From contig CBDCDC010000002.1 in the NCBI GenBank assembly GCA_965215195.1, positions 3,808,001-3,872,000 of the forward strand: a DNA stretch of 64,000 nt, read 5' to 3'. This stretch comes from Candidatus Latescibacterota bacterium. GTDB taxonomy: Bacteria; Latescibacterota; UBA2968; UBA8231. A model generated the notes under the pieces. That model was not told the DNA's origin, searched no databases, and was given only the letters and a program-made list of their open reading frames with translations. Positions 1 to 64,000 of this stretch are shown here, piece after piece. The translations under genes and the position numbers were made by a program. Numbering within the stretch: the stretch's first letter is position 1; each line of letters begins with the position of its first letter.

Positions 1-552
1 GAAGCGGTCGCCGAAGGAGGTGCCGCGGAAGTTGGGAATACTGTCGTAATTGAGCCGACTGACCATCAGGAAGGACAGCACTAAAATCAGCAGCACGGCC
101 AGCGGCGCGGCGTGGGGGATGGGCCACGCTTTGACCAAGACCACGTATTGGGTGAGGCAGACCGCGGCCGTGGGAATGGCCAGCCCCATGTAAAATTCGC
201 CGCGCTCGCCCTCTAGGCTGAGCGTGTTGAAGCGGGCGAGGCGCATAGCACCGCACAGCAGGTACGCGAAGGCCAGCGCCAGCCCCCAGCCGGTGGGCAG
301 GTGGGCCTGATAGATGATGGCAGCGGGCACGATGCCAAAGGTACAGGCATCGACAATGGAGTCGAAGTGGAGCCCAAATTGGGAGTTGCGTCCCATAATC
401 CGGGCGAGTTGGCCATCCATTTTGTCGAATACCGCGCCCAAGAAGATGAGCCAAGCGGCTGGCACATAGTTGTCGTTAAAGGCGTAGTGCAAGGCGAGGA
501 ACCCGCACAACAGGTTGCCGATGGTGAGCGCGTTGGGTATGAACTGCCTCAT
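1..552 (-). CDS. pssA: CDP-diacylglycerol--serine O-phosphatidyltransferase (3' end outside window)
   Basis: Manual translation from the ATG at 552: MRQFIPNALTIGNLLCGF...FDKMDGQLAR...FGLHFDSIVDACTFG, the CDP-alcohol phosphatidyltransferase motif. Not in the ORF track because it runs off the window. Confidence 0.85.
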   Translation of the reverse strand, partial: MRQFIPNALTIGNLLCGFLALHYAFNDNYVPAAWLIFLGAVFDKMDGQLARIMGRNSQFGLHFDSIVDACTFGIVPAAIIYQAHLPTGWGLALAFAYLLCGAMRLARFNTLSLEGERGEFYMGLAIPTAAVCLTQYVVLVKAWPIPHAAPLAVLLILVLSFLMVSRLNYDSIPNFRGTSFGDRF

Positions 553-571
553 TTTCGCATCCTTCCTGCCG

Positions 572-1675
572 CTAGCGCCGCGTCCGGTAGGGACGCTCTT
601 CAAGGGTCAGGTCTAGGTTGTAGTGTTCGTTGTGGCGCACCACGCCGAGCGCGGCGACTTCGCCGACGCGCAAGACGCGCAAGACGCCAATAGCCTCGTC
701 GGCACTGCGGATCTTCTCGTCGTTGACCGCGACGATCACATCGCCGCTTTCGAGGCCGGCTAGTTCGGCCGGACTGTCGCGGGCCACCCTGACGACTAGG
801 GCCCCGTCGGTGGAATTGAGCCTTAGGTACTCGGCTAGATTCGGGGTGATGTCTTGGACGGACAGGATGCCGGTCCAAGCGCGGCGCACTTGGCCGTGCT
901 GGCGAATTTCCTCCAAGAAGCTCGCGGCCGTGTCAATGGGAATGGCGAAGCCAATGCCGATAGAGCCGCTGTCGTACTCGCTGCCGGTGTAGATAAAGCT
1001 GTTGATGCCGATGACCTCGCCGTCGGCATTGACGAGGGGACCGCCGCTATTGCCTCTATTGATGGCCGCATCGGTCTGAATCATGTCTCGGTAGTAGTAA
1101 TCGCCTTGGGGTTCGGAAAAGTCGCGATCTAGGGCACTGACGACGCCGATGCTGACGGTAGGCCCCAAATCAAAGGGGTTGCCAATGGCAATGGCCCATT
1201 CGCCGACGAGAATATCGCCCGAAGTGCCGAGGGGCGCAACCGGCAGGTCGCCTTCATCTACCTTGAGGACGGCGAGGTCGAAGTTGAAGTCGGAGGCCAC
1301 GTAGCGGGCCTCAAAGGTGCGGCCATCGGGCTCGGGTAACGAGGCCGTGATCTTCTGTAGCTGGCGCGGATCGCCGACGACGTGGCTATTGGTGAGAATG
1401 TAGCCCTCGCCATCGACGACAAATCCCGAGCCGGTGGACATGCGGTGTTGATCTTGGGGCACGTAGTAGAATGGCGAGAAAAAGTTCCAAAAAGGGTCGC
1501 CGCGATGCCGGTATAGATTATAGATGCGCTGTCGGTAGCGCACGTGGAGGCTGACGACCGAGGGCTGCACCCGCTCCACGGCCCGCACTACGGCCGTGCG
1601 GCGCGACTCCTCAATGGACGCGCCGGCATGGCTCAGGGCCAATGCCAGCAGAGCGAGTGAGCATGTAAAGCGCAA
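572..1675 (-). CDS. HtrA/DegP-family serine protease with one PDZ domain
   Basis: GSGF, TNSHV, DLAVL and INRGNSGG catalytic motifs; C-terminal PDZ (SPAELAGL). Start moved to TTG 1675 (GAGG RBS, signal peptide follows). Confidence 0.9.
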   Translation of the reverse strand: MRFTCSLALLALALSHAGASIEESRRTAVVRAVERVQPSVVSLHVRYRQRIYNLYRHRGDPFWNFFSPFYYVPQDQHRMSTGSGFVVDGEGYILTNSHVVGDPRQLQKITASLPEPDGRTFEARYVASDFNFDLAVLKVDEGDLPVAPLGTSGDILVGEWAIAIGNPFDLGPTVSIGVVSALDRDFSEPQGDYYYRDMIQTDAAINRGNSGGPLVNADGEVIGINSFIYTGSEYDSGSIGIGFAIPIDTAASFLEEIRQHGQVRRAWTGILSVQDITPNLAEYLRLNSTDGALVVRVARDSPAELAGLESGDVIVAVNDEKIRSADEAIGVLRVLRVGEVAALGVVRHNEHYNLDLTLEERPYRTRR

Positions 1676-1772
1676 GGTTGTACCTCGAAAAATGAAGTTC
1701 GCTAACGACAAGTAATATATATAATAATCATACACATAGTTGCAAGTATTGCACGGCAGGTGCCCAGTCCCG

Positions 1773-2078
1773 CTAGCCCGGCACTGGGCCGCCCAGGCCA
1801 AGGATTGCATCAAAGCTATCGCTTTTGGCGGCCTTATTCCTTTTGGTCATGCCACATGTGGTGCAGCGGTGGACGAGGATGTAATCGCCGCGTCTGATGG
1901 TAAACCCCACCGGCTCCATCAAGCCGCGACAGGGCTCGGCGCGATCGCCTGGGTGTACATCGACGTGTTGGCTCCACAGGCATTGGGGGCAGTGATTGGT
2001 GTACCCATTGCCCCGCACGTGGAAGCCGCAATGTCCGCAGGTAAAATTTTCAATGTGCCGCTGGAATTTTTTGCGCAT
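1773..2078 (-). CDS. RNHCP-domain protein
   Basis: FTCGHCG...TNHCPQCLWSQHVD...PGDRA..C.G.M...HRC..CG pattern. Confidence 0.85.
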   Translation of the reverse strand: MRKKFQRHIENFTCGHCGFHVRGNGYTNHCPQCLWSQHVDVHPGDRAEPCRGLMEPVGFTIRRGDYILVHRCTTCGMTKRNKAAKSDSFDAILGLGGPVPG

Positions 2079-2083
2079 TGGGG

Positions 2084-2842
2084 CTAGGCCATTTCCGCGC
2101 TAAAACGGTTATCCGGGTACGCCACCCACAGCAGGCAGAGGCCGCACGCCGGGGCTGTGGGGCCGGCCGCGGTGCGGTCGCCGCTGGCGAGCAGGTCGTC
2201 CATGGCCGCTGGCGGCCTCGTGCCGCGGCCAATTTCGACCATGGTGCCGACGAGGATCCGCACCATGTGGCGGAGGAAGCGGTTGGCCTCGATTTCAAAG
2301 ACCAGCTCGGGGCCGCGCTGGAACCAGGCCGCGTCGAAGATTCGGCATGTCAGGTGCTCGGGGATGGGATCCTGTTTGCAAAAGGCCCCAAAAGCGCGTT
2401 CGCCGCCGAGCGTGTGCGCGGCCGCGGCCATGGGGGCCAAAGACAGTGCCGCATAATAGGTCCACACCTGAGTGCGGTTGACGGCCGCCTTGCCTTGGTG
2501 AATGCGGTAGCGATAGCGCTTGCGGGTCGCGCTGTAGCGGGCGTGAAAGTCCGCGGCGACTTCGTCAGCGGTGCGCACGGCAATGTCTGGGGGCAATAGG
2601 CCGTTGAGGCTGCGGACCAGCCGGGCGGTGGGCAGTGCGGCCTCGGTCTGGAAATGAGCCACCTGCCCGAGGGCGTGGGTGCCGGCGTCCGTGCGACCGG
2701 CGCCGATGAGGCGGATCGGCTCTTTGAGCAGGATGTGCAAAGCTCGTTCGAGCGCGTCTTGCACGGTGCGGCCGCTCTTTTGGCTCTGCCAGCCGACAAA
2801 GTGGGTGCCGTCGTATTCGATTACCAAGCGCAGAGTTCGCAT
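2084..2842 (-). CDS. truA: tRNA pseudouridine(38-40) synthase
   Basis: YDGT.F.GWQ, GAGRTDAGTHA, FHARYSA, FLRHMVRILVG. Confidence 0.95.
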   Translation of the reverse strand: MRTLRLVIEYDGTHFVGWQSQKSGRTVQDALERALHILLKEPIRLIGAGRTDAGTHALGQVAHFQTEAALPTARLVRSLNGLLPPDIAVRTADEVAADFHARYSATRKRYRYRIHQGKAAVNRTQVWTYYAALSLAPMAAAAHTLGGERAFGAFCKQDPIPEHLTCRIFDAAWFQRGPELVFEIEANRFLRHMVRILVGTMVEIGRGTRPPAAMDDLLASGDRTAAGPTAPACGLCLLWVAYPDNRFSAEMA

Positions 2843-2850
2843 TGCCCTAA

Positions 2851-2982
2851 GAAGCGGTCTGAAAATTCCGGGTATCGTCCCTTGTATGAGGATCGAGGGC
2901 GTCTCGCCCTCGCAAAACGCTCCCTCCGAGGGCCTCTCAACCGCTGCTCAACGCGGTTCGCCGAGGGTTTGCAGACTGCTTC
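2851..2982. mobile_element. 132-bp MITE with IS5/IS1031-like ends
   Basis: Terminal inverted repeats GAAGCGGTCTGAAAA and reverse complement GAAGCAGTCTGCAAA (13/15). Flanked by TAA at 2848-2850 and 2983-2985. Internal hairpin GAGGGCGTCTCGCCCTC. Confidence 0.75.
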
Positions 2983-3824
2983 TAACGCAGATAGTACATG
3001 AGCGCGACCAAGCCTAGGGCGGCCAAGGCCGATAGATAGTCGGCGCGGCCAAAGCGCAGCGGGCGGTAGTGGGTGCGCTCGGCCCCGCTGGCGTAGCAGC
3101 GGCTCTCCATGGCCAAGGCGAGGCGGTCGGCGCGACCGCAGGCCGCGACGAGGAGGGGCACGAGGAGGGGCACGAGGTTTTTGCTGCGGCGCAGAAAAGG
3201 ACCGCTAAAGTCGGCCCCGCGCGCTAGTTGGGCCTTGTGCAGGCGCTCGGCTTCGTCGAGGAGCACGGGAATGAACCGCAGGGCAATGGAGATCATCAGC
3301 GCCATGTCGCCGGCCGGAAAGCCGAAGCGGCGCAAAGGGCTGAAGAGGTGCTCCAAGCCACGGGTTATCTCCATCGGTGCGGTCGCGAGCGTCAAGAGCG
3401 TGGCCGCGACAATGGCCGCGGCTAGCCGCGCAGTGAAGAAGGCCCCCAAGCGCAGGCCCTCGGCGGTTAGAACGTGCTCGGAAAAGGGCAACGGCAAGAC
3501 GGGCCGGCCAGGTGTGAGCAGCGCGTGGAGGCCAAAGGTGAACAGGAAGAGCCAAGCAAAGGTTTTGAACTGGCGCAGCACGAGGCGCCAAGGCACCCGC
3601 GCCAAGGCGGTGGCCCCAAGCAGGAAGGCCCCAAGCAGCAGTAGGGCGAGTGCGTTGGACGCTGCAAAAGCCGCCAGCGTCAGCGCGCAAACGGCCCCCA
3701 ACTTGGTGCGCGGATCGAGGCGGTGAATCGGCGAGTCGAGCGCGATATAGCGGCCGAGTGCAATGTCCGGCAAAAAGGCCAAGGCGCTAGGGCAAGAAGC
3801 GGTTGGTGAAGACTGTTGCGGCAT
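2982..3824 (-). CDS. ecfT: Energy-coupling factor transporter transmembrane component T
   Basis: SPIHRLDPRTK, ALRFIP, AQLARG and AMESRCY (the two Arg motifs of EcfT). Start is approximate. Confidence 0.9.
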   Translation of the reverse strand: MPQQSSPTASCPSALAFLPDIALGRYIALDSPIHRLDPRTKLGAVCALTLAAFAASNALALLLLGAFLLGATALARVPWRLVLRQFKTFAWLFLFTFGLHALLTPGRPVLPLPFSEHVLTAEGLRLGAFFTARLAAAIVAATLLTLATAPMEITRGLEHLFSPLRRFGFPAGDMALMISIALRFIPVLLDEAERLHKAQLARGADFSGPFLRRSKNLVPLLVPLLVAACGRADRLALAMESRCYASGAERTHYRPLRFGRADYLSALAALGLVALMYYLR

Positions 3825-4734
3825 CCACGACCCCGTCTTTGATCAGGCCAGCGGCCACCATTTGTTCCAATAGCTCCTGCCAGCGCTGTAGGGTCATGCT
3901 GCCGAGGCTGTTTTGTCGGGCGACCGGATCGAGAACCATGGCGACGGATTCGGCGGCACCATAGGCGAGAATGTCCATGCCCATCTCGGGGTTGAGCCCG
4001 TTGATGTGGCGATTGGTCGCTTCTGGCGCGGCGAGGTATTGCTCCCAGCCCTTGACGCTGGCGCGGACTACGGCACCGACGATCTCCGGCTCGGCGGCGA
4101 TGCGCTCTTCAGTGGCGATGAGTACGCTGGCATAGGGGTTGAAGCCGGTGTCGGCTACGAGCAGGGCCTTGGGATCGCCGCCTTTGACCTTGGCGACGAA
4201 AGGCTCGCTGAAGACATAAGCCTGTTGGGCGAAATTCTCGTCCGCGAGGAATTGGGCCACATTGCCGGGGTACGGGACGATTTTGACGCCTGCAAACGGG
4301 TATTTCCAGCGCAGATAGTGCGAGAAGGCCGGGCGCTGCGACAGGGCCAAGGTCATGTTTTTGATTTGCGAAATGGAGTCGATCCCCGCGCTCTCGTGGA
4401 CCATGATGCAGTGCGGGCTGATCTGGTAGGACGCCATGAGCGCGACCACTGGAATCTGTTGGGCGCGGGCGTACAGGATGTCGTCGGCATTGACTATGCC
4501 AAAGGCCACCGCGCCAGTGGCCACGCGCTGGACGACCGGCGCGTCCGGGCCGCCGCCGAGGACTTCGACCTCAACGCCGCTTTCCTCGTAGTAACCGTGG
4601 ACTACGGCCGCGTACAAGCCGCCGTGTTCGGCTTCTGGGAACCAGTTGAGCGCGAGTTGGATGGCCTCTTCAGAGGCGCAGGCATTGAGCCACAAGAGGG
4701 CGATGAGAAGCGAGTATTTCACAATTCCTTTCAC
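3787..4734 (-). CDS. ABC transporter substrate-binding protein, NMT1/THI5-like lipoprotein
   Basis: LNWFPEAEHGG.YAA...GYY motif; N-terminal lipobox-like LNAC. Confidence 0.85.
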   Translation of the reverse strand: MKGIVKYSLLIALLWLNACASEEAIQLALNWFPEAEHGGLYAAVVHGYYEESGVEVEVLGGGPDAPVVQRVATGAVAFGIVNADDILYARAQQIPVVALMASYQISPHCIMVHESAGIDSISQIKNMTLALSQRPAFSHYLRWKYPFAGVKIVPYPGNVAQFLADENFAQQAYVFSEPFVAKVKGGDPKALLVADTGFNPYASVLIATEERIAAEPEIVGAVVRASVKGWEQYLAAPEATNRHINGLNPEMGMDILAYGAAESVAMVLDPVARQNSLGSMTLQRWQELLEQMVAAGLIKDGVVDAATVFTNRFLP

Positions 4735-4852
4735 CAGGGCCGCAGGGTTAGCTTGTGGGCGAGCGAGGGGTCGTCGCCAGCAGGAGCCAGCGGCGAGCTT
4801 CGTCGACGAGCGCGGGGTCGTTCATAGCTTTTGCAAACGGGCGTCCCGCCAT

Positions 4853-5635
4853 TTACTCGGGCGCACCCGTCCAGCGCCTGAGCAAGAAAGTACTCAAGCT
4901 GCCCACGGCGGTAAATAGCCCCAAGCCGAGCAACGTGCAAAACAGAATGCAGGCGAAGAGGTAGTCGGTTTTGGCTTGGCCGTTGGTGAGGATGATCAAG
5001 TAGCCGAGGCCAAAGTCCTCGGTGCCGTAGCCGGCGAAGAACTCGCCGACAATTGCGCCGATGACCGACAGGCCGCTGGAGATGCGGGCCCCGACGAGCA
5101 TCTGGGGTACGGCCCCGGGGACGCGGAGCTTGAACAGCACCTGCCAGCGGCTGGCCTTGTTGAGGGCGAAGAAGTCGAGGAGGTGAGGATCGACGCGAGT
5201 CAGGCCGTCAGTGGTATTGGCGATGACCGGGAAGAGGGCGATGATGAAAGAGACGGCCACCACGCCTTGGAGGCCGTAGCCGATCCACAGGATGATCAGG
5301 GGCGCGATGGCTACGATGGGCATGGTTTGCAAAAAGATCGCGTAGGGGTAGAGGCTGCGCTCGATGAAGCGCGACTGGGAAAACAGCAGGGCCACCAAGA
5401 AGCCAAAGGCAAAGCTGAGGGCAAAGCCCAAGAGGGCACCCGAGGCCGTCAGCAGGGTAGCCGACAGCAGGCGCGGCAAGTTGTCGGCTACGGCCCGGGC
5501 CACGAGCAAGGGACCGGGCAGTAGAAAAGGCTCGACCGCGAGGAGTGCGACCGCGGCTTGCCAAGCGCACAGGACCAAGGCGAAGAACAGCAGTGGGGGC
5601 AGGGCATTGGCCGCGAGGGAGCGCAGTCGTCTCAT
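4853..5635 (-). CDS. ABC transporter permease (SsuC/TauC-like)
   Basis: QTMPIVAIAPLII, GAIVGEF, hydrophobic helices. Confidence 0.88.
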   Translation of the reverse strand: MRRLRSLAANALPPLLFFALVLCAWQAAVALLAVEPFLLPGPLLVARAVADNLPRLLSATLLTASGALLGFALSFAFGFLVALLFSQSRFIERSLYPYAIFLQTMPIVAIAPLIILWIGYGLQGVVAVSFIIALFPVIANTTDGLTRVDPHLLDFFALNKASRWQVLFKLRVPGAVPQMLVGARISSGLSVIGAIVGEFFAGYGTEDFGLGYLIILTNGQAKTDYLFACILFCTLLGLGLFTAVGSLSTFLLRRWTGAPE

Positions 5636-6372
5636 GCGGCATCAGCGCGGGCGAGCTGGCGCGAAATCCCGTTGGCTAGGTGGCTGAATTCAGGGGCGCT
5701 GCGCAAGTGCGCTGAGCGCGGATAGGGAAACGGGATGGGGATGTCGGCGAGGATGCGGCCGGGCCGTGCGCTCATCACGAGAACCCGCTGGCTGAGAAAG
5801 ACGGCTTCGGAGACGCTGTGCGTGACGAAGAGGCCGGTCCAGCGATCTTCCTGCCACAGGCGCAGCAGCTCCTCGTTGAGCCGCTGACGGGTGATTTCGT
5901 CGAGCGCAGCAAAAGGCTCGTCGAGGAGTAGGATCTGGGGGCGCGTCACCAAGGCGCGGGCAATGGAGACCCGCATGCGCATGCCGCCGGAGAGTTGGGC
6001 CGGGTACGCAGCGGCAAAGTCGGTTAGGCCAACCAGTTCAAGCGTCTGGGCGACGCGCTCGGCCGCGACCTCGCGGCGCAGCTCTAAGGGGAGGGCGATG
6101 TTGTGCGCGACCGACCGCCAAGGCAGCAGGGTGGCGTCTTGGAAGACGAAGGCAAGGCCGAGCGGGTCGCGGCCATCCACGCGCAGGGCGCCGCTCGTGG
6201 GCGCGTCGAGGCCGGCTACGAGGCGGAGGAAGGTGGATTTGCCGCAGCCGGAAGGGCCGACTATGGAGGCGAATTGACCGCGGCCAATCTCCAAATTGAG
6301 TTCGCGCAGGGCTTGCACCCCGGAGGGGAAGCACTTGGCGAGGCCCGAGGCGACGACGAGTTGAGGCTCCAT
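5632..6372 (-). CDS. ABC transporter ATP-binding protein (SsuB/TauB-like)
   Basis: GPSGCGKST, LSGGMR, LLLDEPF, FVTH. Confidence 0.92.
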   Translation of the reverse strand: MEPQLVVASGLAKCFPSGVQALRELNLEIGRGQFASIVGPSGCGKSTFLRLVAGLDAPTSGALRVDGRDPLGLAFVFQDATLLPWRSVAHNIALPLELRREVAAERVAQTLELVGLTDFAAAYPAQLSGGMRMRVSIARALVTRPQILLLDEPFAALDEITRQRLNEELLRLWQEDRWTGLFVTHSVSEAVFLSQRVLVMSARPGRILADIPIPFPYPRSAHLRSAPEFSHLANGISRQLARADAA

Positions 6373-7299
6373 TTAACCTCGGGGGTGGTAGGTCTTGTGG
6401 ATCTCTTTGAGGTAGCTGAGGTCGAGGTGCGTGTAGATCTGGGTGGTGGAGATGTCGGCGTGGCCCAACAGCTCCTGCACTACGCGGAGATTGGCACCGC
6501 CTTCTAACAGATGCGTGGCAAAGGAATGGCGCAGGGTGTGGGGGCTAATTTCCTTGCCGATGCGCGCTTTGTCGCCGGCGATTTTGATGATCTTCCACAC
6601 GCTCATCCGCGACAGCGGGCCGCCTTGGGCGTTGAGAAAGACGTGGTCGCTCGAGTCGGGACGAGCGAGGTGGGGGCGGCCTTGGCGCAGGTAGCGTTTG
6701 AGCATGCGGACGTCTTTGGCTGCGATGGGCACGATGCGCTCGCGCCGGCCGCGGACGTGGACGAGACCCCGCTCTAGCAGCAAGGCTGTCTGTTGCAGGG
6801 CGGTCAGCTCGGAGACGCGGATGCCGGTGGCGTAGAGCACGGCGAGGATGGCCCGGTCGCGCTGGCCCAGCGGCTCGTCCGGGTCGGGCGCAGCAAGCAG
6901 GGCGGCGATGTCCTCAACCGAGAGTACGTCGGGCAGGCGGCGCTCCAGTTTGGGCGGGTCGAGGAGTTCGGCCGGGTTGTGGGTCGTTGCGCCTTGGACC
7001 AGCAAATACTGGTGGAAGCGCTTTATCGAGGTGAGGTTGCGGGCCATGGTGGAAGGGGTGAGGCCGGCGTCGCGCAGTGAGTGGAGCAAATGGGCGATGT
7101 GCTGGTGTTGGACAGCTTCTAGGTGCTCAATGTCTTGGGCGGCCAGGTGGTGCAGATAGCGGTGGAGGTCGCGGCGATAGGCGTCGAGGGTATTGGCCGC
7201 TAGCCCATTGTCGCGCTCCATGGCCTTGAGGAAGCGCTCGCAGGGGATGGACAGGGCCGCTGGCAGCGGGCGCTCAGGAGTGAATTTCGGGCGGGCCAT
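6373..7299 (-). CDS. xerD: Site-specific tyrosine recombinase XerD
   Basis: NTLDAYRRDL, TGIRVSEL, HTLRHSFATHLL, LGHADISTTQIY, YHPR. Start set at MARPKF (7299). Confidence 0.85.
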   Translation of the reverse strand: MARPKFTPERPLPAALSIPCERFLKAMERDNGLAANTLDAYRRDLHRYLHHLAAQDIEHLEAVQHQHIAHLLHSLRDAGLTPSTMARNLTSIKRFHQYLLVQGATTHNPAELLDPPKLERRLPDVLSVEDIAALLAAPDPDEPLGQRDRAILAVLYATGIRVSELTALQQTALLLERGLVHVRGRRERIVPIAAKDVRMLKRYLRQGRPHLARPDSSDHVFLNAQGGPLSRMSVWKIIKIAGDKARIGKEISPHTLRHSFATHLLEGGANLRVVQELLGHADISTTQIYTHLDLSYLKEIHKTYHPRG

Positions 7300-9124
7300 G
7301 ATCCGGGCCGTTGAGATGGGCGAGCAAGGCGTCGGCTTGTTTGCGGCTGAAGCCGGGGAGGGCGGCGATTTGCTCGGCTGGCGCAGCCGCGATGCGCTTG
7401 ACCGAGCCAAAGGCGAGGAGCAGTGCCCTGCGCTTTTGCGGGCCGATGCCGGGGACGTGATCCAAAGCCGAGCTCAGCGTGCTCTTGGCGCGTTGCTGGC
7501 GGTGGTTTTTGAGCGCGAAGCGGTGGGCTTCGTCGCGCAGCATCTGCAATAGGCGCAGGCTGGCCGAGGTCTTGGGCAGCAGCAGAGGATCGCGCTGGTC
7601 CGGCCGGAAGACTTCCTCGAATCGCTTGGCAAGGCCGACGACGGGTTGTTCTGCCATATCTAGCTCGCGCAGGGCGGCGACCGCACTGGTAAGTTGGCCC
7701 GGCCCGCCGTCGATGAGCAGCAAATCGGGCCGCGGCTCGTTGCGCTCGGCAAGGCCGCGGAAGCGGCGATGGACCACTTGGTGGATGGCGGCGTAGTCGT
7801 CGGGCTGGGCGAGATCGCGGATCTTGAAGTAGCGATACTGGCTGCGCTTGGCCCGGCCGTCGATAAAGCAGACCACCGAGCCGACCGGGTGTGCGCCTTG
7901 GAAGGTGGAGATGTCGATGCCTTCGATGTGGCGGGGCGGACCCGCTAGCTGCAAGTCGCGCTGGAGGGCATAGACCGATTGGGGGATGCGGTCGCGCTTC
8001 ATCTCGCGCTTGTGCTGGCGTTCGGCGAGCATCTGGGCGGCGTTTTTGGCGGCCATGTCCAGCATCTGCGCCTTGGCACCGCGCTGGGGGGTGGCCAACC
8101 CGACCTTGCCGTCGGCCTTTTGCGACAGCCAAGCGGCCACGGCGTCGGCATCGGCTAGCTGGGCCGGCAGGTGGATTTCGGGCGGGACAAAGTCGTTTTG
8201 CAGGTAGAATTGCCGCGCAAAGGCCGAGAGGATTTCCCCGTCTGAGGACTCCATGACCCCGCCGAGGAAGTGGTGCTTTTTGCCGAGCAAGCGGCCCTCG
8301 CGGATTTCGAGGACGCTGCAACAGGCTTCGTCATCGCTGCGGGCCATGCCGAGGACGTCGCGGTCAACCGGGCTGTCGAGGACGACCTTCTGGCGCGCGC
8401 ACATGGATTCTAGTGCTTGGATCTGGTCGCGGTAGCGGGCTGCTTTCTCGTAGCGCATGTCCTCGGCGGCTTCGCTCATGCGCTTTTGCAACTCGCGGAT
8501 CACTTCGGCGTTCTGGCCGCGCAAAAAGCGCACGGCCCGCTCGACGGTTTTGCGGTAGTCGTTGGCCGAGACGAGGTTTTCGCAGGGGCCTTCGCAGCGC
8601 TTGATGTGGTATTCGAGGCACAGCGGCACCTTGTCTGAGGGCAACTGGGCGTTGCAGGAGCGGATGGGAAAGACCTTGCGCAGCATGTCGAGGGTAGTGT
8701 ACATGGCGCGGACGTTGCTGTACGGGCCGAGGTAGCGCGAGCCGTCGCGGACCACGTCGCGGGTGGCGAAGATGCGGGGGAAAGGCTCGGCTGTGATGCG
8801 GATGTAAGGGTATTTCTTGTCGTCTTTGAGCAGGATGTTGTAGCGCGGTTTGTGCGTGCGGATTTGGGTGGCTTCGAGGATGAGGGCCTCTTGCTCGCTA
8901 CTCGTTACGATGTAGTCGATATCGGCGATGTTGCGGACCAAGGCTTTGAACTGACGCCGGCCATCGCCGCCCGAGGTGCGAAAGTACGAGCGCACCCGGT
9001 CGCGCAGGCTTTTGGCCTTGCCGATGTAGATGATCTGCCCGTCGCGCCTTTTCATCATATAGACGCCGGATTCGTTGGGCAGGGCGTCGAGTTTGAGGCG
9101 CAGATCTTCGGAGAGGTTCTTCAT
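7274..9124 (-). CDS. uvrC: Excinuclease ABC subunit C
   Basis: GIY-YIG (GVY..IYIGKA), KPRYN, IDGG.GQL, RDEAHRFA, C-terminal HhH. Confidence 0.97.
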   Translation of the reverse strand: MKNLSEDLRLKLDALPNESGVYMMKRRDGQIIYIGKAKSLRDRVRSYFRTSGGDGRRQFKALVRNIADIDYIVTSSEQEALILEATQIRTHKPRYNILLKDDKKYPYIRITAEPFPRIFATRDVVRDGSRYLGPYSNVRAMYTTLDMLRKVFPIRSCNAQLPSDKVPLCLEYHIKRCEGPCENLVSANDYRKTVERAVRFLRGQNAEVIRELQKRMSEAAEDMRYEKAARYRDQIQALESMCARQKVVLDSPVDRDVLGMARSDDEACCSVLEIREGRLLGKKHHFLGGVMESSDGEILSAFARQFYLQNDFVPPEIHLPAQLADADAVAAWLSQKADGKVGLATPQRGAKAQMLDMAAKNAAQMLAERQHKREMKRDRIPQSVYALQRDLQLAGPPRHIEGIDISTFQGAHPVGSVVCFIDGRAKRSQYRYFKIRDLAQPDDYAAIHQVVHRRFRGLAERNEPRPDLLLIDGGPGQLTSAVAALRELDMAEQPVVGLAKRFEEVFRPDQRDPLLLPKTSASLRLLQMLRDEAHRFALKNHRQQRAKSTLSSALDHVPGIGPQKRRALLLAFGSVKRIAAAPAEQIAALPGFSRKQADALLAHLNGPDHGPPEIHS

Positions 9125-9181
9125 CAGAAAGAGATGCAGGTTGACATATTGCAACGAGAATATGCGTTTTGCCGGGCCGCG

Positions 9182-10393
9182 TCAAGAAAGGCGAAAGACG
9201 CGGGCGAAGATGCACTTGAGGTAGCGTCCGTCGGGGAAGGCTGGATCTATCGGATGGTCGGCTGGATGCAGGTTGTAGGCGAGGATACGGGTGCGAACCC
9301 GGGCGCCAGCGGCGGCGCGGCGGACGATTTGAAAGAAATCCTCTGGGGAAATGCGCGCCGAGCACGAGGCCGTCACCAGCAGCCCGCCATCGGCTATGAG
9401 GCGGAAGGCATTGCGATTGAGTTTGGTATAGACGCCCATGGCCTGTTTGTGCTGGCTGCGTTTGCGCATCAGGGAGGGCGGGTCGCAGACGACGATGTCG
9501 CAGCGGGGGCCGCGCTCGGCCAGTTCATCTACAAAGGGAAAGACATCGGCGATCAAGAGGTCGGCGTGGGAGCCTTGGGGGCAATTGGCCGCGAGGGTGC
9601 GGCGGGCAACGGGCACGACTTGGGGCGATATATCGACGTCGAGGGTGCGGGATGCACCGCCTTTGAGGGCGTGGGCGGAAAAACCGCTCGAATAGGAGAA
9701 CAGGTTGAGTACGCGCTGGCCGCGGGCGAGCTGCTGGAGATAGAAGCGGTTGGCGCGTTGGTCGAGGAAAAAGCCGGTCTTCTGGCCGCGATAGAGATCG
9801 GCGTAGAGGCGCGTACCGTGCTCGGCGATTTCGACGAATTCGGGCGGTGCTGCGCCGGCGAGCAGGCCAGTGGGCCGGTCGTTCAGTCCCTCGGCGCGGC
9901 GGGTGCCCACATCGCTGCGTTCGTACAGGCTGCGGGGAGCGAGCAGGGCTTGGAGCGCGTCGAGGACGGCGGAGCGTTGCTTTTCCATGCCAGCCGTGTG
10001 GAATTGCACCACTAGGTAGCCGGCGTAGTCGTCGGCGACTAAGCCGGGCAGGCCATCGCTTTCGCCGTGGACTAGGCGCATGGCGTTGGTGTGGGCGGAT
10101 AGGCCGGCGCTGCGGCGGAGGGCGATGGCTTGGGCGATGCGCTCTGTGAAGAAGGCCGCGTCAATGGGGCGGCTGGGGTCTTGGGTGAGACTGCGCACGC
10201 GGATCAGCGAGCGTCGATTGTAGAACCCGCGACAGACGAAGCGCTCTTTGGCATCAAAGACATCGACGATATCGCCGGTGTCGGCATCTCGGGGAGGGCG
10301 TTCGACCGCGCCGGAGAAGACCCAAGGGTGGCCGTTGCGCACGGTGCGCTCGCTGTTGGGGCGCAGGTAGAGGGGTGGATAGTGGGGGGGCAT
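9182..10393 (-). CDS. rlmI: Class I SAM-dependent rRNA methyltransferase (RlmI family)
   Basis: GHPWVF (PUA domain), GESDGLPGL, GQKTGFFLDQR, LNLFSYS, DPP, SCS. Confidence 0.85.
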   Translation of the reverse strand: MPPHYPPLYLRPNSERTVRNGHPWVFSGAVERPPRDADTGDIVDVFDAKERFVCRGFYNRRSLIRVRSLTQDPSRPIDAAFFTERIAQAIALRRSAGLSAHTNAMRLVHGESDGLPGLVADDYAGYLVVQFHTAGMEKQRSAVLDALQALLAPRSLYERSDVGTRRAEGLNDRPTGLLAGAAPPEFVEIAEHGTRLYADLYRGQKTGFFLDQRANRFYLQQLARGQRVLNLFSYSSGFSAHALKGGASRTLDVDISPQVVPVARRTLAANCPQGSHADLLIADVFPFVDELAERGPRCDIVVCDPPSLMRKRSQHKQAMGVYTKLNRNAFRLIADGGLLVTASCSARISPEDFFQIVRRAAAGARVRTRILAYNLHPADHPIDPAFPDGRYLKCIFARVFRLS

Positions 10394-10405
10394 TTTCTTT
10401 TTTAC

Positions 10406-11647
10406 TTACCAAGCGAGGTGCCAGGGAACAGCGCGGATACCGGGCCGCAACGTGTGCGGCGCATCGACGCGGCAGGCTAGGACGCCGCGAGCTTGAGGGC
10501 CAGCGAGGGCGAGCCAGCGCGCGAGTCCCTCGGCGTGTTTTGGGGTGGGCGTGGCCGTGGCCTTGACCTCGACGCCGTAGAGTGCGCCGCCGCGCTCGAT
10601 GACGAGATCAACTTCGGCGATGGTGTTCGATTGCCAGTAGTACAGGTTTGGTTTTTCGCCCTGTTGCCGACAGGCTTTTAGCCATTCGCCCACGACGGCG
10701 GTTTCTACTAGTGCCCCCAGACTGGGGCCTTGGAGCACTGCTTCTGCCGCGTGGAGGCCGAGGAAGAAGGTGGCTAATCCAGGATCAATCAGGTAGAGCT
10801 TGGGGCTTTTGCGCAGGCGTTTGCCTAAGTTGCGGTAATAGGGTTGCAGCAGATAAATGATCTGGCTGGTTTCCAATACTGAAAGCCAGCGCTTGATCGT
10901 CGGGCCGCTGACGCCGACTTCGCGGCTGAGTTCGGTCGTGTTGAGCGTAGTGCCGGTACGGGCACCGACGAGCATGAGGAAGCGGGTAAAAGCGCCCAAA
11001 TCGGCAATCTGGGCTAGGTCGCGCACGTCGCGTTCGAGATAGGTCTGGACATAGCTGCCAAACCAGAGTTGGCGATCCACCCGCGGCTCGACCCGCGGCT
11101 CGACCCGCGGCTCGGGAAAGCCGCCGCGCAAGAGCCAATCTGCGAGGTTGATCGACCGCGATGATTGGTCCGCGGCCGCGGGAACGCCGAACACCTTGTC
11201 CAACAGGGCATCCATGCCAGACGGCACTGGTCGTTGGCCGATTTCGGCGGTGGAGAGCGGGTCGAGGGTGAGGATGGCGACGCGACCCGAGAGGGTCTGA
11301 CTGAGGCCGTGCATGAGCGCGAAGTTCTGCGAGCCGGTCAGGAGCCAGCGACCCGGGCGGCGGTTGGCGTCGATATCGTCTTTGATGTAGTGGAGCAGCT
11401 CTGGCGCGTACTGGATTTCGTCGAGGATCACCGGCGGGGCGGCCTCAGAGAGGAAGGCGATTGGATCGGCTTGGGCACGTGCCCGGATGTCGGGGCGTTC
11501 GAGCGAGAGATAGCGATGGGAAGTGCCGAATTCTCGGCACAACAGAGTGGTTTTGCCCGTCTGCCGCGCACCAGTGACCAGCACGGCGGGAAAGGTAGCA
11601 GCGGCCCGAAGGATGGTTTGCGTCAAATGGCGCTTGAGATAGGACAT
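10406..11647 (-). CDS. AAA+ ATPase (AAA_14 plus DUF4143-type)
   Basis: GARQTGKT, ILDEIQ, LTGSQ, GGFP, KSPKLYLIDPG, EVDL...EVK. Start set at MSYLKR. Confidence 0.88.
   Translation of the reverse strand: MSYLKRHLTQTILRAAATFPAVLVTGARQTGKTTLLCREFGTSHRYLSLERPDIRARAQADPIAFLSEAAPPVILDEIQYAPELLHYIKDDIDANRRPGRWLLTGSQNFALMHGLSQTLSGRVAILTLDPLSTAEIGQRPVPSGMDALLDKVFGVPAAADQSSRSINLADWLLRGGFPEPRVEPRVEPRVDRQLWFGSYVQTYLERDVRDLAQIADLGAFTRFLMLVGARTGTTLNTTELSREVGVSGPTIKRWLSVLETSQIIYLLQPYYRNLGKRLRKSPKLYLIDPGLATFFLGLHAAEAVLQGPSLGALVETAVVGEWLKACRQQGEKPNLYYWQSNTIAEVDLVIERGGALYGVEVKATATPTPKHAEGLARWLALAGPQARGVLACRVDAPHTLRPGIRAVPWHLAW
11079..11114. repeat. In-frame 12-bp tandem repeat x3 (ACCCGCGGCTCG)
   Basis: Read directly; encodes EPRVEPRVEPRV in the ATPase. 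Confidence 0.9.
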
Positions 11648-11808
11648 ACTGTGGCGAGACCTATTTCTTGCGAATTTAACATCTGATATTAAGATTTGCA
11701 AGAAATTGTCATCGCTTCCGGAAAAGTAAAAAAGAGAAAACAGTAGGCACAAAAACCCCGCCGTCTTGGATGAGACGACGGGGGACAACCGCGAGATGGC
11801 TCCGCACC

Positions 11809-12534
11809 CTAACCCCAGCTCGGGATCGGGGTCTGAAGCGGATCGTCGATCCAGAGAAAGCACCCGTTGACGTTGCTCTCAATGATGTCGATCACGAGCT
11901 GGGCCGCCTTCTCCGGCGGATCCCCACCCGTTTGCTCCACCCACGCCACCCAGTTGTCGTAGCCGCTCTCCCTGACGGTGCTCATCTTGTCGCGGATATC
12001 CGCCCACATCGCGGTCTTGACGTCGCCGGGATGGATGACGTTCGCGGTGACGCCCGTCCCCTCCAGCTCGGCGGCAAGGTGTCGGGTGAACTGGTTGAGA
12101 GCGACCTTTGCCGTGCCGTAGGCGCTGTTCAGCCGCCCGGGGGTGTGCAGCGACGCCGCAGACGAAAGGCTCACGATCCGGCCCCATCCTGCGTCCAGCA
12201 TTCCGCTTAGAAACGCACGGGACACGAGATAGGGCCCCACTGCATCGATCATGAGCGTTTCGACCCATTCCTCGGGGTCGCTGTCCTTTACGAGGGCGAT
12301 CGGGCCGAAAACCCCGGCGGCATTGACGAGAACGGTGGGCCGACCGAGCTCGGCTTCGACCGCGGTTTTGAGGCGGTCAACATCGGCCGGGTCCGACACA
12401 TCGGCCGCGAATCGCGCCGAGCGGCGCGCGACGGTTGCGACGGCAAGGCCGCGCGCCTTTAGAGCATCGGCGATTGCCCGTCCGACGCCGCGGCTGGCGC
12501 CGGTGACGACCGCGACGCGTCCCTCGAGATTCAT
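11809..12534 (-). CDS. SDR family oxidoreductase
   Basis: TGASRGVG, VNAAG, YGTAK. Confidence 0.9.
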   Translation of the reverse strand: MNLEGRVAVVTGASRGVGRAIADALKARGLAVATVARRSARFAADVSDPADVDRLKTAVEAELGRPTVLVNAAGVFGPIALVKDSDPEEWVETLMIDAVGPYLVSRAFLSGMLDAGWGRIVSLSSAASLHTPGRLNSAYGTAKVALNQFTRHLAAELEGTGVTANVIHPGDVKTAMWADIRDKMSTVRESGYDNWVAWVEQTGGDPPEKAAQLVIDIIESNVNGCFLWIDDPLQTPIPSWG

Positions 12535-12536
12535 GG

Positions 12537-13334
12537 TCAGGCCTCGGCGGGCACGATGGGATTGTGCGCGTCACCGAGGCGCTTGCGCTCACTGCCCCAG
12601 TTGCCGGCGCTGCCGTTCCAGTAGCGGGTGTCGGACGGGCTGTACGAGAAGAGGTAGGACCAGCGCGGCTCGTCGGTGGTGTTGGCCGGGCCCCCGTGGA
12701 TGGTGTATCCGTGATGCACGGTGCAGTCTCCCGGCTGGTAGTGGAGAGGCGGCGAGAGCTCCAGCACGGACGTCAGATTCGGGAACTGCTCGAGCAGGTC
12801 GCCTCGGTCGTCGTTGAACACCGAACCGAGCGGTCCTTCGCGATGGGAGCGGCTGACGAACCGCATGGCACCCATCTCGGCTGTGACTTCCGCCAGTGCC
12901 AGCCAGAACTGGAGCTCGCCGACCCGGTCGGAGCCATGCTCGGACGAGTCTTGGTGATAGGTGGACCCGGCTGCTCCGGGGGCCTTTTTTAGGAGCAGAT
13001 CCACGCGGTAGCGGAGCGGAACATCCACGCCCTTGAGCCGCTTCCTGTTCACGAGGCGCGTCGCGTTTTGTGCCATGCGCTCGCTGAACATGAATGAACG
13101 AAACGGCTCGGTCGCTTGATTCCGCGCCAGGCCGGCGACCGGCTTGCCGGGGCCAACCTCCTCGGCGTGGCGCTCGGCCCACTCCCGTCCGACGCGCAGG
13201 AGCTGTGCGGCGAACTTTGGAGCGACGAGCCGCGGCATCATAACCCAGCCGTATTCGTGGTAGAAGGCCACCTCCTCGTCTGTGACCTCCCGGACGACAG
13301 CCTCGATCTCGCGCTCGGTCATTGCTTGTTCCAT
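12537..13334 (-). CDS. Phytanoyl-CoA dioxygenase family Fe(II)/2OG oxygenase
   Basis: HQD motif, PGD..VHHG.T.HG. Confidence 0.85.
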   Translation of the reverse strand: MEQAMTEREIEAVVREVTDEEVAFYHEYGWVMMPRLVAPKFAAQLLRVGREWAERHAEEVGPGKPVAGLARNQATEPFRSFMFSERMAQNATRLVNRKRLKGVDVPLRYRVDLLLKKAPGAAGSTYHQDSSEHGSDRVGELQFWLALAEVTAEMGAMRFVSRSHREGPLGSVFNDDRGDLLEQFPNLTSVLELSPPLHYQPGDCTVHHGYTIHGGPANTTDEPRWSYLFSYSPSDTRYWNGSAGNWGSERKRLGDAHNPIVPAEA

Positions 13335-13495
13335 AACCCGTGCTCCTAATTGTGCTACTGTGCGGACTCGGACTGATAAGAAGCCTTTATGGACGCGTTG
13401 TCAAGGGCCGTAGTGGGGATGCGTTGTCGGCGGCAAACCGCAATAGGACCGTTTCGCAGTCGGCTATTTTCGTCGTCTGACAAGAAATCAGCGCG

Positions 13496-14839
13496 TCAAC
13501 TGAGATACTGCTTGGCCTCTTTGCCCACCACCTCGCGCAAGTCGGGGTCGTCAATGCAGAAGATGCGGAAAATTTTGGCTTGGTCCTCAAAGTTGTGCAG
13601 CAGCGAGTCGCGCAGGCGGGAGACCTCTGGGTCGGCAAAGGTCAGAGGGTCGGTCCTGTCGGCGGGAAGCGTACGGCCGTAGAAGACCCTGAGATCGACT
13701 TCGGGCGTCTTGTCAAAGCTGGGGATGTCGATGAGGATCTCGTGGCCTTGGAACGGGCGGCCGAGCCGCTGGCCGAAGACTTGGCACAGCTCAATTTCCT
13801 TGGCGCGGCGCTTGTAGGGATGGCGGAAGAGGAAATTGAGGTGGTGCATCAGGGGTTGGGTGCGCTCGCTGGGATGGATGACGGCACCGACCTTGTAGAG
13901 GCGGCGGTGGATCGTGCCGTCGAGGAGCTGGGCAGAGGTCTCCAGCCCTAGGCGCTCCTGCTCGCGCTGGAGGTGCGCGATCAGCCCACTCTCGGTGAGG
14001 CGGTGGAAATCGGCGAAGTTGAGTCGGTTGTGCGGATGGAGGAGAATCTCTTGCACGGCGCGCTTGAACATGGCCGACGCTGAGCGCACCGCGTGGTGCC
14101 AGTACACGTTGCGGTACATTTGGTAATTGGTAAAGACTAGGGCCTCGACGGCGGAGACGCCTTTGCTAGTGATGGCCAGCCGCTTGCGCTGCGGGTCGAA
14201 CTTGATCGAGGCGATCAGGCGGTCGCGGTTGACGCTCTCGCCGAAGGGTACGCCGCAGAACATGGAATCGCGCAGGAGATAGTCGATTTTGTCGGGGTCG
14301 AGGGTGCCGCTGAGGATATTGGCCAGCAGCAGGTCTGCGGGGGCAACCGCGCGGCCGCTGTTTTCGTAGTCGATGACGTTGGCCACCCGCACTGGGTCGG
14401 TCTGGAACTGATCGGCGATCGTCTGGCAGACTTCGCTGTCTTGGTCCTCGATGATCTGCCTCGCCCCTTCTTCGTGCCGCATGAAAAAGGGCCTTAGTTC
14501 TTCGAGGGTATGCGAGAAGGGGTAGTGGCCGATGTCGTGGAGCAAGGTGGCGGCGATGAAGACGCGCACGTCTTCGTCGCTCAGCACTAGGGGCGGATCC
14601 GAGCGCAGGAGACGGGCCAAAAACTGCTTGGCCAAGTGATAGACGCCCAGCGAGTGTTCAAAGCGCGAGTGGCGCGCCCCTGGGTACACCAGATGCACGT
14701 AGCCGAGCTGGGTGATGTTGCGCAGGCGCTGGAAGGCCCGGGTATCGACGAGGGCGAGGACGGGAGCGGGGACGTGGATGTAGCCCCAAACTGGGTCGCG
14801 GATGACCTTGCCTTCCTCGGCTAAAAGCGGATGATCCAT
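13496..14839 (-). CDS. HD-domain phosphohydrolase (dNTP triphosphohydrolase-like family)
   Basis: IRDPVWG, FQRLR.I.QLG, HSRFEHSLGV, LLHDIGH.PFSH, DPDKIDYL.RDS, VYWH. Confidence 0.88.
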   Translation of the reverse strand: MDHPLLAEEGKVIRDPVWGYIHVPAPVLALVDTRAFQRLRNITQLGYVHLVYPGARHSRFEHSLGVYHLAKQFLARLLRSDPPLVLSDEDVRVFIAATLLHDIGHYPFSHTLEELRPFFMRHEEGARQIIEDQDSEVCQTIADQFQTDPVRVANVIDYENSGRAVAPADLLLANILSGTLDPDKIDYLLRDSMFCGVPFGESVNRDRLIASIKFDPQRKRLAITSKGVSAVEALVFTNYQMYRNVYWHHAVRSASAMFKRAVQEILLHPHNRLNFADFHRLTESGLIAHLQREQERLGLETSAQLLDGTIHRRLYKVGAVIHPSERTQPLMHHLNFLFRHPYKRRAKEIELCQVFGQRLGRPFQGHEILIDIPSFDKTPEVDLRVFYGRTLPADRTDPLTFADPEVSRLRDSLLHNFEDQAKIFRIFCIDDPDLREVVGKEAKQYLS

Positions 14840-14849
14840 AGCGCCGGCC

Positions 14850-14878
14850 AATCTAGGGCCCCCCTGTTACCCTGTCAA
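14850..14878 (-). promoter_or_regulatory. Sigma70-like promoter of the HD gene
   Basis: TTGACA-N17-TAGATT on the minus strand, ending ~10 nt before ATG 14839. Confidence 0.5.
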
Positions 14879-14941
14879 GAAATGCGCACCGAACTCATTA
14901 TGGAAGCAATAGTTAGGGCATTTTGTTGCACGGGCTGTCCA

Positions 14942-14970
14942 TTGACACAAAACCGATTGGCTCCTATCTT
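14942..14970 (+). promoter_or_regulatory. Sigma70-like promoter of the ndk-fab operon
   Basis: TTGACA-N17-TATCTT. Confidence 0.55.
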
Positions 14971-15020
14971 AAAAAATTTCATTTGAGGGACGCACTTGAG
15001 GAAATAACATTCTATATTTT

Positions 15021-15422
15021 ATGGAACGCACGTTGATGATCGTCAAGCCCGATGCGGTTGCCAAAAACGCCATCGGCCAAATTATTGCCCGCGTCGAGGG
15101 CGCGGGATTTGTCGTACGCGCCCTGCGCATGGTCGAGCTATCCGTTGAGCAGGCGAGGGCTTTCTACGCCGTGCATCGGGAGCGGCCTTTCTACGACGAG
15201 TTGGTGGAATTTATGACCTCGGGGCCAGCCGTGCCGATGGTGCTAGAGCGCACCGACGCGGTGGCGCACCTGCGCGAATTCATCGGTCCGACCAACAGCC
15301 TAGCGGCCCCGGCGGGCACGATTCGCGGCGACTTTGGCACGGATGTGCAGTGCAACGCCGTCCACGCCTCGGACTCAGCGGCCAACGCCGAGTCCGAGAT
15401 CGCGTTTTTCTTTGCCGACTGA
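15021..15422 (+). CDS. ndk: Nucleoside diphosphate kinase
   Basis: ERTL..VKPDA, PGTIRG-like segment, NAVHASDS. Confidence 0.96.
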   Translation: MERTLMIVKPDAVAKNAIGQIIARVEGAGFVVRALRMVELSVEQARAFYAVHRERPFYDELVEFMTSGPAVPMVLERTDAVAHLREFIGPTNSLAAPAGTIRGDFGTDVQCNAVHASDSAANAESEIAFFFAD

Positions 15423-15429
15423 GTACGCC

Positions 15430-15969
15430 ATGAGTGCCTTGCTAGTACTCAACGATCTCGCAGAGGGGCCGAATGCGCTCTCCTTTGAGCTACGCGCAGA
15501 GGAACTGGAGTTAAAAGACGAATTTTTCGCCTTTCCCTCTATCGTCGAAGTCCGCGTCGAGGTGCGGCGTGCGCTCGACAACTTCAGGCTCGACGGGGTC
15601 GTAACCTGCCGCATTGCCGGCGAGTGCTATCGCTGTCTAGAGGAAGTACAGGAAGAGGTCGCGGCGCGGTTGCGCTTGCTCTTGCAGCGCCGCCAAGCGA
15701 CCCCGGAAGAGCTGGCCTCGGCCGAAGCAGACGGATTCATCGAGATCGTCGATCCCGGGACGCGCGAGTTCGATTTGTGCGCCCACATCCGCGAGGCCGT
15801 GATCTTGGACTTGCCAATGCGCATACCCACCCCGGACGCCGATGGGCGGTGCCCGCACTGCGGAGTTGACCGGGCCGACGAACCCACCGCCCAACGGGAA
15901 CGAGAAGTGGACCCGCGTTGGGCCGCGCTCGCGCAGATCGAATTTCCGCAACCCAAAGAAGGTTCTTGA
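15430..15969 (+). CDS. yceD: YceD/DUF177 family protein
   Basis: ECYRCL, DPRWAAL, position directly upstream of rpmF. Confidence 0.85.
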   Translation: MSALLVLNDLAEGPNALSFELRAEELELKDEFFAFPSIVEVRVEVRRALDNFRLDGVVTCRIAGECYRCLEEVQEEVAARLRLLLQRRQATPEELASAEADGFIEIVDPGTREFDLCAHIREAVILDLPMRIPTPDADGRCPHCGVDRADEPTAQREREVDPRWAALAQIEFPQPKEGS

Positions 15970-15981
15970 GAGGAGTTCCCC

Positions 15982-16164
15982 GTGGCTGCAGTACCTAAGA
16001 GGAGAATTTCGCGCACCCGCCGCGACAAGCGGCGCACGCACTGGAAGATCAAGGCGGCGGCGAGGACCACTTGCTCCCACTGCGGACAGCCCGCCCTGCC
16101 CCATCGCGTCTGCCCGAGCTGCGGCTTCTATCGCGGCCGCGAATACATCGAGCCTGAAGTATAG
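15982..16164 (+). CDS. rpmF: 50S ribosomal protein L32
   Basis: AVPKRRISRTRRDKRR, CSHC, PHRVCPSCG.Y. Confidence 0.96.
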   Translation: MAAVPKRRISRTRRDKRRTHWKIKAAARTTCSHCGQPALPHRVCPSCGFYRGREYIEPEV

Positions 16165-16186
16165 GCTGTTCGAGGCGGATGCTTGC

Positions 16187-17191
16187 GTGGCTGAAGAGGA
16201 GAAAAGATTTCGTGCGGCCATTACGGCGACTGCGCATTTCCTGCCCGACAAGGTGGTCACCAACTCCGATCTGGAGCGGCTGGTAGATACCTCGGACGAG
16301 TGGATCCGCACGCGCACTGGCATTGCCGAGCGGCGCTTCCTGCCGGCGGACGCGCCGACCTCCACTATGGCCAACGCCGTGGCCCACGAACTCTTGGCGC
16401 GCCGAGGAATTGCCGCCGCCGACCTCGACCTAATCATCGTCGCGACCATTACGCCAGACATGATCTTTCCGGCGACGGCCTGCTTGGTGCAGCACGCCAT
16501 CGGGGCCAGCCGGGTCTGGGCCTACGACCTGTCGGCAGCTTGCTCTGGCTTTGTCTTTGCCGTGGCGACCGGAGCGCAATTCATCGAAAGCGGCACACAC
16601 CGCCGAGTGATGGTCATTGGTGCCGACAAGATGAGCAGCATCCTCGACTTTGAGGACCGCACGACTTGCGTACTCTTTGGCGACGGGGCGGGTGGGGTTT
16701 TGCTGGAGCGCGGCGAGGACAAAGCCGGCATGATCGACTTTGAGCTATACGCCGACGGGGCCGCGGTCGAATGCCTGCACATCAAAGGCGGCGGTAGCCT
16801 GTATCCCCCTTCGCACGAGACCGTAGATCAGCGCATGCACTACATCCGCCAAGAGGGGCGCACGGTCTTCCGGTTCGCCGTAGAGAAAATGGCCGAAGTG
16901 TCGGCTAGCCTGCTGGAGCGCAACGATCTTACGGGCGAAGACCTCAAGCTCTTCGTACCGCATCAAGCCAACAAGCGCATTATCGACGCCGCGGCCCAGC
17001 GCATGGATCTCCCCTTGGAAAAAGTGATGATCAATATTGACCGCTACGCCAACACCACGGCCGCGACCATTCCCATTGCCTTGGCAGAAGCCGCTGATCA
17101 AGGTCGCTTGGAGCGCGGCGATTTGGTGCTGATGACCGGCGTCGGCGGTGGCCTCACTTGGGGCAGCGTCCTGTTCCGCTGGGGGCACTAA
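16187..17191 (+). CDS. fabH: Beta-ketoacyl-ACP synthase III
   Basis: DTSDEWI..RTGI, AACSGF, FGDGAG, PHQAN, NT.AA. GTG start at 16187. Confidence 0.95.
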   Translation: MAEEEKRFRAAITATAHFLPDKVVTNSDLERLVDTSDEWIRTRTGIAERRFLPADAPTSTMANAVAHELLARRGIAAADLDLIIVATITPDMIFPATACLVQHAIGASRVWAYDLSAACSGFVFAVATGAQFIESGTHRRVMVIGADKMSSILDFEDRTTCVLFGDGAGGVLLERGEDKAGMIDFELYADGAAVECLHIKGGGSLYPPSHETVDQRMHYIRQEGRTVFRFAVEKMAEVSASLLERNDLTGEDLKLFVPHQANKRIIDAAAQRMDLPLEKVMINIDRYANTTAATIPIALAEAADQGRLERGDLVLMTGVGGGLTWGSVLFRWGH

Positions 17192-17192
17192 G

Positions 17193-18122
17193 ATGGGCGG
17201 GTGCGCCTTTTTATTTCCGGGACAGGGTTCGCAGGCCGTGGGCATGGCCCGCGACCTGTACGAGCGGCACGAGTCGGTGCGGGCGCGCTTTGCCGAGGCC
17301 GACGAGGTGCTGGGTTTTGCGCTCAGTACGCTGTGCTTTGAGGGGCCGGCCGAGCAACTGGCGCAAACCCACGTCACGCAGCCGGCCGTCTTCGTCCACA
17401 GCGTCGCCGCCGGCGAGTTGCTCGCCGCGGGCGGACTACAGCCGGTGGCCGTAGCCGGACACAGCCTCGGGGAATACTCGGCGTTGGTGGCGGCCGGAGT
17501 ACTCTCTTTTGCGGAGGCCCTGACGCTGGTGGGTACGCGCGGCCAGTTGATGCAGGAAGCCGGCCGCGAGTGGCCGGGGACGATGGGGGCGGTGATCGGT
17601 TTGGACGACGATCAAGTCGTAGCCTTGTGCCAACAGGTAGCGGATGTCGGGGTCGCAGTAGCCGCCAATTTTAACGCTCCGGGCCAAGTCGTGGTGTCGG
17701 GTGAGCCGGCCGCGGTGGCACGGGTGAGCGAGTTGGCCACCCAAGCCGGCGCTCGGCGCGTCGTCGAATTGGCCGTCAGTGGGGCCTTTCACTCGCCGCT
17801 TATGGCGTCGGCGGCCGTGGAGATGGAGTCGCTGTTACAGGCGGTGCCCTTTGCGCGGCCGCGCGTACCAGTGGTGACCAATGTCTCGGCTGCGCCCGTG
17901 GAAGACCCAGAAAAACTGCGGCTGCACCTAATCCGTCAGATCACGGACCCAGTTCGCTGGAGCGCGACAGTGCAGCGGCTGGCGGCCATGGGCATCAACC
18001 GCGCTTTTGAAGTGGGGCCGGGGGCCGTGCTAAGGGGCCTAGTGCGTCGCACCGCGCCCAAGCTGGCGGTCGCACTGGCGGGTACCGTGGAAGAAATCGC
18101 CGCCGCAAAAGGAGCGGAATGA
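17193..18122 (+). CDS. fabD: Malonyl CoA-ACP transacylase
   Basis: FPGQGSQ, GHSLGEY, SGAFHS. Confidence 0.95.
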   Translation: MGGCAFLFPGQGSQAVGMARDLYERHESVRARFAEADEVLGFALSTLCFEGPAEQLAQTHVTQPAVFVHSVAAGELLAAGGLQPVAVAGHSLGEYSALVAAGVLSFAEALTLVGTRGQLMQEAGREWPGTMGAVIGLDDDQVVALCQQVADVGVAVAANFNAPGQVVVSGEPAAVARVSELATQAGARRVVELAVSGAFHSPLMASAAVEMESLLQAVPFARPRVPVVTNVSAAPVEDPEKLRLHLIRQITDPVRWSATVQRLAAMGINRAFEVGPGAVLRGLVRRTAPKLAVALAGTVEEIAAAKGAE

Positions 18123-18123
18123 T

Positions 18124-18870
18124 ATGGGACTCTTGGACGGGAAAGTCGCGCTCGTAACGGGTGGGTCGCGGGGCATTGGCCGGGCCATTGCCCTGCGCTT
18201 GGCCGCAGAGGGCGCGGACTTGGCGATCTGCGCCCGCAATGTTGCGGCGGCTGGCGAGGTGGTCGCGGCCATTGAGGCCCTGGGCCGCCGCTGCCTCGTG
18301 CGTCAGGCCGATGTCGCCGACGCCGAGCAGGCGGCCGAGCTGATAGCGGCGACGATCGCGGAATTGGGCCGGCTGGACGTGCTGGTCAACAACGCCGGCG
18401 TCACCCGCGACAATTTGCTGCTGCGGATGAAGGAGGAGGATTGGGACGAGGTCTTGGCAATCAACCTCAAGGGCACCTTCAACTGCGTCCGGGCGGCCGT
18501 GCGCCCCATGCTCAAAGCGCGCGGCGGGCGGATCGTCAACATCACTTCGGTCGTGGGATTGCTAGGCAATGCCGGCCAAGCCAATTACGCCGCGTCCAAG
18601 GCCGGGTTGATCGGCCTGACCAAGAGCTTGGCGCGGGAATTGGCTTCGCGCGGGATCACTGCCAATGCCGTAGCCCCGGGGCTGGTACCGGAAACGGGCA
18701 TGACGGACGGGTTGACCGAGCAGCAGCAGGAGCAGATGATTGCCGCGGTGCCGCTAGGCCGCGCCGGGACGCCGGAAGACGTGGCTTGCGCCGTGGCGTT
18801 TCTAGCGTCGGATCAAGCCGCCTATATCACCGGTCAGGTCTTGTCTGTAGATGGCGGCATGGCCATGTAA
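18124..18870 (+). CDS. fabG: 3-oxoacyl-ACP reductase
   Basis: TGGSRGIG, NNAGVTRDNL, GQANYAASK; operon context. Confidence 0.95.
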   Translation: MGLLDGKVALVTGGSRGIGRAIALRLAAEGADLAICARNVAAAGEVVAAIEALGRRCLVRQADVADAEQAAELIAATIAELGRLDVLVNNAGVTRDNLLLRMKEEDWDEVLAINLKGTFNCVRAAVRPMLKARGGRIVNITSVVGLLGNAGQANYAASKAGLIGLTKSLARELASRGITANAVAPGLVPETGMTDGLTEQQQEQMIAAVPLGRAGTPEDVACAVAFLASDQAAYITGQVLSVDGGMAM

Positions 18871-18970
18871 AAAATTTGCTCATCGCCTATATTTAGACCC
18901 TAATTTTAAGACCGCAGGCTATTGGCCACAGCGGTAACAACTGTTCACTCCTATCCCAAGAGGAACACAC

Positions 18971-19210
18971 ATGGCTTCTATTGAAGAGCGCGTGAGAGAT
19001 CTGGTCGTCGAACAACTCGGCGTGAGCCAAGATCAAGTAAATCCCCGAGCATCTTTTATCGACGACTTGGGGGCCGATTCGCTCGATACGGTCGAGCTGG
19101 TCATGGCCTTTGAGGAAGAATTCGGGATCGATATCCCGGACGAGGACGCCGAGAAGATGGTGGTCGTTGCCGACGCGATTAAGTACCTAGAAGAGAATAG
19201 CAAGGCGTGA
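18971..19210 (+). CDS. acpP: Acyl carrier protein
   Basis: [14 protein letters not shown]. Confidence 0.97.
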
Positions 19211-19221
19211 GCGGCAGTCCA

Positions 19222-20466
19222 ATGCAGAGACGCAGAGCCGTCGTCACGGGCTTGGGGGTCTTAGCGCCCAATGGCAACGACCTGCCCGCGTTTTGGGACG
19301 CGCTTTTGGCCGGCCGCTCTGGGGTCGGGCCGATCACCAAGTTCGATGCTTCCCAACACCGGACCACGATCGCCGCCGAGGTCAAGGATTTCGACCCGGC
19401 GGCGGTTATGGACCGCAAGGACGTGCGCCGCAACGACGCCTTCACGCATTATGCAGTTTGCGCGGCCAAGGAGGCGGCCGGCCGCGCCCGGCTCGACATG
19501 GAAGCGGTTGACCCCGAGCGCGTGGGCGTCATCTGGGGCTCGGGCATCGGCGGGATTCAGACCCACGAAGAGCAGCACACCATCCTGTTGGAGAAAGGCC
19601 CTAGGCGCATCAGCCCGTTCTACGTGCCCATGATGATCTCCGACATGGCCCCGGGCGTAATCTCCATGGAGTTAGGGGCCAAAGGGCCTAACTACGGCAC
19701 GGTGTCGGCCTGTTCGTCGGCGGCCCACGCCCTCGGCGAGTCGGCGCGCAAAATTCAGTACGGGGAAGCCGACGTGATGGTGACCGGCGGCTCGGAAGCG
19801 GCCGTCACCCCCATTTCCATGGCTGGTTTTTCCTCGGCCAAGGCCCTATCGACGCGCAACCACGAGCCCGAGCGGGCCAGCCGGCCCTTTGACGCCGAGC
19901 GCGATGGCTTCGTGCTCGGCGAAGGAGCCGGAGCCGTCATCTTGGAGGAATTGGAGCACGCGCAAAGGCGCGGGGCCGAGATCTACGGGGAATTCCTCGG
20001 GCTGGGTTTTACGGCCGACGCCTATCACCAGACGGCGATGGCACCCGAGGCCGAGGGCGGGGCGCGGGCCATACGCATTGCCCTGCGCGATGGGGGCTTG
20101 GAACCGGGCGACATAGGGTACGTCAATGCCCACGGCACCTCCACGCCCATGGGCGACCAGCAGGAGACCGCGGCGCTCAAGGCGGTCTTCGCCGGCCACA
20201 CCGACAGCATGGCCGTGAGTTCGACCAAATCCATGACCGGGCATCTGTTGGGCGCAGCCGGGGCCATTGAGAGCATCGCCTGCATCCTGGCGCTCAAGAG
20301 CGGGGTCCTGCCGCCGACGATCAACTACGAAAACCCCGACCCGGACTGCGACCTCGACTACGTGCCCAACGAGGCGCGTCGCGTGCAGGCAGACTACGCC
20401 CTCAACAATTCCTTTGGATTTGGCGGCCACAACGTGGCACTGGTGTTTGGTCGCTTCACCGGCTGA
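19222..20466 (+). CDS. fabF: Beta-ketoacyl-ACP synthase II
   Basis: SACSS, NAHGTST, TGHLLGA, SFGFGG. Start may be 19207 or 19222. Confidence 0.95.
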   Translation: MQRRRAVVTGLGVLAPNGNDLPAFWDALLAGRSGVGPITKFDASQHRTTIAAEVKDFDPAAVMDRKDVRRNDAFTHYAVCAAKEAAGRARLDMEAVDPERVGVIWGSGIGGIQTHEEQHTILLEKGPRRISPFYVPMMISDMAPGVISMELGAKGPNYGTVSACSSAAHALGESARKIQYGEADVMVTGGSEAAVTPISMAGFSSAKALSTRNHEPERASRPFDAERDGFVLGEGAGAVILEELEHAQRRGAEIYGEFLGLGFTADAYHQTAMAPEAEGGARAIRIALRDGGLEPGDIGYVNAHGTSTPMGDQQETAALKAVFAGHTDSMAVSSTKSMTGHLLGAAGAIESIACILALKSGVLPPTINYENPDPDCDLDYVPNEARRVQADYALNNSFGFGGHNVALVFGRFTG

Positions 20467-20521
20467 CGCACTTCCCCAGCACTCCCCGAGCACTCCCCGT
20501 GCTTCAACGGGTATTAGGCAG

Positions 20522-21280
20522 ATGAGCTGGATTTCAACCCTTTGGAATCGCCGCAAGCTGGCGGGCGACCGAGAAGAGTTTGCCCCGGGGTCGCGGCGCA
20601 CCCTCGAAAAGCTGTTGGGCTACTGCTTTAAGAACGCGGATTTGTTGGTCAAGGCCCTCAAGCATCGATCGTATGTGTACGCCGAGGAGGGCAGCGACCG
20701 CATCGAGTCGAACGAGCGGCTCGAATTTCTCGGCGATGCCGTGCTGGAGCTATTGGTCACCGAATACCTCTTTCGCCGCTTTGAAAACAAGGGCGAGGGC
20801 GAATTGACCCAGATGAGGTCGCAGTTAGTCAGCCGCACGGTGCTGGCTCAGCAGGCTGATCGCCTTGGGGTGGGGGCCTTTGTGTTGCTGAGTGCAGATG
20901 AGCGCGAGGCCAATGGCGGACAGCGGCCGTCGATTCTCTGCGACACTTTGGAGTCGCTGATTGGGGCGATCTACCTCGACGGTGGCTTAGAGGCGGCCCG
21001 CGCCTTTGTCTGGCGCGCCGTGCTCGCGGATTTTCACCAAATAGTCCAACAGGACGCCAACTACAACTTCAAGAACAAGTTACTCGAGTACTCGCAGAGC
21101 AAGGGCAATGGCCACCCCCGCTACTTGGTTCACGCAGAGGAAGGGCCTGACCACGACAAGATCTTCAGCGTCGAAGTGTGCATCACTGGCCAGCGCGTGG
21201 GTTGGGGCCGGGGGCGGAGCAAGAAGGCGGCGCAACAGATGGCGGCCAAGGACGCCCTCGAGAGTTTGGATGCGCTCTAA
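20522..21280 (+). CDS. rnc: Ribonuclease III
   Basis: NERLEFLGDAVL plus a C-terminal dsRBD. Confidence 0.95.
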   Translation: MSWISTLWNRRKLAGDREEFAPGSRRTLEKLLGYCFKNADLLVKALKHRSYVYAEEGSDRIESNERLEFLGDAVLELLVTEYLFRRFENKGEGELTQMRSQLVSRTVLAQQADRLGVGAFVLLSADEREANGGQRPSILCDTLESLIGAIYLDGGLEAARAFVWRAVLADFHQIVQQDANYNFKNKLLEYSQSKGNGHPRYLVHAEEGPDHDKIFSVEVCITGQRVGWGRGRSKKAAQQMAAKDALESLDAL

Positions 21281-22059
21281 TGGGCCTTGTTTGGCGCATT
21301 GTCGATACGGGTGCGCACTGTGGCGCGTACAACATGGGCGTCGATCAGGCCCTCGCGGCCGGCGCGGCCCAAGGCCCGGTGCTGCGCTTCTACGGCTGGG
21401 ATCCGCCGGCCATCTCCTGCGGCTGGAACCAGCAGCCCGAGCGCGAGGCCAATGTACAGGTCTGCCGGGCGCTGGGCATTGACGTGGTGCGCCGGCCCAC
21501 GGGCGGGCGCGCGGTGCTGCACTGGGAGGAACTGACCTACAGCGTCGCCTGCGTTGCGGAGATTTTGGGCGCGGGCGGCGGAGTACAGGCCACGCACTGC
21601 AAGATCGGCGCGTGCTTGGCCGAAGGGCTGCGGCTTTTCGGGGCCCCCGTCGAGCTGGAAAGGGCCGGCCGTTGCGTTGGGGGCTCGCGGTCGGGTCCTT
21701 GTTTTGGCAGCACGGTGCGCTGGGAGCTCAAGTGCCGGCAGCGCAAACTGGTCGGCAGCGCGCAGCGGCGCTACGGACGCCGCTTGCTGCAACACGGGTC
21801 GATCTTACTCGGCCGGGCGCACGAGCGCCTGCCGCACCTCATGCGGATTGACGAAGGTGTGCGGCAACAATGGACCCGGCAGGTGCGAGCGCACAGCACG
21901 GATTTGCAGTCCTGCATGGGGCGGCCAATTGACCGGGCCGCGCTGGTCGACTGCTTGGTCGAGGGCTTTAAGCGCCAGCTCGGCGCAACAATGCGTTGGA
22001 GCGCACTGGCTGCCGACGAGGTGCGCCGGGCTGCGGCTTGGGAAAGGGACCGCGCATGA
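21280..22059 (+). CDS. Lipoate-protein ligase A family protein (LipM-like octanoyltransferase)
   Basis: [37 protein letters not shown]. Confidence 0.85.
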
Positions 22060-23036
22060 TCGCGCAGGATCCCGTGCTAGAGGTCCGCGATTTGCGGACT
22101 TATTTCCACACGGAGGAGGGCGTCGCCCGCGCCGTTGATGGGGTGTCGTTTGCCGTGGGACGGGGCCAGACGCTGGGCTTGGTCGGCGAAAGCGGCTGCG
22201 GCAAGAGCGTCAGCGCCTTCTCGATCATGCGCTTGGTACCCGATCCGCCGGGCCGCATTGAGGCCGGGCAGATCCTGCTCAAGGGGCGCGACTTGCTCGC
22301 GCTGGACGAGGAGGAGATGCGCCGAGTGCGCGGCGACGACATCGCGATGATTTTCCAAGAGCCGATGACCAGCCTCAACCCGGTACTGACCTGCGGGTTC
22401 CAGATCGCCGAGGCCGTGGTCCTGCACCAGCAGGTCCCCATGCAGGAAGCGCGCGCCCGGGCGGTCGAGATGCTGCAGCTCGTGGGGATTCCAGCGCCCG
22501 AACAGCGGATTGACGAATATCCCCACCAGCTATCGGGTGGGATGCGCCAGCGGGTGATGATCGCCATGGCCCTGTCGTGCAACCCAGACGTGTTGATTGC
22601 CGACGAGCCGACTACGGCTCTCGACGTGACGATCCAAGCGCAGATCCTCGCGCTGTTGGAGTCCCTGCAACAATCCCTGCAAATGGCGATTGTGATGATC
22701 ACCCACGACCTCGGCGTAATCGCCGAGACCGCCGACCAAGTGGCGGTCATGTACGCCGGCCAAATCGTCGAATACGCGGAAACGCAGTCGCTTTTCACCC
22801 GTCCGCGCCATCCTTATACGCGCGGCTTGCTGCGCTCGATTCCGCGGCTGGACGACGAGCAAGAGCGATTGGATATCATTCCGGGCGTGGTGCCCGATGC
22901 CCGCGCTTTCCCGCCGGGGTGTCGCTTTGCTCCGCGCTGCCCACTGGCCGACGCCCACTGTCGGGCTGAAGCGCCGCGGCTAGAAGAGGTTGAGGGCGGG
23001 CACTGGGCGAGCTGTTGGAAGGCAGGGGACGCATGA
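22056..23036 (+). CDS. Oligopeptide/dipeptide ABC ATPase (OppD/DppD)
   Basis: [30 protein letters not shown]-terminal Cys cluster. Confidence 0.92.
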
Positions 23037-24061
23037 GCCAAGCCGCGCCTTTGGTCGAGGTCAAGGGACTCAAAAAACACTTCCCCGTGCGCCGGGGGTT
23101 TTGGGGCCGGGTGCAGGCTCACGTCAAGGCCGTCGATGGGGTTGAGCTGGCGATTGGGCGCGGCGAGACCTTGGGCGTAGTCGGCGAGAGTGGCTGTGGC
23201 AAGACCACGCTGGGAAGGCTCATGCTGCGGCTAGTTGAGGCTACGGCCGGGCAGGTGTTCTTTGCCGGGGTTGATCTGTTGGGGTTGGGCAAAGAGGCTA
23301 TGCGGCGGCAGCGGCGGGACATGCAAATCATCTTCCAAGACCCGTATGCGTCGCTCAACCCGCGGATGACGGTGGGCGGCATCATCGGCGAGGCCCTGAA
23401 GGTCCACGGGCTGGCCGAGCGCGCCGAGTTGCCCGAGCGGGTGGGGGAATTGCTGGAGATGGTCGGGTTGCCGGCGGATTGCACGCGGCGCTACCCGCAC
23501 GAGTTTTCCGGCGGCCAGCGCCAGCGCATTGGCATTGCCCGCGCCTTGGCGGTGCGGCCGCAGTTTATCGTCGCCGACGAGCCAGTGTCCGCGCTGGACG
23601 TTTCGGTACAGGCCCAGATTATCAACTTGCTGCAAGACCTCCAGCGCGATTTGGGCCTAACTTATATGTTTATCGCCCACGACTTAAGCGTGGTGCGCCA
23701 CATTTCGGATCGGGTGGCCGTGATGTACTTGGGGCGCGTCGTCGAGGTGGCCGCCCGCGATCAGCTCTACCGCCAGCCGTCCCATCCCTATACGCGTGCG
23801 CTGCTGGCGGCCGTGCCCGCGCCCGACCCGCGGACTAAGCGACAGCGCGTCCTCTTGGAGGGCGACGCACCCAATCCAGCGGCCGTGCCTTCGGGATGCC
23901 CCTTTCACCCGCGCTGCCCGGAGCGCGAGGCGATCTGCACCCGCGTCGTGCCGCGCCTCGTCGATCTGGGCGGCGGCCACTGCACGGCCTGTCTGCTGCG
24001 CTATCCCGCGCAGCTAAAGAACCGGCTGGCTGCCGAGGCTAACGAGAAAAACGCAAGATAG
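23033..24061 (+). CDS. Oligopeptide/dipeptide ABC ATPase (OppF/DppF)
   Basis: [29 protein letters not shown]. Confidence 0.92.
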
Positions 24062-24078
24062 CAGGAGAACTATAGCTT

Positions 24079-25899
24079 ATGATGACTTTGTTGCGCCAAA
24101 AGACGGTGCTCGTCCTGTGGTTTGTGATATTCGCCTTCATCGGCTTGATCGTCGTTGAGTGGGGTGCCGACTACTCAGGAGCAGGTGCCAACGACGCCGG
24201 CGATGCAGTCGGCGTGGTCAATGGCGAGACCATTTCGCTACGGGAGTTTCAAGACGCGCTGCGCCGGCTAGCGCGCCAGATGCCGCAGGAGCAGCGCGCC
24301 GATCAGGCCCTGCTCGTGCGCCAAGTGTGGGACTACTACGTCCGCGAGATCATCCTGACCCAAGAGTACGAGCGCTTGGGCTTCGAGGTGACCGACGGGG
24401 AAATTGCCTTTTACACGCGCAACAAGCCCCCGCAAGCCGTGCGCGAATTCGAGATCTTTCAAACCGCTGGCGCGTTCGACATGGACAAGTACGCCCAGTT
24501 CATCGGCAACCCGGCCAATCTCAGCGACCCCAACAACCAAGCCCTAGTCCTGTGGATCGAGAGCGCAATTGAGCGGCAATTGCTCGATTACAGGCTCCAG
24601 CGAATGCTGCGGGGCACCGCGCAGGTGAGTCCCAACGAGGTGCGCCAGCACTTTGCCGAGGCCAACGAAAAAGTGCGCGTCGAATACGCATTCGCCCCCA
24701 GCGACGCTGCGGATGACGAGGTCGAGGTCGCAGACGAAGATTTGGCCGCCTACTACCAAGATAACGTAGCCGACTACGAGCACCCCGATCAGGTAAAGCT
24801 GGAGTACGCGCACTTTCCCAAGGTGCCTAGCGCGGCGGATTCGCTGGAGATCAAAGAGGAGATCGGCCGCCTGCGCCAAGAGATCGAGGCCGGTAAGGAT
24901 TTCGCCGACTTGGCCGCGGTGGTCTCGGACGACGAAGGCTCGGCCGCCCAAGGCGGCGACCTCGGCTTTTTTGCTCGCGGCCAGATGGTCGCGCCCTTTG
25001 AGGAAGCGGCCTTCGCCTTGGCGGCTGGCGAACTCTCCGAGCCGGTGCAGACGCGCTATGGCTGGCACCTGATTAAGGTGGAAGAACGCTTGGAGGAAGG
25101 CGGCGAGGAGAAGGTACACGCCCGCCACATCTTGCTTAGACACCAGCCCTCGCGCGCGACCGAGGATAGCTTGCGCAGCCGCGCCGAGGCGTTCCAAGAG
25201 CAGGCCACAGCCGAGGGGTTTGCGGCCGCCCATGCGGCCTCTGGCATTGAGGCGACGGCCACGAATTTCCTGCGCGAGAGCCAAGCCGTGCCGGGCATCA
25301 GCGCGAACACGACTTGGCTCGTCAACTGGTTTTTTGAGCAGGAGCTTGGGGCCGTCAGTCAGGTAGTTGAGGACGACTCGGGGCTGTGGGTGGCGCATTT
25401 AGTGGCCAAACGCCCGGCGGGCATCGTGCCCTTGGACGAGCTAAAGAACCAGCTTGAGCCGTTGGTGCAGGCGCACAAAAAGGCCGCCCGCGCCGCGGCC
25501 CGGCTGGAGGCCGTGCGGCGGGAAGCAGAAGCCGGGACCACGTTGGCGCAGGCCGCGCAAAACGCCGGGCTGGAGCTACACGCCCCCGAGGCTTTTGCGC
25601 GCACCGAATCGGTGGCGGGCCTAGGCCGCGGCAACGCGGTAATCGGCGCGGCCTTCCGCTTGCAAGAGGGCCAGCTCAGCGAAGTAATTGAGGTCGCCGA
25701 GGGCGGCAAGCGAGGCGCTTACCTGCTGAGGCTGCTGGAGAAGACGCCGATAGACGAGGAGCAATTCGCCGCGCAACGCGAGCAGGTCGTCGCTCAGCTC
25801 CAAGCCCAGCGCGAGCAGGAAGCCGTGCAGAACTGGTTCGCGCACCTGTACGAGACGGCCGAGATCGAGGACAACAGACATCGCTTTTTCACGTTTTAG
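24079..25899 (+). CDS. PpiD-like peptidyl-prolyl isomerase (SurA_N plus parvulin)
   Basis: N-terminal [35 protein letters not shown]. Confidence 0.88.
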
Positions 25900-25913
25900 A
25901 TTGGAGAGGAACC

Positions 25914-26825
25914 ATGTCAGCAGCACCGGGGCAAACGCAAATTGGCTTTATCGGCTTGGGGATCATGGGTGCGCCCATGGCCAAGAACCTGCTCGCGGCC
26001 GGCTATCGGCTCAACGTGTACAACCGCAGCGACCGGCCGCGCGTCGACGAGGTCGTCGCGGCCGGTGGCGTGCGCGTCGGCTCGCCCAAGGCGGCGGCGA
26101 CAGGTGCGGACGTCGTCATCAGCATCGTCACGGACACGCCCGATATGGAGGCCGTGCTCGTGGGCGAGGAGGGCGCGATTCACGGGGCCAAAGCGGGCGC
26201 GGTCGTCATCGATATGAGCACGGTGTCGCCCAAAGTCACCCGCGCAGTGGCGGCCGCCTTGCAGGAGCGGGGCGTGGCCATGCTCGACGCGCCCGTCAGC
26301 GGCGGGGATGTGGGCGCGATCAACGGCACCCTGTCGATCATGGTCGGCGGCGACGAGGCTGTCTTCGACCAGTGCCGGCCGGTCTTTGAGGCCATGGGCA
26401 CCAACATCAACTTGATTGGCCCCAACGGCGCGGGCCAGACCACCAAGCTCTGCAACCAGATCGCAGTTTCGGTCAACAACATGGCCATGGCCGAGGCCCT
26501 GATGCTGGCGGCGACCTCGGACTTGGACGTGCAAAAGGTCATTGACGCCATCAGCGGCGGGGCGGCTGGCTCTTGGCAGTTGAGCAACTTAGGCCCGCGC
26601 ATTGCCGCTGGCGATTTTGACCCGGGCTTTATGGTCTATTTGCAGCAAAAGGACCTGCGCTTGGTCTTGCAGGCGGCCAACGACGTCAAGCTGGCCCTGC
26701 CGGCCGTGAGCATCGCCCACCAGTTCTTCAACATCGTCGAGCGCGCGGGTTGCGCCGAAGAGGGGACTCAGGCGCTGATCAAAGCCTATGAGGCCCAGGC
26801 CGGCAAAGAGGCGCGGGCCAAGTAG
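25914..26825 (+). CDS. Beta-hydroxyacid dehydrogenase (2-hydroxy-3-oxopropionate reductase-like)
   Basis: GFIGLGIMG, LDAPVSGG, K.CNQ, KDL. Confidence 0.88.
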   Translation: MSAAPGQTQIGFIGLGIMGAPMAKNLLAAGYRLNVYNRSDRPRVDEVVAAGGVRVGSPKAAATGADVVISIVTDTPDMEAVLVGEEGAIHGAKAGAVVIDMSTVSPKVTRAVAAALQERGVAMLDAPVSGGDVGAINGTLSIMVGGDEAVFDQCRPVFEAMGTNINLIGPNGAGQTTKLCNQIAVSVNNMAMAEALMLAATSDLDVQKVIDAISGGAAGSWQLSNLGPRIAAGDFDPGFMVYLQQKDLRLVLQAANDVKLALPAVSIAHQFFNIVERAGCAEEGTQALIKAYEAQAGKEARAK

Positions 26826-26832
26826 GCCATCG

Positions 26833-27624
26833 GTGCAACTCGCATTAAAAAAGGCCGGAGTCCTGCTGCGCGATCAGGATTTGGATTATCCGGTTGCCGA
26901 GGTGCGCGAGCTATTTGCCCCGCATGGGATCGCAGTGCGCTTTATCGAGGGGGACGAGCGCCCGGACGACCTAGACTTGGTAATCGCGCTCGGAGGCGAC
27001 GGCACAGTGCTGCGCGCCTTTGCGCGTTTCCCCCAGCGGCCAGTGCTGGCGATCAATTTCGGCACCGTCGGCTTCTTGACCGCTGGGGACCGCAAGGATT
27101 TGGCGCGCATCGTCCAGCTCTTAGTCGATGGCCAGTACTTTGTCAGCGAGCGCTTGGTGCTCTCTTGCCGCTATCCCGGCGGCGAGAGTCTGGCCTTCAA
27201 CGAGGTGACCTTGCGGGCGCACCACAAAATGCTCTCCACGGACGTCTTCGTCGACGACGCCAAAATTCGCACTATCCGCGGCGACGGCGTGGTAGTTGGC
27301 ACGCCAACGGGCAGCACCGGGCTGTTGCTATCTATGGGTGCGCCGCTGGTCATGCCGGAAGTGCGCTGCATGTTGCTCGACGGCATCAACGAATACAACT
27401 TCACATCGCGGACCTTGATCCTGCCGGCCGAGAAGCGGGTGCGGTTGCGCGTCAGCCCCGGGATTTTGGACAGCCATGTGGTGCTCATTGTCGATGGCCG
27501 CGAGATATGCAGTTTAGCCCCCGAGCAGGAGGTGTACGTCGGCCAAGCCGCACACACGGCGCGGCTGATCTACTTAGACGATAAGTACTTTTTTCACAAC
27601 TTGTCGGAGAAACTTTCTTGGTAG
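26833..27624 (+). CDS. nadK: NAD(+) kinase
   Basis: GGDGT, G.VGFL, FNE, GDG..V.TPTGST. Confidence 0.85.
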   Translation: MQLALKKAGVLLRDQDLDYPVAEVRELFAPHGIAVRFIEGDERPDDLDLVIALGGDGTVLRAFARFPQRPVLAINFGTVGFLTAGDRKDLARIVQLLVDGQYFVSERLVLSCRYPGGESLAFNEVTLRAHHKMLSTDVFVDDAKIRTIRGDGVVVGTPTGSTGLLLSMGAPLVMPEVRCMLLDGINEYNFTSRTLILPAEKRVRLRVSPGILDSHVVLIVDGREICSLAPEQEVYVGQAAHTARLIYLDDKYFFHNLSEKLSW

Positions 27625-27625
27625 A
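27610..27625 (+). repeat. Left copy of the 16-bp direct repeat bounding the islet (3' end of nadK)
   Basis: AAACTTTCTTGGTAGA, identical at 32752-32767. Confidence 0.85.
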
Positions 27626-28211
27626 TTATGTTCCAAGCCGTATATTGGCGGGCAATCGAGTCGAATTCAGTATCGTTTCAAGTGACGACGGCATAGAGGA
27701 GGAAAAAGATGACCGATATCGATTCTGAACAGCATGAAGTCGAGGAAACTGGAGCAAGGGCGTGGGATCGGATCATGGGGGCATCGTTGGCACTTCCTGG
27801 GACAAAAGTTGACCGCAACAGCTTTCTTTATTCTCAACTCCATAATCATTGCGATGAGACGCAGGTTAGGAAGGCAATTGAAGACAGGCCTGCTAATGCT
27901 GGAATACCATCCAATCTGATTGATAGGTTGGCTGATGCCTGCATTAAGTCGCATGTTCGCAAAGCTTCTGCGATTTCATTTGGGACGGGCTTGCCGGGTG
28001 GTTGGGCGATGGCGGCCACAATTCCCGCCGACCTAGCTCAATTCTATTGGCACGCAATCGTCTTATCCCAGAAGTTGGCGCACTTATATGGCTGGCCAGA
28101 CTTACTGGAGGAAGACGAGGCTGACGAAGAGACTAAGGCGAGGATTACGCTACTCATCGGAGCGATGATGGGTGCTGAGGGAGTTAACAAAGTAATAAGC
28201 GAGGTGGCTAA

Positions 28212-29154
28212 GAGCCTATACGGAAATCATGTCAACCGTTCGACGATTTGAAAAATGATAAGCACCGAAGCGACCTGAATGAATGCTTCGTAATGGGTAC
28301 TCTTTTTCTCCCATCGGACCAACAGACGACGGAATCGATTATGCCAAGCATGGGTTCGTTCAACCACCCATCGACGAGCCGGATGTTTCTTTTGCGCGGG
28401 TATAGAGGCCTTGTCGGCTTGACTTTTCGCCAAGTGTAGGTGATAGTCGCGTTCCTCGACTCCTTCAATAACCTCGGCGTAGTCATAGCCTTTGTCCAGA
28501 CACAGATGGTGCAGCCGATAGACGACTTTCTTGGGTCTTTCCACGACGAGGCCATCCAACGTCGCCAGTGCTACCGTTTTGTCATGCGTATTGGCTGCGG
28601 TTACTTCCACGGCCAGCGGTGCGCCTCGCTGGTCGGTCAACACCGACCGTTTAGTGCCCTTTTTACCCCGATCGACCGGCGACGGACCGGTCGCTTCGCC
28701 GCCCAACGGCGCTTTGGTGATCACCCCATCGAGGGCTTGCCATTTCCAAGCAATGCCCACTTGCTTATCATAGTAGTGTAGCAGCGTCTGCCAAGCTCGG
28801 AGAAACACGCCTTGTTTCACCCACTGGCGGAACCGACCGTGGACGGTCGAGCCGGGTGCATAGGCTGCCCGCGGAATGGCCTGCCATTGGCAGCCGCTGC
28901 GCAACACAAAGATCATGGCGTCAAAAAGGACACGGTGGGGTGTGGGCGGACGTCCGACGGTGCCGGGTTGTTTTTCCGGACCCAGAATCGGGGCGATTAG
29001 ATTCCACAAGGCATCCGGGGTATGCCAGATCGTGTCCGGCGAATCGGTCTTGGTGGCCATGGCTTTCTTCCTCTTGGTTGAGGGTCAAATGGTACGGAAA
29101 GCGTAGGTCGCCAAGACCTTTGTATCAACAAAAAATCAATTTTCGTATAGGCTC
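28212..29154 (-). mobile_element. IS5-family insertion sequence (IS1031-like), 943 bp
   Basis: Inverted repeats GAGCCTATACGGAAAT / GAGCCTATACGAAAAT (15/16); TAA duplication at 28209-28211 and 29155-29157. Confidence 0.92.
28227..29060 (-). CDS. IS5-family transposase
   Basis: GCQW..IP, ALDG, DRGK.G.K, AN.HD, DKGYD, RWVVERT..W...FRRL..RWE. Confidence 0.93.
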   Translation of the reverse strand: MATKTDSPDTIWHTPDALWNLIAPILGPEKQPGTVGRPPTPHRVLFDAMIFVLRSGCQWQAIPRAAYAPGSTVHGRFRQWVKQGVFLRAWQTLLHYYDKQVGIAWKWQALDGVITKAPLGGEATGPSPVDRGKKGTKRSVLTDQRGAPLAVEVTAANTHDKTVALATLDGLVVERPKKVVYRLHHLCLDKGYDYAEVIEGVEERDYHLHLAKSQADKASIPAQKKHPARRWVVERTHAWHNRFRRLLVRWEKKSTHYEAFIQVASVLIIFQIVERLT

Positions 29155-29499
29155 TAAGCGATTTGCCAGCCAAACTGTGCGCCGTCTTCCGAGGCAGGCG
29201 CTCACTAAGACTATGTACTATCCGCTAATCAAACAGATTGGCAAATGGATTGGAATTAACGTCACCAAAAACACCTTTGCGCGTAGCGTGTCAAAAGTCG
29301 TGCCAATTATTGGCGGACTTATTTCCGCTGGCGTGACTGCGGCAATGATGAAACCTATGGCCAAGCGACTGAAGAATCACCTAAGAGAGTTGCGATTAGC
29401 ACATCCTGACGGTCATAACAGGTGAGAAGGGTGAGTTACACCCCATCGGTAAAGTCTGACTGAGGCCAGATTTTGGACGTTGACAGGAGAAAAGAATCG

Positions 29500-30447
29500 G
29501 TGAAAGGCGATACTAAGCAGGTTGACAATCAAGCTAGTAGTAACGGACAAGCTGCAAATCCACGCATTATCATCGACGCTAGCTACATTCGCGGCATGAG
29601 CAGAGACGGTGCGCCGCTTCGCACCATGAGTGAACAAGGCGGTCGCATCGTGCTAATCGATACTTTATCGTACGAGCTTATTACCTCCGATCGTAACCAA
29701 TGGCCCGCAGCGAAGAGTAGGCTTACAGCGTGCCAAGACGCTATCGAGGTCTGGGAACATGTCCCCAAGATGTTGAGGGTCGAGATTGAAGAGAACTGTC
29801 CGTACGGCGATCCTTTACGCCCTGAAGAAGAAACTGAACGCTTTCGAGAAATGCTGGCAAACGATCCGCAGGACGAGCCTGATGATTTGGGAGAAATAAT
29901 TGATAAGGTACGTCAAGAACGCGAAGGTCCCAATATACCTGAACTATTTCAGAACTTCGCAAGACTCAATAAAGAGTTTGGTGAGGAGATCACGGCAAAG
30001 ATCAAAGATAAAGCACCCCATGATAAAGAAGTTGTGCAAACTTGTTTCTCCGCAATTAACGATGACCAAAGCATTCGGTCAATGGTAGATATAGTCCGGT
30101 CCTCGGTGAAGAATGACATGGATGTTTCACTAAACCCCCAAGAAGTAAATGAAAAGTGGGTTATATGGCACTTTTCTAAATCGCTTCTCACCGTGCTCTG
30201 CGATTGTCTGCGGCGCGGTGAGAATGCGTTTAAGGAAATATCTAAGAACCATGAGAAACGTTTGAACAACATAACACATGACTTAGACTACTTGATTTTA
30301 TTGGCGTTTGCAGATGCGATTGCATCCCGCGAAACAAAAGGAGAATTGTTTTACTATCGGCGATGGATGTTTGGCGATGCCTTAAAACCGTTGATAAGCT
30401 CTTATAAAAAAGAGCAAATCGTGCATACATTACAGACAGATGTCTAA
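29500..30447 (+). CDS. Hypothetical protein, PIN-like nuclease (copy 1, N-terminal part)
   Basis: IIIDASY, IVLIDTL.YEL, HDLDYL...ADAIASRE. GTG start after AGGAG. Paralogue of 31064-32221. Confidence 0.55.
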   Translation: MKGDTKQVDNQASSNGQAANPRIIIDASYIRGMSRDGAPLRTMSEQGGRIVLIDTLSYELITSDRNQWPAAKSRLTACQDAIEVWEHVPKMLRVEIEENCPYGDPLRPEEETERFREMLANDPQDEPDDLGEIIDKVRQEREGPNIPELFQNFARLNKEFGEEITAKIKDKAPHDKEVVQTCFSAINDDQSIRSMVDIVRSSVKNDMDVSLNPQEVNEKWVIWHFSKSLLTVLCDCLRRGENAFKEISKNHEKRLNNITHDLDYLILLAFADAIASRETKGELFYYRRWMFGDALKPLISSYKKEQIVHTLQTDV

Positions 30448-30730
30448 AATCGCGATTTATGTAACTGAGCAACTAGATGGATATACGTATGCACTTGATC
30501 CTTGGAGCCGAGAGTCGCTAAAGATACAGGATTCGGAAACGCTACCTGCAAGCGTGTTTATCTCGTATGAAACCAAACGGCACTTTGAGTTTTTTAATGG
30601 CCCAATATGGAAACATACTGTAGAGATCCTTACAGGCTATTCGACACCAGAACTTCGGGAATTTGGTGGGGTCGTATTTGTGGATACCACAACACTAGAT
30701 CCTCTATTTGAGCCTTCAGAAGCGGTCTGA
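30440..30730 (+). CDS. Hypothetical protein (copy 1 C-terminal domain, separated by a +1 frameshift)
   Basis: Aligns with the last ~95 aa of 31064-32221 (VTEQLDGY..ALD.WS, EILTGYST.ELREFGGVVFVDTTTLDPLFEP). Confidence 0.6.
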   Translation: MSKIAIYVTEQLDGYTYALDPWSRESLKIQDSETLPASVFISYETKRHFEFFNGPIWKHTVEILTGYSTPELREFGGVVFVDTTTLDPLFEPSEAV

Positions 30731-30822
30731 AAACCCTCAGCGGTTCGGCGGCGCGGCTCGACGGATCACGGCGAAAGGGATTCCCGCTTGTCTTGCTCCG
30801 CAAGGTGAAGCGCGGGAATGAC
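30719..30822. repeat. Solo MITE end plus ATTCCCGC..GCGGGAAT palindrome
   Basis: GAAGCGGTCTGAAAA at 30719 is identical to the MITE end at 2851; palindromic arms at ~30780-30820. Confidence 0.6.
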
Positions 30823-30878
30823 AATGGGGACGACAGGAAGCCACAGACGATAAAGGCTGCGTAACGTCTGAATTATAC

Positions 30879-31002
30879 CTAACTACACGACACCAATAAC
30901 TTGTCGTTGATGGGCGATGAGTCCGGGATCGAGGGCGTCCCGCCCTCGACGAGGGCAAGATGCCCTCAATCCGAGGGTAAGGCCCTACTGTCGTGTACTT
31001 AG
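30879..31002. mobile_element. 124-bp MITE with 9-bp target duplication
   Basis: Inverted repeats CTAACTACACGACA / CTAAGTACACGACA (13/14); GAATTATAC at 30870-30878 and 31003-31011; internal GAGGGCGTCCCGCCCTC hairpin. Confidence 0.8.
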
Positions 31003-31063
31003 GAATTATACAAAAGAAGACATGGCAATGGAAGTTTTGGATGTTGACAGGAGGCAAGAGCGC

Positions 31064-32221
31064 ATGGAAGACAATCAAGCTAGTAGTAACGGACAAGCTG
31101 CAAATCCACGCATTATCATCGACGCTAGCTACATTCGCGGCATGAGCAAAGACGGTGCGCCGCTTCGCACCATGAGTGAACAAGGCGGCCGCATCGTTAT
31201 AACCGATACTTTAGCTCGCGAGCTTTTAACGTCAGATCGCAATCGATGGCCCGCAGAGAAGCAGAAGCTGGTGGAGTGCCGGGACGCTGTTGAGGTCTGG
31301 AAACATGTACCCGAGATGTATAGGATCGAGATTGAAAAGAACCGTCCGTACGGCGATCCTTTACGTCCTAAAAAAACTAAATGTATGCGAAAAATATTAA
31401 AAGAGAATCCAGATTTTCGATCTGACAATTTGGAGACACTAGTTGAGGATTGGAAGCAAGAAGCAGAAAGCGAAAGTAGTCTTGAATTATTGCGGATCCT
31501 CGCAACTTCTCAATCGCCATTTAGCGAAGAAGATATAAAAAAAATTAGAAACAGAGACCCCAATAATAAGGAAGTCGTTCAGGTCTGTTACAATTTGGTC
31601 AACGACCCAGAGAATATTCGGTTAGTAGTGAAGAATGTTGTTCAAAATCCCGATAAAGTAGATCACACTTGGGTCCTATGGCATCTATCTAAATCGCTTC
31701 TTGCAGTGCGTTGTGATAGAGAATGCCGAGGTAAAGATAAGTTTAAGAAAATATCAAATAAAAAATTGGCCAATATAAAACATGACTTAGACTACTTAGT
31801 TTTATTGGCATTCGCAGACGCGATTGCATCTCGCGAAACAAAAGGGGAACAGTTTTACTATCGTCGGTGGATGTTTGGCGATGGATCAAAGCCGTTGATA
31901 CGTTCTTATGAAAAAGAACAAATTATGCACAAATTCAGACAGATGTCCAAAGTCGTGGTTCTCGTAACCGAACAGCTAGATGGATATATATGTGCTCTCG
32001 ATCTGTGGAGCCAAATATCAATAAAGGATTCGGAGAAATTACCTACGAGCGTATTTATCTCTCGTAGAACCAAAGGAGATTTTGAACTGTTTTACGGATC
32101 AATCTGGAGACATATCACAGAAATTCTAACGGGCTATTCGACAACAGAACTTCGGGAATTTGGTGGGGTCGTATTTGTGGATACCACAACACTGGATCCT
32201 CTATTTGAGCCTTCAGTATAA
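31064..32221 (+). CDS. Hypothetical protein, PIN-like domain fused to a ~95-aa C-terminal domain (copy 2, intact)
   Basis: Same motifs as copy 1 in a single ORF; ATG after AGGAGG. Confidence 0.6.
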   Translation: MEDNQASSNGQAANPRIIIDASYIRGMSKDGAPLRTMSEQGGRIVITDTLARELLTSDRNRWPAEKQKLVECRDAVEVWKHVPEMYRIEIEKNRPYGDPLRPKKTKCMRKILKENPDFRSDNLETLVEDWKQEAESESSLELLRILATSQSPFSEEDIKKIRNRDPNNKEVVQVCYNLVNDPENIRLVVKNVVQNPDKVDHTWVLWHLSKSLLAVRCDRECRGKDKFKKISNKKLANIKHDLDYLVLLAFADAIASRETKGEQFYYRRWMFGDGSKPLIRSYEKEQIMHKFRQMSKVVVLVTEQLDGYICALDLWSQISIKDSEKLPTSVFISRRTKGDFELFYGSIWRHITEILTGYSTTELREFGGVVFVDTTTLDPLFEPSV

Positions 32222-32222
32222 T

Positions 32223-32720
32223 ATGCCTAACAGAAGTAATCTGAGTAATCTGTACACTGGTAAGGCTGGTCATTTAGCCGTTATGGCAGAGCTTCTTTTT
32301 CGGGGTTGGAATACAGCCATTCCAGAAGTAGATATAGGCGACGACATTTTCGTCGTCCACGACAGAAAAGGGGACCTGTACCGAGTACAAGTGAAGACGG
32401 CTGTGGCAAAATCGCATCAGTATGGGCACAGCGCACAGTTCAATATTCCGATCTCGCAGCTTCAGAAGGAGATGGATCCAGATATAACATACGTTTTTGC
32501 GGTTCGGCTCCACACTCGGCATCAAAGCCGTTGGGATGATTTTGTCATAATTGACCGGCGGGATATAGAGAAATACCGGGAGGGTGGCATGGGCAGTGAA
32601 AGCAAAGATAGTCTTTTGTTGCGTTTGCGTTTCGAGGAGGAGAGTATTACCTGCAAAGGGTACGACCTATCGCAATACAGAAACGACTGGGATACGCGCT
32701 TTCCCGTTATCGAACACTGA
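32223..32720 (+). CDS. Small PD-(D/E)XK-type nuclease
   Basis: G.AG...V.AEL..RGW....PEVDIGDDI...RVQVKT. Confidence 0.65.
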   Translation: MPNRSNLSNLYTGKAGHLAVMAELLFRGWNTAIPEVDIGDDIFVVHDRKGDLYRVQVKTAVAKSHQYGHSAQFNIPISQLQKEMDPDITYVFAVRLHTRHQSRWDDFVIIDRRDIEKYREGGMGSESKDSLLLRLRFEEESITCKGYDLSQYRNDWDTRFPVIEH

Positions 32721-32751
32721 GAGTACTTCGGATCAAAGTGCTCTGAACGAA

Positions 32752-32767
32752 AAACTTTCTTGGTAGA
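32752..32767 (+). repeat. Right copy of the 16-bp direct repeat (displaced nadK 3' end)
   Basis: Reads ..LNEKLSW* versus nadK ..LSEKLSW*. Confidence 0.85.
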
Positions 32768-32776
32768 GGAGATGCT

Positions 32777-33376
32777 ATGCATGTGGCAGTAATCGGCGCG
32801 GATCGCCCTTGGGGAACGCTGCTGGCGGCGGGATTGAGTGCGGAGTTTGAGGTGGTGGCACTCGGCGCAGAAGAGACCAGCGACCTAGCTGGCTACCGGC
32901 AGGTCGATTTGCTCCAGCGCGAAGCATTAGACCTGGCACTAACAGGTGTAGAGGCCATCGTCCACGCGGCGGGCGGCGATTCGGTCGGCGACGACGAACA
33001 GGCCCTGCTCGACACTGCGGCGCGAGGTACCTACGTGGCACTGACGGCCGCCTGTGCCGTGGGCATTGAGAAAGTGGTGCTGCTGAGTTGTCTCGATTTG
33101 GTGCGCGACTACCCAGAAGAATATCTAGTGGATCCGCAGTGGAATGCCTTGCCGCGGGCCGAGGCCAAGTCGCTGGCACCGCTTATGGCCGAACTGGTCG
33201 GCCGCGAGATCGCCCGCACCGGACAGCTCGAAGTGCGCTGTTTGCGCCTCGGCGAATTGGGTGCGGAGACCTCGGCCGAAGACGCTGTGGAAGCCGTGCG
33301 CCAAGCCCTTGCTGCCGAGCGCGAAGGGCACCACTGGTCGCTATCACATGTGGCGTCGAGCGGGCGCTTCGCCTAA
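32777..33376 (+). CDS. Short NAD-dependent epimerase/dehydratase-like protein
   Basis: Rossmann-like start (VAVIGA), EAIVHAA, GTY.., degenerate active site. Confidence 0.6.
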   Translation: MHVAVIGADRPWGTLLAAGLSAEFEVVALGAEETSDLAGYRQVDLLQREALDLALTGVEAIVHAAGGDSVGDDEQALLDTAARGTYVALTAACAVGIEKVVLLSCLDLVRDYPEEYLVDPQWNALPRAEAKSLAPLMAELVGREIARTGQLEVRCLRLGELGAETSAEDAVEAVRQALAAEREGHHWSLSHVASSGRFA

Positions 33377-33385
33377 GGGGGCATT

Positions 33386-34183
33386 ATGGCAACAGTGAAC
33401 GAAGGCAAGGTGGTGTTGTTTGGGGCGGGTGGCCCGGTCGGAGCGTCCGCGATCGTTGCGCTCAAAGGCCACTACACGTTGCGGGTGACCGATCTCCGGC
33501 CGATGACCGAGGTTGCGGTCGCGCCGCCGCAAAGTCCCCGGGCACCGATCCCGCAGGTGCTGGGGCCGCCGCACGAAAATCGGGTTGTCGATATTACCGA
33601 CTACGCGCAAGTGTTGGCCGCCTGCGAGGGCATGGACGCGGCCATCAATGTATCCGTCATCCGGCCGCATCCGGTGCTGGCCTTCCAAGTCAATATGGTC
33701 GGCGCGTACAACGTGGCCAAAGCCTGCGTCGCCGGCCGGGTAAAAAGGCTGATCCACACCGGGCCTTTTCACACTTCGCTGGACCACAATGCCGACTATT
33801 GGAACGACTTTCAAGTGGAAGCCGACATCCCGCTGCATCCAGGCGACGACCTCTATGCGCTGAGCAAGTATTTAGGGGGGCACATTACGCGCGTGTTTGC
33901 CGAGCGCGAGGGTCTAGAAGTGCTCTCCTTTGTCTATACGCATTTTCGCCCAAGGGAAGTGCTGCCCGAGGAATGGGGAAGCGGCGTACATCCATATACG
34001 ACCTCGTGGGAAGATACCGGGGAGGCGTTTTTGTATGGGCTGCGAGCGCCTGAGATGCCGTCGCCCTATGAGAATTTCTTCATTTGCGCCCGGCTGCCGC
34101 ACGACAAGTACCGGCCCGACAAGGCCCAGCGGCTCTTGGGGTGGGAGGCCAAGGACCGGTTTGAAGCTCTGTACCGGCGGTAG
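33386..34183 (+). CDS. NAD-dependent epimerase/dehydratase (extended SDR)
   Basis: FGAGGPVG, VN.VGAYNV, YALSK. Confidence 0.8.
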   Translation: MATVNEGKVVLFGAGGPVGASAIVALKGHYTLRVTDLRPMTEVAVAPPQSPRAPIPQVLGPPHENRVVDITDYAQVLAACEGMDAAINVSVIRPHPVLAFQVNMVGAYNVAKACVAGRVKRLIHTGPFHTSLDHNADYWNDFQVEADIPLHPGDDLYALSKYLGGHITRVFAEREGLEVLSFVYTHFRPREVLPEEWGSGVHPYTTSWEDTGEAFLYGLRAPEMPSPYENFFICARLPHDKYRPDKAQRLLGWEAKDRFEALYRR

Positions 34184-34575
34184 CATTTGCTATCCGCGAT
34201 AATTCCCGCACCTCTCAACTCAAAATGCAGCGAGTGCATTTTTATAGCCTTGCTTTTCTGCCCGTGCCTCGACAAAACCGGTCGGCAGATCGGCTTGGGG
34301 GTCCGGTCCGTTCGCGTTCACTAACGGCTACTATCCCTACGAAGACAACCAAGCCGTGCATCGGGTCTTTGGCGAGCTTCCCCTGAGCTCCAGCTCGGCG
34401 AGACAGCCCTGTGGCGGAGCTTTCAGCATCTGACCGATTTGACGCAAATGTATCGCACAAAAAAGACAACCCAAAGCAAAAAAAGTGATAAAACCCTAGC
34501 CGCCTCGGAGAAGGGGCCGGGGGAAGAGGCTGCGGGGAGCCTACCCACTGGCCACTATCCACTAAGGAAGACACC

Positions 34576-35310
34576 GTGACCAAAGTCGTGGCCGCGCTAG
34601 TGCGGCGGATCGTGGCCGCGCTGCGCGATTTGGTGCCCATCATCATCGTCATTGCGTTCTTTCAGATCGCGGTGTTGCAGCAGCCCTTTCCCCATCTCGG
34701 GCGCGTCGCGGTCGGGCTGGTCTGCGTGATTGCCGGCCTGACGCTCTTTATTCAGGGACTCGAAAGCGGGCTTTTTCCCCTCGGCGAGGCCCTAGCGCAG
34801 GCCTTTGCGCGCAAGGGGAGCGCGACCGCGCTGCTGGCTTTTGCCTTTTGCTTGGGCTTTGGCACCACGGTCGCAGAGCCGGCCCTGATCGCGGTGGCCG
34901 CGGAGGCGGCCGAGGTGGCCGCGGAAGCCGGTGCCATTGCCAGCGACGATGCAGTGCGCGCCGCGTACGCGTTTGAGTTGCGCCTCGTGGTCGCGGTCTC
35001 GGTCGGCGTGGCGATTGTGTTGGGGGTGCTGCGCATCCTCAAGGGCTGGCCGATTCAGCGGCTGATCATTGGAGGCTACGCGCTCGTTACTGCGATGACC
35101 GCGTTTGCGCCCGACGAGATCATCGGCGTGGCCTACGACAGCGGCGGGGTCACCACCAGTACGATCACTGTGCCGCTCGTCACCGCGTTGGGCGTTGGGC
35201 TGTCCGCGTCGATCCGGGGGCGCAACCCGATGATCGACGGCTTTGGGCTCATCGCGTTTGCCAGCCTGACGCCCATGATTTTTGTACTCGCCTACGGCAT
35301 GGTGGTCTGA
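34576..35310 (+). CDS. DUF1538-family membrane protein
   Basis: [36 protein letters not shown]. Confidence 0.8.
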
Positions 35311-35312
35311 GG

Positions 35313-36104
35313 GTGGAATTCCTGCGTACTTTTGCGGAGACGGCACGAGCCACCGCGCTCGACGTGGTGCCGATCGTCGGCATCCTCGTCCTGTTTCAGG
35401 TCGCGGTGCTGCGCCGCAAGCTGCCCAATCTGCGCCGGATCGCGACCGGGTTCGTCTTCGTCCTGTTGGGGCTCACCCTCTTCCTCATCGGCTTGGAGGA
35501 GGCACTTTTTCCCATCGGCGAGACCATGGCGCGTCAACTCACTGCGCCCGAGACCATTGGCGCGGCGAGCTTGGCCGACGGGGTCGATTGGTACGACTAC
35601 CTGTTAGTCTATGCCTTTGCCGCGGCCATTGGCTTTGCTACTACGGTGGCCGAACCCGCGCTCATCGCGGTCGCGCTCAAGGCCGAAGAGGTCTCGGGCG
35701 GCGCGGTCAATGCCTGGGGCTTGCGGCTCGCAGTGGCGTTGGGGGTCGCTGTGGGGGTGGCACTGGGCTGCTTTCGCATTGTCACCGGCACGCCCCTGCC
35801 CTGGTACATCATTGCCGCGTACGTCGTGGTGATCGTCCAGACCTTTTGGTCGAGCCGGACCATCGTGCCGTTGGCCTACGACAGCGGCGGGGTCACCACC
35901 TCGACCGTCACCGTGCCGGTGGTGACCGCGCTGGGCTTGGGGCTGGCGGCCACCGTGCCCGGGCGCAGTCCCCTGATCGACGGCTTCGGGCTCATCGCGT
36001 TTGCCAGCGTCTTTCCCATCATGTCTGTGCTCGGCTACGCCTTGGGCGCGTCGTGGGTAGGCCGCCGGCGCAACGCCAACACCAACCATTCCGAGGAGAC
36101 CTAA
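35313..36104 (+). CDS. DUF1538-family membrane protein (second paralogue)
   Basis: Same motifs as the preceding gene. Confidence 0.8.
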   Translation: MEFLRTFAETARATALDVVPIVGILVLFQVAVLRRKLPNLRRIATGFVFVLLGLTLFLIGLEEALFPIGETMARQLTAPETIGAASLADGVDWYDYLLVYAFAAAIGFATTVAEPALIAVALKAEEVSGGAVNAWGLRLAVALGVAVGVALGCFRIVTGTPLPWYIIAAYVVVIVQTFWSSRTIVPLAYDSGGVTTSTVTVPVVTALGLGLAATVPGRSPLIDGFGLIAFASVFPIMSVLGYALGASWVGRRRNANTNHSEET

Positions 36105-36107
36105 GCC

Positions 36108-36458
36108 ATGAGACTCAAGCTGATCGTCGCCTTGGTCAGCGACGACAAGACCGACCCGGTGATCGATGCGGCGAGGGCCGGCGGTGCGACCGGCGCCACG
36201 ATCATCACGGGTGTGCGCGGCGAGGGGCTGAAACCGCAGAAGACCTTTTTCGGCCTCGACTTGGCGGCCAAGCGCGACGTCGTCCTGTTCTTGGTGGTCG
36301 AGACGCGGGCGCGCGACATCTTGGAGCGCATCCGCGAGGCCGGGCGTTTTGAGCAAGAGCCCGGGGCCGGCATTGCCTTCCAGATCCCGATTGAGGACGC
36401 AGTCGGCCTCAGCACCCAACTCCCCACCATCCTCGAAGAGATAGAAGACGAAATATGA
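36108..36458 (+). CDS. PII-like signalling protein
   Basis: MRLKLI.A, GATGATI...RGEG, G.GIAF..PIE..VGL. Confidence 0.85.
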   Translation: MRLKLIVALVSDDKTDPVIDAARAGGATGATIITGVRGEGLKPQKTFFGLDLAAKRDVVLFLVVETRARDILERIREAGRFEQEPGAGIAFQIPIEDAVGLSTQLPTILEEIEDEI

Positions 36459-36856
36459 ACGAGAAAAGTACCATTCGGGTCGGAGACGTCATGGGCTCCG
36501 AGCTCTACACGATCGACAGGCTGGCGACCGCGGCCGCGGCCATGGCCCTGATGAAGCGCCACGGGGTCAGCTCGCTGGCGGTTGACCGGCGCGACGACGA
36601 CGACGAATTCGGCCTGCTCGTGGTCGCCGATGTCGCACGCGAGGTAATCGCCGAGAACCGCGCCCCCGAGCGCGTCAACGTGTACGAGATCATGTCGAAG
36701 CCGGTGTTGACCCTGCCGTCGGACATGCTCGCCCGCTACGCAGTGCGCTTGCTCGTGCGCTTTGAACTCTCCCGTGCGGTGGTCGTCGACTGCGACCGCA
36801 ACCCGCTCGGCATGGTGACCTTGCGCGATCTCGTCCTGAGTCATGTGGTGGAGTGA
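36455..36856 (+). CDS. Stand-alone CBS-pair protein
   Basis: V.DVM, V.EIMSKP, GMVT.RDL. Confidence 0.85.
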   Translation: MNEKSTIRVGDVMGSELYTIDRLATAAAAMALMKRHGVSSLAVDRRDDDDEFGLLVVADVAREVIAENRAPERVNVYEIMSKPVLTLPSDMLARYAVRLLVRFELSRAVVVDCDRNPLGMVTLRDLVLSHVVE

Positions 36857-37057
36857 TGGGTTGCTTTATTCTGGGGCATTTTTCGCATCCTGTTGTCCGA
36901 TTCCCTGACACTTTGGTATGATAGGAGGACCCCGACCAGCACAGAGCAGGCTTTTCAAAAGCGTTAGGGAATCAGCACTTGTTGGAGAAAGATGGTTCGC
37001 ATGTACGGCTTCCAACCACTCAATGCGCTATTTTCAACCTTTAGCAAGTGAAGTAAC

Positions 37058-40000
37058 ATGAGACTGTCGAGCAAGTGCATTTTGCTATTGATCGGGGCCG
37101 CGGCACCCGCAGCGGCGCAAGAGACGGGCACTGTCGCCATCGCCGTGGTCGACGCGGCGAGCGAGCGTTCCTTGGAATCGGTCTTGGTCCATATCCCGGC
37201 CCTGAAACTGGGCGGGTTGTCAGACGCGCAGGGCCAGCTCACCATCCTCGAGGTGCCGGCGGGTTCGCACGAATTGCACGTCGAGTTGATCGGCTATGCG
37301 ACCGCGACCGCGACCGTCGCGGTGGTCGCCGAGCAGACCACGAGCGTTGAGTTGCGATTAGCGCCCAGTGCGCTCCTCCTCGAGGAGGTAGCGGTGACGG
37401 GCACGGCCTTTGAAGAGTCCCCCATCAGTTTGCCCTACGCGGTCGCCGTGGTCGGCCGGGAAAAGATGGAACAGCAGGGGTCTCCGCAACTCGTCGATTT
37501 ATTCAAGAACTTGAGTGCCAGCCACGGGGTAATCGGCGAGCGGAGCAGTTGGTACAACGCCAACCAAGCCGCCACCCTTACGGAGAGCATCGCCAACGTG
37601 AACCTGCGCGGACTGGGGGCTTCGCGGACGCTGGTGTTGATCAACAGCCGCCGCCAGACCTATGTCCCAGCGCGCTTGATTGGTGGGCGCTTCGTGGATG
37701 TAAATGCCATCCCGGCCATCGCCATAGACCGGGTCGAGGTGCTCAAGGAAGGGGCCTCGGCCATCTATGGATCGGATGCCGTGGCCGGCGTGGCCAATTT
37801 TTTGACTCGCGACGACTTTGAGGGCTTTGAGGTCTCGGCTGCCCACGAACATTTTGCCGGCGCGGGCGATACAAACACCGGCGTTATATGGGGTGAGAAA
37901 CTCGGCAGTGCCCATGCGGTTATTGCGGCGGAATGGATGCGGCGTCAGGAGCTGAAGATCACAGAGCGGGACTACCTGCTGCAACCGTGGCACGGCGACG
38001 GGCAGCGCCTAGGATGGTCGAGCATAGGGAATCCCGGCACCTTTGCCGTTGGTTCTCCTGCCCCATGGACCGCCACTATCCACGCCCCCCTTTGTGAGCA
38101 GTTTGGCGGCTTCCGGGAATCTTGGACCTGCCGTTTCCGCTATCAGCCTTGGGACAACCTGATCGAGGACATCAGCCATACCCGCGCTTTTGCCGAGCTC
38201 AATGGTTCTCTGGACAGTGGCACTAATTATCACATCGAGGGTCTGTGGGCCGAGGCCGAGATTCCCGATTGGTACACGACCCCTTCGTATCCCCCTTTCC
38301 CCCTGACGGACACGAGCATCATGGAGGTCGCGCCCGAGCACCCGGGCCGGCAGGCATTCTGCGAGGACTACGGCGGTGAGGCCGGCAGCCCCTACTACGA
38401 CGAATGCCAAGGCGACGAGAACTGGTATTTCAACGGTCGTCCATTTGGCAACTCAGGCCCCGGGCGCACCCTAAGCCGCGACTCCCGCACGTGGCGCGTG
38501 GCGGCTTCCGCGCAGGGCGAATTTGCGTCATTGGGTGGTCGAGAGACCCATTTTGACCTCGGTCTGTCCTATTCCCGCACCGAGGGCAACTACAATCTGC
38601 CGGGGGTGTACGTCGAGCGGATATTCCTCGGCTTCCGCGGTTTTGGCGGGCCAGATTGCGGCGTTGGCGTGGAGGCCGATCCCACATCCCTTGCTGGGAT
38701 GCGGCTCAGCGCGCTCAATGGCCAAGTGGCTGGTCAGGGCAACTGCCAGTACTACAACCCCTTTAGCAATGCCATTGAGTTTTCCCAGCAACCTCGCTCG
38801 GATTTTGCAAACGAGGCGAATCCCAATTACCGCGCCAGCCTTGCCAACAGCCCCGAATTGCGGCAATGGCTCAATCAGGAGGTCGATCTACAAAGCACCG
38901 CGGATATATTGGTCGCCGATGCGACGCTGACGGGAAGCTGGATTGAGGACGTCGCCAGTTACGCGGCCGGCTATCAGTTCCGCCTGCTCAATGCCAGCGG
39001 CGATCCCAACGACCTAGGCGACGTGGAACTCAATCCCTGCCCGGTTGTGGGCGATGACAGTTGCTCAGCGGAAGATAAGTTCGGCCCTTATGCGTTTACG
39101 AATGTGCATCGGCCTTATGACGAAGATCAGACGGTGCATCGCTTCTTTGCCGAGATTCCCCTGAGCTTGGGAGCGCGCTTTGACACCCAGCTCGCCGCCA
39201 ATTACGAGTTCCACGATGTGGCGAGCAGCTTTGATCCCAAGTTCGGTTGGCGCTATCAGCTAGCGGAATCCCCGACCCAATCCTTGTTTCTGCGCGGCTC
39301 GGTGCAGACGACGTTTCGCACGCCCTCGCTGGACGATGTGAATGAAAGCCCGCTTTCGACGCTCGAGTGGATCAATGAGACAGGTGCCTATCAAACGGTG
39401 GACCGATTCGGGAGCAAGGACCTCAAACCCGAACAGGCTTTTACCTATAATGCGGGCCTCGTCTTGGTCACCGAGGCGGGCTTTGACGCGACTTTTGACT
39501 ACTGGAGCTACGATTTCAAGGATGTGATCGGCACCATGCCCTACGGGGCGATTACTAGCCTCTACGCAGACGAGGATCAGAGCATCCGGGACGCAGTGAA
39601 GCGATTCATCGTCTGCCCGGACGGAATAGGCACTGGCACCTGCGCGGCCTCAGCACTCGAGCGGGTGCAAGTTGATCTCGTCAATTGGCCGGGGGTCAAG
39701 ACCTCGGGGTTAGACGTGCATCTGGGGGCGCAAATGCAGGCGGGACCCGGGCAATTTGCGGCCAGTTTGGACGGAACCTATACGCTCGAATACCGGACCA
39801 AGGCCCTGACGCTGGGCGATTTGGTGCTGCAAGAGGAGGCAGACGCGGCCGGCTACCTGAACTTTGGCAATCCCATTGCGACCTCGCTTCCCAAGTTGAA
39901 GAGCCAAGCATCGGCGGGCTATCACTGGGAAACCTATAGCTTCGTGAGTTACCTGAACTACGTTTCGTCTTACGAGGACCGGGGATCGATGAATTCCGCG

Positions 40001-40222
40001 ACGAAGAAAATCAGAGAATTATTCGGGACCATTGACCCGTTCCTCACGTGGGATGTGACCTTCCTGTGGAACTTGTCCAAGGGCGTCCACATCGTGCTTT
40101 CGGGAATGAACCTGCTCGCTAGTAAGCCGCCGCTGGCGAACATTGAGCAAGCGTACGATGGCTTTACGCACGACCCCAAGGGACGGCGGTTGAAGATAGC
40201 GGTCTCTTGGTTTGGCGAGTGA
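37058..40222 (+). CDS. TonB-dependent receptor with N-terminal carboxypeptidase-regulatory-like domain
   Basis: Signal peptide, EEVAVTG, NLRGLG..RTLVLIN, IDRVEVLKEGASAIYGSDA.AGV.N, LKPE, GRR near the C-terminus. Confidence 0.93.
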   Translation: MRLSSKCILLLIGAAAPAAAQETGTVAIAVVDAASERSLESVLVHIPALKLGGLSDAQGQLTILEVPAGSHELHVELIGYATATATVAVVAEQTTSVELRLAPSALLLEEVAVTGTAFEESPISLPYAVAVVGREKMEQQGSPQLVDLFKNLSASHGVIGERSSWYNANQAATLTESIANVNLRGLGASRTLVLINSRRQTYVPARLIGGRFVDVNAIPAIAIDRVEVLKEGASAIYGSDAVAGVANFLTRDDFEGFEVSAAHEHFAGAGDTNTGVIWGEKLGSAHAVIAAEWMRRQELKITERDYLLQPWHGDGQRLGWSSIGNPGTFAVGSPAPWTATIHAPLCEQFGGFRESWTCRFRYQPWDNLIEDISHTRAFAELNGSLDSGTNYHIEGLWAEAEIPDWYTTPSYPPFPLTDTSIMEVAPEHPGRQAFCEDYGGEAGSPYYDECQGDENWYFNGRPFGNSGPGRTLSRDSRTWRVAASAQGEFASLGGRETHFDLGLSYSRTEGNYNLPGVYVERIFLGFRGFGGPDCGVGVEADPTSLAGMRLSALNGQVAGQGNCQYYNPFSNAIEFSQQPRSDFANEANPNYRASLANSPELRQWLNQEVDLQSTADILVADATLTGSWIEDVASYAAGYQFRLLNASGDPNDLGDVELNPCPVVGDDSCSAEDKFGPYAFTNVHRPYDEDQTVHRFFAEIPLSLGARFDTQLAANYEFHDVASSFDPKFGWRYQLAESPTQSLFLRGSVQTTFRTPSLDDVNESPLSTLEWINETGAYQTVDRFGSKDLKPEQAFTYNAGLVLVTEAGFDATFDYWSYDFKDVIGTMPYGAITSLYADEDQSIRDAVKRFIVCPDGIGTGTCAASALERVQVDLVNWPGVKTSGLDVHLGAQMQAGPGQFAASLDGTYTLEYRTKALTLGDLVLQEEADAAGYLNFGNPIATSLPKLKSQASAGYHWETYSFVSYLNYVSSYEDRGSMNSATKKIRELFGTIDPFLTWDVTFLWNLSKGVHIVLSGMNLLASKPPLANIEQAYDGFTHDPKGRRLKIAVSWFGE

Positions 40223-40273
40223 CCGACTCATACATACTGGATTACATCATCTCATCTCATCATTGAGTAGCCC

Positions 40274-41287
40274 ATGATTATATCCCAAATAGCTGTCCAC
40301 CGGCCCGCCGGTCTGTTGCGCATTCTGACCGACACAGGCCTAGAAGGTCGCTGTACTGATGTTGCGGCCACGGTCGCCGAGGCCGATGTGGCCGCGGCGG
40401 CCTCCATCCTCATCAAGGCGAATCCCATCGATCGCGAACGGATATGGCGGGCGTTCAATGAAGTGGACGGAGGGGTGCCTTCCGATCTCCGTGCCTGCAT
40501 TGACGTCGCCTTGTGGGACCTCACGGCCAAGGCCGCTGGCCAGCCAGTGCATCGGCATGTCAACGGCTTTCGCAACCGCATTCCGGTTTGCAGGAGGGGT
40601 GCCGAGCGAAACTCGGCCGCAGAGATCGTCGAGGAAGCAAAGGAAGCGCAGCGGGCAGGTTTCCGGGGGTACAAATTCGACGCCCTTTTGGACGAAGAGT
40701 CGCTCGTCAACCTGATACGCGACGTGCGCCGGGCCGTAGGAGCGGATTTCTGCCTGTTGTTCGACGGCCGGACGCGGTGGGTCATTGACCAAGCGATACG
40801 GATCGGCCGGGCGCTCGACGCCGCGGACTTTTTCTGTTTTGACCAGCCGCGGCCCGACCGCGATATGTCCGGCGGGCGGCAGGTAGCCGCCGCAATAGAT
40901 ACCCCGACCAGCATGGGTGTGTCCAGTCCCATGGAAGCGGCCCAGGTCATGGCGGCCCAGGCGGCCGACCACATCCGCACCGGGGCAACGCGAGCCGGCG
41001 GCATGACGGATGTGCTCAAGGCCGCCCGCTGTGCCGAAGCCTTCGGGGCCTACTGCCATCTGGACGGTTCCGGGATATGCGACGGTTTCGCCCATCTGCA
41101 TCTGGCGGGCACCATTCGCAATACGCCCTTCTTGGAAGTATCCGCGGGACCGTCCTCTGCGCCGTTCATGGAGAATCCGCTGCAGATATGCGATGGGTAC
41201 ATTCAGATTCCCGCTGCGCCGGGACTGGGCATGGAGATCGACATGGGCGTCGTCGGCGAACACACCACGGAACTGATTCAGATCTGA
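40274..41287 (+). CDS. Mandelate racemase/enolase superfamily protein (degenerate)
   Basis: IDVALWDL.AKA.GQP, GF..YK, P.APGLG.E.D. Confidence 0.75.
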   Translation: MIISQIAVHRPAGLLRILTDTGLEGRCTDVAATVAEADVAAAASILIKANPIDRERIWRAFNEVDGGVPSDLRACIDVALWDLTAKAAGQPVHRHVNGFRNRIPVCRRGAERNSAAEIVEEAKEAQRAGFRGYKFDALLDEESLVNLIRDVRRAVGADFCLLFDGRTRWVIDQAIRIGRALDAADFFCFDQPRPDRDMSGGRQVAAAIDTPTSMGVSSPMEAAQVMAAQAADHIRTGATRAGGMTDVLKAARCAEAFGAYCHLDGSGICDGFAHLHLAGTIRNTPFLEVSAGPSSAPFMENPLQICDGYIQIPAAPGLGMEIDMGVVGEHTTELIQI

Positions 41288-41300
41288 GGATGGATACCCT

Positions 41301-42488
41301 ATGCAGATTCGGAATGTCAAATGTTACCTGTTGCACGGTGAACCCGCGACGCGGCAGGAGATCTGTGGGGCCAGAGGAAGCATTGCCCCAGTGCCGCCGG
41401 GCCTCTCCGGCCTGCTTACCCACGACCAAGGATTCGGTGCTGCCGATCCCGAGGGATTTGCGTTCACCGGGGAAGAACCCGAGCCAACGTACCGCCTGCT
41501 GATCCGGCTCGTGACCGATGGCGAACTGGATGCGTACGCCGACTATGCCACGGGGTTTGATCCCCGGGAACTGGAATGGCAGGCCAAGGCGTTTTTGGCC
41601 CGCTATGCCCACATGCTCATCGGCGTGGATGCCTTTGACCGGGAATACATCTGGCAGCGGTTTTGGATGGCCCAGCGGTTCATGTACACGGGCCGGGGGC
41701 TGCTCGACACCATCGACCGGATGTTGTGGGACTTGGCGAGTCGCTCTGCCCGCCTGCCGATCTACAAGCTGCTCGGGGCTTGCCGCGAAAGCGTACCCGC
41801 CTACTGCAACGTCGGCGGCCAGACTATTGACGACTTGGTGGCTCACGCGGTGAAGCGGGTGGAAGAAGAGGGGTTCATCGGCTGCAAGGATCACTCGTAC
41901 CGAGGGGTGAAAGGCAACGGGGAGCTGGCCGTGAAGATGCGGGAGACGCTGGGCGACGATATCCTGCTCTTTCACGATCCGGTCGAGTCGTACACGTTTG
42001 AGGAGGCCGTGAAAATCGGCCGCATTCTGGAGAAGTGCCGCTACCGATGGATAGAAGAGCCGCTGCAGGACTACGACATCATGGGGCTGAGGAAGCTGTG
42101 CGCCGCCCTCGATCTTCCGGTGCTGACCCTCGAGTGGATCGGCGCCATCGGCGGACAGCCCTACAATACGGCACCGTACTTGGCTCTACAGGCCGCGGAT
42201 ATAGTCCGGCAGCGGGGCATCGGCATCACGGGCCAAGTCAAACAGGCTCAACTAGCCGAAAGCTTCGGCGTTGAGGTACACGGCGGCGATCCCCAAGTCA
42301 TCCTATCTATTGGCAACGATCCCGTCTTTGAAGCCATGGGCGTACAGCCGCCTCCACCCGAGGAGGAACTGGACTGCCGAGGTGCGCTCGTCGTAGAGAA
42401 TGGCACTATGTCGATAGCTTGGAGCGACCGTCCCGCGGCCGAACCGGATTGGGACGAGGTGGCCCGGCGCGCCGTTTGTGTCATTTGA
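41301..42488 (+). CDS. Mandelate racemase/enolase superfamily protein
   Basis: ID..LWDL, PIYKLLG, K.H, HDP, WIEEP, LE. Confidence 0.8.
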   Translation: MQIRNVKCYLLHGEPATRQEICGARGSIAPVPPGLSGLLTHDQGFGAADPEGFAFTGEEPEPTYRLLIRLVTDGELDAYADYATGFDPRELEWQAKAFLARYAHMLIGVDAFDREYIWQRFWMAQRFMYTGRGLLDTIDRMLWDLASRSARLPIYKLLGACRESVPAYCNVGGQTIDDLVAHAVKRVEEEGFIGCKDHSYRGVKGNGELAVKMRETLGDDILLFHDPVESYTFEEAVKIGRILEKCRYRWIEEPLQDYDIMGLRKLCAALDLPVLTLEWIGAIGGQPYNTAPYLALQAADIVRQRGIGITGQVKQAQLAESFGVEVHGGDPQVILSIGNDPVFEAMGVQPPPPEEELDCRGALVVENGTMSIAWSDRPAAEPDWDEVARRAVCVI

Positions 42489-42520
42489 CCACAAAGCTAT
42501 CCTACCGGAGCCAGTATGCA

Positions 42521-43423
42521 ATGTGCGGCATTGTTGGGCTGTACGTAAAAAAACGCGACTTGGCCGACCAACTCGGTGCGCTGTTCGCCGAGATGCTGAT
42601 ATGCATGAGCGATCGCGGCCCCGATAGCGCAGGATTAGCGCTCTATGGCAATGAGCCGCCGGAGGATTTTATCAAAGTCACCTTGCGGCACGCGGCCTTC
42701 GACTACGACTGGCCGGGGCTGGCCGACCAGCTCGGCGCACGCTTTGGCTGCGAGCCCAGCCTGCGCGTCAACGCCAACTACGCGGTCATTGCGGTGCGCG
42801 CCGACGCCGATTCCCTATGGCGGGTGATAGCTGGCTTAGACCCGGGCCTGACGGTAATGAGCATCGGCCGCAGCATCGAGATCCTCAAAGAGATCGGCCC
42901 ACCCGCCGAGATCGTCGAGCGCTTCGGCGTACGCAAGATGCGCGGGACGCACGTCATCGGCCATACGCGCATGGCCACCGAGAGCGCGGTGACCACCGAC
43001 GGCTCGCATCCCTTTTCCACGGGCATGGACCTCTGCTTAGTACACAACGGATCGCTGAGCAACCACAATCGGCTGCGTGCGCACCTAGAGCGCAGCGGGA
43101 TCGAAATTCGCACTGAAAACGACTCTGAGGTGGCGGCCGGCTACTTGATGTGGCGAATGCAGCAGGGGGATACCTTGCAAGCGGCCCTGCAAGCGGCGCT
43201 CGACGATCTGGACGGCTTCTATACCTTTGCCATTGGCACGGCCGATGGCTTCGCGGTCTTGCGCGACCCGATTGCCTGCAAGCCGGCCGTGCTGGCCGAG
43301 ACGGACGAGTACGTGGCGATGGCCAGCGAGTTCCAAGCGTTGGCCCACCTGCCCGGGATCGATGCCGCCGAGATCTGGGAGCCTAAGCCGGCGCAGGTCT
43401 ATACTTGGGGCGGGGTTGGATGA
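42521..43423 (+). CDS. mgsA: N-methylglutamate synthase subunit A (class II glutamine amidotransferase, GlxB-like)
   Basis: MCGIVG, RGPDSAG, HTRMATES, HPF, HNG; cluster context. Confidence 0.85.
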   Translation: MCGIVGLYVKKRDLADQLGALFAEMLICMSDRGPDSAGLALYGNEPPEDFIKVTLRHAAFDYDWPGLADQLGARFGCEPSLRVNANYAVIAVRADADSLWRVIAGLDPGLTVMSIGRSIEILKEIGPPAEIVERFGVRKMRGTHVIGHTRMATESAVTTDGSHPFSTGMDLCLVHNGSLSNHNRLRAHLERSGIEIRTENDSEVAAGYLMWRMQQGDTLQAALQAALDDLDGFYTFAIGTADGFAVLRDPIACKPAVLAETDEYVAMASEFQALAHLPGIDAAEIWEPKPAQVYTWGGVG

Positions 43424-43479
43424 TCTACCAAGACAAAGGCGTACAGGTTGCGCTTCAACCCTGATTCGGGCATTGCAAT

Positions 43480-44187
43480 ATGCAAAAGAAAAAAGAAAAC
43501 TATTTTAATTCTGAAGCAGAAAAAATTTATGGTAAAGTAAAAGGGCTGTATCATCAAACGAGTATAAAAAAGAGGATCGAAGCTCTTTTCCTCGATAACC
43601 TCGGAAAGGTTCTATCAAGGGAACAAATCATCGAAGTAGCTAGGGACCCGATAACCCAAAAAGACCCTGAAAATTGGCATCAGAGATTATCGGAATTACG
43701 AACTGATGATGGATACACAATTCTATCATGGCGGAATCGTGGTGACTTAAAGATCCAAGAATACCTTATGCCTACTTCTAAAAAAAGACCAAAAACAACC
43801 AAGAGAGTTCGTCCACATAATAAAGTATGGTTAGAGATATTGGAGAAAGCGAAATATTCTTGTGAATGGGAGGAAGATGGTATTCGGTGCGAACTTAAAG
43901 ACGGAGATATAGATCCAATCGGCGGAGGCACCGTAACACTCACACCAGATCATAAGGCACCCCATTCAATAAATATGGAAGCTGATCCAAGTGATCCAAA
44001 CCAATGGAGAGTATTATGTGGACGGCATCAGGTTATGAAAAAGAACTTTTGGGATGATAGCACTGGCAAAATCAATGTCTATGCTATTGTTCAAGCCGCA
44101 AGTGAAAGGGAAAAGAGGATTGTCTTTTCTTTTTTAATAGATTATTTTGGGTATCAAATCAATGAGAAAAAATTGGAGGAGAAATAA
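43480..44187 (+). CDS. HNH Type II restriction endonuclease, KpnI-like
   Basis: RIEALFLDNLGKV, PENWHQRLSELRTD.GYTILSWR, TPDH and LCGRHQVMKKN match R.KpnI as recalled; low GC. Confidence 0.8.
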   Translation: MQKKKENYFNSEAEKIYGKVKGLYHQTSIKKRIEALFLDNLGKVLSREQIIEVARDPITQKDPENWHQRLSELRTDDGYTILSWRNRGDLKIQEYLMPTSKKRPKTTKRVRPHNKVWLEILEKAKYSCEWEEDGIRCELKDGDIDPIGGGTVTLTPDHKAPHSINMEADPSDPNQWRVLCGRHQVMKKNFWDDSTGKINVYAIVQAASEREKRIVFSFLIDYFGYQINEKKLEEK

Positions 44188-44189
44188 GC

Positions 44190-44999
44190 ATGACTCAAGC
44201 GACTTTTACAGAATTTGACAAAGTAACACACAATAACGAAAATAAAAAAGGCAGTACTTTAATACTACCACCGATGGACGTATTTGAATCCATCGAATGG
44301 ATTAAATTAGCTGGCATCAAGCCGCGTGTGGCAATGCTCGATCCATGGTATAATAAAGGTTTTGGAGAAATAAGAGATGATTACAATGATTTTGTCGTGT
44401 CCATACTCGAAGCCCTTATTGATATCTCCGACCACGTATTCTTGTGGGGTTTTCCCGAGATTATAGCTCAGTACTTTAATCGCATACCAACTGAGTACAA
44501 ACTCGTCGCATGGCTCACTTGGTATTACAAAAATAACCCATCTGTTATTCGAGGATGGCGCTCAAGTCAAAATACTTGCCTGCACCTTTCTCAAGGAGAT
44601 GCAAAGCTATATCCCGAACACTTTTTGAACGATGTACAAAAAGAAAAGTTAAAGAAGGGAAAGCTGAGATATATGCCTGGCCCAACTAGCGTAATAGAAG
44701 CGTCCTTGTTGGTGGGCTTTGTAGGTCGGAATGAGCAAACAGGTCATCCGTCGCAAAAACCATTAAAGGTATATGAGCCTCTTTTTTTTATGACGACTAA
44801 AGAAGAAGATTTAATTTATGATCCTATGTGTGGCTCTGGTACTACGGGTGCATTTGCCTTAAAACACAATCGGGTCGCAATTTTATCAGACATCAACGAG
44901 GAATATATTTCCATGGTTGAATCGCGGCTCCTAGAAAAGAGAATTCATTCTACCAGTGCATTGCCCTCAACGCTTATAGCTGCGCTGGAGGGGGATTAG
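44190..44999 (+). CDS. Beta-class amino DNA methyltransferase
   Basis: DPWY (motif IV variant) precedes HPSQKP and DPMCGSGTT (motif I). Confidence 0.85.
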   Translation: MTQATFTEFDKVTHNNENKKGSTLILPPMDVFESIEWIKLAGIKPRVAMLDPWYNKGFGEIRDDYNDFVVSILEALIDISDHVFLWGFPEIIAQYFNRIPTEYKLVAWLTWYYKNNPSVIRGWRSSQNTCLHLSQGDAKLYPEHFLNDVQKEKLKKGKLRYMPGPTSVIEASLLVGFVGRNEQTGHPSQKPLKVYEPLFFMTTKEEDLIYDPMCGSGTTGAFALKHNRVAILSDINEEYISMVESRLLEKRIHSTSALPSTLIAALEGD

Positions 45000-45002
45000 C
45001 CG

Positions 45003-45701
45003 ATGGGCGCGGGAATGGAAGTGTACGACTTAGCTGCGGGTACGTTGCGCCAGCTCAACCAGCACCTGCACGACCTCACCGAGGAGACGGCCAAGACGCC
45101 GTGGCGGATTCTGCATCCCCGAGGCGCACACGCCGTGGCCGCCGGGGTCAATGCGCCCGTAGAGATCGACATCGAAGGCCACGTTGGCTACTATTGCGCC
45201 GGCATGAATCAGCGCGCCGGCATCACCGTCCACGGGATGGTCGGGGTCGGGGTTGCCGAGAACATGATGTCGGGACTCGTGAGAGTGAAGGGCCACGCCA
45301 GCCAGTGCGCGGGAGCCACCGGGCACGGCGGCCTGCTGGTCATTGAGGGCGACGCGGCGAGCCGCTGCGGAATTTCCATGAAGGGGATCGATATTGTGGT
45401 CGGCGGCTCGGTCGGCCACAGCAGTTGCTTTATGGCGCAAGCCGGCAACCTAGTCGTCTGCGGCGATGCCGACGAGGCGCTGGGCGACTCCCTGTACGAA
45501 GCGCGGATTTTCGTCCGCGGCCGGGTCGCTGGCCTGGGGGCCGACTGCATTGAAAAGCCCATGCGCGACGAGCACCTGAGCGCGTTGGCCGAGCTGTTGG
45601 CGCGGGCGGGCCTGCCCGGCGTCCAGCCCGAAGAGTTCCGCCGCTACGGCTCGGCGCGCCAGCTTTACAACTTTGAGGTGAACAAGGCCGACCAATACTA
45701 A
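45003..45701 (+). CDS. mgsB: N-methylglutamate synthase subunit B (GXGXG, GlxC-like)
   Basis: GHVGYYCAGMN, AENMMSG, RCGISMKG, LGDSLYE. Confidence 0.88.
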   Translation: MGAGMEVYDLAAGTLRQLNQHLHDLTEETAKTPWRILHPRGAHAVAAGVNAPVEIDIEGHVGYYCAGMNQRAGITVHGMVGVGVAENMMSGLVRVKGHASQCAGATGHGGLLVIEGDAASRCGISMKGIDIVVGGSVGHSSCFMAQAGNLVVCGDADEALGDSLYEARIFVRGRVAGLGADCIEKPMRDEHLSALAELLARAGLPGVQPEEFRRYGSARQLYNFEVNKADQY

Positions 45702-45747
45702 AGTCCGCACCCCAGCCTAGGGGGCGGGGGACCCCTAACCACTAAAT

Positions 45748-47097
45748 ATGACGCAACCACACCACAGCCAAGAGGGCCTGCGCGAGTCGGCTACCTTTGA
45801 CCGCAGCGTCATCTACGAGATCCAGCGCGCTGCGCGCACCGGGATCTACGACATTCGCGGCTGGGGGGCCAAGCGCCGGGTGCCCCATTTTGACGACTTG
45901 GTCTTTTTGGGCGCGAGCATGTCGCGCTACCCCTTAGAGGGCTACCGCGAGCGCTGCGACACCAATGTGGTGCTGGGCACGCGCTACGCCAAAAACCCGA
46001 TCCACCTCGACATCCCCATCACCATCGCCGGGATGAGCTTCGGCTCACTGTCGGCTCAGGCCAAAGAGGCGCTCGGCCGCGGGGCCAGCGCGGTGGGCAC
46101 GAGCACCACGACCGGCGACGGCGGGATGACGCCGGAGGAGCGCGCACAGTCGCGGATTTTGGTCTATCAGCTTTTGCCCTCGCGCTACGGCATGAACCCC
46201 GACGATCTGCGGAAGGCCGATGCCATCGAGGTGGTGCTCGGCCAAGGGGCCAAGCCCGGCGGCGGCGGGATGCTCTTGGGGCAGAAGATCAGCAACCGCG
46301 TCGCCCAGATGCGGACCTTGCCCAAGGACATCGACCAGCGCTCGGCCTGTCGCCATCCCGACTGGACCGGCCCGGACGACTTGGCGATCAAGATCGTGGA
46401 ATTGCGCGAAATCACCGACTGGCAGGTGCCCATCTGCGTCAAGATCGGCGCGACCCGGACCTACTACGACACGCTCTTGGCGATCAAGGCCGGGGCCGAC
46501 GTGGTGGTCCTCGACGGGATGCAGGGCGGCACGGGTGCGACCCAAGAGGTATTCATCGAGCACGTAGGGATTCCGACCCTGCCGGCCGTGCGCCAAGCCG
46601 TGGAAGCGCTCGACGAGCTAAACATGCACCGCAAGGTGCAGCTCATTGTGTCTGGGGGGATCCGCAGCGGCGCAGATGTGGCCAAGGCCCTCGCGATGGG
46701 GGCAGACGCCTGTTCGATTGGCACGGCCGCGCTGATCGCGCTGGGCGACAACAGCCCGCATTTGGACGCCGAGTACCGCCAGCTCGGATCGGCCGCTGGC
46801 TTTTACGACGACTTGCAGGACGGCCAAGACCCAGCCGGCATCTCGACCCAGAACGAAGCATTGGCCCAGCGTCTCGACCCGGTGGCCGGCGGCCGACAGC
46901 TCGCCAACTATCTGCGGGTGATGACCATGGAGTGCCAGACCATTGCCCGCGCCTGCGGCAAATCGCACGTTCACAATTTGGAGCCAGAGGACTTGGCGGC
47001 GCTGACCATTGAGGCCGCGGCCATGGCCAAGATCCCCTTGGCCGGGACGGATTGGATTCCTGGAAACACGCCAACTAAAGGAGCCTGCTGTGACTGA
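45748..47097 (+). CDS. mgsC: N-methylglutamate synthase subunit C (FMN-binding glutamate synthase family, GlxD-like)
   Basis: GMSFG, TTTGDGG, GQGAKPGGGG, RHPDWTGPDDL, SGGIR. Confidence 0.9.
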   Translation: MTQPHHSQEGLRESATFDRSVIYEIQRAARTGIYDIRGWGAKRRVPHFDDLVFLGASMSRYPLEGYRERCDTNVVLGTRYAKNPIHLDIPITIAGMSFGSLSAQAKEALGRGASAVGTSTTTGDGGMTPEERAQSRILVYQLLPSRYGMNPDDLRKADAIEVVLGQGAKPGGGGMLLGQKISNRVAQMRTLPKDIDQRSACRHPDWTGPDDLAIKIVELREITDWQVPICVKIGATRTYYDTLLAIKAGADVVVLDGMQGGTGATQEVFIEHVGIPTLPAVRQAVEALDELNMHRKVQLIVSGGIRSGADVAKALAMGADACSIGTAALIALGDNSPHLDAEYRQLGSAAGFYDDLQDGQDPAGISTQNEALAQRLDPVAGGRQLANYLRVMTMECQTIARACGKSHVHNLEPEDLAALTIEAAAMAKIPLAGTDWIPGNTPTKGACCD

Positions 47098-48448
47098 GCG
47101 CACTGAGATCAAAGAACGCCTCGCCCAAGAGGACATAGAATTCCTCCTAGTACAGTTCGTCGATATGACCGGTGCGCCCAAAGTAAAGATGGTGCCGGTG
47201 ACAGCGCTTGACGACGCGCTCGACGAAGGCGCGGGTTTTGCCGGCGCATCTATTTGGGGCTTGGGGCAAGGGCCGCACTCGCACGATATGCTGGCGCGGA
47301 TCGACCTCGATTCGTACGCGCGCCTGTCTTGGCAGCCGAACACGGTGCGCTTTGCCAGCGACCTCTTCGTCGATGGGGAATCCTATCCCTATTGCTCGCG
47401 CACCAACCTCCAGCGCGTGTGCGCCGACGCCCGGCAACAGGGCTACGTCTTCAACGTGGGCATGGAGCCGGAGCACTTTCTCGTGGCGCGCGATGCCGAG
47501 GGCGCGATCCGGCCTTGGGACCCGGACGGCGTGGATACGCTGGCCAAGCCCTGCTACGACTTCCGCTCCATGTCGCCGGCCATGGCGTACTTGCAGGAGC
47601 TAACTCGGTCGCTCAACGACCTCGGCTGGGGGGTTTATCAGTGCGACCACGAGGACGCCAACGGGCAATTCGAGGTCAACTTCGACTACGCCGACGCGCT
47701 GGCGACTTCAGACCGCATCATTTTCTTTAAGATGGCCACTTCGCAGATCGCCAAAAAGTTCGGGGCGATCGCCACGCACATGCCCAAGCCATTCGCCGAC
47801 CGCACTGGCAGCGGTTTGCACGCGCACTACCATCTGGCCGACGCCGACTCGGGCGAGAATCTCTTCTTGGACGAAGGGGACGAGCGCGGCTTGGGTTGCT
47901 CAGAGCTGGCCTACCACTTCCTCGGTGGCATTTTGCACCACGCACGCGCCCTGTGCGCGGTCTCCAGCCCCACGGTAAACTGCTACAAGCGGTTGCAACT
48001 CGGCACTGGCGTCTATTCGAGCCGCTCGGGTTTTACCTGGACGCCGGCGTTTATCACCTATGGCGACAACAACCGCACGCAGATGATCCGCACGGCCGGC
48101 GAGGGGCATTTTGAAGACCGCACGATCAGCGCCGCGGCCAATCCCTATCTGGCCTTGGCCGCCTATCTAGTCGCCGGGCTTGACGGCATTGAGCGCGGCT
48201 TGGAGCCGGGTGAGCCAAATTTAGGCAACATGTACGAGCGCTCCCTCGACGAGATCCAGGCGGCAGGGATACAGCTTTTGCCGCAATCGCTGGCCGAGGC
48301 ACTCGACGCACTGCGCGAGGACGAAGTGGTGCAGAGTGCGCTAGGCCCCATCGCCGACGAGTTTCTCGAGATAAAAGCCAGCGAGTGGGCCGAGTACGAC
48401 AGCCAAGTCAGCCGCTGGGAGATCGAGCGGTATTTGACCTCCTGCTGA
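47090..48448 (+). CDS. gmaS: Gamma-glutamylmethylamide synthetase (glutamine synthetase-like, GlnT type)
   Basis: GAGFAG, KPCYD, DHEDANGQFE, MPKPF, NNRT; GTG start at 47090; located between mgs and mgd genes. Confidence 0.82.
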   Translation: MTERTEIKERLAQEDIEFLLVQFVDMTGAPKVKMVPVTALDDALDEGAGFAGASIWGLGQGPHSHDMLARIDLDSYARLSWQPNTVRFASDLFVDGESYPYCSRTNLQRVCADARQQGYVFNVGMEPEHFLVARDAEGAIRPWDPDGVDTLAKPCYDFRSMSPAMAYLQELTRSLNDLGWGVYQCDHEDANGQFEVNFDYADALATSDRIIFFKMATSQIAKKFGAIATHMPKPFADRTGSGLHAHYHLADADSGENLFLDEGDERGLGCSELAYHFLGGILHHARALCAVSSPTVNCYKRLQLGTGVYSSRSGFTWTPAFITYGDNNRTQMIRTAGEGHFEDRTISAAANPYLALAAYLVAGLDGIERGLEPGEPNLGNMYERSLDEIQAAGIQLLPQSLAEALDALREDEVVQSALGPIADEFLEIKASEWAEYDSQVSRWEIERYLTSC

Positions 48449-48575
48449 GGCCATGCCCTTAACTTTAATATGGAGGCTATCGATGCCAGTTCTTCTTCAT
48501 GTACCAACGTACGTTATTAACGTATGCTAATGATGTTCTGACATTTTGGTCCGGTGAATACGTGGAGGTATTTCG

Positions 48576-48821
48576 ATGAATTACAAAGTGCCCCTTGTTT
48601 TAACGTCGCAACCCGAAGGGGGGTACACAGTGACGTCACCTTTGTTGCCTGAGTTGGTCTCGGAAGGAGATTCGATATCCCACGCTTTGGAAAACGTCCA
48701 AGATGCTTTTGCTGCGGTTGTTGAACTCTATGAAGACCTAGGACGCTCATTGCCTCAAGATATCCAAATTCTCGCTACCAATAGTCTCGTGTGTTTTGAG
48801 ACAGTGCTATCTGCTCAGTGA
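48576..48821 (+). CDS. hicB: HicB-family antitoxin (short form)
   Basis: EGGY.V..P.LPE.VSEGD....AL.N..DA. Confidence 0.85.
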   Translation: MNYKVPLVLTSQPEGGYTVTSPLLPELVSEGDSISHALENVQDAFAAVVELYEDLGRSLPQDIQILATNSLVCFETVLSAQ

Positions 48822-49030
48822 ACTATCGAGAGGTTGCGCGGAAATTGACGGTCCTTGGTTGTCGAGAACAAAAGCGGAGAGGCCGGGGCTCACATAGAAA
48901 ATGGTTTAATCCCCATTCCGAGAGAGCCGCTATTGTTCCAGATTGGGGTGGACGCGATCTGAAATTGGGAACTGTTCGTGCCGCTGTTCGACAGCTAGGA
49001 ATCGATTGGCAGCACTTTCAACAGGCTTAG
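48818..49030 (+). CDS. hicA: HicA-family toxin
   Basis: GSH, .VP, DLK.GT.RA...QLGI. Confidence 0.85.
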   Translation: MNYREVARKLTVLGCREQKRRGRGSHRKWFNPHSERAAIVPDWGGRDLKLGTVRAAVRQLGIDWQHFQQA

Positions 49031-49100
49031 TGGCTTTTGCAGGATGGTCGTACTCTCATCGCCTTAAAACACTTGCTTTTTGGGAAAAACCAGACGGTCC

Positions 49101-50345
49101 ATGCCCTACCGGTTGCTCAAATTCGGCTTCGAGAAAGAGTACTCCGAGCCGCGCATGTTCCGCTCGCCGGCGCGGCTGCGCGACAGCTATGAAGTGGTGA
49201 TCATCGGCGGCGGCGGCCACGGGCTGGCCGCGGCGCACTATCTCGCCCAAGAGCACGGCATCCGCGATGTGGCCGTCCTAGAGCAGTGCTACATCGGCCA
49301 CGGCGGCACCGGCCGCAACACCGCGATCATCCGCTCGAATTACCTGACGGAAGAGGGCGCGCGCTTTTACCAGTTCAGCGTGGATCTGTACCGCGATTTG
49401 TCGCGGAAGCTCGACTACAACCTGTTCTACTCCGAGCGCGGCCACTTCACCTTGGCGCACACGCCGGCCGCGCTGCGCACCCAGCGCTGGCGCGCCGCGG
49501 TCAACAAGCACCTCGGCATCAGCTCCGAGGTCGTAGGCCCGGAGTTCGTCAAGAAGACCATTCCCGAGATCGACCTGAGTTGTGGCGGGCACCAACCGCC
49601 CATCATCGGCGCGCTCTACCACCCGCCCGGGGCCATCGCCCGCCACGACGCAGTGGCGTGGGCTTATGCGCGCGGGGCCGACCGCCAAGGCGTTGAAATC
49701 CACCAGCAGACCACTGTCACCGGCATTGAAGTCGAGGATGGCCGGGTCGCGGGCGTACACACGGACCGCGGTTTTATCCAGACCCGCAAGGTGCTCAGCG
49801 CGGTGGCGGGCTGGACGCCGCAGGTGCAGCGGATGGTCGGCTTGCGGTCGCCGCTGGTGGTACATCCACTCCAGGCGTTTGTCACCGAGCCGTTCAAGCC
49901 GTGGCTCGACGCGATTGTTGTATCGGCCAGCTTGCACACGTACGTCAGCCAATCATCGCGCGGCGAGTTGGTGGCTGGCGCGTCGTTGGATCCCTACGAA
50001 CTGACGTCCATGCGCTCAACGCTCGATTTTGCCGAGGGCTTGGCCGGGCACATGCTTGACCTCTTTCCCTGCTTGGGCCACGTCAAGGTGCTGCGCCAGT
50101 GGGCCGGGCTGTGCGACATGACCCCAGATTTTTCGCCGATCATGGGCACGACGCCGATTGCGGGGTTTTACATGGACGCGGGTTGGGGCACTTGGGGCTT
50201 TAAGGCTTCGCCGGTTTGCGGCTACACCATGGCCCACACCATGGCCCACGACGAGGACCATCCGCTAATCCGCGCCTTTAATCTGTCGCGGTTTGGCGCG
50301 TTTGCGCTGGTCGGGGAGAAGGGTGCGGCGTCCGTTGGCCACTGA
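49101..50345 (+). CDS. mgdA: N-methylglutamate dehydrogenase subunit A (sarcosine oxidase beta-like)
   Basis: IIGGGGHG, GRNTAIIRSNY, GWGTWGFK, C-terminal AASVGH. Confidence 0.85.
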   Translation: MPYRLLKFGFEKEYSEPRMFRSPARLRDSYEVVIIGGGGHGLAAAHYLAQEHGIRDVAVLEQCYIGHGGTGRNTAIIRSNYLTEEGARFYQFSVDLYRDLSRKLDYNLFYSERGHFTLAHTPAALRTQRWRAAVNKHLGISSEVVGPEFVKKTIPEIDLSCGGHQPPIIGALYHPPGAIARHDAVAWAYARGADRQGVEIHQQTTVTGIEVEDGRVAGVHTDRGFIQTRKVLSAVAGWTPQVQRMVGLRSPLVVHPLQAFVTEPFKPWLDAIVVSASLHTYVSQSSRGELVAGASLDPYELTSMRSTLDFAEGLAGHMLDLFPCLGHVKVLRQWAGLCDMTPDFSPIMGTTPIAGFYMDAGWGTWGFKASPVCGYTMAHTMAHDEDHPLIRAFNLSRFGAFALVGEKGAASVGH

Positions 50346-50358
50346 TTGCGAATTCCCA

Positions 50359-50622
50359 ATGAAAATTCTCACCTGTCCAGTCAACGGTCCGCGCCCGCTC
50401 GCGGAGTTTGTCTTCGGCGGCGAGGTGCGCACCATGCCCAACGCCAAGCAAGCAAGCGACCCTGAGTGGGCCGACTACGTGTTCAACCGCTGCGGCGAGC
50501 CGGGCATCCGACGCGAGTGGTGGTATCACACTGCCAGCAGCACTTGGTTTATTGCCGAGCGCGACACGGCCCGCGACGAGATCGTCCGCACCTATCTGTG
50601 GGGTGAGGAGGACCAAGGGTGA
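50359..50622 (+). CDS. mgdB: N-methylglutamate dehydrogenase subunit B (sarcosine oxidase delta-like)
   Basis: CP.NGPR...EF..GGE, EWW.H, ERDT. Confidence 0.85.
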   Translation: MKILTCPVNGPRPLAEFVFGGEVRTMPNAKQASDPEWADYVFNRCGEPGIRREWWYHTASSTWFIAERDTARDEIVRTYLWGEEDQG

Positions 50623-53495
50623 CGCGCCGCCTGCCTGCACAGCCCGGGGAGTGGATCGACCGGACGCAGCCCCTTGAATTCCGCTTTGAAGGCGAGGAGT
50701 TCAGGGGCTTTGCCGGCGATTGCGTAGCCAGCGCGCTGCTGGCCAACGGCGTGCAGATGATGGGGCGCAGCTTCAAGTACCACCGGCCGCGCGGGGCGTA
50801 CACCTTGGCCGGGCACGACGCCAACGCACTGTTTACAGACGGCGAGCGCACGCATCTGCGCGGCGATAGCGAGCCGTTGGCTGCGGGCATGGATCTGCGA
50901 GCCGTCAATACCCTAGGCGGGCTGAAGCGCGATCTGCTCCAGTGGCTGGAGCCTTTGGCCCGCTTCATGCCGGTGGGTTTTTACTACAAGGCATTTCACC
51001 GGCCGCGGTGGCTTTTTCCCTTCCACGAGCGGATCATCCGCCAAATAGCGGGCTTGGGCCAGATCAACCGCGCCCAAGCGGCCACGGCTAGCCCCAAGGA
51101 ATGCGCTTGGTGCGACGTGCTAGTTGTGGGTGGTGGTGCGGCCGGGCTGGAGGCGGCGCGGGCCGCAGGAGAAGCTGGGGCCCGCGTTTTGCTGGTCGAG
51201 GAACAAGCGCGGTTGGGGGGAAGCTGGGCTTGGCAGCACGGCGGGAACTGCGACGAACTGGTCGCGGTGCTTTCTACTCTCCCGAATGTCGAGATCCGCT
51301 GCGGGACCGTGGCCGCCGGCCACTACGCCGACGGATGGGTCGCCCTGTTCGACGCGGTGCGGATGACCAAGGTGCGCGCCGCGGCCGTCGTCTATGCCCC
51401 GGGGGCGATCGAACAGCCGGCCGTCTTTGGGCACAACGACCTGCCGGGCGTACTGCTCGGGTCGGCCGCCCAGCGGTTGGTGAAGTTGTACGCGGTCAAA
51501 CCCTGCGACCGCATGGTAGTGCTAGCGGCCAATAGCGATGCGTATCAGGTGGCGCTGGACATGCTCGCGGCCGGGGTTGAAGTGGCGGCCATCGCCGATT
51601 TGCGCTCCGACGCGCCCCGGCCGGCCCTAGCCGAAAAAATCGCTGCCGCCGGAGTGCCAATCCACCGCGGCCACGCGGTCTATGCGGCCGTGCCCAATGG
51701 CCGGAAGAATGGCCTGCGCGGTGCTGTGGTGGCCCCGCTAGCCGCAGACGGCACCATAGATGCCCAGCGCGGCAGCGAGATCGCCTGCGACGGCCTTGCC
51801 GCGTCGGTCGGCTGGATGCCCAATGCCGCGCTGCCCAGCCAAGCGGGAGTACAGTTCGCGTACGACGAGGTGCTGGAGCAGCTCGTGCCACAGTCATGTC
51901 CAGACGGGGTCTTTGTCGCCGGGCGCGTTCGCGGAGTGTGCGATCTAGACGCGCAGCGGGAGGACGGACGGGTGGCCGGGCTTAGGGCAGCGCACTACGC
52001 CGGCTATGGCGACGGCGAGGTGCCCGCGCCCGTGCCGCCGGTGCGCGAAGCCCGCAGCCACAGCTATCCGATTTTCGCCCATCCGAGCAAAAAGAACTTC
52101 GTGGATTTCGACGAGGATTTGCACTTGGCGGATTTTGTCCATGCTCATCAGGAGGGCTACGACAGCGTCGAACTGCTCAAGCGCTACAGCACCGTGGGGA
52201 TGGGGCCGAGCCAGGGCAAGCTGTCCAACGTGAACGCGATGCGAATTTTGGCCAAGCTCAACGGCGACCCCATCGCAGCGACTGGCTCGACGACCGCCCG
52301 TCCCTTTTACCAGCCGGTGCCGCTGGGGCATTTGGCCGGTCGGCGCTTCCACCCGCTGCGCCGGACGCCGATCCACGATTGGCACTGCGAGCACGGCGCG
52401 GTCTTTGCCCACGCTGGCGACTGGTATCGGCCCGATTACTACGCCTGCGGCGACGCCAGCCGCGACGAGTGCATTGTGCAGGAGGCGCGTCAGGTGCGGG
52501 CTGGCCTCGGGATCATCGACGTGAGTACGCTGGGCAAATTGCAGGTCAGCGGCCCGGACGCTGGCGAGCTACTCGAGCGCCTCTATACGGGCCGCTTCAA
52601 GAAACAGGTGGTCGGTCGCTGCCGCTACGGCGTGGCGCTCGACGAAAGCGGGGTCGTGATCGAGGACGGGGTGATAGCGCGGCTGGCCGAGGACCGCTTC
52701 TACGCGACTACGACCAGCAGCGGTGCGGCGGCCTTTTACCGCGAGATGCTGCGCTGGGCCGCGATTTGGGGCTTGGACGCGACCTTGAGCAATGTCACGA
52801 GTCAACTGGCGGCGTTCAATCTGGCCGGCCCAGCAAGCCGCGACGCGCTGGCGGGGTTGACGGACATCGACCTGAGATCCGGGCCTTTTTCCTATTTAAG
52901 GGTGCGCGAGGGCGCGGTGGCCGGGGTGCGGGCCATAGTGATGCGAGTGGGTTTTGTCGGCGAACTGGGATACGAGATCCACGTGCCGGCTTGGGAGGGG
53001 GAGCACGTGTGGCGGGCACTGGCCGCGGCCGGGGCGCGTCCCTTTGGGGTGGAGGCGCAGCGCCTGTTGCGCTTGGAAAAAGGGCACTTGATCGTCGGCC
53101 ACGACACGGACGCGCTGACGCATCCGCAAGAGGCGGGATTGGCGTGGACCATTGGCAAAAACAAGCGCTTCTTCGTGGGCCAGCGCAGCCTGCAAATCCA
53201 CGCCACTCGCCCCGTTCGGCGTGCGCTCGTGGGCGTGCGGTGGCCCGCTAATTTTGCCGGCAAGCTGCCCGAGGAGTGCAACCTAATCATGCGGGAAGGG
53301 TGGATCGCCGGTCGCATGACCAGCATCGCCCCGGTCTCGACGCTCGGTTATCCACTGGGCATGGCCTTTGTCGAAGCGGATATGGCCGCGCCCGGTACGC
53401 GGGTGCAAGTGCGCTTGGACGATGGTTCGACGAGCGTGGCAGAGGTGGTCGCGCTGCCTTTTTACGACCCTGAGGACGAGCGGCAGAAGGTTTAA
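50619..53495 (+). CDS. mgdC: N-methylglutamate dehydrogenase subunit C (sarcosine oxidase alpha-like, GcvT domain)
   Basis: RSFKYHRPRG, GFYYK, KRYST.GMG.SQGK, DVSTLGK, GELGYE, RLEKG. Confidence 0.87.
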   Translation: MTRRLPAQPGEWIDRTQPLEFRFEGEEFRGFAGDCVASALLANGVQMMGRSFKYHRPRGAYTLAGHDANALFTDGERTHLRGDSEPLAAGMDLRAVNTLGGLKRDLLQWLEPLARFMPVGFYYKAFHRPRWLFPFHERIIRQIAGLGQINRAQAATASPKECAWCDVLVVGGGAAGLEAARAAGEAGARVLLVEEQARLGGSWAWQHGGNCDELVAVLSTLPNVEIRCGTVAAGHYADGWVALFDAVRMTKVRAAAVVYAPGAIEQPAVFGHNDLPGVLLGSAAQRLVKLYAVKPCDRMVVLAANSDAYQVALDMLAAGVEVAAIADLRSDAPRPALAEKIAAAGVPIHRGHAVYAAVPNGRKNGLRGAVVAPLAADGTIDAQRGSEIACDGLAASVGWMPNAALPSQAGVQFAYDEVLEQLVPQSCPDGVFVAGRVRGVCDLDAQREDGRVAGLRAAHYAGYGDGEVPAPVPPVREARSHSYPIFAHPSKKNFVDFDEDLHLADFVHAHQEGYDSVELLKRYSTVGMGPSQGKLSNVNAMRILAKLNGDPIAATGSTTARPFYQPVPLGHLAGRRFHPLRRTPIHDWHCEHGAVFAHAGDWYRPDYYACGDASRDECIVQEARQVRAGLGIIDVSTLGKLQVSGPDAGELLERLYTGRFKKQVVGRCRYGVALDESGVVIEDGVIARLAEDRFYATTTSSGAAAFYREMLRWAAIWGLDATLSNVTSQLAAFNLAGPASRDALAGLTDIDLRSGPFSYLRVREGAVAGVRAIVMRVGFVGELGYEIHVPAWEGEHVWRALAAAGARPFGVEAQRLLRLEKGHLIVGHDTDALTHPQEAGLAWTIGKNKRFFVGQRSLQIHATRPVRRALVGVRWPANFAGKLPEECNLIMREGWIAGRMTSIAPVSTLGYPLGMAFVEADMAAPGTRVQVRLDDGSTSVAEVVALPFYDPEDERQKV

Positions 53496-53497
53496 TT

Positions 53498-56086
53498 CTA
53501 GTCGGCTTGCGGACGTTCATCTTGCCTTACTACATCCGCAATTCGAGCATCCTTGATCTGCTGCAAGAGCTGTATGGCATGTTCTCGCTTTTCTTCGATC
53601 TCGCGATGTTTTGCTGCTATTTTCTTTTGGGCTGCAAGGTCGAAGGTCCCGTCTTCGCATATTGGAATATCTACTGATACACGTTTTATGTTGTCTAGTT
53701 TGGCACGGTATGTTCGGTCAAACCCATGCCGGTCTCGCGTCGTGTGCAGTGCATAGTACAAATACTCCGCATCAATGTTGTTATCGACTATTCGCAATAC
53801 TCCGCAATGGTCAGTCGGATGGAATGGAAAATCAGCGGGAATCAGGTGCCAATCAAAGTTTCCATCTATGCCCCAAGTAAGCGATGGCATATCAAATTCA
53901 GTCAACAGGTCTGATTCCTTAATGTGCCCAAAGACATCGCGAACATTTGCACTGATACAAGGAATGCCTTTTTCTATACAATCTTCCTTGACAACTCGCC
54001 TTCCTATCTGCAATGTGAACAAATCCTGATCGCCGAGCAATACCTCCTTGAATTGTGCGTTTACATCCAAGTAATCTATCGGTGTTGCTCCTGACTGCGC
54101 GAGTAAGCGATTAAACTGTTCTATGTCTAATTCTTCCTGCGTCTGAGTTACTTTTAGTTGCTCCAATTCATCCTCTGTCCAATAGCGCTCAACCATCCAA
54201 TGCCGATATGTTGCAAAATCGTTCCACAGGATAATTTTGCAGCGCAAGCATGAAGAAGTGAACGCATTAGGGGAACCTTTGAATTGGTTAAATAAATCTA
54301 CCATTTCGCTCAGATCATTTTTGTCGAGCTCCCAACGATTTGCATCACGCGACTCTCCGATCTCCGATACTAAATAAGTGAAAACAGAAGTAGTCTGCTC
54401 GTCGCGTTCGTCGTACTTGCGTCCAAGCACCAAAATATATGTTTTCTTCGGAGTCGAATAAAAGGTGCGGATCGGTAGAGACACCACGGCGTGAATAAGA
54501 CATTTTTGTTTTGTGTAATTTAAGATGTTTTCTTGGTTCAGCAATCCGTCCGGTACAATGACAAACGCCAATCCGCCCGGCTTCAAACTCTTAATGATCC
54601 ACTGTAGAGCAAGAGCTTCTGTGCCGCGCCCAGCAACGGCATACTCGTCCGCAATACCGGCATCCTCTAAGGCATTTTTTAAGCTGCTGGATCCGCTCGT
54701 AACATACGGCGGATTGGTGAGAATGAGATCGTGCTTGGCATCGTTATCGACGGCAAATGTGCCGAGGTTGGTCCGCAACAGCTCAAACATCGGGTTGACG
54801 ACTTTTCCGGCAAACTCGCCGATAAAATCAGGGGAGTTATATGTCGCGATAAGATCGGAAAAGTAAATAATGGCATTGGCTTTTGCCAGAACAATGGTCC
54901 GTTCGTCTTCTTGCTCGTCGCTTCCCTTATCGTATCCGACAACCGATACCTGTGGGTTTATGATTCCATTGTGCGGCCTGAATTGCGCCATTAGCTGGGG
55001 ACTTTCAATGATTGCCTCCAACAAGAAACCACCCACGCCGCAAAAAGGATCGCACAAAGAGGTCCCGGGCGATAGCGAATTAGCCGTTGACATTTTTACT
55101 ATAGCTTGCACGACATTCCGCGGCGTGAAGTACTGGCCCAAATGACGCAATCCTGCCCCTTGACGGAGAAATGATTCGTAGAGCCTCATTTTGAACTGCC
55201 GCTGAATGTATTTGAAAGACCCGTATTCTCGATCAAAGTCTTGCAGATCGCCTAAAACCTCACAAAATAGCCTAGCTTGGGATAAATTGGGATTGCCTCG
55301 CTCATTGACGAAAATCGTACCGTTTATGATCGTAGTCCCGTCACTCCCTTCTGGGAATAGATTGCGAATAGCTAGGCGGCTTATTTGGGCATAGTTCGTC
55401 AGTGCCGCGACCGGGCCGGATGACTTGCTTAGTTCATACACATGGGCGAAATTGTTGTGCGCTTCAAGTACGGAGAGGTCGGAAAGAAACTTAAAAACAA
55501 ATAGCTCAACCACGTTGTAAAGGCATTTTTCCGGTTCTTTTCCAGTGTTGATCCAGATTTTTTGCCAAATCGTGTGGGCGAGTTGCGAGGGATCAATCAG
55601 CGTCGGGTTGCTCAACTCGTCGTTGGTAGAAGACAGCGAATGATCAGATTGGTCGATTACTTGTTCTAGGCGCTGTAGTTGTTCGGCTGAAATGGTCTCT
55701 TCGATAAGTGCCTTAGCGTTGAATATCGGCAGTGAATCGGATTCTACTCGATTTCCCGTATGTGGGTTAACCCAGAAGGTTTGCCTCCCATCCGTGACGA
55801 TCAGAAGGTTACAAAAATGCCTTGCTACTTCTAGCTCTTGATCGATCGCTTTTTTGATCTGGGACTCGGTAGATAGCTCAACAGAAGTCTTGTATTCAAT
55901 ACACGCTTTTACGGTGCCTCTGCCGAGAGTAATCAACCCATCGGGCCTTTTGTTTTTAATGCGGTGCGGAATCGAGCCAGAGACTATTCCCGCTCTTTTT
56001 AGCTGCGATAACGTAGAAGCCCCAAGACGGTGATACGTATATCGCCCGATAAGGATACTCGAAGTTTGCAAAAGTTCTTCACTCAT
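53498..56086 (-). CDS. Type IIG-like fused restriction-modification protein (nuclease, N6-MTase, TRD)
   Basis: N-terminal RPDG...IEYK, GQYFTPR, DPFCGVGGF, NPPY, C-terminal HsdS-like region; lower GC. Confidence 0.82.
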   Translation of the reverse strand: MSEELLQTSSILIGRYTYHRLGASTLSQLKRAGIVSGSIPHRIKNKRPDGLITLGRGTVKACIEYKTSVELSTESQIKKAIDQELEVARHFCNLLIVTDGRQTFWVNPHTGNRVESDSLPIFNAKALIEETISAEQLQRLEQVIDQSDHSLSSTNDELSNPTLIDPSQLAHTIWQKIWINTGKEPEKCLYNVVELFVFKFLSDLSVLEAHNNFAHVYELSKSSGPVAALTNYAQISRLAIRNLFPEGSDGTTIINGTIFVNERGNPNLSQARLFCEVLGDLQDFDREYGSFKYIQRQFKMRLYESFLRQGAGLRHLGQYFTPRNVVQAIVKMSTANSLSPGTSLCDPFCGVGGFLLEAIIESPQLMAQFRPHNGIINPQVSVVGYDKGSDEQEDERTIVLAKANAIIYFSDLIATYNSPDFIGEFAGKVVNPMFELLRTNLGTFAVDNDAKHDLILTNPPYVTSGSSSLKNALEDAGIADEYAVAGRGTEALALQWIIKSLKPGGLAFVIVPDGLLNQENILNYTKQKCLIHAVVSLPIRTFYSTPKKTYILVLGRKYDERDEQTTSVFTYLVSEIGESRDANRWELDKNDLSEMVDLFNQFKGSPNAFTSSCLRCKIILWNDFATYRHWMVERYWTEDELEQLKVTQTQEELDIEQFNRLLAQSGATPIDYLDVNAQFKEVLLGDQDLFTLQIGRRVVKEDCIEKGIPCISANVRDVFGHIKESDLLTEFDMPSLTWGIDGNFDWHLIPADFPFHPTDHCGVLRIVDNNIDAEYLYYALHTTRDRHGFDRTYRAKLDNIKRVSVDIPICEDGTFDLAAQKKIAAKHREIEEKREHAIQLLQQIKDARIADVVRQDERPQAD

Positions 56087-56380
56087 TTATGAACACTCGC
56101 TTATTATCTCGATGAGTGATTGGCAACGCCCATCTCAATTGATAGCACGAAATTTGCCTCCCAACTAAATTTGCTATAATATAAACTTTTGCAAAACCAA
56201 AAGCTATGTCCCTACCGCTCGCTTGACCCCTCGCAAACGGAAGATCAGCTATGATGTCAACCCGCGCAAGCCCCCTCACTCAGCGCGTCGCCGCAGCGTC
56301 CTCGGCCGTGCAGGTTCCGCTCAACCTGACAAAAGTGGCGTATCAGGCCTTGCTGGGGCGGCGCTAGGAAAGGACGGGTC

Positions 56381-58345
56381 TTGCTCCGACAAGTACCGGC
56401 TGTCTATCGCCAGCGCGTAGGGCATCGCGACCACACCACGGGCCGCGGCGCTACCGGGCGTGCCCTGCTCACCGGCGGCCTCTTGGCCGCGCTCATCGCC
56501 GTTGGCGTACCCTATGGGGGCATGGTGGTGCAAGGGTCGCGGCTGGGGCTTTCGTCGGCAACGCCAGCGGCGTTTTTCTTGTTATTCGTGCTGCTGGTGA
56601 CCGCGCAGGTGGCTCTGGGGGCTGTGCGGCGGGAGTGGGCGTTTGGTCGCGGCGAGTTGGTGACGATTTTTGCGATGATGGCGGTGGCCACGGCCATTCC
56701 CACGCGCGGGGTGGTGGGGATGCTGCTGCCGATGATCACCGGCACCTTGTACTACGCCACTCCCGAAAACCAGTGGGCCGAGCTGATCCATCCCCACTTG
56801 GCCGACTGGATGGTCGTCGCGGACTTAGAGGCCATCCAAGCCTTCTACGAGGGCGCAGGACGCGATGCGCCAATCCCCTACGACGCTTGGTTGGGGCCCT
56901 TGGGGCACTGGCTGGCGTTCTACGCGGCGTTCTATCTGACCTTGATATGCCTGATGAGTATTCTGCGCCGCCCGTGGGTTGACCACGAGCGGCTGGCCTA
57001 CCCCTTAGCGCAAGTACCGCTGGCCATGATCCAAGGCGCGGAGGAAGGCCGGCTCGCGCCCTTTTTCCGCTGTCGCCTCGTCTGGCTGGGCTTGGCCATT
57101 CCCTTTGCCCTCGGCAGTTTAGAGGCCCTGCAGCACTACTTCTCCGCCATACCCTCGCCCGTGCTGGAAACGCGGCTGTCGCTGCTGCGACAGATCGTGG
57201 TCCTGCGCCTCGACGTCAACTTCCTGATGCTCGGCTTTGCCTACCTCATCGGCGTTCAACTCTCCTTTAGCCTTTGGGTTTTCTATCTGGTCCACGCCCT
57301 GCAAGAGGGCCTGCTCCGCAGCCTGCATTTGCACCACACCGCCGAGTTGGGGACGTGGTCCGATGCGGGGATGGGGCACCAGATGATGGGGGCCTGCGCC
57401 GTGCTCGTCGCTTATGGCCTGTGGAAGGCCCGCGCCCATCTGGCCGAGGTTGGACGCTGCTTTTTGCACCCTCGGAAAGACGAAGGGGAAATGGCGTCCT
57501 ATCGCTTCTGCGTCGTCGGCTTGGTCTTGGGCGCGGTGGGCATGGTGGTGTGGCTGTGGCAGAGCGGGTTGCCGATGTGGATTGCCGCGCTGGTAGTGGT
57601 GGTGGCATTGGGCCTTTTAGTCGCGCTGACGCGCATCGTGGCCGAGGCTGGTACTCCCACCATTACGCCGGGCATGGTTCCCGCTGGGTTTACCGTCAGT
57701 GCCGTTGGGGTGCCGGCCTTGGGTGCGCCGGGCGTGGTGGCGCTGGGCTATACCTTCGTCTGGATCGGCGACCTGCTGGTTTTTATGACGGCCCCCTTGG
57801 CCAATAGCCTGCGCTTGGGCAGCGAATTGGCCGGCGACCGCGGTCGGTTGCTTTGGGGCTTGGCCGCGGCCATGCTCATCAGCCTTGTGCTATCGACTTG
57901 GTACACCCTGCGCTTGGCCTATACGCACGGAGCGGTCAACCTCCACCAGCAGTACTTTTCCACCTTTGCGGCCGAGCCTTCCAAGTTCGCCGCGCAAAAA
58001 CTGCTCCATCCCACCGGCCCGGACGCCATCGGCTGGCTATGGACCGGCGGCGGTGCCTTGCTGATGAGCCTCCTGATCGGTGCGCGCAATCACTGGGCTT
58101 GGTGGCCGCTGCATCCTTTGGGCTTTGCCGCGAGCATGGGCTGGGTCATGGACCATATCTGGTGTTCGATTTTTCTCGCGTGGCTGGTCAAGGCTCTGGT
58201 GCTCCGCTTCGGGGGCTCGGCTCTCTACCACAAGACCGTGCCCTTCTTCCTCGGCATAGCCCTCGGCCAAATCGTCACGGCCGGCCTCTGGCTCCTCGTC
58301 GATGGGTTCGCCGGCACGGTGGGCAACCGCCTGCCGGTGTATTAA
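56381..58345 (+). CDS. Large polytopic membrane protein (DUF6785/DUF6784-like, putative transporter)
   Basis: Many TM helices; RRPWVDHERLAYPL and WWPLHPLG motifs; start uncertain. Confidence 0.65.
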   Translation: MLRQVPAVYRQRVGHRDHTTGRGATGRALLTGGLLAALIAVGVPYGGMVVQGSRLGLSSATPAAFFLLFVLLVTAQVALGAVRREWAFGRGELVTIFAMMAVATAIPTRGVVGMLLPMITGTLYYATPENQWAELIHPHLADWMVVADLEAIQAFYEGAGRDAPIPYDAWLGPLGHWLAFYAAFYLTLICLMSILRRPWVDHERLAYPLAQVPLAMIQGAEEGRLAPFFRCRLVWLGLAIPFALGSLEALQHYFSAIPSPVLETRLSLLRQIVVLRLDVNFLMLGFAYLIGVQLSFSLWVFYLVHALQEGLLRSLHLHHTAELGTWSDAGMGHQMMGACAVLVAYGLWKARAHLAEVGRCFLHPRKDEGEMASYRFCVVGLVLGAVGMVVWLWQSGLPMWIAALVVVVALGLLVALTRIVAEAGTPTITPGMVPAGFTVSAVGVPALGAPGVVALGYTFVWIGDLLVFMTAPLANSLRLGSELAGDRGRLLWGLAAAMLISLVLSTWYTLRLAYTHGAVNLHQQYFSTFAAEPSKFAAQKLLHPTGPDAIGWLWTGGGALLMSLLIGARNHWAWWPLHPLGFAASMGWVMDHIWCSIFLAWLVKALVLRFGGSALYHKTVPFFLGIALGQIVTAGLWLLVDGFAGTVGNRLPVY

Positions 58346-58374
58346 TTTTTGATATTATTTGGACCTCTACATCA

Positions 58375-58653
58375 ATGATCCGCAGCTTCAGAGACCGAAA
58401 GACCCAGCGTTTTTTTGCCGGTCATCACGTCGCAGAGTTCCAAGGATTCGCCAACCAAGCCACGCGTCGTCTTGCTTATCTGGACAGCGCGGAGTCCCTT
58501 CAGGATCTGGCTAACTTGCCGAGCAACCGCCTAGAGGCGTTGCGGGGAAATCGAGCCGGCTGGCACAGCATTCGGATCAATCGGCAATGGCGGATATGCT
58601 TCCGCTGGAGGGACAATGAGCCTTTTGACGTAGAGATCGTGGACTATCACTAA
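58375..58653 (+). CDS. higB: HigB (RelE-family) toxin
   Basis: MIRSF.D, P.NRLEAL.G.R.G.HSIRIN.QWRICF.W, EIVDYH. Confidence 0.92.
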   Translation: MIRSFRDRKTQRFFAGHHVAEFQGFANQATRRLAYLDSAESLQDLANLPSNRLEALRGNRAGWHSIRINRQWRICFRWRDNEPFDVEIVDYH

Positions 58654-58667
58654 CTGGGAGTAAGGAC

Positions 58668-58973
58668 ATGAGCGCAAAGAACGGTATGAGACCGGTGCAT
58701 CCGGGCGAGATATTGTGTGAGGAACTCGATACGCTCGACCTGTCGGCCAATGAATTGGCTACGGCGCTGGATGTGTCGCCGAACTGCATCACTGCAATCC
58801 TCAACGGTCAGCGCGACGTAACTGCCGACATCGCGCTTAGACTAGCGCGCTATTTCGGGACGACGCCACAGGTCTGGTTGAACCTGCAGAAGACCTACGA
58901 ACTGCGCCGAGCCGAGATCGATATAGGCCAGCGCATCGCCGAGCGCGTGCAACCTCGGCGGATAATGGCGTAG
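58668..58973 (+). CDS. higA: HigA antitoxin
   Basis: PVHPGEIL.EE, TAD.ALRL..YFG....WLNLQ..Y. Confidence 0.92.
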   Translation: MSAKNGMRPVHPGEILCEELDTLDLSANELATALDVSPNCITAILNGQRDVTADIALRLARYFGTTPQVWLNLQKTYELRRAEIDIGQRIAERVQPRRIMA

Positions 58974-58976
58974 AGG

Positions 58977-60551
58977 ATGCGAAACACAATGACGACAACG
59001 CCACGGACCAACAGCGCCACCACTGGCTACGAGTCCGAGCTGTGGCAGATGGCCGACGCCCTGCGGGGCAGCATGGACGCGGCCGAGTACAAGCACATCG
59101 TCCTCGGCCTCATCTTCCTCAAGTACATTTCCGATGCCTTTGAGGAAGCATACACCCGGCTGGAGGCCGAGCGCAGCGCTGGAGCCGATCCCGAGGACCC
59201 GGACGAGTACCGCGCCGAGAACATCTTCTGGGTGCCTGTCGAGGCCCGCTGGTCTCGCCTCAAGGAGCAGGCGCGGCAGCCCACCATCGGCCAAGTTGTG
59301 GACGCGGCCATGGCCGGCATTGAGCGCGATAATCCCGCCCTCGAGGACGTGCTGCCCAAGGACTACGCTCGCCCCGTATTGGACAAGCAGCGCCTTGGAC
59401 AGCTCATAGACCTCGTGAGCAATATCGCCGTTGGCGACGCCGAGGCTCGCGCCAAGGATGTGCTGGGCCGGGTGTACGAGTACTTCCTTTCTCAGTTTGC
59501 CAGCGCCGAAGGCAAGCGAGGCGGCGAGTTCTACACCCCGCGCAGCGTAGTCAAGCTCCTCGTCGAGATGCTGGAGCCTTATCGGGGCCGGGTCTATGAT
59601 CCCTGCTGCGGCTCCTCGGGCATGTTCGTCCAGTCGATGGAATTCATCGAAGCCCATGCCTCGGGCAACGGCAACGGCGGTAGTGCCCGCTCTGACATCT
59701 CCATCTACGGTCAAGAGTCCAACTACACTACTTGGCGGCTGGCCAAGATGAACTTGGCGATCCGGGGCATTGAGGGTCAGATTGCCCACGGCGACAGCTT
59801 CCACAACGACCGCCATCCCGACTTGAAGGCCGACTTCATCCTCGCCAATCCGCCGTTCAACATCTCGGATTGGGGCGGCGAGCGCCTGCAAGACGACCCG
59901 CGCTGGCAGTTCGGGGCACCGCCAAAGGGCAACGCCAACTTCGCTTGGGTGCAGCACATCGTCCACCACCTCGCGCCCACGGGCGCGGCCGGCTTTGTGT
60001 TGGCCAATGGCTCTATGTCGTCCAACCAGTCGAGAGAGGGAGACATCAGAAAGAATCTGATAGAAGCCGACTTGGTAGATTGCATGGTCGCGCTGCCCGG
60101 CCAGCTTTTTTATTCCACCCAGATACCGGCCTGCCTCTGGTTCTTGTCCCGCAACCGGCGCACTCACCGCGACCGCCGGGGCGAGATGCTGTTTATCGAC
60201 GCGAGGAAGCTCGGTTGGATGGTGGATCGCACCCACCGCGATTTTGCACCAGAGGACATTGCCCGCATTGCCAGTGCGTATCGCGCTTGGAGAGGCGAGG
60301 AGGGGGCAGGCGACTACGAAGACGTTCCCGGCTTTTGCAAGAGCGCGTCGTTGGACGAGGTCCGCAAGCACGGCTACGTCCTCACCCCGGGCCGCTACGT
60401 TGGTGCCGAGGTACAGGAAGACGATGGGGAGCCTTTCGCCGAGAAGATGCAGCGGCTTGCGGCGCAGTGGCGACAGCAGCAGGCCGAGGGTGTTCGGTTG
60501 GACGCGGCTATTGACGCGAATTTGGAGAAGTTGGGGTTTGGCAAAAGATGA
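58977..60551 (+). CDS. hsdM: Type I R-M methyltransferase subunit
   Basis: [34 protein letters not shown]. Confidence 0.95.
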
Positions 60552-62301
60552 TGCATATAAACACATAAACACAGAAGATATCAGACGCCAACTCGATTTG
60601 GGGGAGGATAGCTACTGGGAGTTCAAGCAGGTCGAGTTCCGCGCCGATCGTCCGACTGCACCCAAACGAGACGATTTGGCAGATGAAATAGCGGCTTTTG
60701 CCAATACTGGCGGCGGTGTGCTGCTCTGTGGTGTCTCTGATGACGGTGCAGTACAGGGCATGTCGCGAGAACAAATGAACGCTTTGGAACGCATGGTCGT
60801 CGAGTTGTGTGCCCACTCGATCAAGCCGGCGCTCTTCGACGTAGCCATTACGCGCCACGAACTCGACGACAAAGCACTGTTGGTCGTCTCAGTAGCCAAA
60901 GGCACCGCCCAGCACGACAGTCCGGGTGGCAGCTTCCGGCGCGTCGGTAGTTCCAAACGACAGATGGCCAGCGCTGAGCGCATGCGCTTGGCTCAACAGC
61001 GCGGCCAAGCGCGTTATCGCTGGTTCGACGAGCAGCCCGTGCCGGATACCGGGTTCCGCACACTGGACGAAACACTTTGGAAACCGCTGCTCAGCGTGGG
61101 CGGGCGGGCCGATCCCGAAATGGCACTGGAAAAACTCGCCCTGTTGGGCAGGGATGAGGACGGTGCAATGCGAGCCACGGTGGCGGGGATTCTCCTGTGT
61201 ACCCACGCGCCTGAGGAGTGGCTTCCCAACGCTTGCATTACCGCGACCCACTATCGCGGTGCGGATCGGGCCTCCGGCCAATTCGATGCGCGGATCATCA
61301 CGGGTCCGATCAACCAACAGGTGGCGGACGCAATGGCCTTTGTGATGCGCAACATGCGCTTCGGGGCGTACAAGAAACCTGCCCGCCTAGACCTTCCGCA
61401 GTACAGTGCCGAAGCGCTTTTCGAGGCGTTGGTGAATGCCGTCGCCCATCGGGACTATTCGATCCGCGGCAGCCGGATTCGAGTGTCCATGTTTGCCGGC
61501 CGCCTAGAAATCAATTCGCCGGGTGGGCTGGCCAACAACCTCACCATTGACAGCATGGCAGCTCGGCAAGCGACGCGCAACGAAACCATCGCATCCGCGC
61601 TCGGACGAATGCCCGTTGGCGACATTCCCGGGTCTGAAAAGCGTCAATTCTTCATGGAGCGTCGCGGCGATGGTGTTCCCATTATCCTGCGCGAGACCGA
61701 GGCGTTGAGCGGGAACCCTCCTACGTATTGGCTGCTTGATGAGTCAGACCTCTTCCTGACGCTGCCCGCCGCGGCCACGAATGCCACGCCAGCCACTGTC
61801 GCGGTGACGGTGCGTCGAGATGGTCGCCCGCTCGCGGGTGCCGATTTGCTGGGGCTATTTCCCGACAACACTTGGCAACGAGCCACGACAGACGAGAACG
61901 GAGAAGCGGCGATGGACTTGTACGCGACGAACCTGCCCATGACTGTGTTCGTCGCCGCCAAGGGCTTTGCCGCACACCTTAAACGCGGGTGGGTCCCGGC
62001 GGATGGTGCGCTGGCCGTGGAACTCAAAGCCCTTTCCGGCGGCGGCGCAGTGATTTTTCCCGAGGCAACCGGTGCCATTCCGGGGCTCAAGGGGCAGCTC
62101 AATCCCATTCGCGGCCCCCATGACCGAACCTACCTCTATGCCTCGAACATCACCATCAACCACGGCGAGCACCAACCCGTTCACTTTTCTTTTGGTGAAG
62201 ACTTGCGGCTGATGGATGCCAATGGGGTCGAAATGTGGGGGCGCATCGTTCATATCGCAGGCAGATCATCACTGGTGGAGTATCGCGCAATAGAGCCGTG
62301 A
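60538..62301 (+). CDS. Schlafen/AlbA_2 plus HATPase_c_4 protein with an unusual beta-rich C-terminus
   Basis: WEFK, IAAFAN.GGG.L..GV.D, EA.VNA.AHRDY, SPG, RN, E.RG.G. Start ambiguous (TTG 60538 or frameshifted ATG 60548). Confidence 0.8.
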
Positions 62302-62355
62302 AGCCAACGGCGCACAAATTGCCTTCGCTTGGATGGAGCGCATCGGCTGGCAGGC

Positions 62356-62389
62356 TTGACATCACTTAATAAGTAATTACTATAATTAC
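62356..62389 (+). promoter_or_regulatory. mazEF promoter with a palindromic operator
   Basis: TTGACA at 62356; the inverted repeat GTAATTA-CTA-TAATTAC (62373-62389) overlaps TACTAT/TATAAT. Confidence 0.65.
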
Positions 62390-62419
62390 AATTATTCTTT
62401 TCAGGAGAAGCTCCAAGCA

Positions 62420-62662
62420 ATGGCAACCAGAGATGTCAAGCTAATCTCCATCGGCAACTCTAAGGGCATTCGTCTTCCCAAGGTCCTGTTGCAGAAATAC
62501 GGCTGGGGAGATTCCCTTGTCCTCGAAGAAACCGAAGAAGGAATTTTTCTGTACAGCAACGAAAAGAACAAGCTCTCTTGGCAAGAGACCTACCACGCCA
62601 TGGCGGCTGACCGCGAAGACTGGAGCGATCTCGACACTACGGTAGCTGACGGTCTCGATTGA
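62420..62662 (+). CDS. mazE: AbrB/MazE-family antitoxin
   Basis: IGNSKGIRLPK. Confidence 0.88.
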   Translation: MATRDVKLISIGNSKGIRLPKVLLQKYGWGDSLVLEETEEGIFLYSNEKNKLSWQETYHAMAADREDWSDLDTTVADGLD

Positions 62663-62668
62663 TGATTG

Positions 62669-63001
62669 ATGGCGGCTTTTCCGAGGCGATACGCCATCTA
62701 CTTTGCCGATCTCAATCCCACTGTGGGGGGAGAAATCCGCAAGGTGCGTCCGGTGGTTGTGGTCAGTCAGAATGAGATGAATCAGTTTGTCGACACGGTC
62801 GTCGTCTGCCCTCTCACCTCCGCGTTGCATCCTCAGTGGCGTAGCCGGCTGCAAATCCAATGTGCGGGCAAGAAAGCTGAAATTGCCGTGGACCAGATTC
62901 GCACCATCAGCAAACAGCGGCTGAGGGACCAGATCGACAAATTGTCTGCCGAGGCAGCGGCCCAACTCCGTCGCCTTATTACGGAGATGTACGGAGAATA
63001 G
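62669..63001 (+). CDS. mazF: PemK/MazF-family toxin
   Basis: L.P..G.EI.K.RP..VVS, PLTS, DQIRTISK.RL. Confidence 0.9.
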   Translation: MAAFPRRYAIYFADLNPTVGGEIRKVRPVVVVSQNEMNQFVDTVVVCPLTSALHPQWRSRLQIQCAGKKAEIAVDQIRTISKQRLRDQIDKLSAEAAAQLRRLITEMYGE

Positions 63002-63044
63002 CGATCTAATCAAGTGTAGAGGAAAAGTGAATCGGCAGTGAAAC

Positions 63045-63269
63045 ATGAACATTAACACTGAATTCCTCACTCGCTGCATCCGCACTTTAGAGATGGCGTT
63101 GGAGCAGTTGCAACAGTACGATGTGGACGATATCTCCTACGACATCCGCAACGACACGGCGCACCAATACGGCGAGGGCTTCGCCGAGACGACGCTCAAG
63201 CTGCTGCCCCGCTTCATAGCCGACGCCAAGGAATTAGCTCGGGTCATAACGGAGGGATCGCATGCCTGA
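63045..63269 (+). CDS. HEPN protein (nucleotidyltransferase substrate-binding type), short and probably internally deleted
   Basis: RNDTAHQY (RX4H-Y) motif; only 74 aa; overlaps the MNT gene start. Confidence 0.65.
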   Translation: MNINTEFLTRCIRTLEMALEQLQQYDVDDISYDIRNDTAHQYGEGFAETTLKLLPRFIADAKELARVITEGSHA

Positions 63270-64000
63270 GCGTCTGGACTTGCCGCGCCGCTACCGGGAT
63301 CAGATCGAGGCCCTGCTACACGAGCACGTGCCCGGCGTGGAGGTGTGGGCTTACGGCAGCCGCGTCAGTGGCAGAAGCCACGAGGGCAGTGACTTGGACT
63401 TGGTGCTCAGAGGGCCGAGCCTGAAGCGGATACCGAGCGGCCAACTGGCGGATCTGATTGAGGCGTTGGAGGAGTCGAACGGCCCTATCCTTGTGCAGAC
63501 GCACGATTGGGCAAGGTTGCCGGAGCGCTCTCATTGGGAGATTGAGCGGGAGTATGTGGTGTTACAAGAGCAAGCGACGAATGAGCGCGATATTGAGGAT
63601 GGATGGCTAACCACGACCATCGGCGACTGCGCTGTACTCGTCCGCCAGATGGTTGCGCCATCGGCAGTAGGCGATGCCCCCTACATCGGTCTTGAACATA
63701 TCGGAGAGAACACTCTTCATCTTACAGACAATGGCGTAGCAAGCGATGTTGCCAGTACAAAAGCACAATTCCAACGCGGCGACATTCTTTTCGGAAAGTT
63801 GCGCCCATATTTTCGCAAGGTTGTTAGAGCACCTTTTGATGGCATTTGCTCCACAGACATTTGGGTTGTCCGCGCTCAAAAGAGTGTAGAGCAAGGATTT
63901 CTCTACTATTGCATGGCAAATCAGCCGTTTGTTGAGTTTGCGACATCTGGCTCCGAAGGCACTCGAATGCCGCGAGCAAATTGGGAGTATGTATCGCAAT
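63262..64000 (+). CDS. hsdS: Minimal nucleotidyltransferase fused to a Type I specificity subunit (runs off window)
   Basis: Stop-free manual translation from ATG 63262: VWAYGSRVSGRSHEGSDLDL (MNT), then GW....IGD, YIGLEHI, GDILFGKLRPY, STDI, GTRMPR (HsdS TRD). Absent from the ORF track. Confidence 0.85.
   Translation, partial: MPERLDLPRRYRDQIEALLHEHVPGVEVWAYGSRVSGRSHEGSDLDLVLRGPSLKRIPSGQLADLIEALEESNGPILVQTHDWARLPERSHWEIEREYVVLQEQATNERDIEDGWLTTTIGDCAVLVRQMVAPSAVGDAPYIGLEHIGENTLHLTDNGVASDVASTKAQFQRGDILFGKLRPYFRKVVRAPFDGICSTDIWVVRAQKSVEQGFLYYCMANQPFVEFATSGSEGTRMPRANWEYVSQ

What the first reader, a model, noticed from the sequence alone, without database searches (positions are those of the whole stretch)
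29500..32221. Tandem unknown PIN-like genes with near-identical ends and a divergent middle
Seen: the two paralogues share ~125 bp near the 5' end with only 2 mismatches (from 29524 and 31070) and ~85 bp near the 3' end with a few mismatches, while the central ~200 aa are strongly diverged. Motifs IIID, DT...EL and DLDYL..ADAIASRE resemble a PIN RNase fold with a large helical insert, followed by an unrecognised ~95-aa domain. Inference: conserved flanks with a variable core suggest gene conversion or cassette swapping of a specificity or sensor region in a defence nuclease. I do not recognise the family.
Basis: partly seen in the sequence, partly recalled or inferred. Interest (0 to 1): 0.75.

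Follow-up and report, generated by a model that had tools for sequence, protein, structure and literature searches.

The report
Tandem PIN-like antitoxin-hub genes
Two neighbouring copies of an undescribed nuclease-like gene, each tied to a small antitoxin-type domain and followed by a second nuclease gene, sit in a mobile low-GC island and exchange pieces with each other; the family looks like a new building block of bacterial toxin-antitoxin or anti-phage modules.

Summary
Two tandem paralogues (29500-30730 and about 31022/31064-32221) share 125 of 127 nt near the 5' end and 79 of 83 nt at the 3' end, while the centre is 40-70% identical. Synonymous divergence is about 0 in the end blocks and 0.4-1.0 elsewhere, so the ends were recently homogenised.

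The core (about 290 aa) is predicted to be a PIN fold split by a helical insert of about 130 aa. The four canonical acidic positions are kept across 56 distant relatives. No Pfam, NCBIfam, PADLOC or PDB sequence match exists.

New points:
- Copy 1 is two overlapping ORFs and copy 2 is a fusion; they differ by a 1-nt indel.
- The 95-aa C-domain also occurs as a stand-alone small gene directly upstream of a PD-(D/E)xK-like gene, or of YoeB. Copy 2 is followed by that same PD-(D/E)xK-like gene.
- In relatives the core is joined to HicB-N (after HicA), to a MazE-like tail (before MazF), to another tail (before VapC), or to an MNT domain.
- The family is a mosaic of shuffled segments.
- The island lies at the 3' end of ppnK, between 19-bp direct repeats.

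Best reading: a hub-type antitoxin head in a toxin-antitoxin or defence cassette. The function is inferred, not shown.

The parts
27607..27625 (.). Left 19-bp direct repeat. It is the last codons and the stop of the NAD kinase gene (ORF 26788-27624) and marks the left edge of the low-GC island.
   Evidence: repeat family D9, 95% identical to 32749-32767; ORF; GC drop. The same repeat pair flanks the cassette in L008.
27709..28251 (+). N-terminal part of a PDC-S30 (PADLOC candidate defence) gene, cut by an IS element.
   Evidence: PDC-S30 E 5e-58, profile positions 9-169 of 268.
28207..29159 (-). IS5-family insertion sequence (transposase ORF 28227-29060) with 21-nt terminal inverted repeats.
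   Evidence: NF033580 IS5 family transposase, E 2e-68.: DDE_Tnp_1 and DUF4096.: inverted repeat I2, 28207-28227 / 29139-29159.
29150..29425 (+). C-terminal part of the interrupted PDC-S30 gene.
   Evidence: PDC-S30 E 1e-33, profile positions 162-248 of 268. This stretch is 90% identical in DNA to the intact gene's 3' end in L011.
29500..30447 (+). Copy 1, PIN-like core (315 aa from GTG 29500; the ORF is open from 29473).
   Evidence: P0001; D26, E59, E95, D261 and E278 all present.
30440..30730 (+). Copy 1, C-domain as a separate 96-aa ORF that overlaps the core's stop by 8 nt.
   Evidence: The split form is also seen in P0002 from another genome. A variant lacking 1 nt at 30432, which would be fused, occurs in run X6.
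29524..29650 (+). 5' homogenised block of copy 1. Its partner is 31070-31196.
   Evidence: 2 mismatches in 127 nt; pS 0; at most 90.4% identical to the same block in any other locus searched.
30630..30719 (+). 3' homogenised block of copy 1. Its partner is 32127-32216.
   Evidence: 4 mismatches in 90 nt; here copy 1 switches to the L009/copy-2 type (95-97% identical).
30869..31012 (.). Palindromic REP/MITE-like repeat inside the spacer between the copies.
   Evidence: inverted repeat I1; copies at window 2890-2912 and L010 15875-15932; summed contig depth 500-6700 against about 20-40 in the flanks.
31022..32221 (+). Copy 2, with PIN-like core and C-domain fused in one ORF. The start is ATG 31022, or ATG 31064 as in the 385-aa P0040; the ORF is open from 30917.
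31070..31196 (+). 5' homogenised block of copy 2.
32127..32216 (+). 3' homogenised block of copy 2.
   Evidence: It is 98.8% identical to L009.
32223..32720 (+). PD-(D/E)xK-like gene of 165 aa that starts 1 nt after copy 2's stop codon. It is the presumed toxin or effector partner of the C-domain.
   Evidence: PDDEXK_5 E 2.9e-4, 21.3 bits, below the 26.1-bit cut-off; orthologues follow the C-domain in 8 other loci and in 3 stand-alone pairs; invariant E23, D37, D40, D41 and Q56-V-K58; large family, many members annotated PF11645.
32749..32767 (.). Right 19-bp direct repeat, at the right edge of the island, just before the NAD-dependent epimerase-like gene (32777).

Best explanation
The two genes are paralogous members of an uncatalogued PIN-fold family.

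Anatomy. The core of about 290 aa is a PIN domain split by a helical insert of about 130 aa. All four canonical acidic positions are conserved. Each core is coupled to a C-domain of about 95 aa: by overlapping ORFs in copy 1 and by in-frame fusion in copy 2.

The C-domain as a module. In other genomes the C-domain is a free-standing small gene sitting directly upstream of a PD-(D/E)xK-like nuclease gene, or of YoeB. That is the place an antitoxin occupies. The same PD-(D/E)xK-like gene follows copy 2.

The core across the family. It is found attached to the toxin-neutralising parts of several unrelated antitoxins:
- HicB-N, after a HicA gene.
- A MazE-like tail, before a MazF gene.
- Another tail, before a VapC gene.
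- An MNT-type nucleotidyltransferase domain.
In the HicB and MazE cases the core sits where those antitoxins normally carry their DNA-binding domain.

My reading. The core is a 'hub' head of modular antitoxins. The window's unit (head, C-domain, PD-(D/E)xK-like gene) is a toxin-antitoxin-type, possibly abortive-infection, cassette.
- Inferred: the C-domain holds the PD-(D/E)xK nuclease in check.
- Inferred: the head is probably an active Mg-dependent nuclease that regulates the cassette or senses a trigger, and its variable insert sets what it recognises.

Shown here: the anatomy, the fold prediction, the conserved residues, the gene neighbourhoods, the mosaic history and the homogenised ends.

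Origin of the tandem. It most likely arose when two alleles of the same hotspot cassette were brought together. One resembles L011/L008 and carries PDC-S30. The other resembles L009 and carries the spacer and the PD-(D/E)xK gene. Gene conversion then made the ends alike.
For: Fold:
- The AF2 model of copy 2 has pLDDT 85.4 and pTM 0.78.
- In VIA-align against 48,161 chains, 20 of the 50 listed rows are PIN/VapC-type by their titles, including ranks 2-4 and 7-10. They have Z 5.5-7.7 and 104-136 aligned residues, covering most of each 110-170-aa target. The matches span model residues 14-283, so the PIN core is interrupted by the insert.

Residues. Over 56 members down to 14% identity, D26 and E59 are invariant. 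E95, W220, D261 and Y264 are at least 90% conserved, and an A-[ST]-x-[DE] motif sits at 275-278.

No catalogued family:
- 0 Pfam, NCBIfam or PADLOC hits for the window's proteins.
- 0 of 88 and 0 of 62 relatives hit any PIN family in Pfam.
- No PDB relative by profile.

C-domain as an antitoxin-position module:
- Stand-alone C-domain plus overlapping PD-(D/E)xK-like gene in L030, L031 and L033.
- C-domain with an extra tail, followed by YoeB (PF06769, E 1.3e-36), in L032.
- 29 free-standing C-domain proteins of 98-166 aa in the protein collection.
- 9 of 12 core-plus-C-domain gene copies in 11 loci are followed at once by the PD-(D/E)xK-like gene. The exceptions are window copy 1, the IS-truncated L006, and L010.

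Hub behaviour:
- L010 has HicA (PF07927, E 6.5e-24) overlapping the start of a HicB-N + core + C-domain gene.
- 12 of 88 relatives carry PF15919.
- Core + tail is followed by MazF in L017 and L020. The same tail (65% identity over 48 aa) is on a small stand-alone protein upstream of a 70%-identical MazF in L018.
- Core + another tail is followed by VapC in L014.
- Core + NTP_transf_2 in P0142, and core + DUF2934 in 15 of 62 distant relatives.

Accessory and mobile context:
- The island has GC 0.42-0.56 against 0.60-0.67 in the flanks and is flanked by 19-bp direct repeats.
- The family is present in 12 of 30 congeneric species genomes and 1 of 45 from other genera of the family.
- Neighbours at the same hotspot include PDC-S30 and JukA-like genes.

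Exchange:
- pS is about 0 in the end blocks.
- Segment-wise nearest relatives differ along the gene.
- Copy 2 against L009 has pS 0.08 in the C-domain but 0.53-0.70 in the insert. Copy 2 against L005 has 0.19 in the late insert but 0.59 in the C-domain.
- Insert classes 1, 9 and 12 each occur with C-domain classes 2 and 5.
- Copy 1's upstream flank is collinear with L011, L005, L007 and L008. Copy 2's flanks are collinear with L009.
Against: - No experiment or expression data. No listed run holder is RNA.
- Structural Z-scores are all below 8, a range the tool warns can reflect a common arrangement. Foldseek found nothing at E <= 0.001 in the PDB or BFVD.
- The mapping of the acidic residues to the PIN active site rests on their order along the secondary structure, not on a superposition I could inspect.
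- The PD-(D/E)xK assignment of the window's protein is below Pfam's cut-off (21.3 against 26.1 bits), and its profile finds no solved structure.
- The C-domain has no recognised fold or family.
- About 47 family members are core-only with no fused antitoxin part. The head can therefore work without one, which a pure 'antitoxin head' reading does not explain.
- Copy 1 has no PD-(D/E)xK gene of its own.
- pN/pS in the insert stays below 1, so diversifying selection is not demonstrated.
- Family size is small: 119 representatives at E <= 1e-3 among 1.84 billion. The fusions listed come from few lineages, mostly one phylum, so they are not many independent events.
Confidence: 0.55

Rival explanations
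1. The PIN-like core is itself the toxin, and the C-domain is its own antitoxin, in cis when fused and in trans when split. This would be a VapBC-like pair in toxin-first order. The PD-(D/E)xK-like gene would be a second, independent or co-regulated, effector.
For: - All four PIN acidic positions are conserved, as in active VapC toxins.
- Copy 1 is arranged as a large ORF followed by an overlapping small ORF, as in toxin-first TA operons.
- The split and fused states both occur in nature.
Against: - The C-domain occurs without any core, directly upstream of PD-(D/E)xK-like or YoeB genes. Its partner there is the downstream gene.
- About 47 relatives are core-only proteins, with no conserved small partner seen in L015, L016 or L019. 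That is hard to reconcile with a constitutively toxic core.
- In L017 and L020 the fused tail matches the antitoxin of the downstream MazF, not an inhibitor of the core.
Confidence: 0.2
2. The core is a non-catalytic nucleic-acid-binding or oligomerisation module. It simply replaces the DNA-binding domain of antitoxins and autoregulates the operon. The variable insert would be neutral drift.
For: - The core occupies the position of the DNA-binding domain: C-terminal to HicB-N and N-terminal to the MazE-like tail. The canonical antitoxin layouts are recalled knowledge.
- A PIN-like domain without catalytic residues, read as structural, is described for PtuZ in passages of PMC11980606.
Against: Here the acidic positions are invariant or nearly so across very distant members. 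That argues for catalysis or metal binding rather than a purely structural role.
Confidence: 0.12
3. The genes are ordinary housekeeping RNA-processing genes that happened to duplicate. The near-identical ends reflect only strong purifying selection.
For: The N- and C-terminal PIN halves are the best conserved parts family-wide, with mean pairwise identity 0.73 and 0.77 against 0.57 for the insert.
Against: - Synonymous sites are identical only in the two blocks. The equally conserved protein stretch 30283-30343 has pS 0.42-0.49.
- The family is patchy: 12 of 30 congeners and 1 of 45 genomes from other genera.
- It lies in a low-GC island with an IS element, direct repeats and defence/TA neighbours.
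Confidence: 0.03
4. The tandem, or its identical ends, is an assembly artefact that joins two strain variants of a single-copy gene.
For: - No laid contig spans the whole 3.1-kb stretch, and the contigs stop at the repeated blocks.
- Run X6 holds copy 1 and the downstream gene but no copy 2 core, so single-copy strains probably exist.
- The genome bin has an estimated 8.5% contamination.
Against: - Both centres occur at similar depth in two runs covering 30 of 30 bins.
- Contigs run from each copy's unique upstream flank into its 5' block: X1 covers 29300-29553 and X5 covers 30979-31197.
- Other contigs run from the block into each unique centre: X5 covers 29623-29712 and X4 covers 31082-31213.
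- The window lies on a 4.86-Mb contig with flanks syntenic to relatives.
Confidence: 0.04

Closest known systems
Panacea (DUF4065) hub antitoxins, PanA (Kurata 2022 recalled; Ernits et al. 2023, PMC10440598, passages read)
   Same: One globular domain recurs in antitoxin-position proteins. It carries exchangeable toxin-neutralising elements at its N- or C-terminus and is paired with unrelated toxins. The authors suggest that in multidomain forms the globular domain may act as a sensor. The present core shows the same pattern with HicB-N/HicA, tail/MazF, tail/VapC, C-domain/PD-(D/E)xK and MNT.
   Different: There is no sequence relation: no DUF4065 hit. The fold here is PIN with an intact acidic site, so an enzymatic role is likely. 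The family is small and nearly confined to Latescibacterota-type MAGs. Nothing has been validated experimentally.
VapC PIN-domain toxins of VapBC type II TA systems
   Same: They are the best structural matches, and the four acidic positions lie in the same order along the fold.
   Different: - The core is about 290 aa, with an insert of about 130 aa between the third strand region and the helix that carries the third acidic residue.
- There is no upstream VapB-like gene.
- No Pfam PIN family is matched.
- The protein sits in the antitoxin position of other TA pairs, not the toxin position.
PIN-like families with long helical inserts in the Matelska et al. 2017 classification, e.g. the N-terminal region of DUF4935 (PMC5499597, passages read)
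   Same: A VapC-like PIN core with conserved acidic residues and a long helical insertion. The function is uncharacterised.
   Different: - DUF4935 is described there with its long insert after strand S2 plus two helices after S3, and as mostly mono-cistronic.
- Here the insert follows the third strand region.
- The genes are fused or coupled to antitoxin parts.
- No member hits PF16289.
PDDEXK_5 (PF11645) endonucleases, for the downstream gene 32223-32720
   Same: Weak but consistent Pfam matches in the window's protein and 10 orthologues (E 7e-5 to 6e-4). Many of at least 2417 relatives carry PF11645 in precomputed annotation. E, D and Q-x-K residues are invariant.
   Different: The window's own protein scores below the gathering cut-off. 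A profile of the subfamily finds no solved structure by sequence. Its pairing with the C-domain is not described in anything I found.
Phd/YefM-YoeB antitoxin-toxin pairs, for the C-domain
   Same: In L032 a C-domain protein with a C-terminal extension lies directly upstream of, and overlaps, a YoeB-family gene. The extension resembles the YoeB-binding tail of YefM-type antitoxins; that resemblance is recalled, not tested.
   Different: No PhdYeFM Pfam hit at E <= 1. The C-domain's fold could not be determined here.

Membership tests
PIN domain-like superfamily | Three-layer alpha/beta/alpha fold with a parallel sheet, superposable on solved PIN domains. | tested here: met
   Model pLDDT 85.4. 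In VIA-align, 20 of the 50 listed rows are PIN/VapC-type by title, with Z 5.5-7.7 and 104-136 residues aligned over most of each target. Caveats: every Z is below 8, and Foldseek found nothing at E <= 0.001.
PIN domain-like superfamily | Four conserved acidic residues: after strand 1, in the helix after strand 2, at the start of the helix after strand 3, and after strand 4. | tested here: met
   D26 and E59 are invariant, D261 is at least 90% conserved, and an [ST]-x-[DE] motif lies at 276-278 in 56 members. Their places along the predicted secondary structure fit. Spatial clustering was not inspected.
PIN domain-like superfamily | Match to a catalogued PIN-clan sequence family. | tested here: not met
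   No PIN family hit for the window's proteins, for 88 relatives or for 62 distant relatives. No PDB hit by profile.
PIN domain-like superfamily | Metal-dependent nuclease activity. | not testable with these tools
   Needs biochemistry.
VapBC type II toxin-antitoxin (VapC toxin) | A compact PIN toxin of about 130 aa, preceded by a small VapB antitoxin gene. | tested here: not met
   The core is about 290 aa with a large insert. Upstream of copy 1 is the PDC-S30 remnant, and upstream of copy 2 is a spacer with a REP-like repeat.
Hub (hyperpromiscuous) antitoxin domains of the Panacea kind | The same globular domain is joined to different neutralising elements and lies next to unrelated toxin families. 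| tested here: met
   HicA, MazF, VapC, PD-(D/E)xK-like and an MNT fusion. These come from few, related genomes.
Hub (hyperpromiscuous) antitoxin domains of the Panacea kind | Homology to DUF4065/Panacea. | tested here: not met
   No such Pfam hit.
Hub (hyperpromiscuous) antitoxin domains of the Panacea kind | Demonstrated neutralisation of the neighbouring toxin. | not testable with these tools
   Needs co-expression assays.
PDDEXK_5 (PF11645), gene 32223-32720 | Pfam match above the gathering score. | tested here: inconclusive
   21.3 bits against a 26.1-bit cut-off for the window's protein. Orthologues score 20.3-23.3 bits. Many relatives carry PF11645 in precomputed annotation.
PDDEXK_5 (PF11645), gene 32223-32720 | A PD-(D/E)xK catalytic motif. 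| tested here: met
   E23, D37, D40, D41 and Q56-V57-K58 are invariant in 12 sequences. Q in place of D/E is a known variant (recalled).
Phd/YefM antitoxins (C-domain) | PF02604 match or the Phd/YefM fold. | tested here: inconclusive
   No Pfam hit. Prediction of the fold of the domain alone failed (and later). The YoeB pairing in L032 is the only link.
PDC-S30 (PADLOC candidate system), 27709-28251 plus 29150-29425 | Match to the PDC-S30 model over an intact gene. | tested here: not met
   The two halves match at E 5e-58 and 1e-33, but the gene is split by an IS5-family element.

The most novel reading that the evidence does not exclude
The PIN-fold core is a new, enzymatically active 'hub' head of modular antitoxins. 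Its hypervariable helical insert would recognise a phage-derived trigger, or choose an RNA substrate, and so control release of whichever toxin the attached neutralising element holds (PD-(D/E)xK, MazF, VapC or HicA). Keeping two heads with different insert alleles in tandem, with ends kept identical by gene conversion, would be a way to widen recognition and to generate new combinations by recombination. This is comparable to specificity-subunit shuffling in restriction systems.
Probability: 0.22. Interest if true: 0.8.

Novelty: new variant of a known kind. Interest (0 to 1): 0.66.

Why it matters
- Only a few domains are known to serve as common platforms for many unrelated toxin-antitoxin pairs. 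Panacea, HTH, ImmA-type proteases and AAA ATPases are the ones named in the passages of PMC10440598 read.
- A PIN nuclease fold in that role, with its catalytic residues kept, would be a new logic: an antitoxin whose regulatory part is itself a nuclease. It would also add an unannotated family to TA and defence catalogues.
- The locus also offers a clean natural example of segmental exchange. Discrete insert and C-domain alleles are recombined between genomes, and conversion tracts lie between tandem copies. This bears on how such modules diversify.
- The claim that the family is undescribed rests on four text searches (and 91 for PDC-S30) and on the absence of Pfam, NCBIfam, PADLOC and PDB matches. 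Subscription journals and unseen supplements may hold more.

Tried and rejected
Fold and sequence searches that found nothing:
- Foldseek of the full model against the PDB and BFVD: nothing at E <= 0.001.
- PDB sequence and profile searches for the core, the C-domain and the PD-(D/E)xK-like protein: nothing meaningful.
- ESM Atlas. For the core, only unnamed clusters at 0.90, with the nearest named cluster a PIN family at 0.82, which is a lead only. For the C-domain, no usable hit.
- Pfam and NCBIfam on the two fused tails and on the C-domain at E <= 10: only chance-level hits.
- hhalign of the C-domain profile against the HicB-N part of the fused relatives: probability 0.6%. The idea that the C-domain is HicB-like was dropped.

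Structure and complex prediction:
- Complex prediction of the PD-(D/E)xK-like protein with the C-domain gave 'no answer' (score 0.00). It counts neither for nor against binding.
- Prediction of the C-domain alone failed twice. The machine then did not answer. The fold of the C-domain, and of the insert alone, remains undetermined.

Collections and earlier notes:
- IMG/VR viral contigs hold no relatives of the core family or of the PD-(D/E)xK-like protein with the patterns used. The distant alignment A5 was unusable for that tool.
- No RNA holder is listed among the sequencing runs.
- Earlier notes of this scan hold nothing for this place or this sequence.

Selection. pN/pS is 0.4-0.9 in the insert and never above 1 in 11 pairwise comparisons.

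Promoters and terminators. The consensus scan showed nothing above shuffled expectation that I would lean on.

The closest relatives P0002 and P0004 both lie on a 1.13-Mb contig and may be a second tandem.

Full report
1. WHAT IS THERE

The finding lies in a 5.1-kb low-GC island (GC 0.42-0.56 against 0.60-0.67 in the flanks). The island sits between the NAD kinase gene (ORF 26788-27624) and a pair of NAD-dependent epimerase-like genes (from 32777). From left to right it holds:
- A PDC-S30 candidate-defence gene (PADLOC E 5e-58 and 1e-33 for its two halves). It is split by an IS5-family element at 28207-29159, which has 21-nt inverted ends.
- Copy 1 of the gene in question: core 29500-30447, and a separate 96-aa ORF at 30440-30730.
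- A spacer of about 330 bp containing a palindromic repeat.
- Copy 2: about 31022/31064-32221, one fused ORF.
- One base after copy 2's stop, a 165-aa PD-(D/E)xK-like gene at 32223-32720.

A 19-bp direct repeat brackets the island at 27607-27625 and 32749-32767. It equals the last codons and the stop of the kinase gene. The same repeat pair brackets the corresponding cassette in locus L008.

- The 5' blocks differ at 2 of 127 nt. The 3' blocks differ at 4 of 83-90 nt.
- Overall the aligned 1179 nt are 74% identical. None of 2000 column shuffles produced a 127-nt window with 125 matches; the best was 114.
- The identity is not due to protein constraint. Synonymous divergence is 0.00 and 0.06 in the two blocks. 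It is 0.42-0.49 in a stretch that is 95% identical in protein (30283-30343) and 0.4-1.0 elsewhere.
- Third codon positions match at 41 of 42 and 25 of 27 codons in the blocks, against 192 of 324 outside them.
- The same 5' block is only 77-90% identical to that of homologues in any other locus searched. The extra identity is therefore specific to the two copies in this genome.
- At the 3' end copy 1 switches from an L004-L008-like sequence (85-88%) to the L009/copy-2 type (97%) at about 30648. Copy 2's whole C-domain is L009-like (93-100%). Copy 2, or an L009-type allele, was therefore the donor of that tract.
- The two copies differ in structure. One extra base near 30432 puts copy 1's C-domain in another frame, with an ATG overlapping the core's stop by 8 nt.
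- The split form is not a one-off error. P0002 from another genome ends the same way. Two runs show no indel there at depths of about 40. A run from another study holds both states (a contig lacking the base at depth 3.7 of 6.8).

3. IS THE ASSEMBLY SOUND?

Contigs of four public runs from three studies were laid on 29300-32400.
- Two runs of one study cover all 30 bins, with both divergent centres at similar depth.
- A second study covers 22 of 30 bins, including 31265-32174 in one contig without differences.
- A third study covers 17 of 30 bins. It holds copy 1 and the downstream gene but no copy 2 core.
- Contigs enter each 5' block from each copy's own upstream flank and leave it into each own centre. 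None spans the tandem.
- The best holders may be the source sample and are then not independent.
- Nothing indicates a chimera, but only a long read would prove the tandem.

4. WHAT THE CORE IS

Sequence searches:
- The core has no match in Pfam, NCBIfam or PADLOC.
- None of 88 relatives or 62 more distant relatives hits a PIN family.
- A family profile finds no solved structure by sequence.

Structure prediction:
- An AlphaFold2 model of copy 2, built on 88 sequences, is confident (pLDDT 85.4, pTM 0.78).
- Foldseek finds nothing significant in the PDB or BFVD.
- An exhaustive VIA-align run against 48,161 chains is led by PIN domains. 20 of the 50 listed rows are PIN/VapC-type by their titles (VapC2, VapC21, Utp24, VapC15, EST1A/SMG6, VapC11, Nmd4, Nob1, SMG5 and others).
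- Those rows have Z 5.5-7.7 and 104-136 aligned residues, covering most of each target. They span model residues 14-283.
- Lower ranks (28 and below) include class-I tRNA-synthetase-like Rossmann folds.
- The Z values are under the level at which the tool advises caution.

Residue pattern, which strengthens the assignment:
- In an alignment of 56 members down to 14% identity, D26 and E59 are invariant (copy 1 numbering).
- E95, W220, D261 and Y264 are at least 90% conserved, and an A-[ST]-x-[DE] motif occupies 275-278.
- Along the predicted secondary structure these residues lie after strand 1, in the helix after strand 2, at the start of the helix that follows the insert, and after the fourth strand. 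This is the order of the four PIN acidic residues (PIN layout as described in PMC5499597, passages read).
- Both window copies keep all of them.

The insert of about 130 aa (model residues about 100-232) is all-helical. It is the least conserved part of the family: mean pairwise identity 0.57, against 0.73 and 0.77 for the PIN halves.

5. WHAT THE C-DOMAIN AND THE DOWNSTREAM GENE ARE

The C-domain has no family or recognisable fold. Modelling it alone failed for technical reasons. Its genomic behaviour is informative:
- In three genomes of another family of the same class it is a free-standing gene of about 100 aa. That gene is immediately followed by a gene 57-63% identical to the window's PD-(D/E)xK-like gene, from 8 nt of overlap to 7 nt of gap. 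No PIN-like core is present (L030, L031, L033).
- In L032 a C-domain protein with a 35-aa C-terminal extension overlaps the start of a YoeB-family toxin gene (PF06769, E 1.3e-36).
- The protein collection holds 29 free-standing C-domain proteins of 98-166 aa.
- Of 12 core-plus-C-domain gene copies in 11 loci, 9 are directly followed by the PD-(D/E)xK-like gene: window copy 2, L004, L005, L007, L008, L009, L011, L012 and L013.
- The exceptions are window copy 1, L006 (its C-domain is truncated by a transposase gene near the contig end) and L010. L021-L027 are the same places fetched a second time.

The downstream protein:
- It matches PDDEXK_5 weakly but consistently (E 7e-5 to 6e-4).
- It has invariant E23, D37, D40, D41 and Q56-V-K58.
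- It belongs to a large family of at least 2417 proteins, many annotated PF11645.

The C-domain therefore occupies the place of an antitoxin for this nuclease-like gene. That it neutralises the nuclease is inference.

6. THE CORE AS A RECURRING HEAD ON ANTITOXIN PARTS

Relatives fall into architecture classes. Among the 120 proteins listed, out of 131 found, these are:
- Core only, about 283-312 aa. 47 of these were used for alignment A4.
- Core + C-domain, 385-420 aa.
- HicB-N + core + C-domain, 481-495 aa. 12 of 88 carry PF15919.
- Core + tail 1, at least 7 proteins.
- Core + tail 2, at least 18 proteins.

The neighbours of these classes:
- In L010 a HicA toxin gene (PF07927, E 6.5e-24) overlaps the start of the HicB-N + core + C-domain gene.
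- In L017 and L020 core + tail 2 is followed by an overlapping MazF gene (PF02452, E 7e-25; 94.7% identical between the two loci).
- In L018 the same tail (65% identity over 48 aa) is carried by a small stand-alone protein upstream of a 70%-identical MazF. The tail therefore belongs to the MazF antitoxin.
- In L014 core + tail 1 is followed by an overlapping VapC gene (PF01850, E 6e-13).

A profile search of 1.84 billion representatives finds only 119 family members at E <= 1e-3. Of 62 of these scanned, one carries a C-terminal MNT-type nucleotidyltransferase domain and 15 carry a short DUF2934 motif.

In the HicB and MazE cases the core stands where those antitoxins normally have their DNA-binding domain: C-terminal to HicB-N and N-terminal to the MazE tail. 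The canonical layouts are recalled knowledge. This is the pattern described for modular 'linear neutralisation' antitoxins built on the Panacea domain (PMC10440598, passages read). Here it occurs with an unrelated, PIN-fold, apparently catalytic domain.

7. CONTEXT AND MOBILITY

- The family is accessory. With the copy 1 core as query it was found in 12 of 30 other species genomes of the genus and in 1 of 45 genomes from other genera of the family. Only this genome holds a tandem pair.
- The 17 loci found in the species-representative collection come from MAGs, 16 labelled Latescibacterota and one labelled Gemmatimonadetes.
- In at least ten of them the gene sits at the same hotspot downstream of the NAD kinase gene. 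The companions vary: PDC-S30 (L005, L007, L008, L011), a small GTPase + 305-aa + JukA-like trio (L006, L012, L015), DUF4160 pairs, and HicAB.
- No relatives were found in IMG/VR with the patterns used.

8. MOSAIC HISTORY

Nearest relatives change along the genes:
- Copy 2 is L009/L013-like at its start.
- It is L004/L005/L007-like through the centre (83-95%).
- It is L009-like through the C-domain (93-100%).

Segment-wise synonymous divergence confirms different ages:
- Copy 2 against L009: 0.08 in the C-domain, 0.53-0.70 in the insert.
- Copy 2 against L005: 0.19 in the late insert and C-terminal PIN half, 0.59 in the C-domain.

Among 41 full-length relatives clustered at 75% identity per segment, insert classes 1, 9 and 12 each occur with both C-domain classes 2 and 5. 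Inserts and C-domains are therefore reassorted.

pN/pS in the insert (0.4-0.9) is higher than in the C-terminal PIN half (0.12-0.42) but never exceeds 1. Relaxed or diversifying selection cannot be told apart.

Copy 1's upstream flank is collinear with loci where PDC-S30 precedes the gene (90% identity over 364 nt to L011). Copy 2's upstream spacer and downstream gene are collinear with L009 (79-90% and 89.5%). The tandem is therefore best read as two alleles of the same cassette joined at one site, followed by conversion of the ends. The exact recombination path is inference.

9. HOW IT MOST LIKELY WORKS

I commit to the following, at about 0.55 overall. The unit head, C-domain and PD-(D/E)xK-like gene is a toxin-antitoxin-type, possibly abortive-infection, cassette.
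- The C-domain restrains the nuclease (inferred from position only).
- The PIN-like head is the common regulatory or sensing part of a family of modular antitoxins.
- Because its acidic site is conserved, the head probably acts as a metal-dependent nuclease, for example on the cassette's own or an invader's RNA.
- The insert determines specificity.

Rivals:
- The head is itself the toxin and the C-domain its antidote (0.2).
- The head is a non-catalytic replacement of the DNA-binding domain (0.12).
- It is a housekeeping gene (0.03).
- It is an assembly artefact (0.04).

Main weaknesses of the favoured reading: many relatives are core-only, copy 1 lacks its own downstream toxin, all structural scores are moderate, and there are no functional data.

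10. NOVELTY

PIN folds, modular antitoxins and gene conversion between tandem paralogues are all known. What is new:
- The family is uncatalogued.
- A PIN fold with intact catalytic positions serves as the recurring head of antitoxin-position proteins for at least four toxin types.
- The C-domain/PD-(D/E)xK pair has not been described.

I found no description of this in four text searches or in the passages read. Supplements and subscription journals were not seen. I rate it a new variant of a known kind.

Noticed in passing
window 27607-27625 and 32749-32767; L008 9035 and 11701: A 19-bp direct repeat, equal to the 3' end of the NAD kinase gene, brackets the whole island here. It also brackets the equivalent PDC-S30 + PIN-like + PD-(D/E)xK cassette in L008. 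This looks like an att-type duplication, yet the island holds no integrase.
   Followed up: partly
window 28207-29159: An IS5-family element with 21-nt inverted ends interrupts the PDC-S30 candidate defence gene. A related transposase truncates the C-domain in L006 (11092-11898).
   Followed up: partly
window 30860-31067 (arms 30869-30892 / 30989-31012); also window 2890-2912 and L010 15875-15932: A palindromic REP/MITE-like repeat lies in the spacer between the copies. Its summed contig depth in public runs is 500-6700, against about 20-40 for the flanks, and contigs show many alternative joins there.
   Followed up: partly
window 30432: In a run from another study (X6), one of two contigs lacks this base, which would fuse copy 1's two ORFs. 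The split or fused state seems polymorphic in nature.
   Followed up: partly
window 43480-44999: A low-GC islet (GC 0.40-0.50) holds a 235-aa ORF of no known family plus an N6_N4 DNA methylase (PF01555, E 5e-17). It sits between glutamine-amidotransferase-type and GXGXG-type genes and is probably a small restriction-modification pair.
   Followed up: partly
window 53498-56086 (- strand): A low-GC 862-aa ORF combines an N-6 DNA methylase domain with a type I specificity-like domain. It looks like a fused restriction-modification protein.
   Followed up: partly
L032 222-881 and 1525-2180: An McrBC-like ORF ends in nearly the same C-terminal tail as the neighbouring C-domain protein that precedes YoeB. 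The tail seems to have been copied onto an unrelated gene.
   Followed up: no
L009 11859-12373 and L010 9507-9707: L009 carries a stand-alone HicA-HicB pair just downstream of its PD-(D/E)xK-like gene. Its HicA is 94% identical to the HicA that precedes the HicB-N + core fusion in L010. This hints that the fusion arose by rearrangement within this hotspot.
   Followed up: partly
L006 7132-9878, L012 7068-9901, L015 7136-9931: At the same hotspot, three genomes carry a trio directly upstream of the PIN-like gene: a small Ras-like GTPase, a 305-310-aa protein of no known family, and a JukA-like protein (PADLOC E about 1e-22).
   Followed up: no
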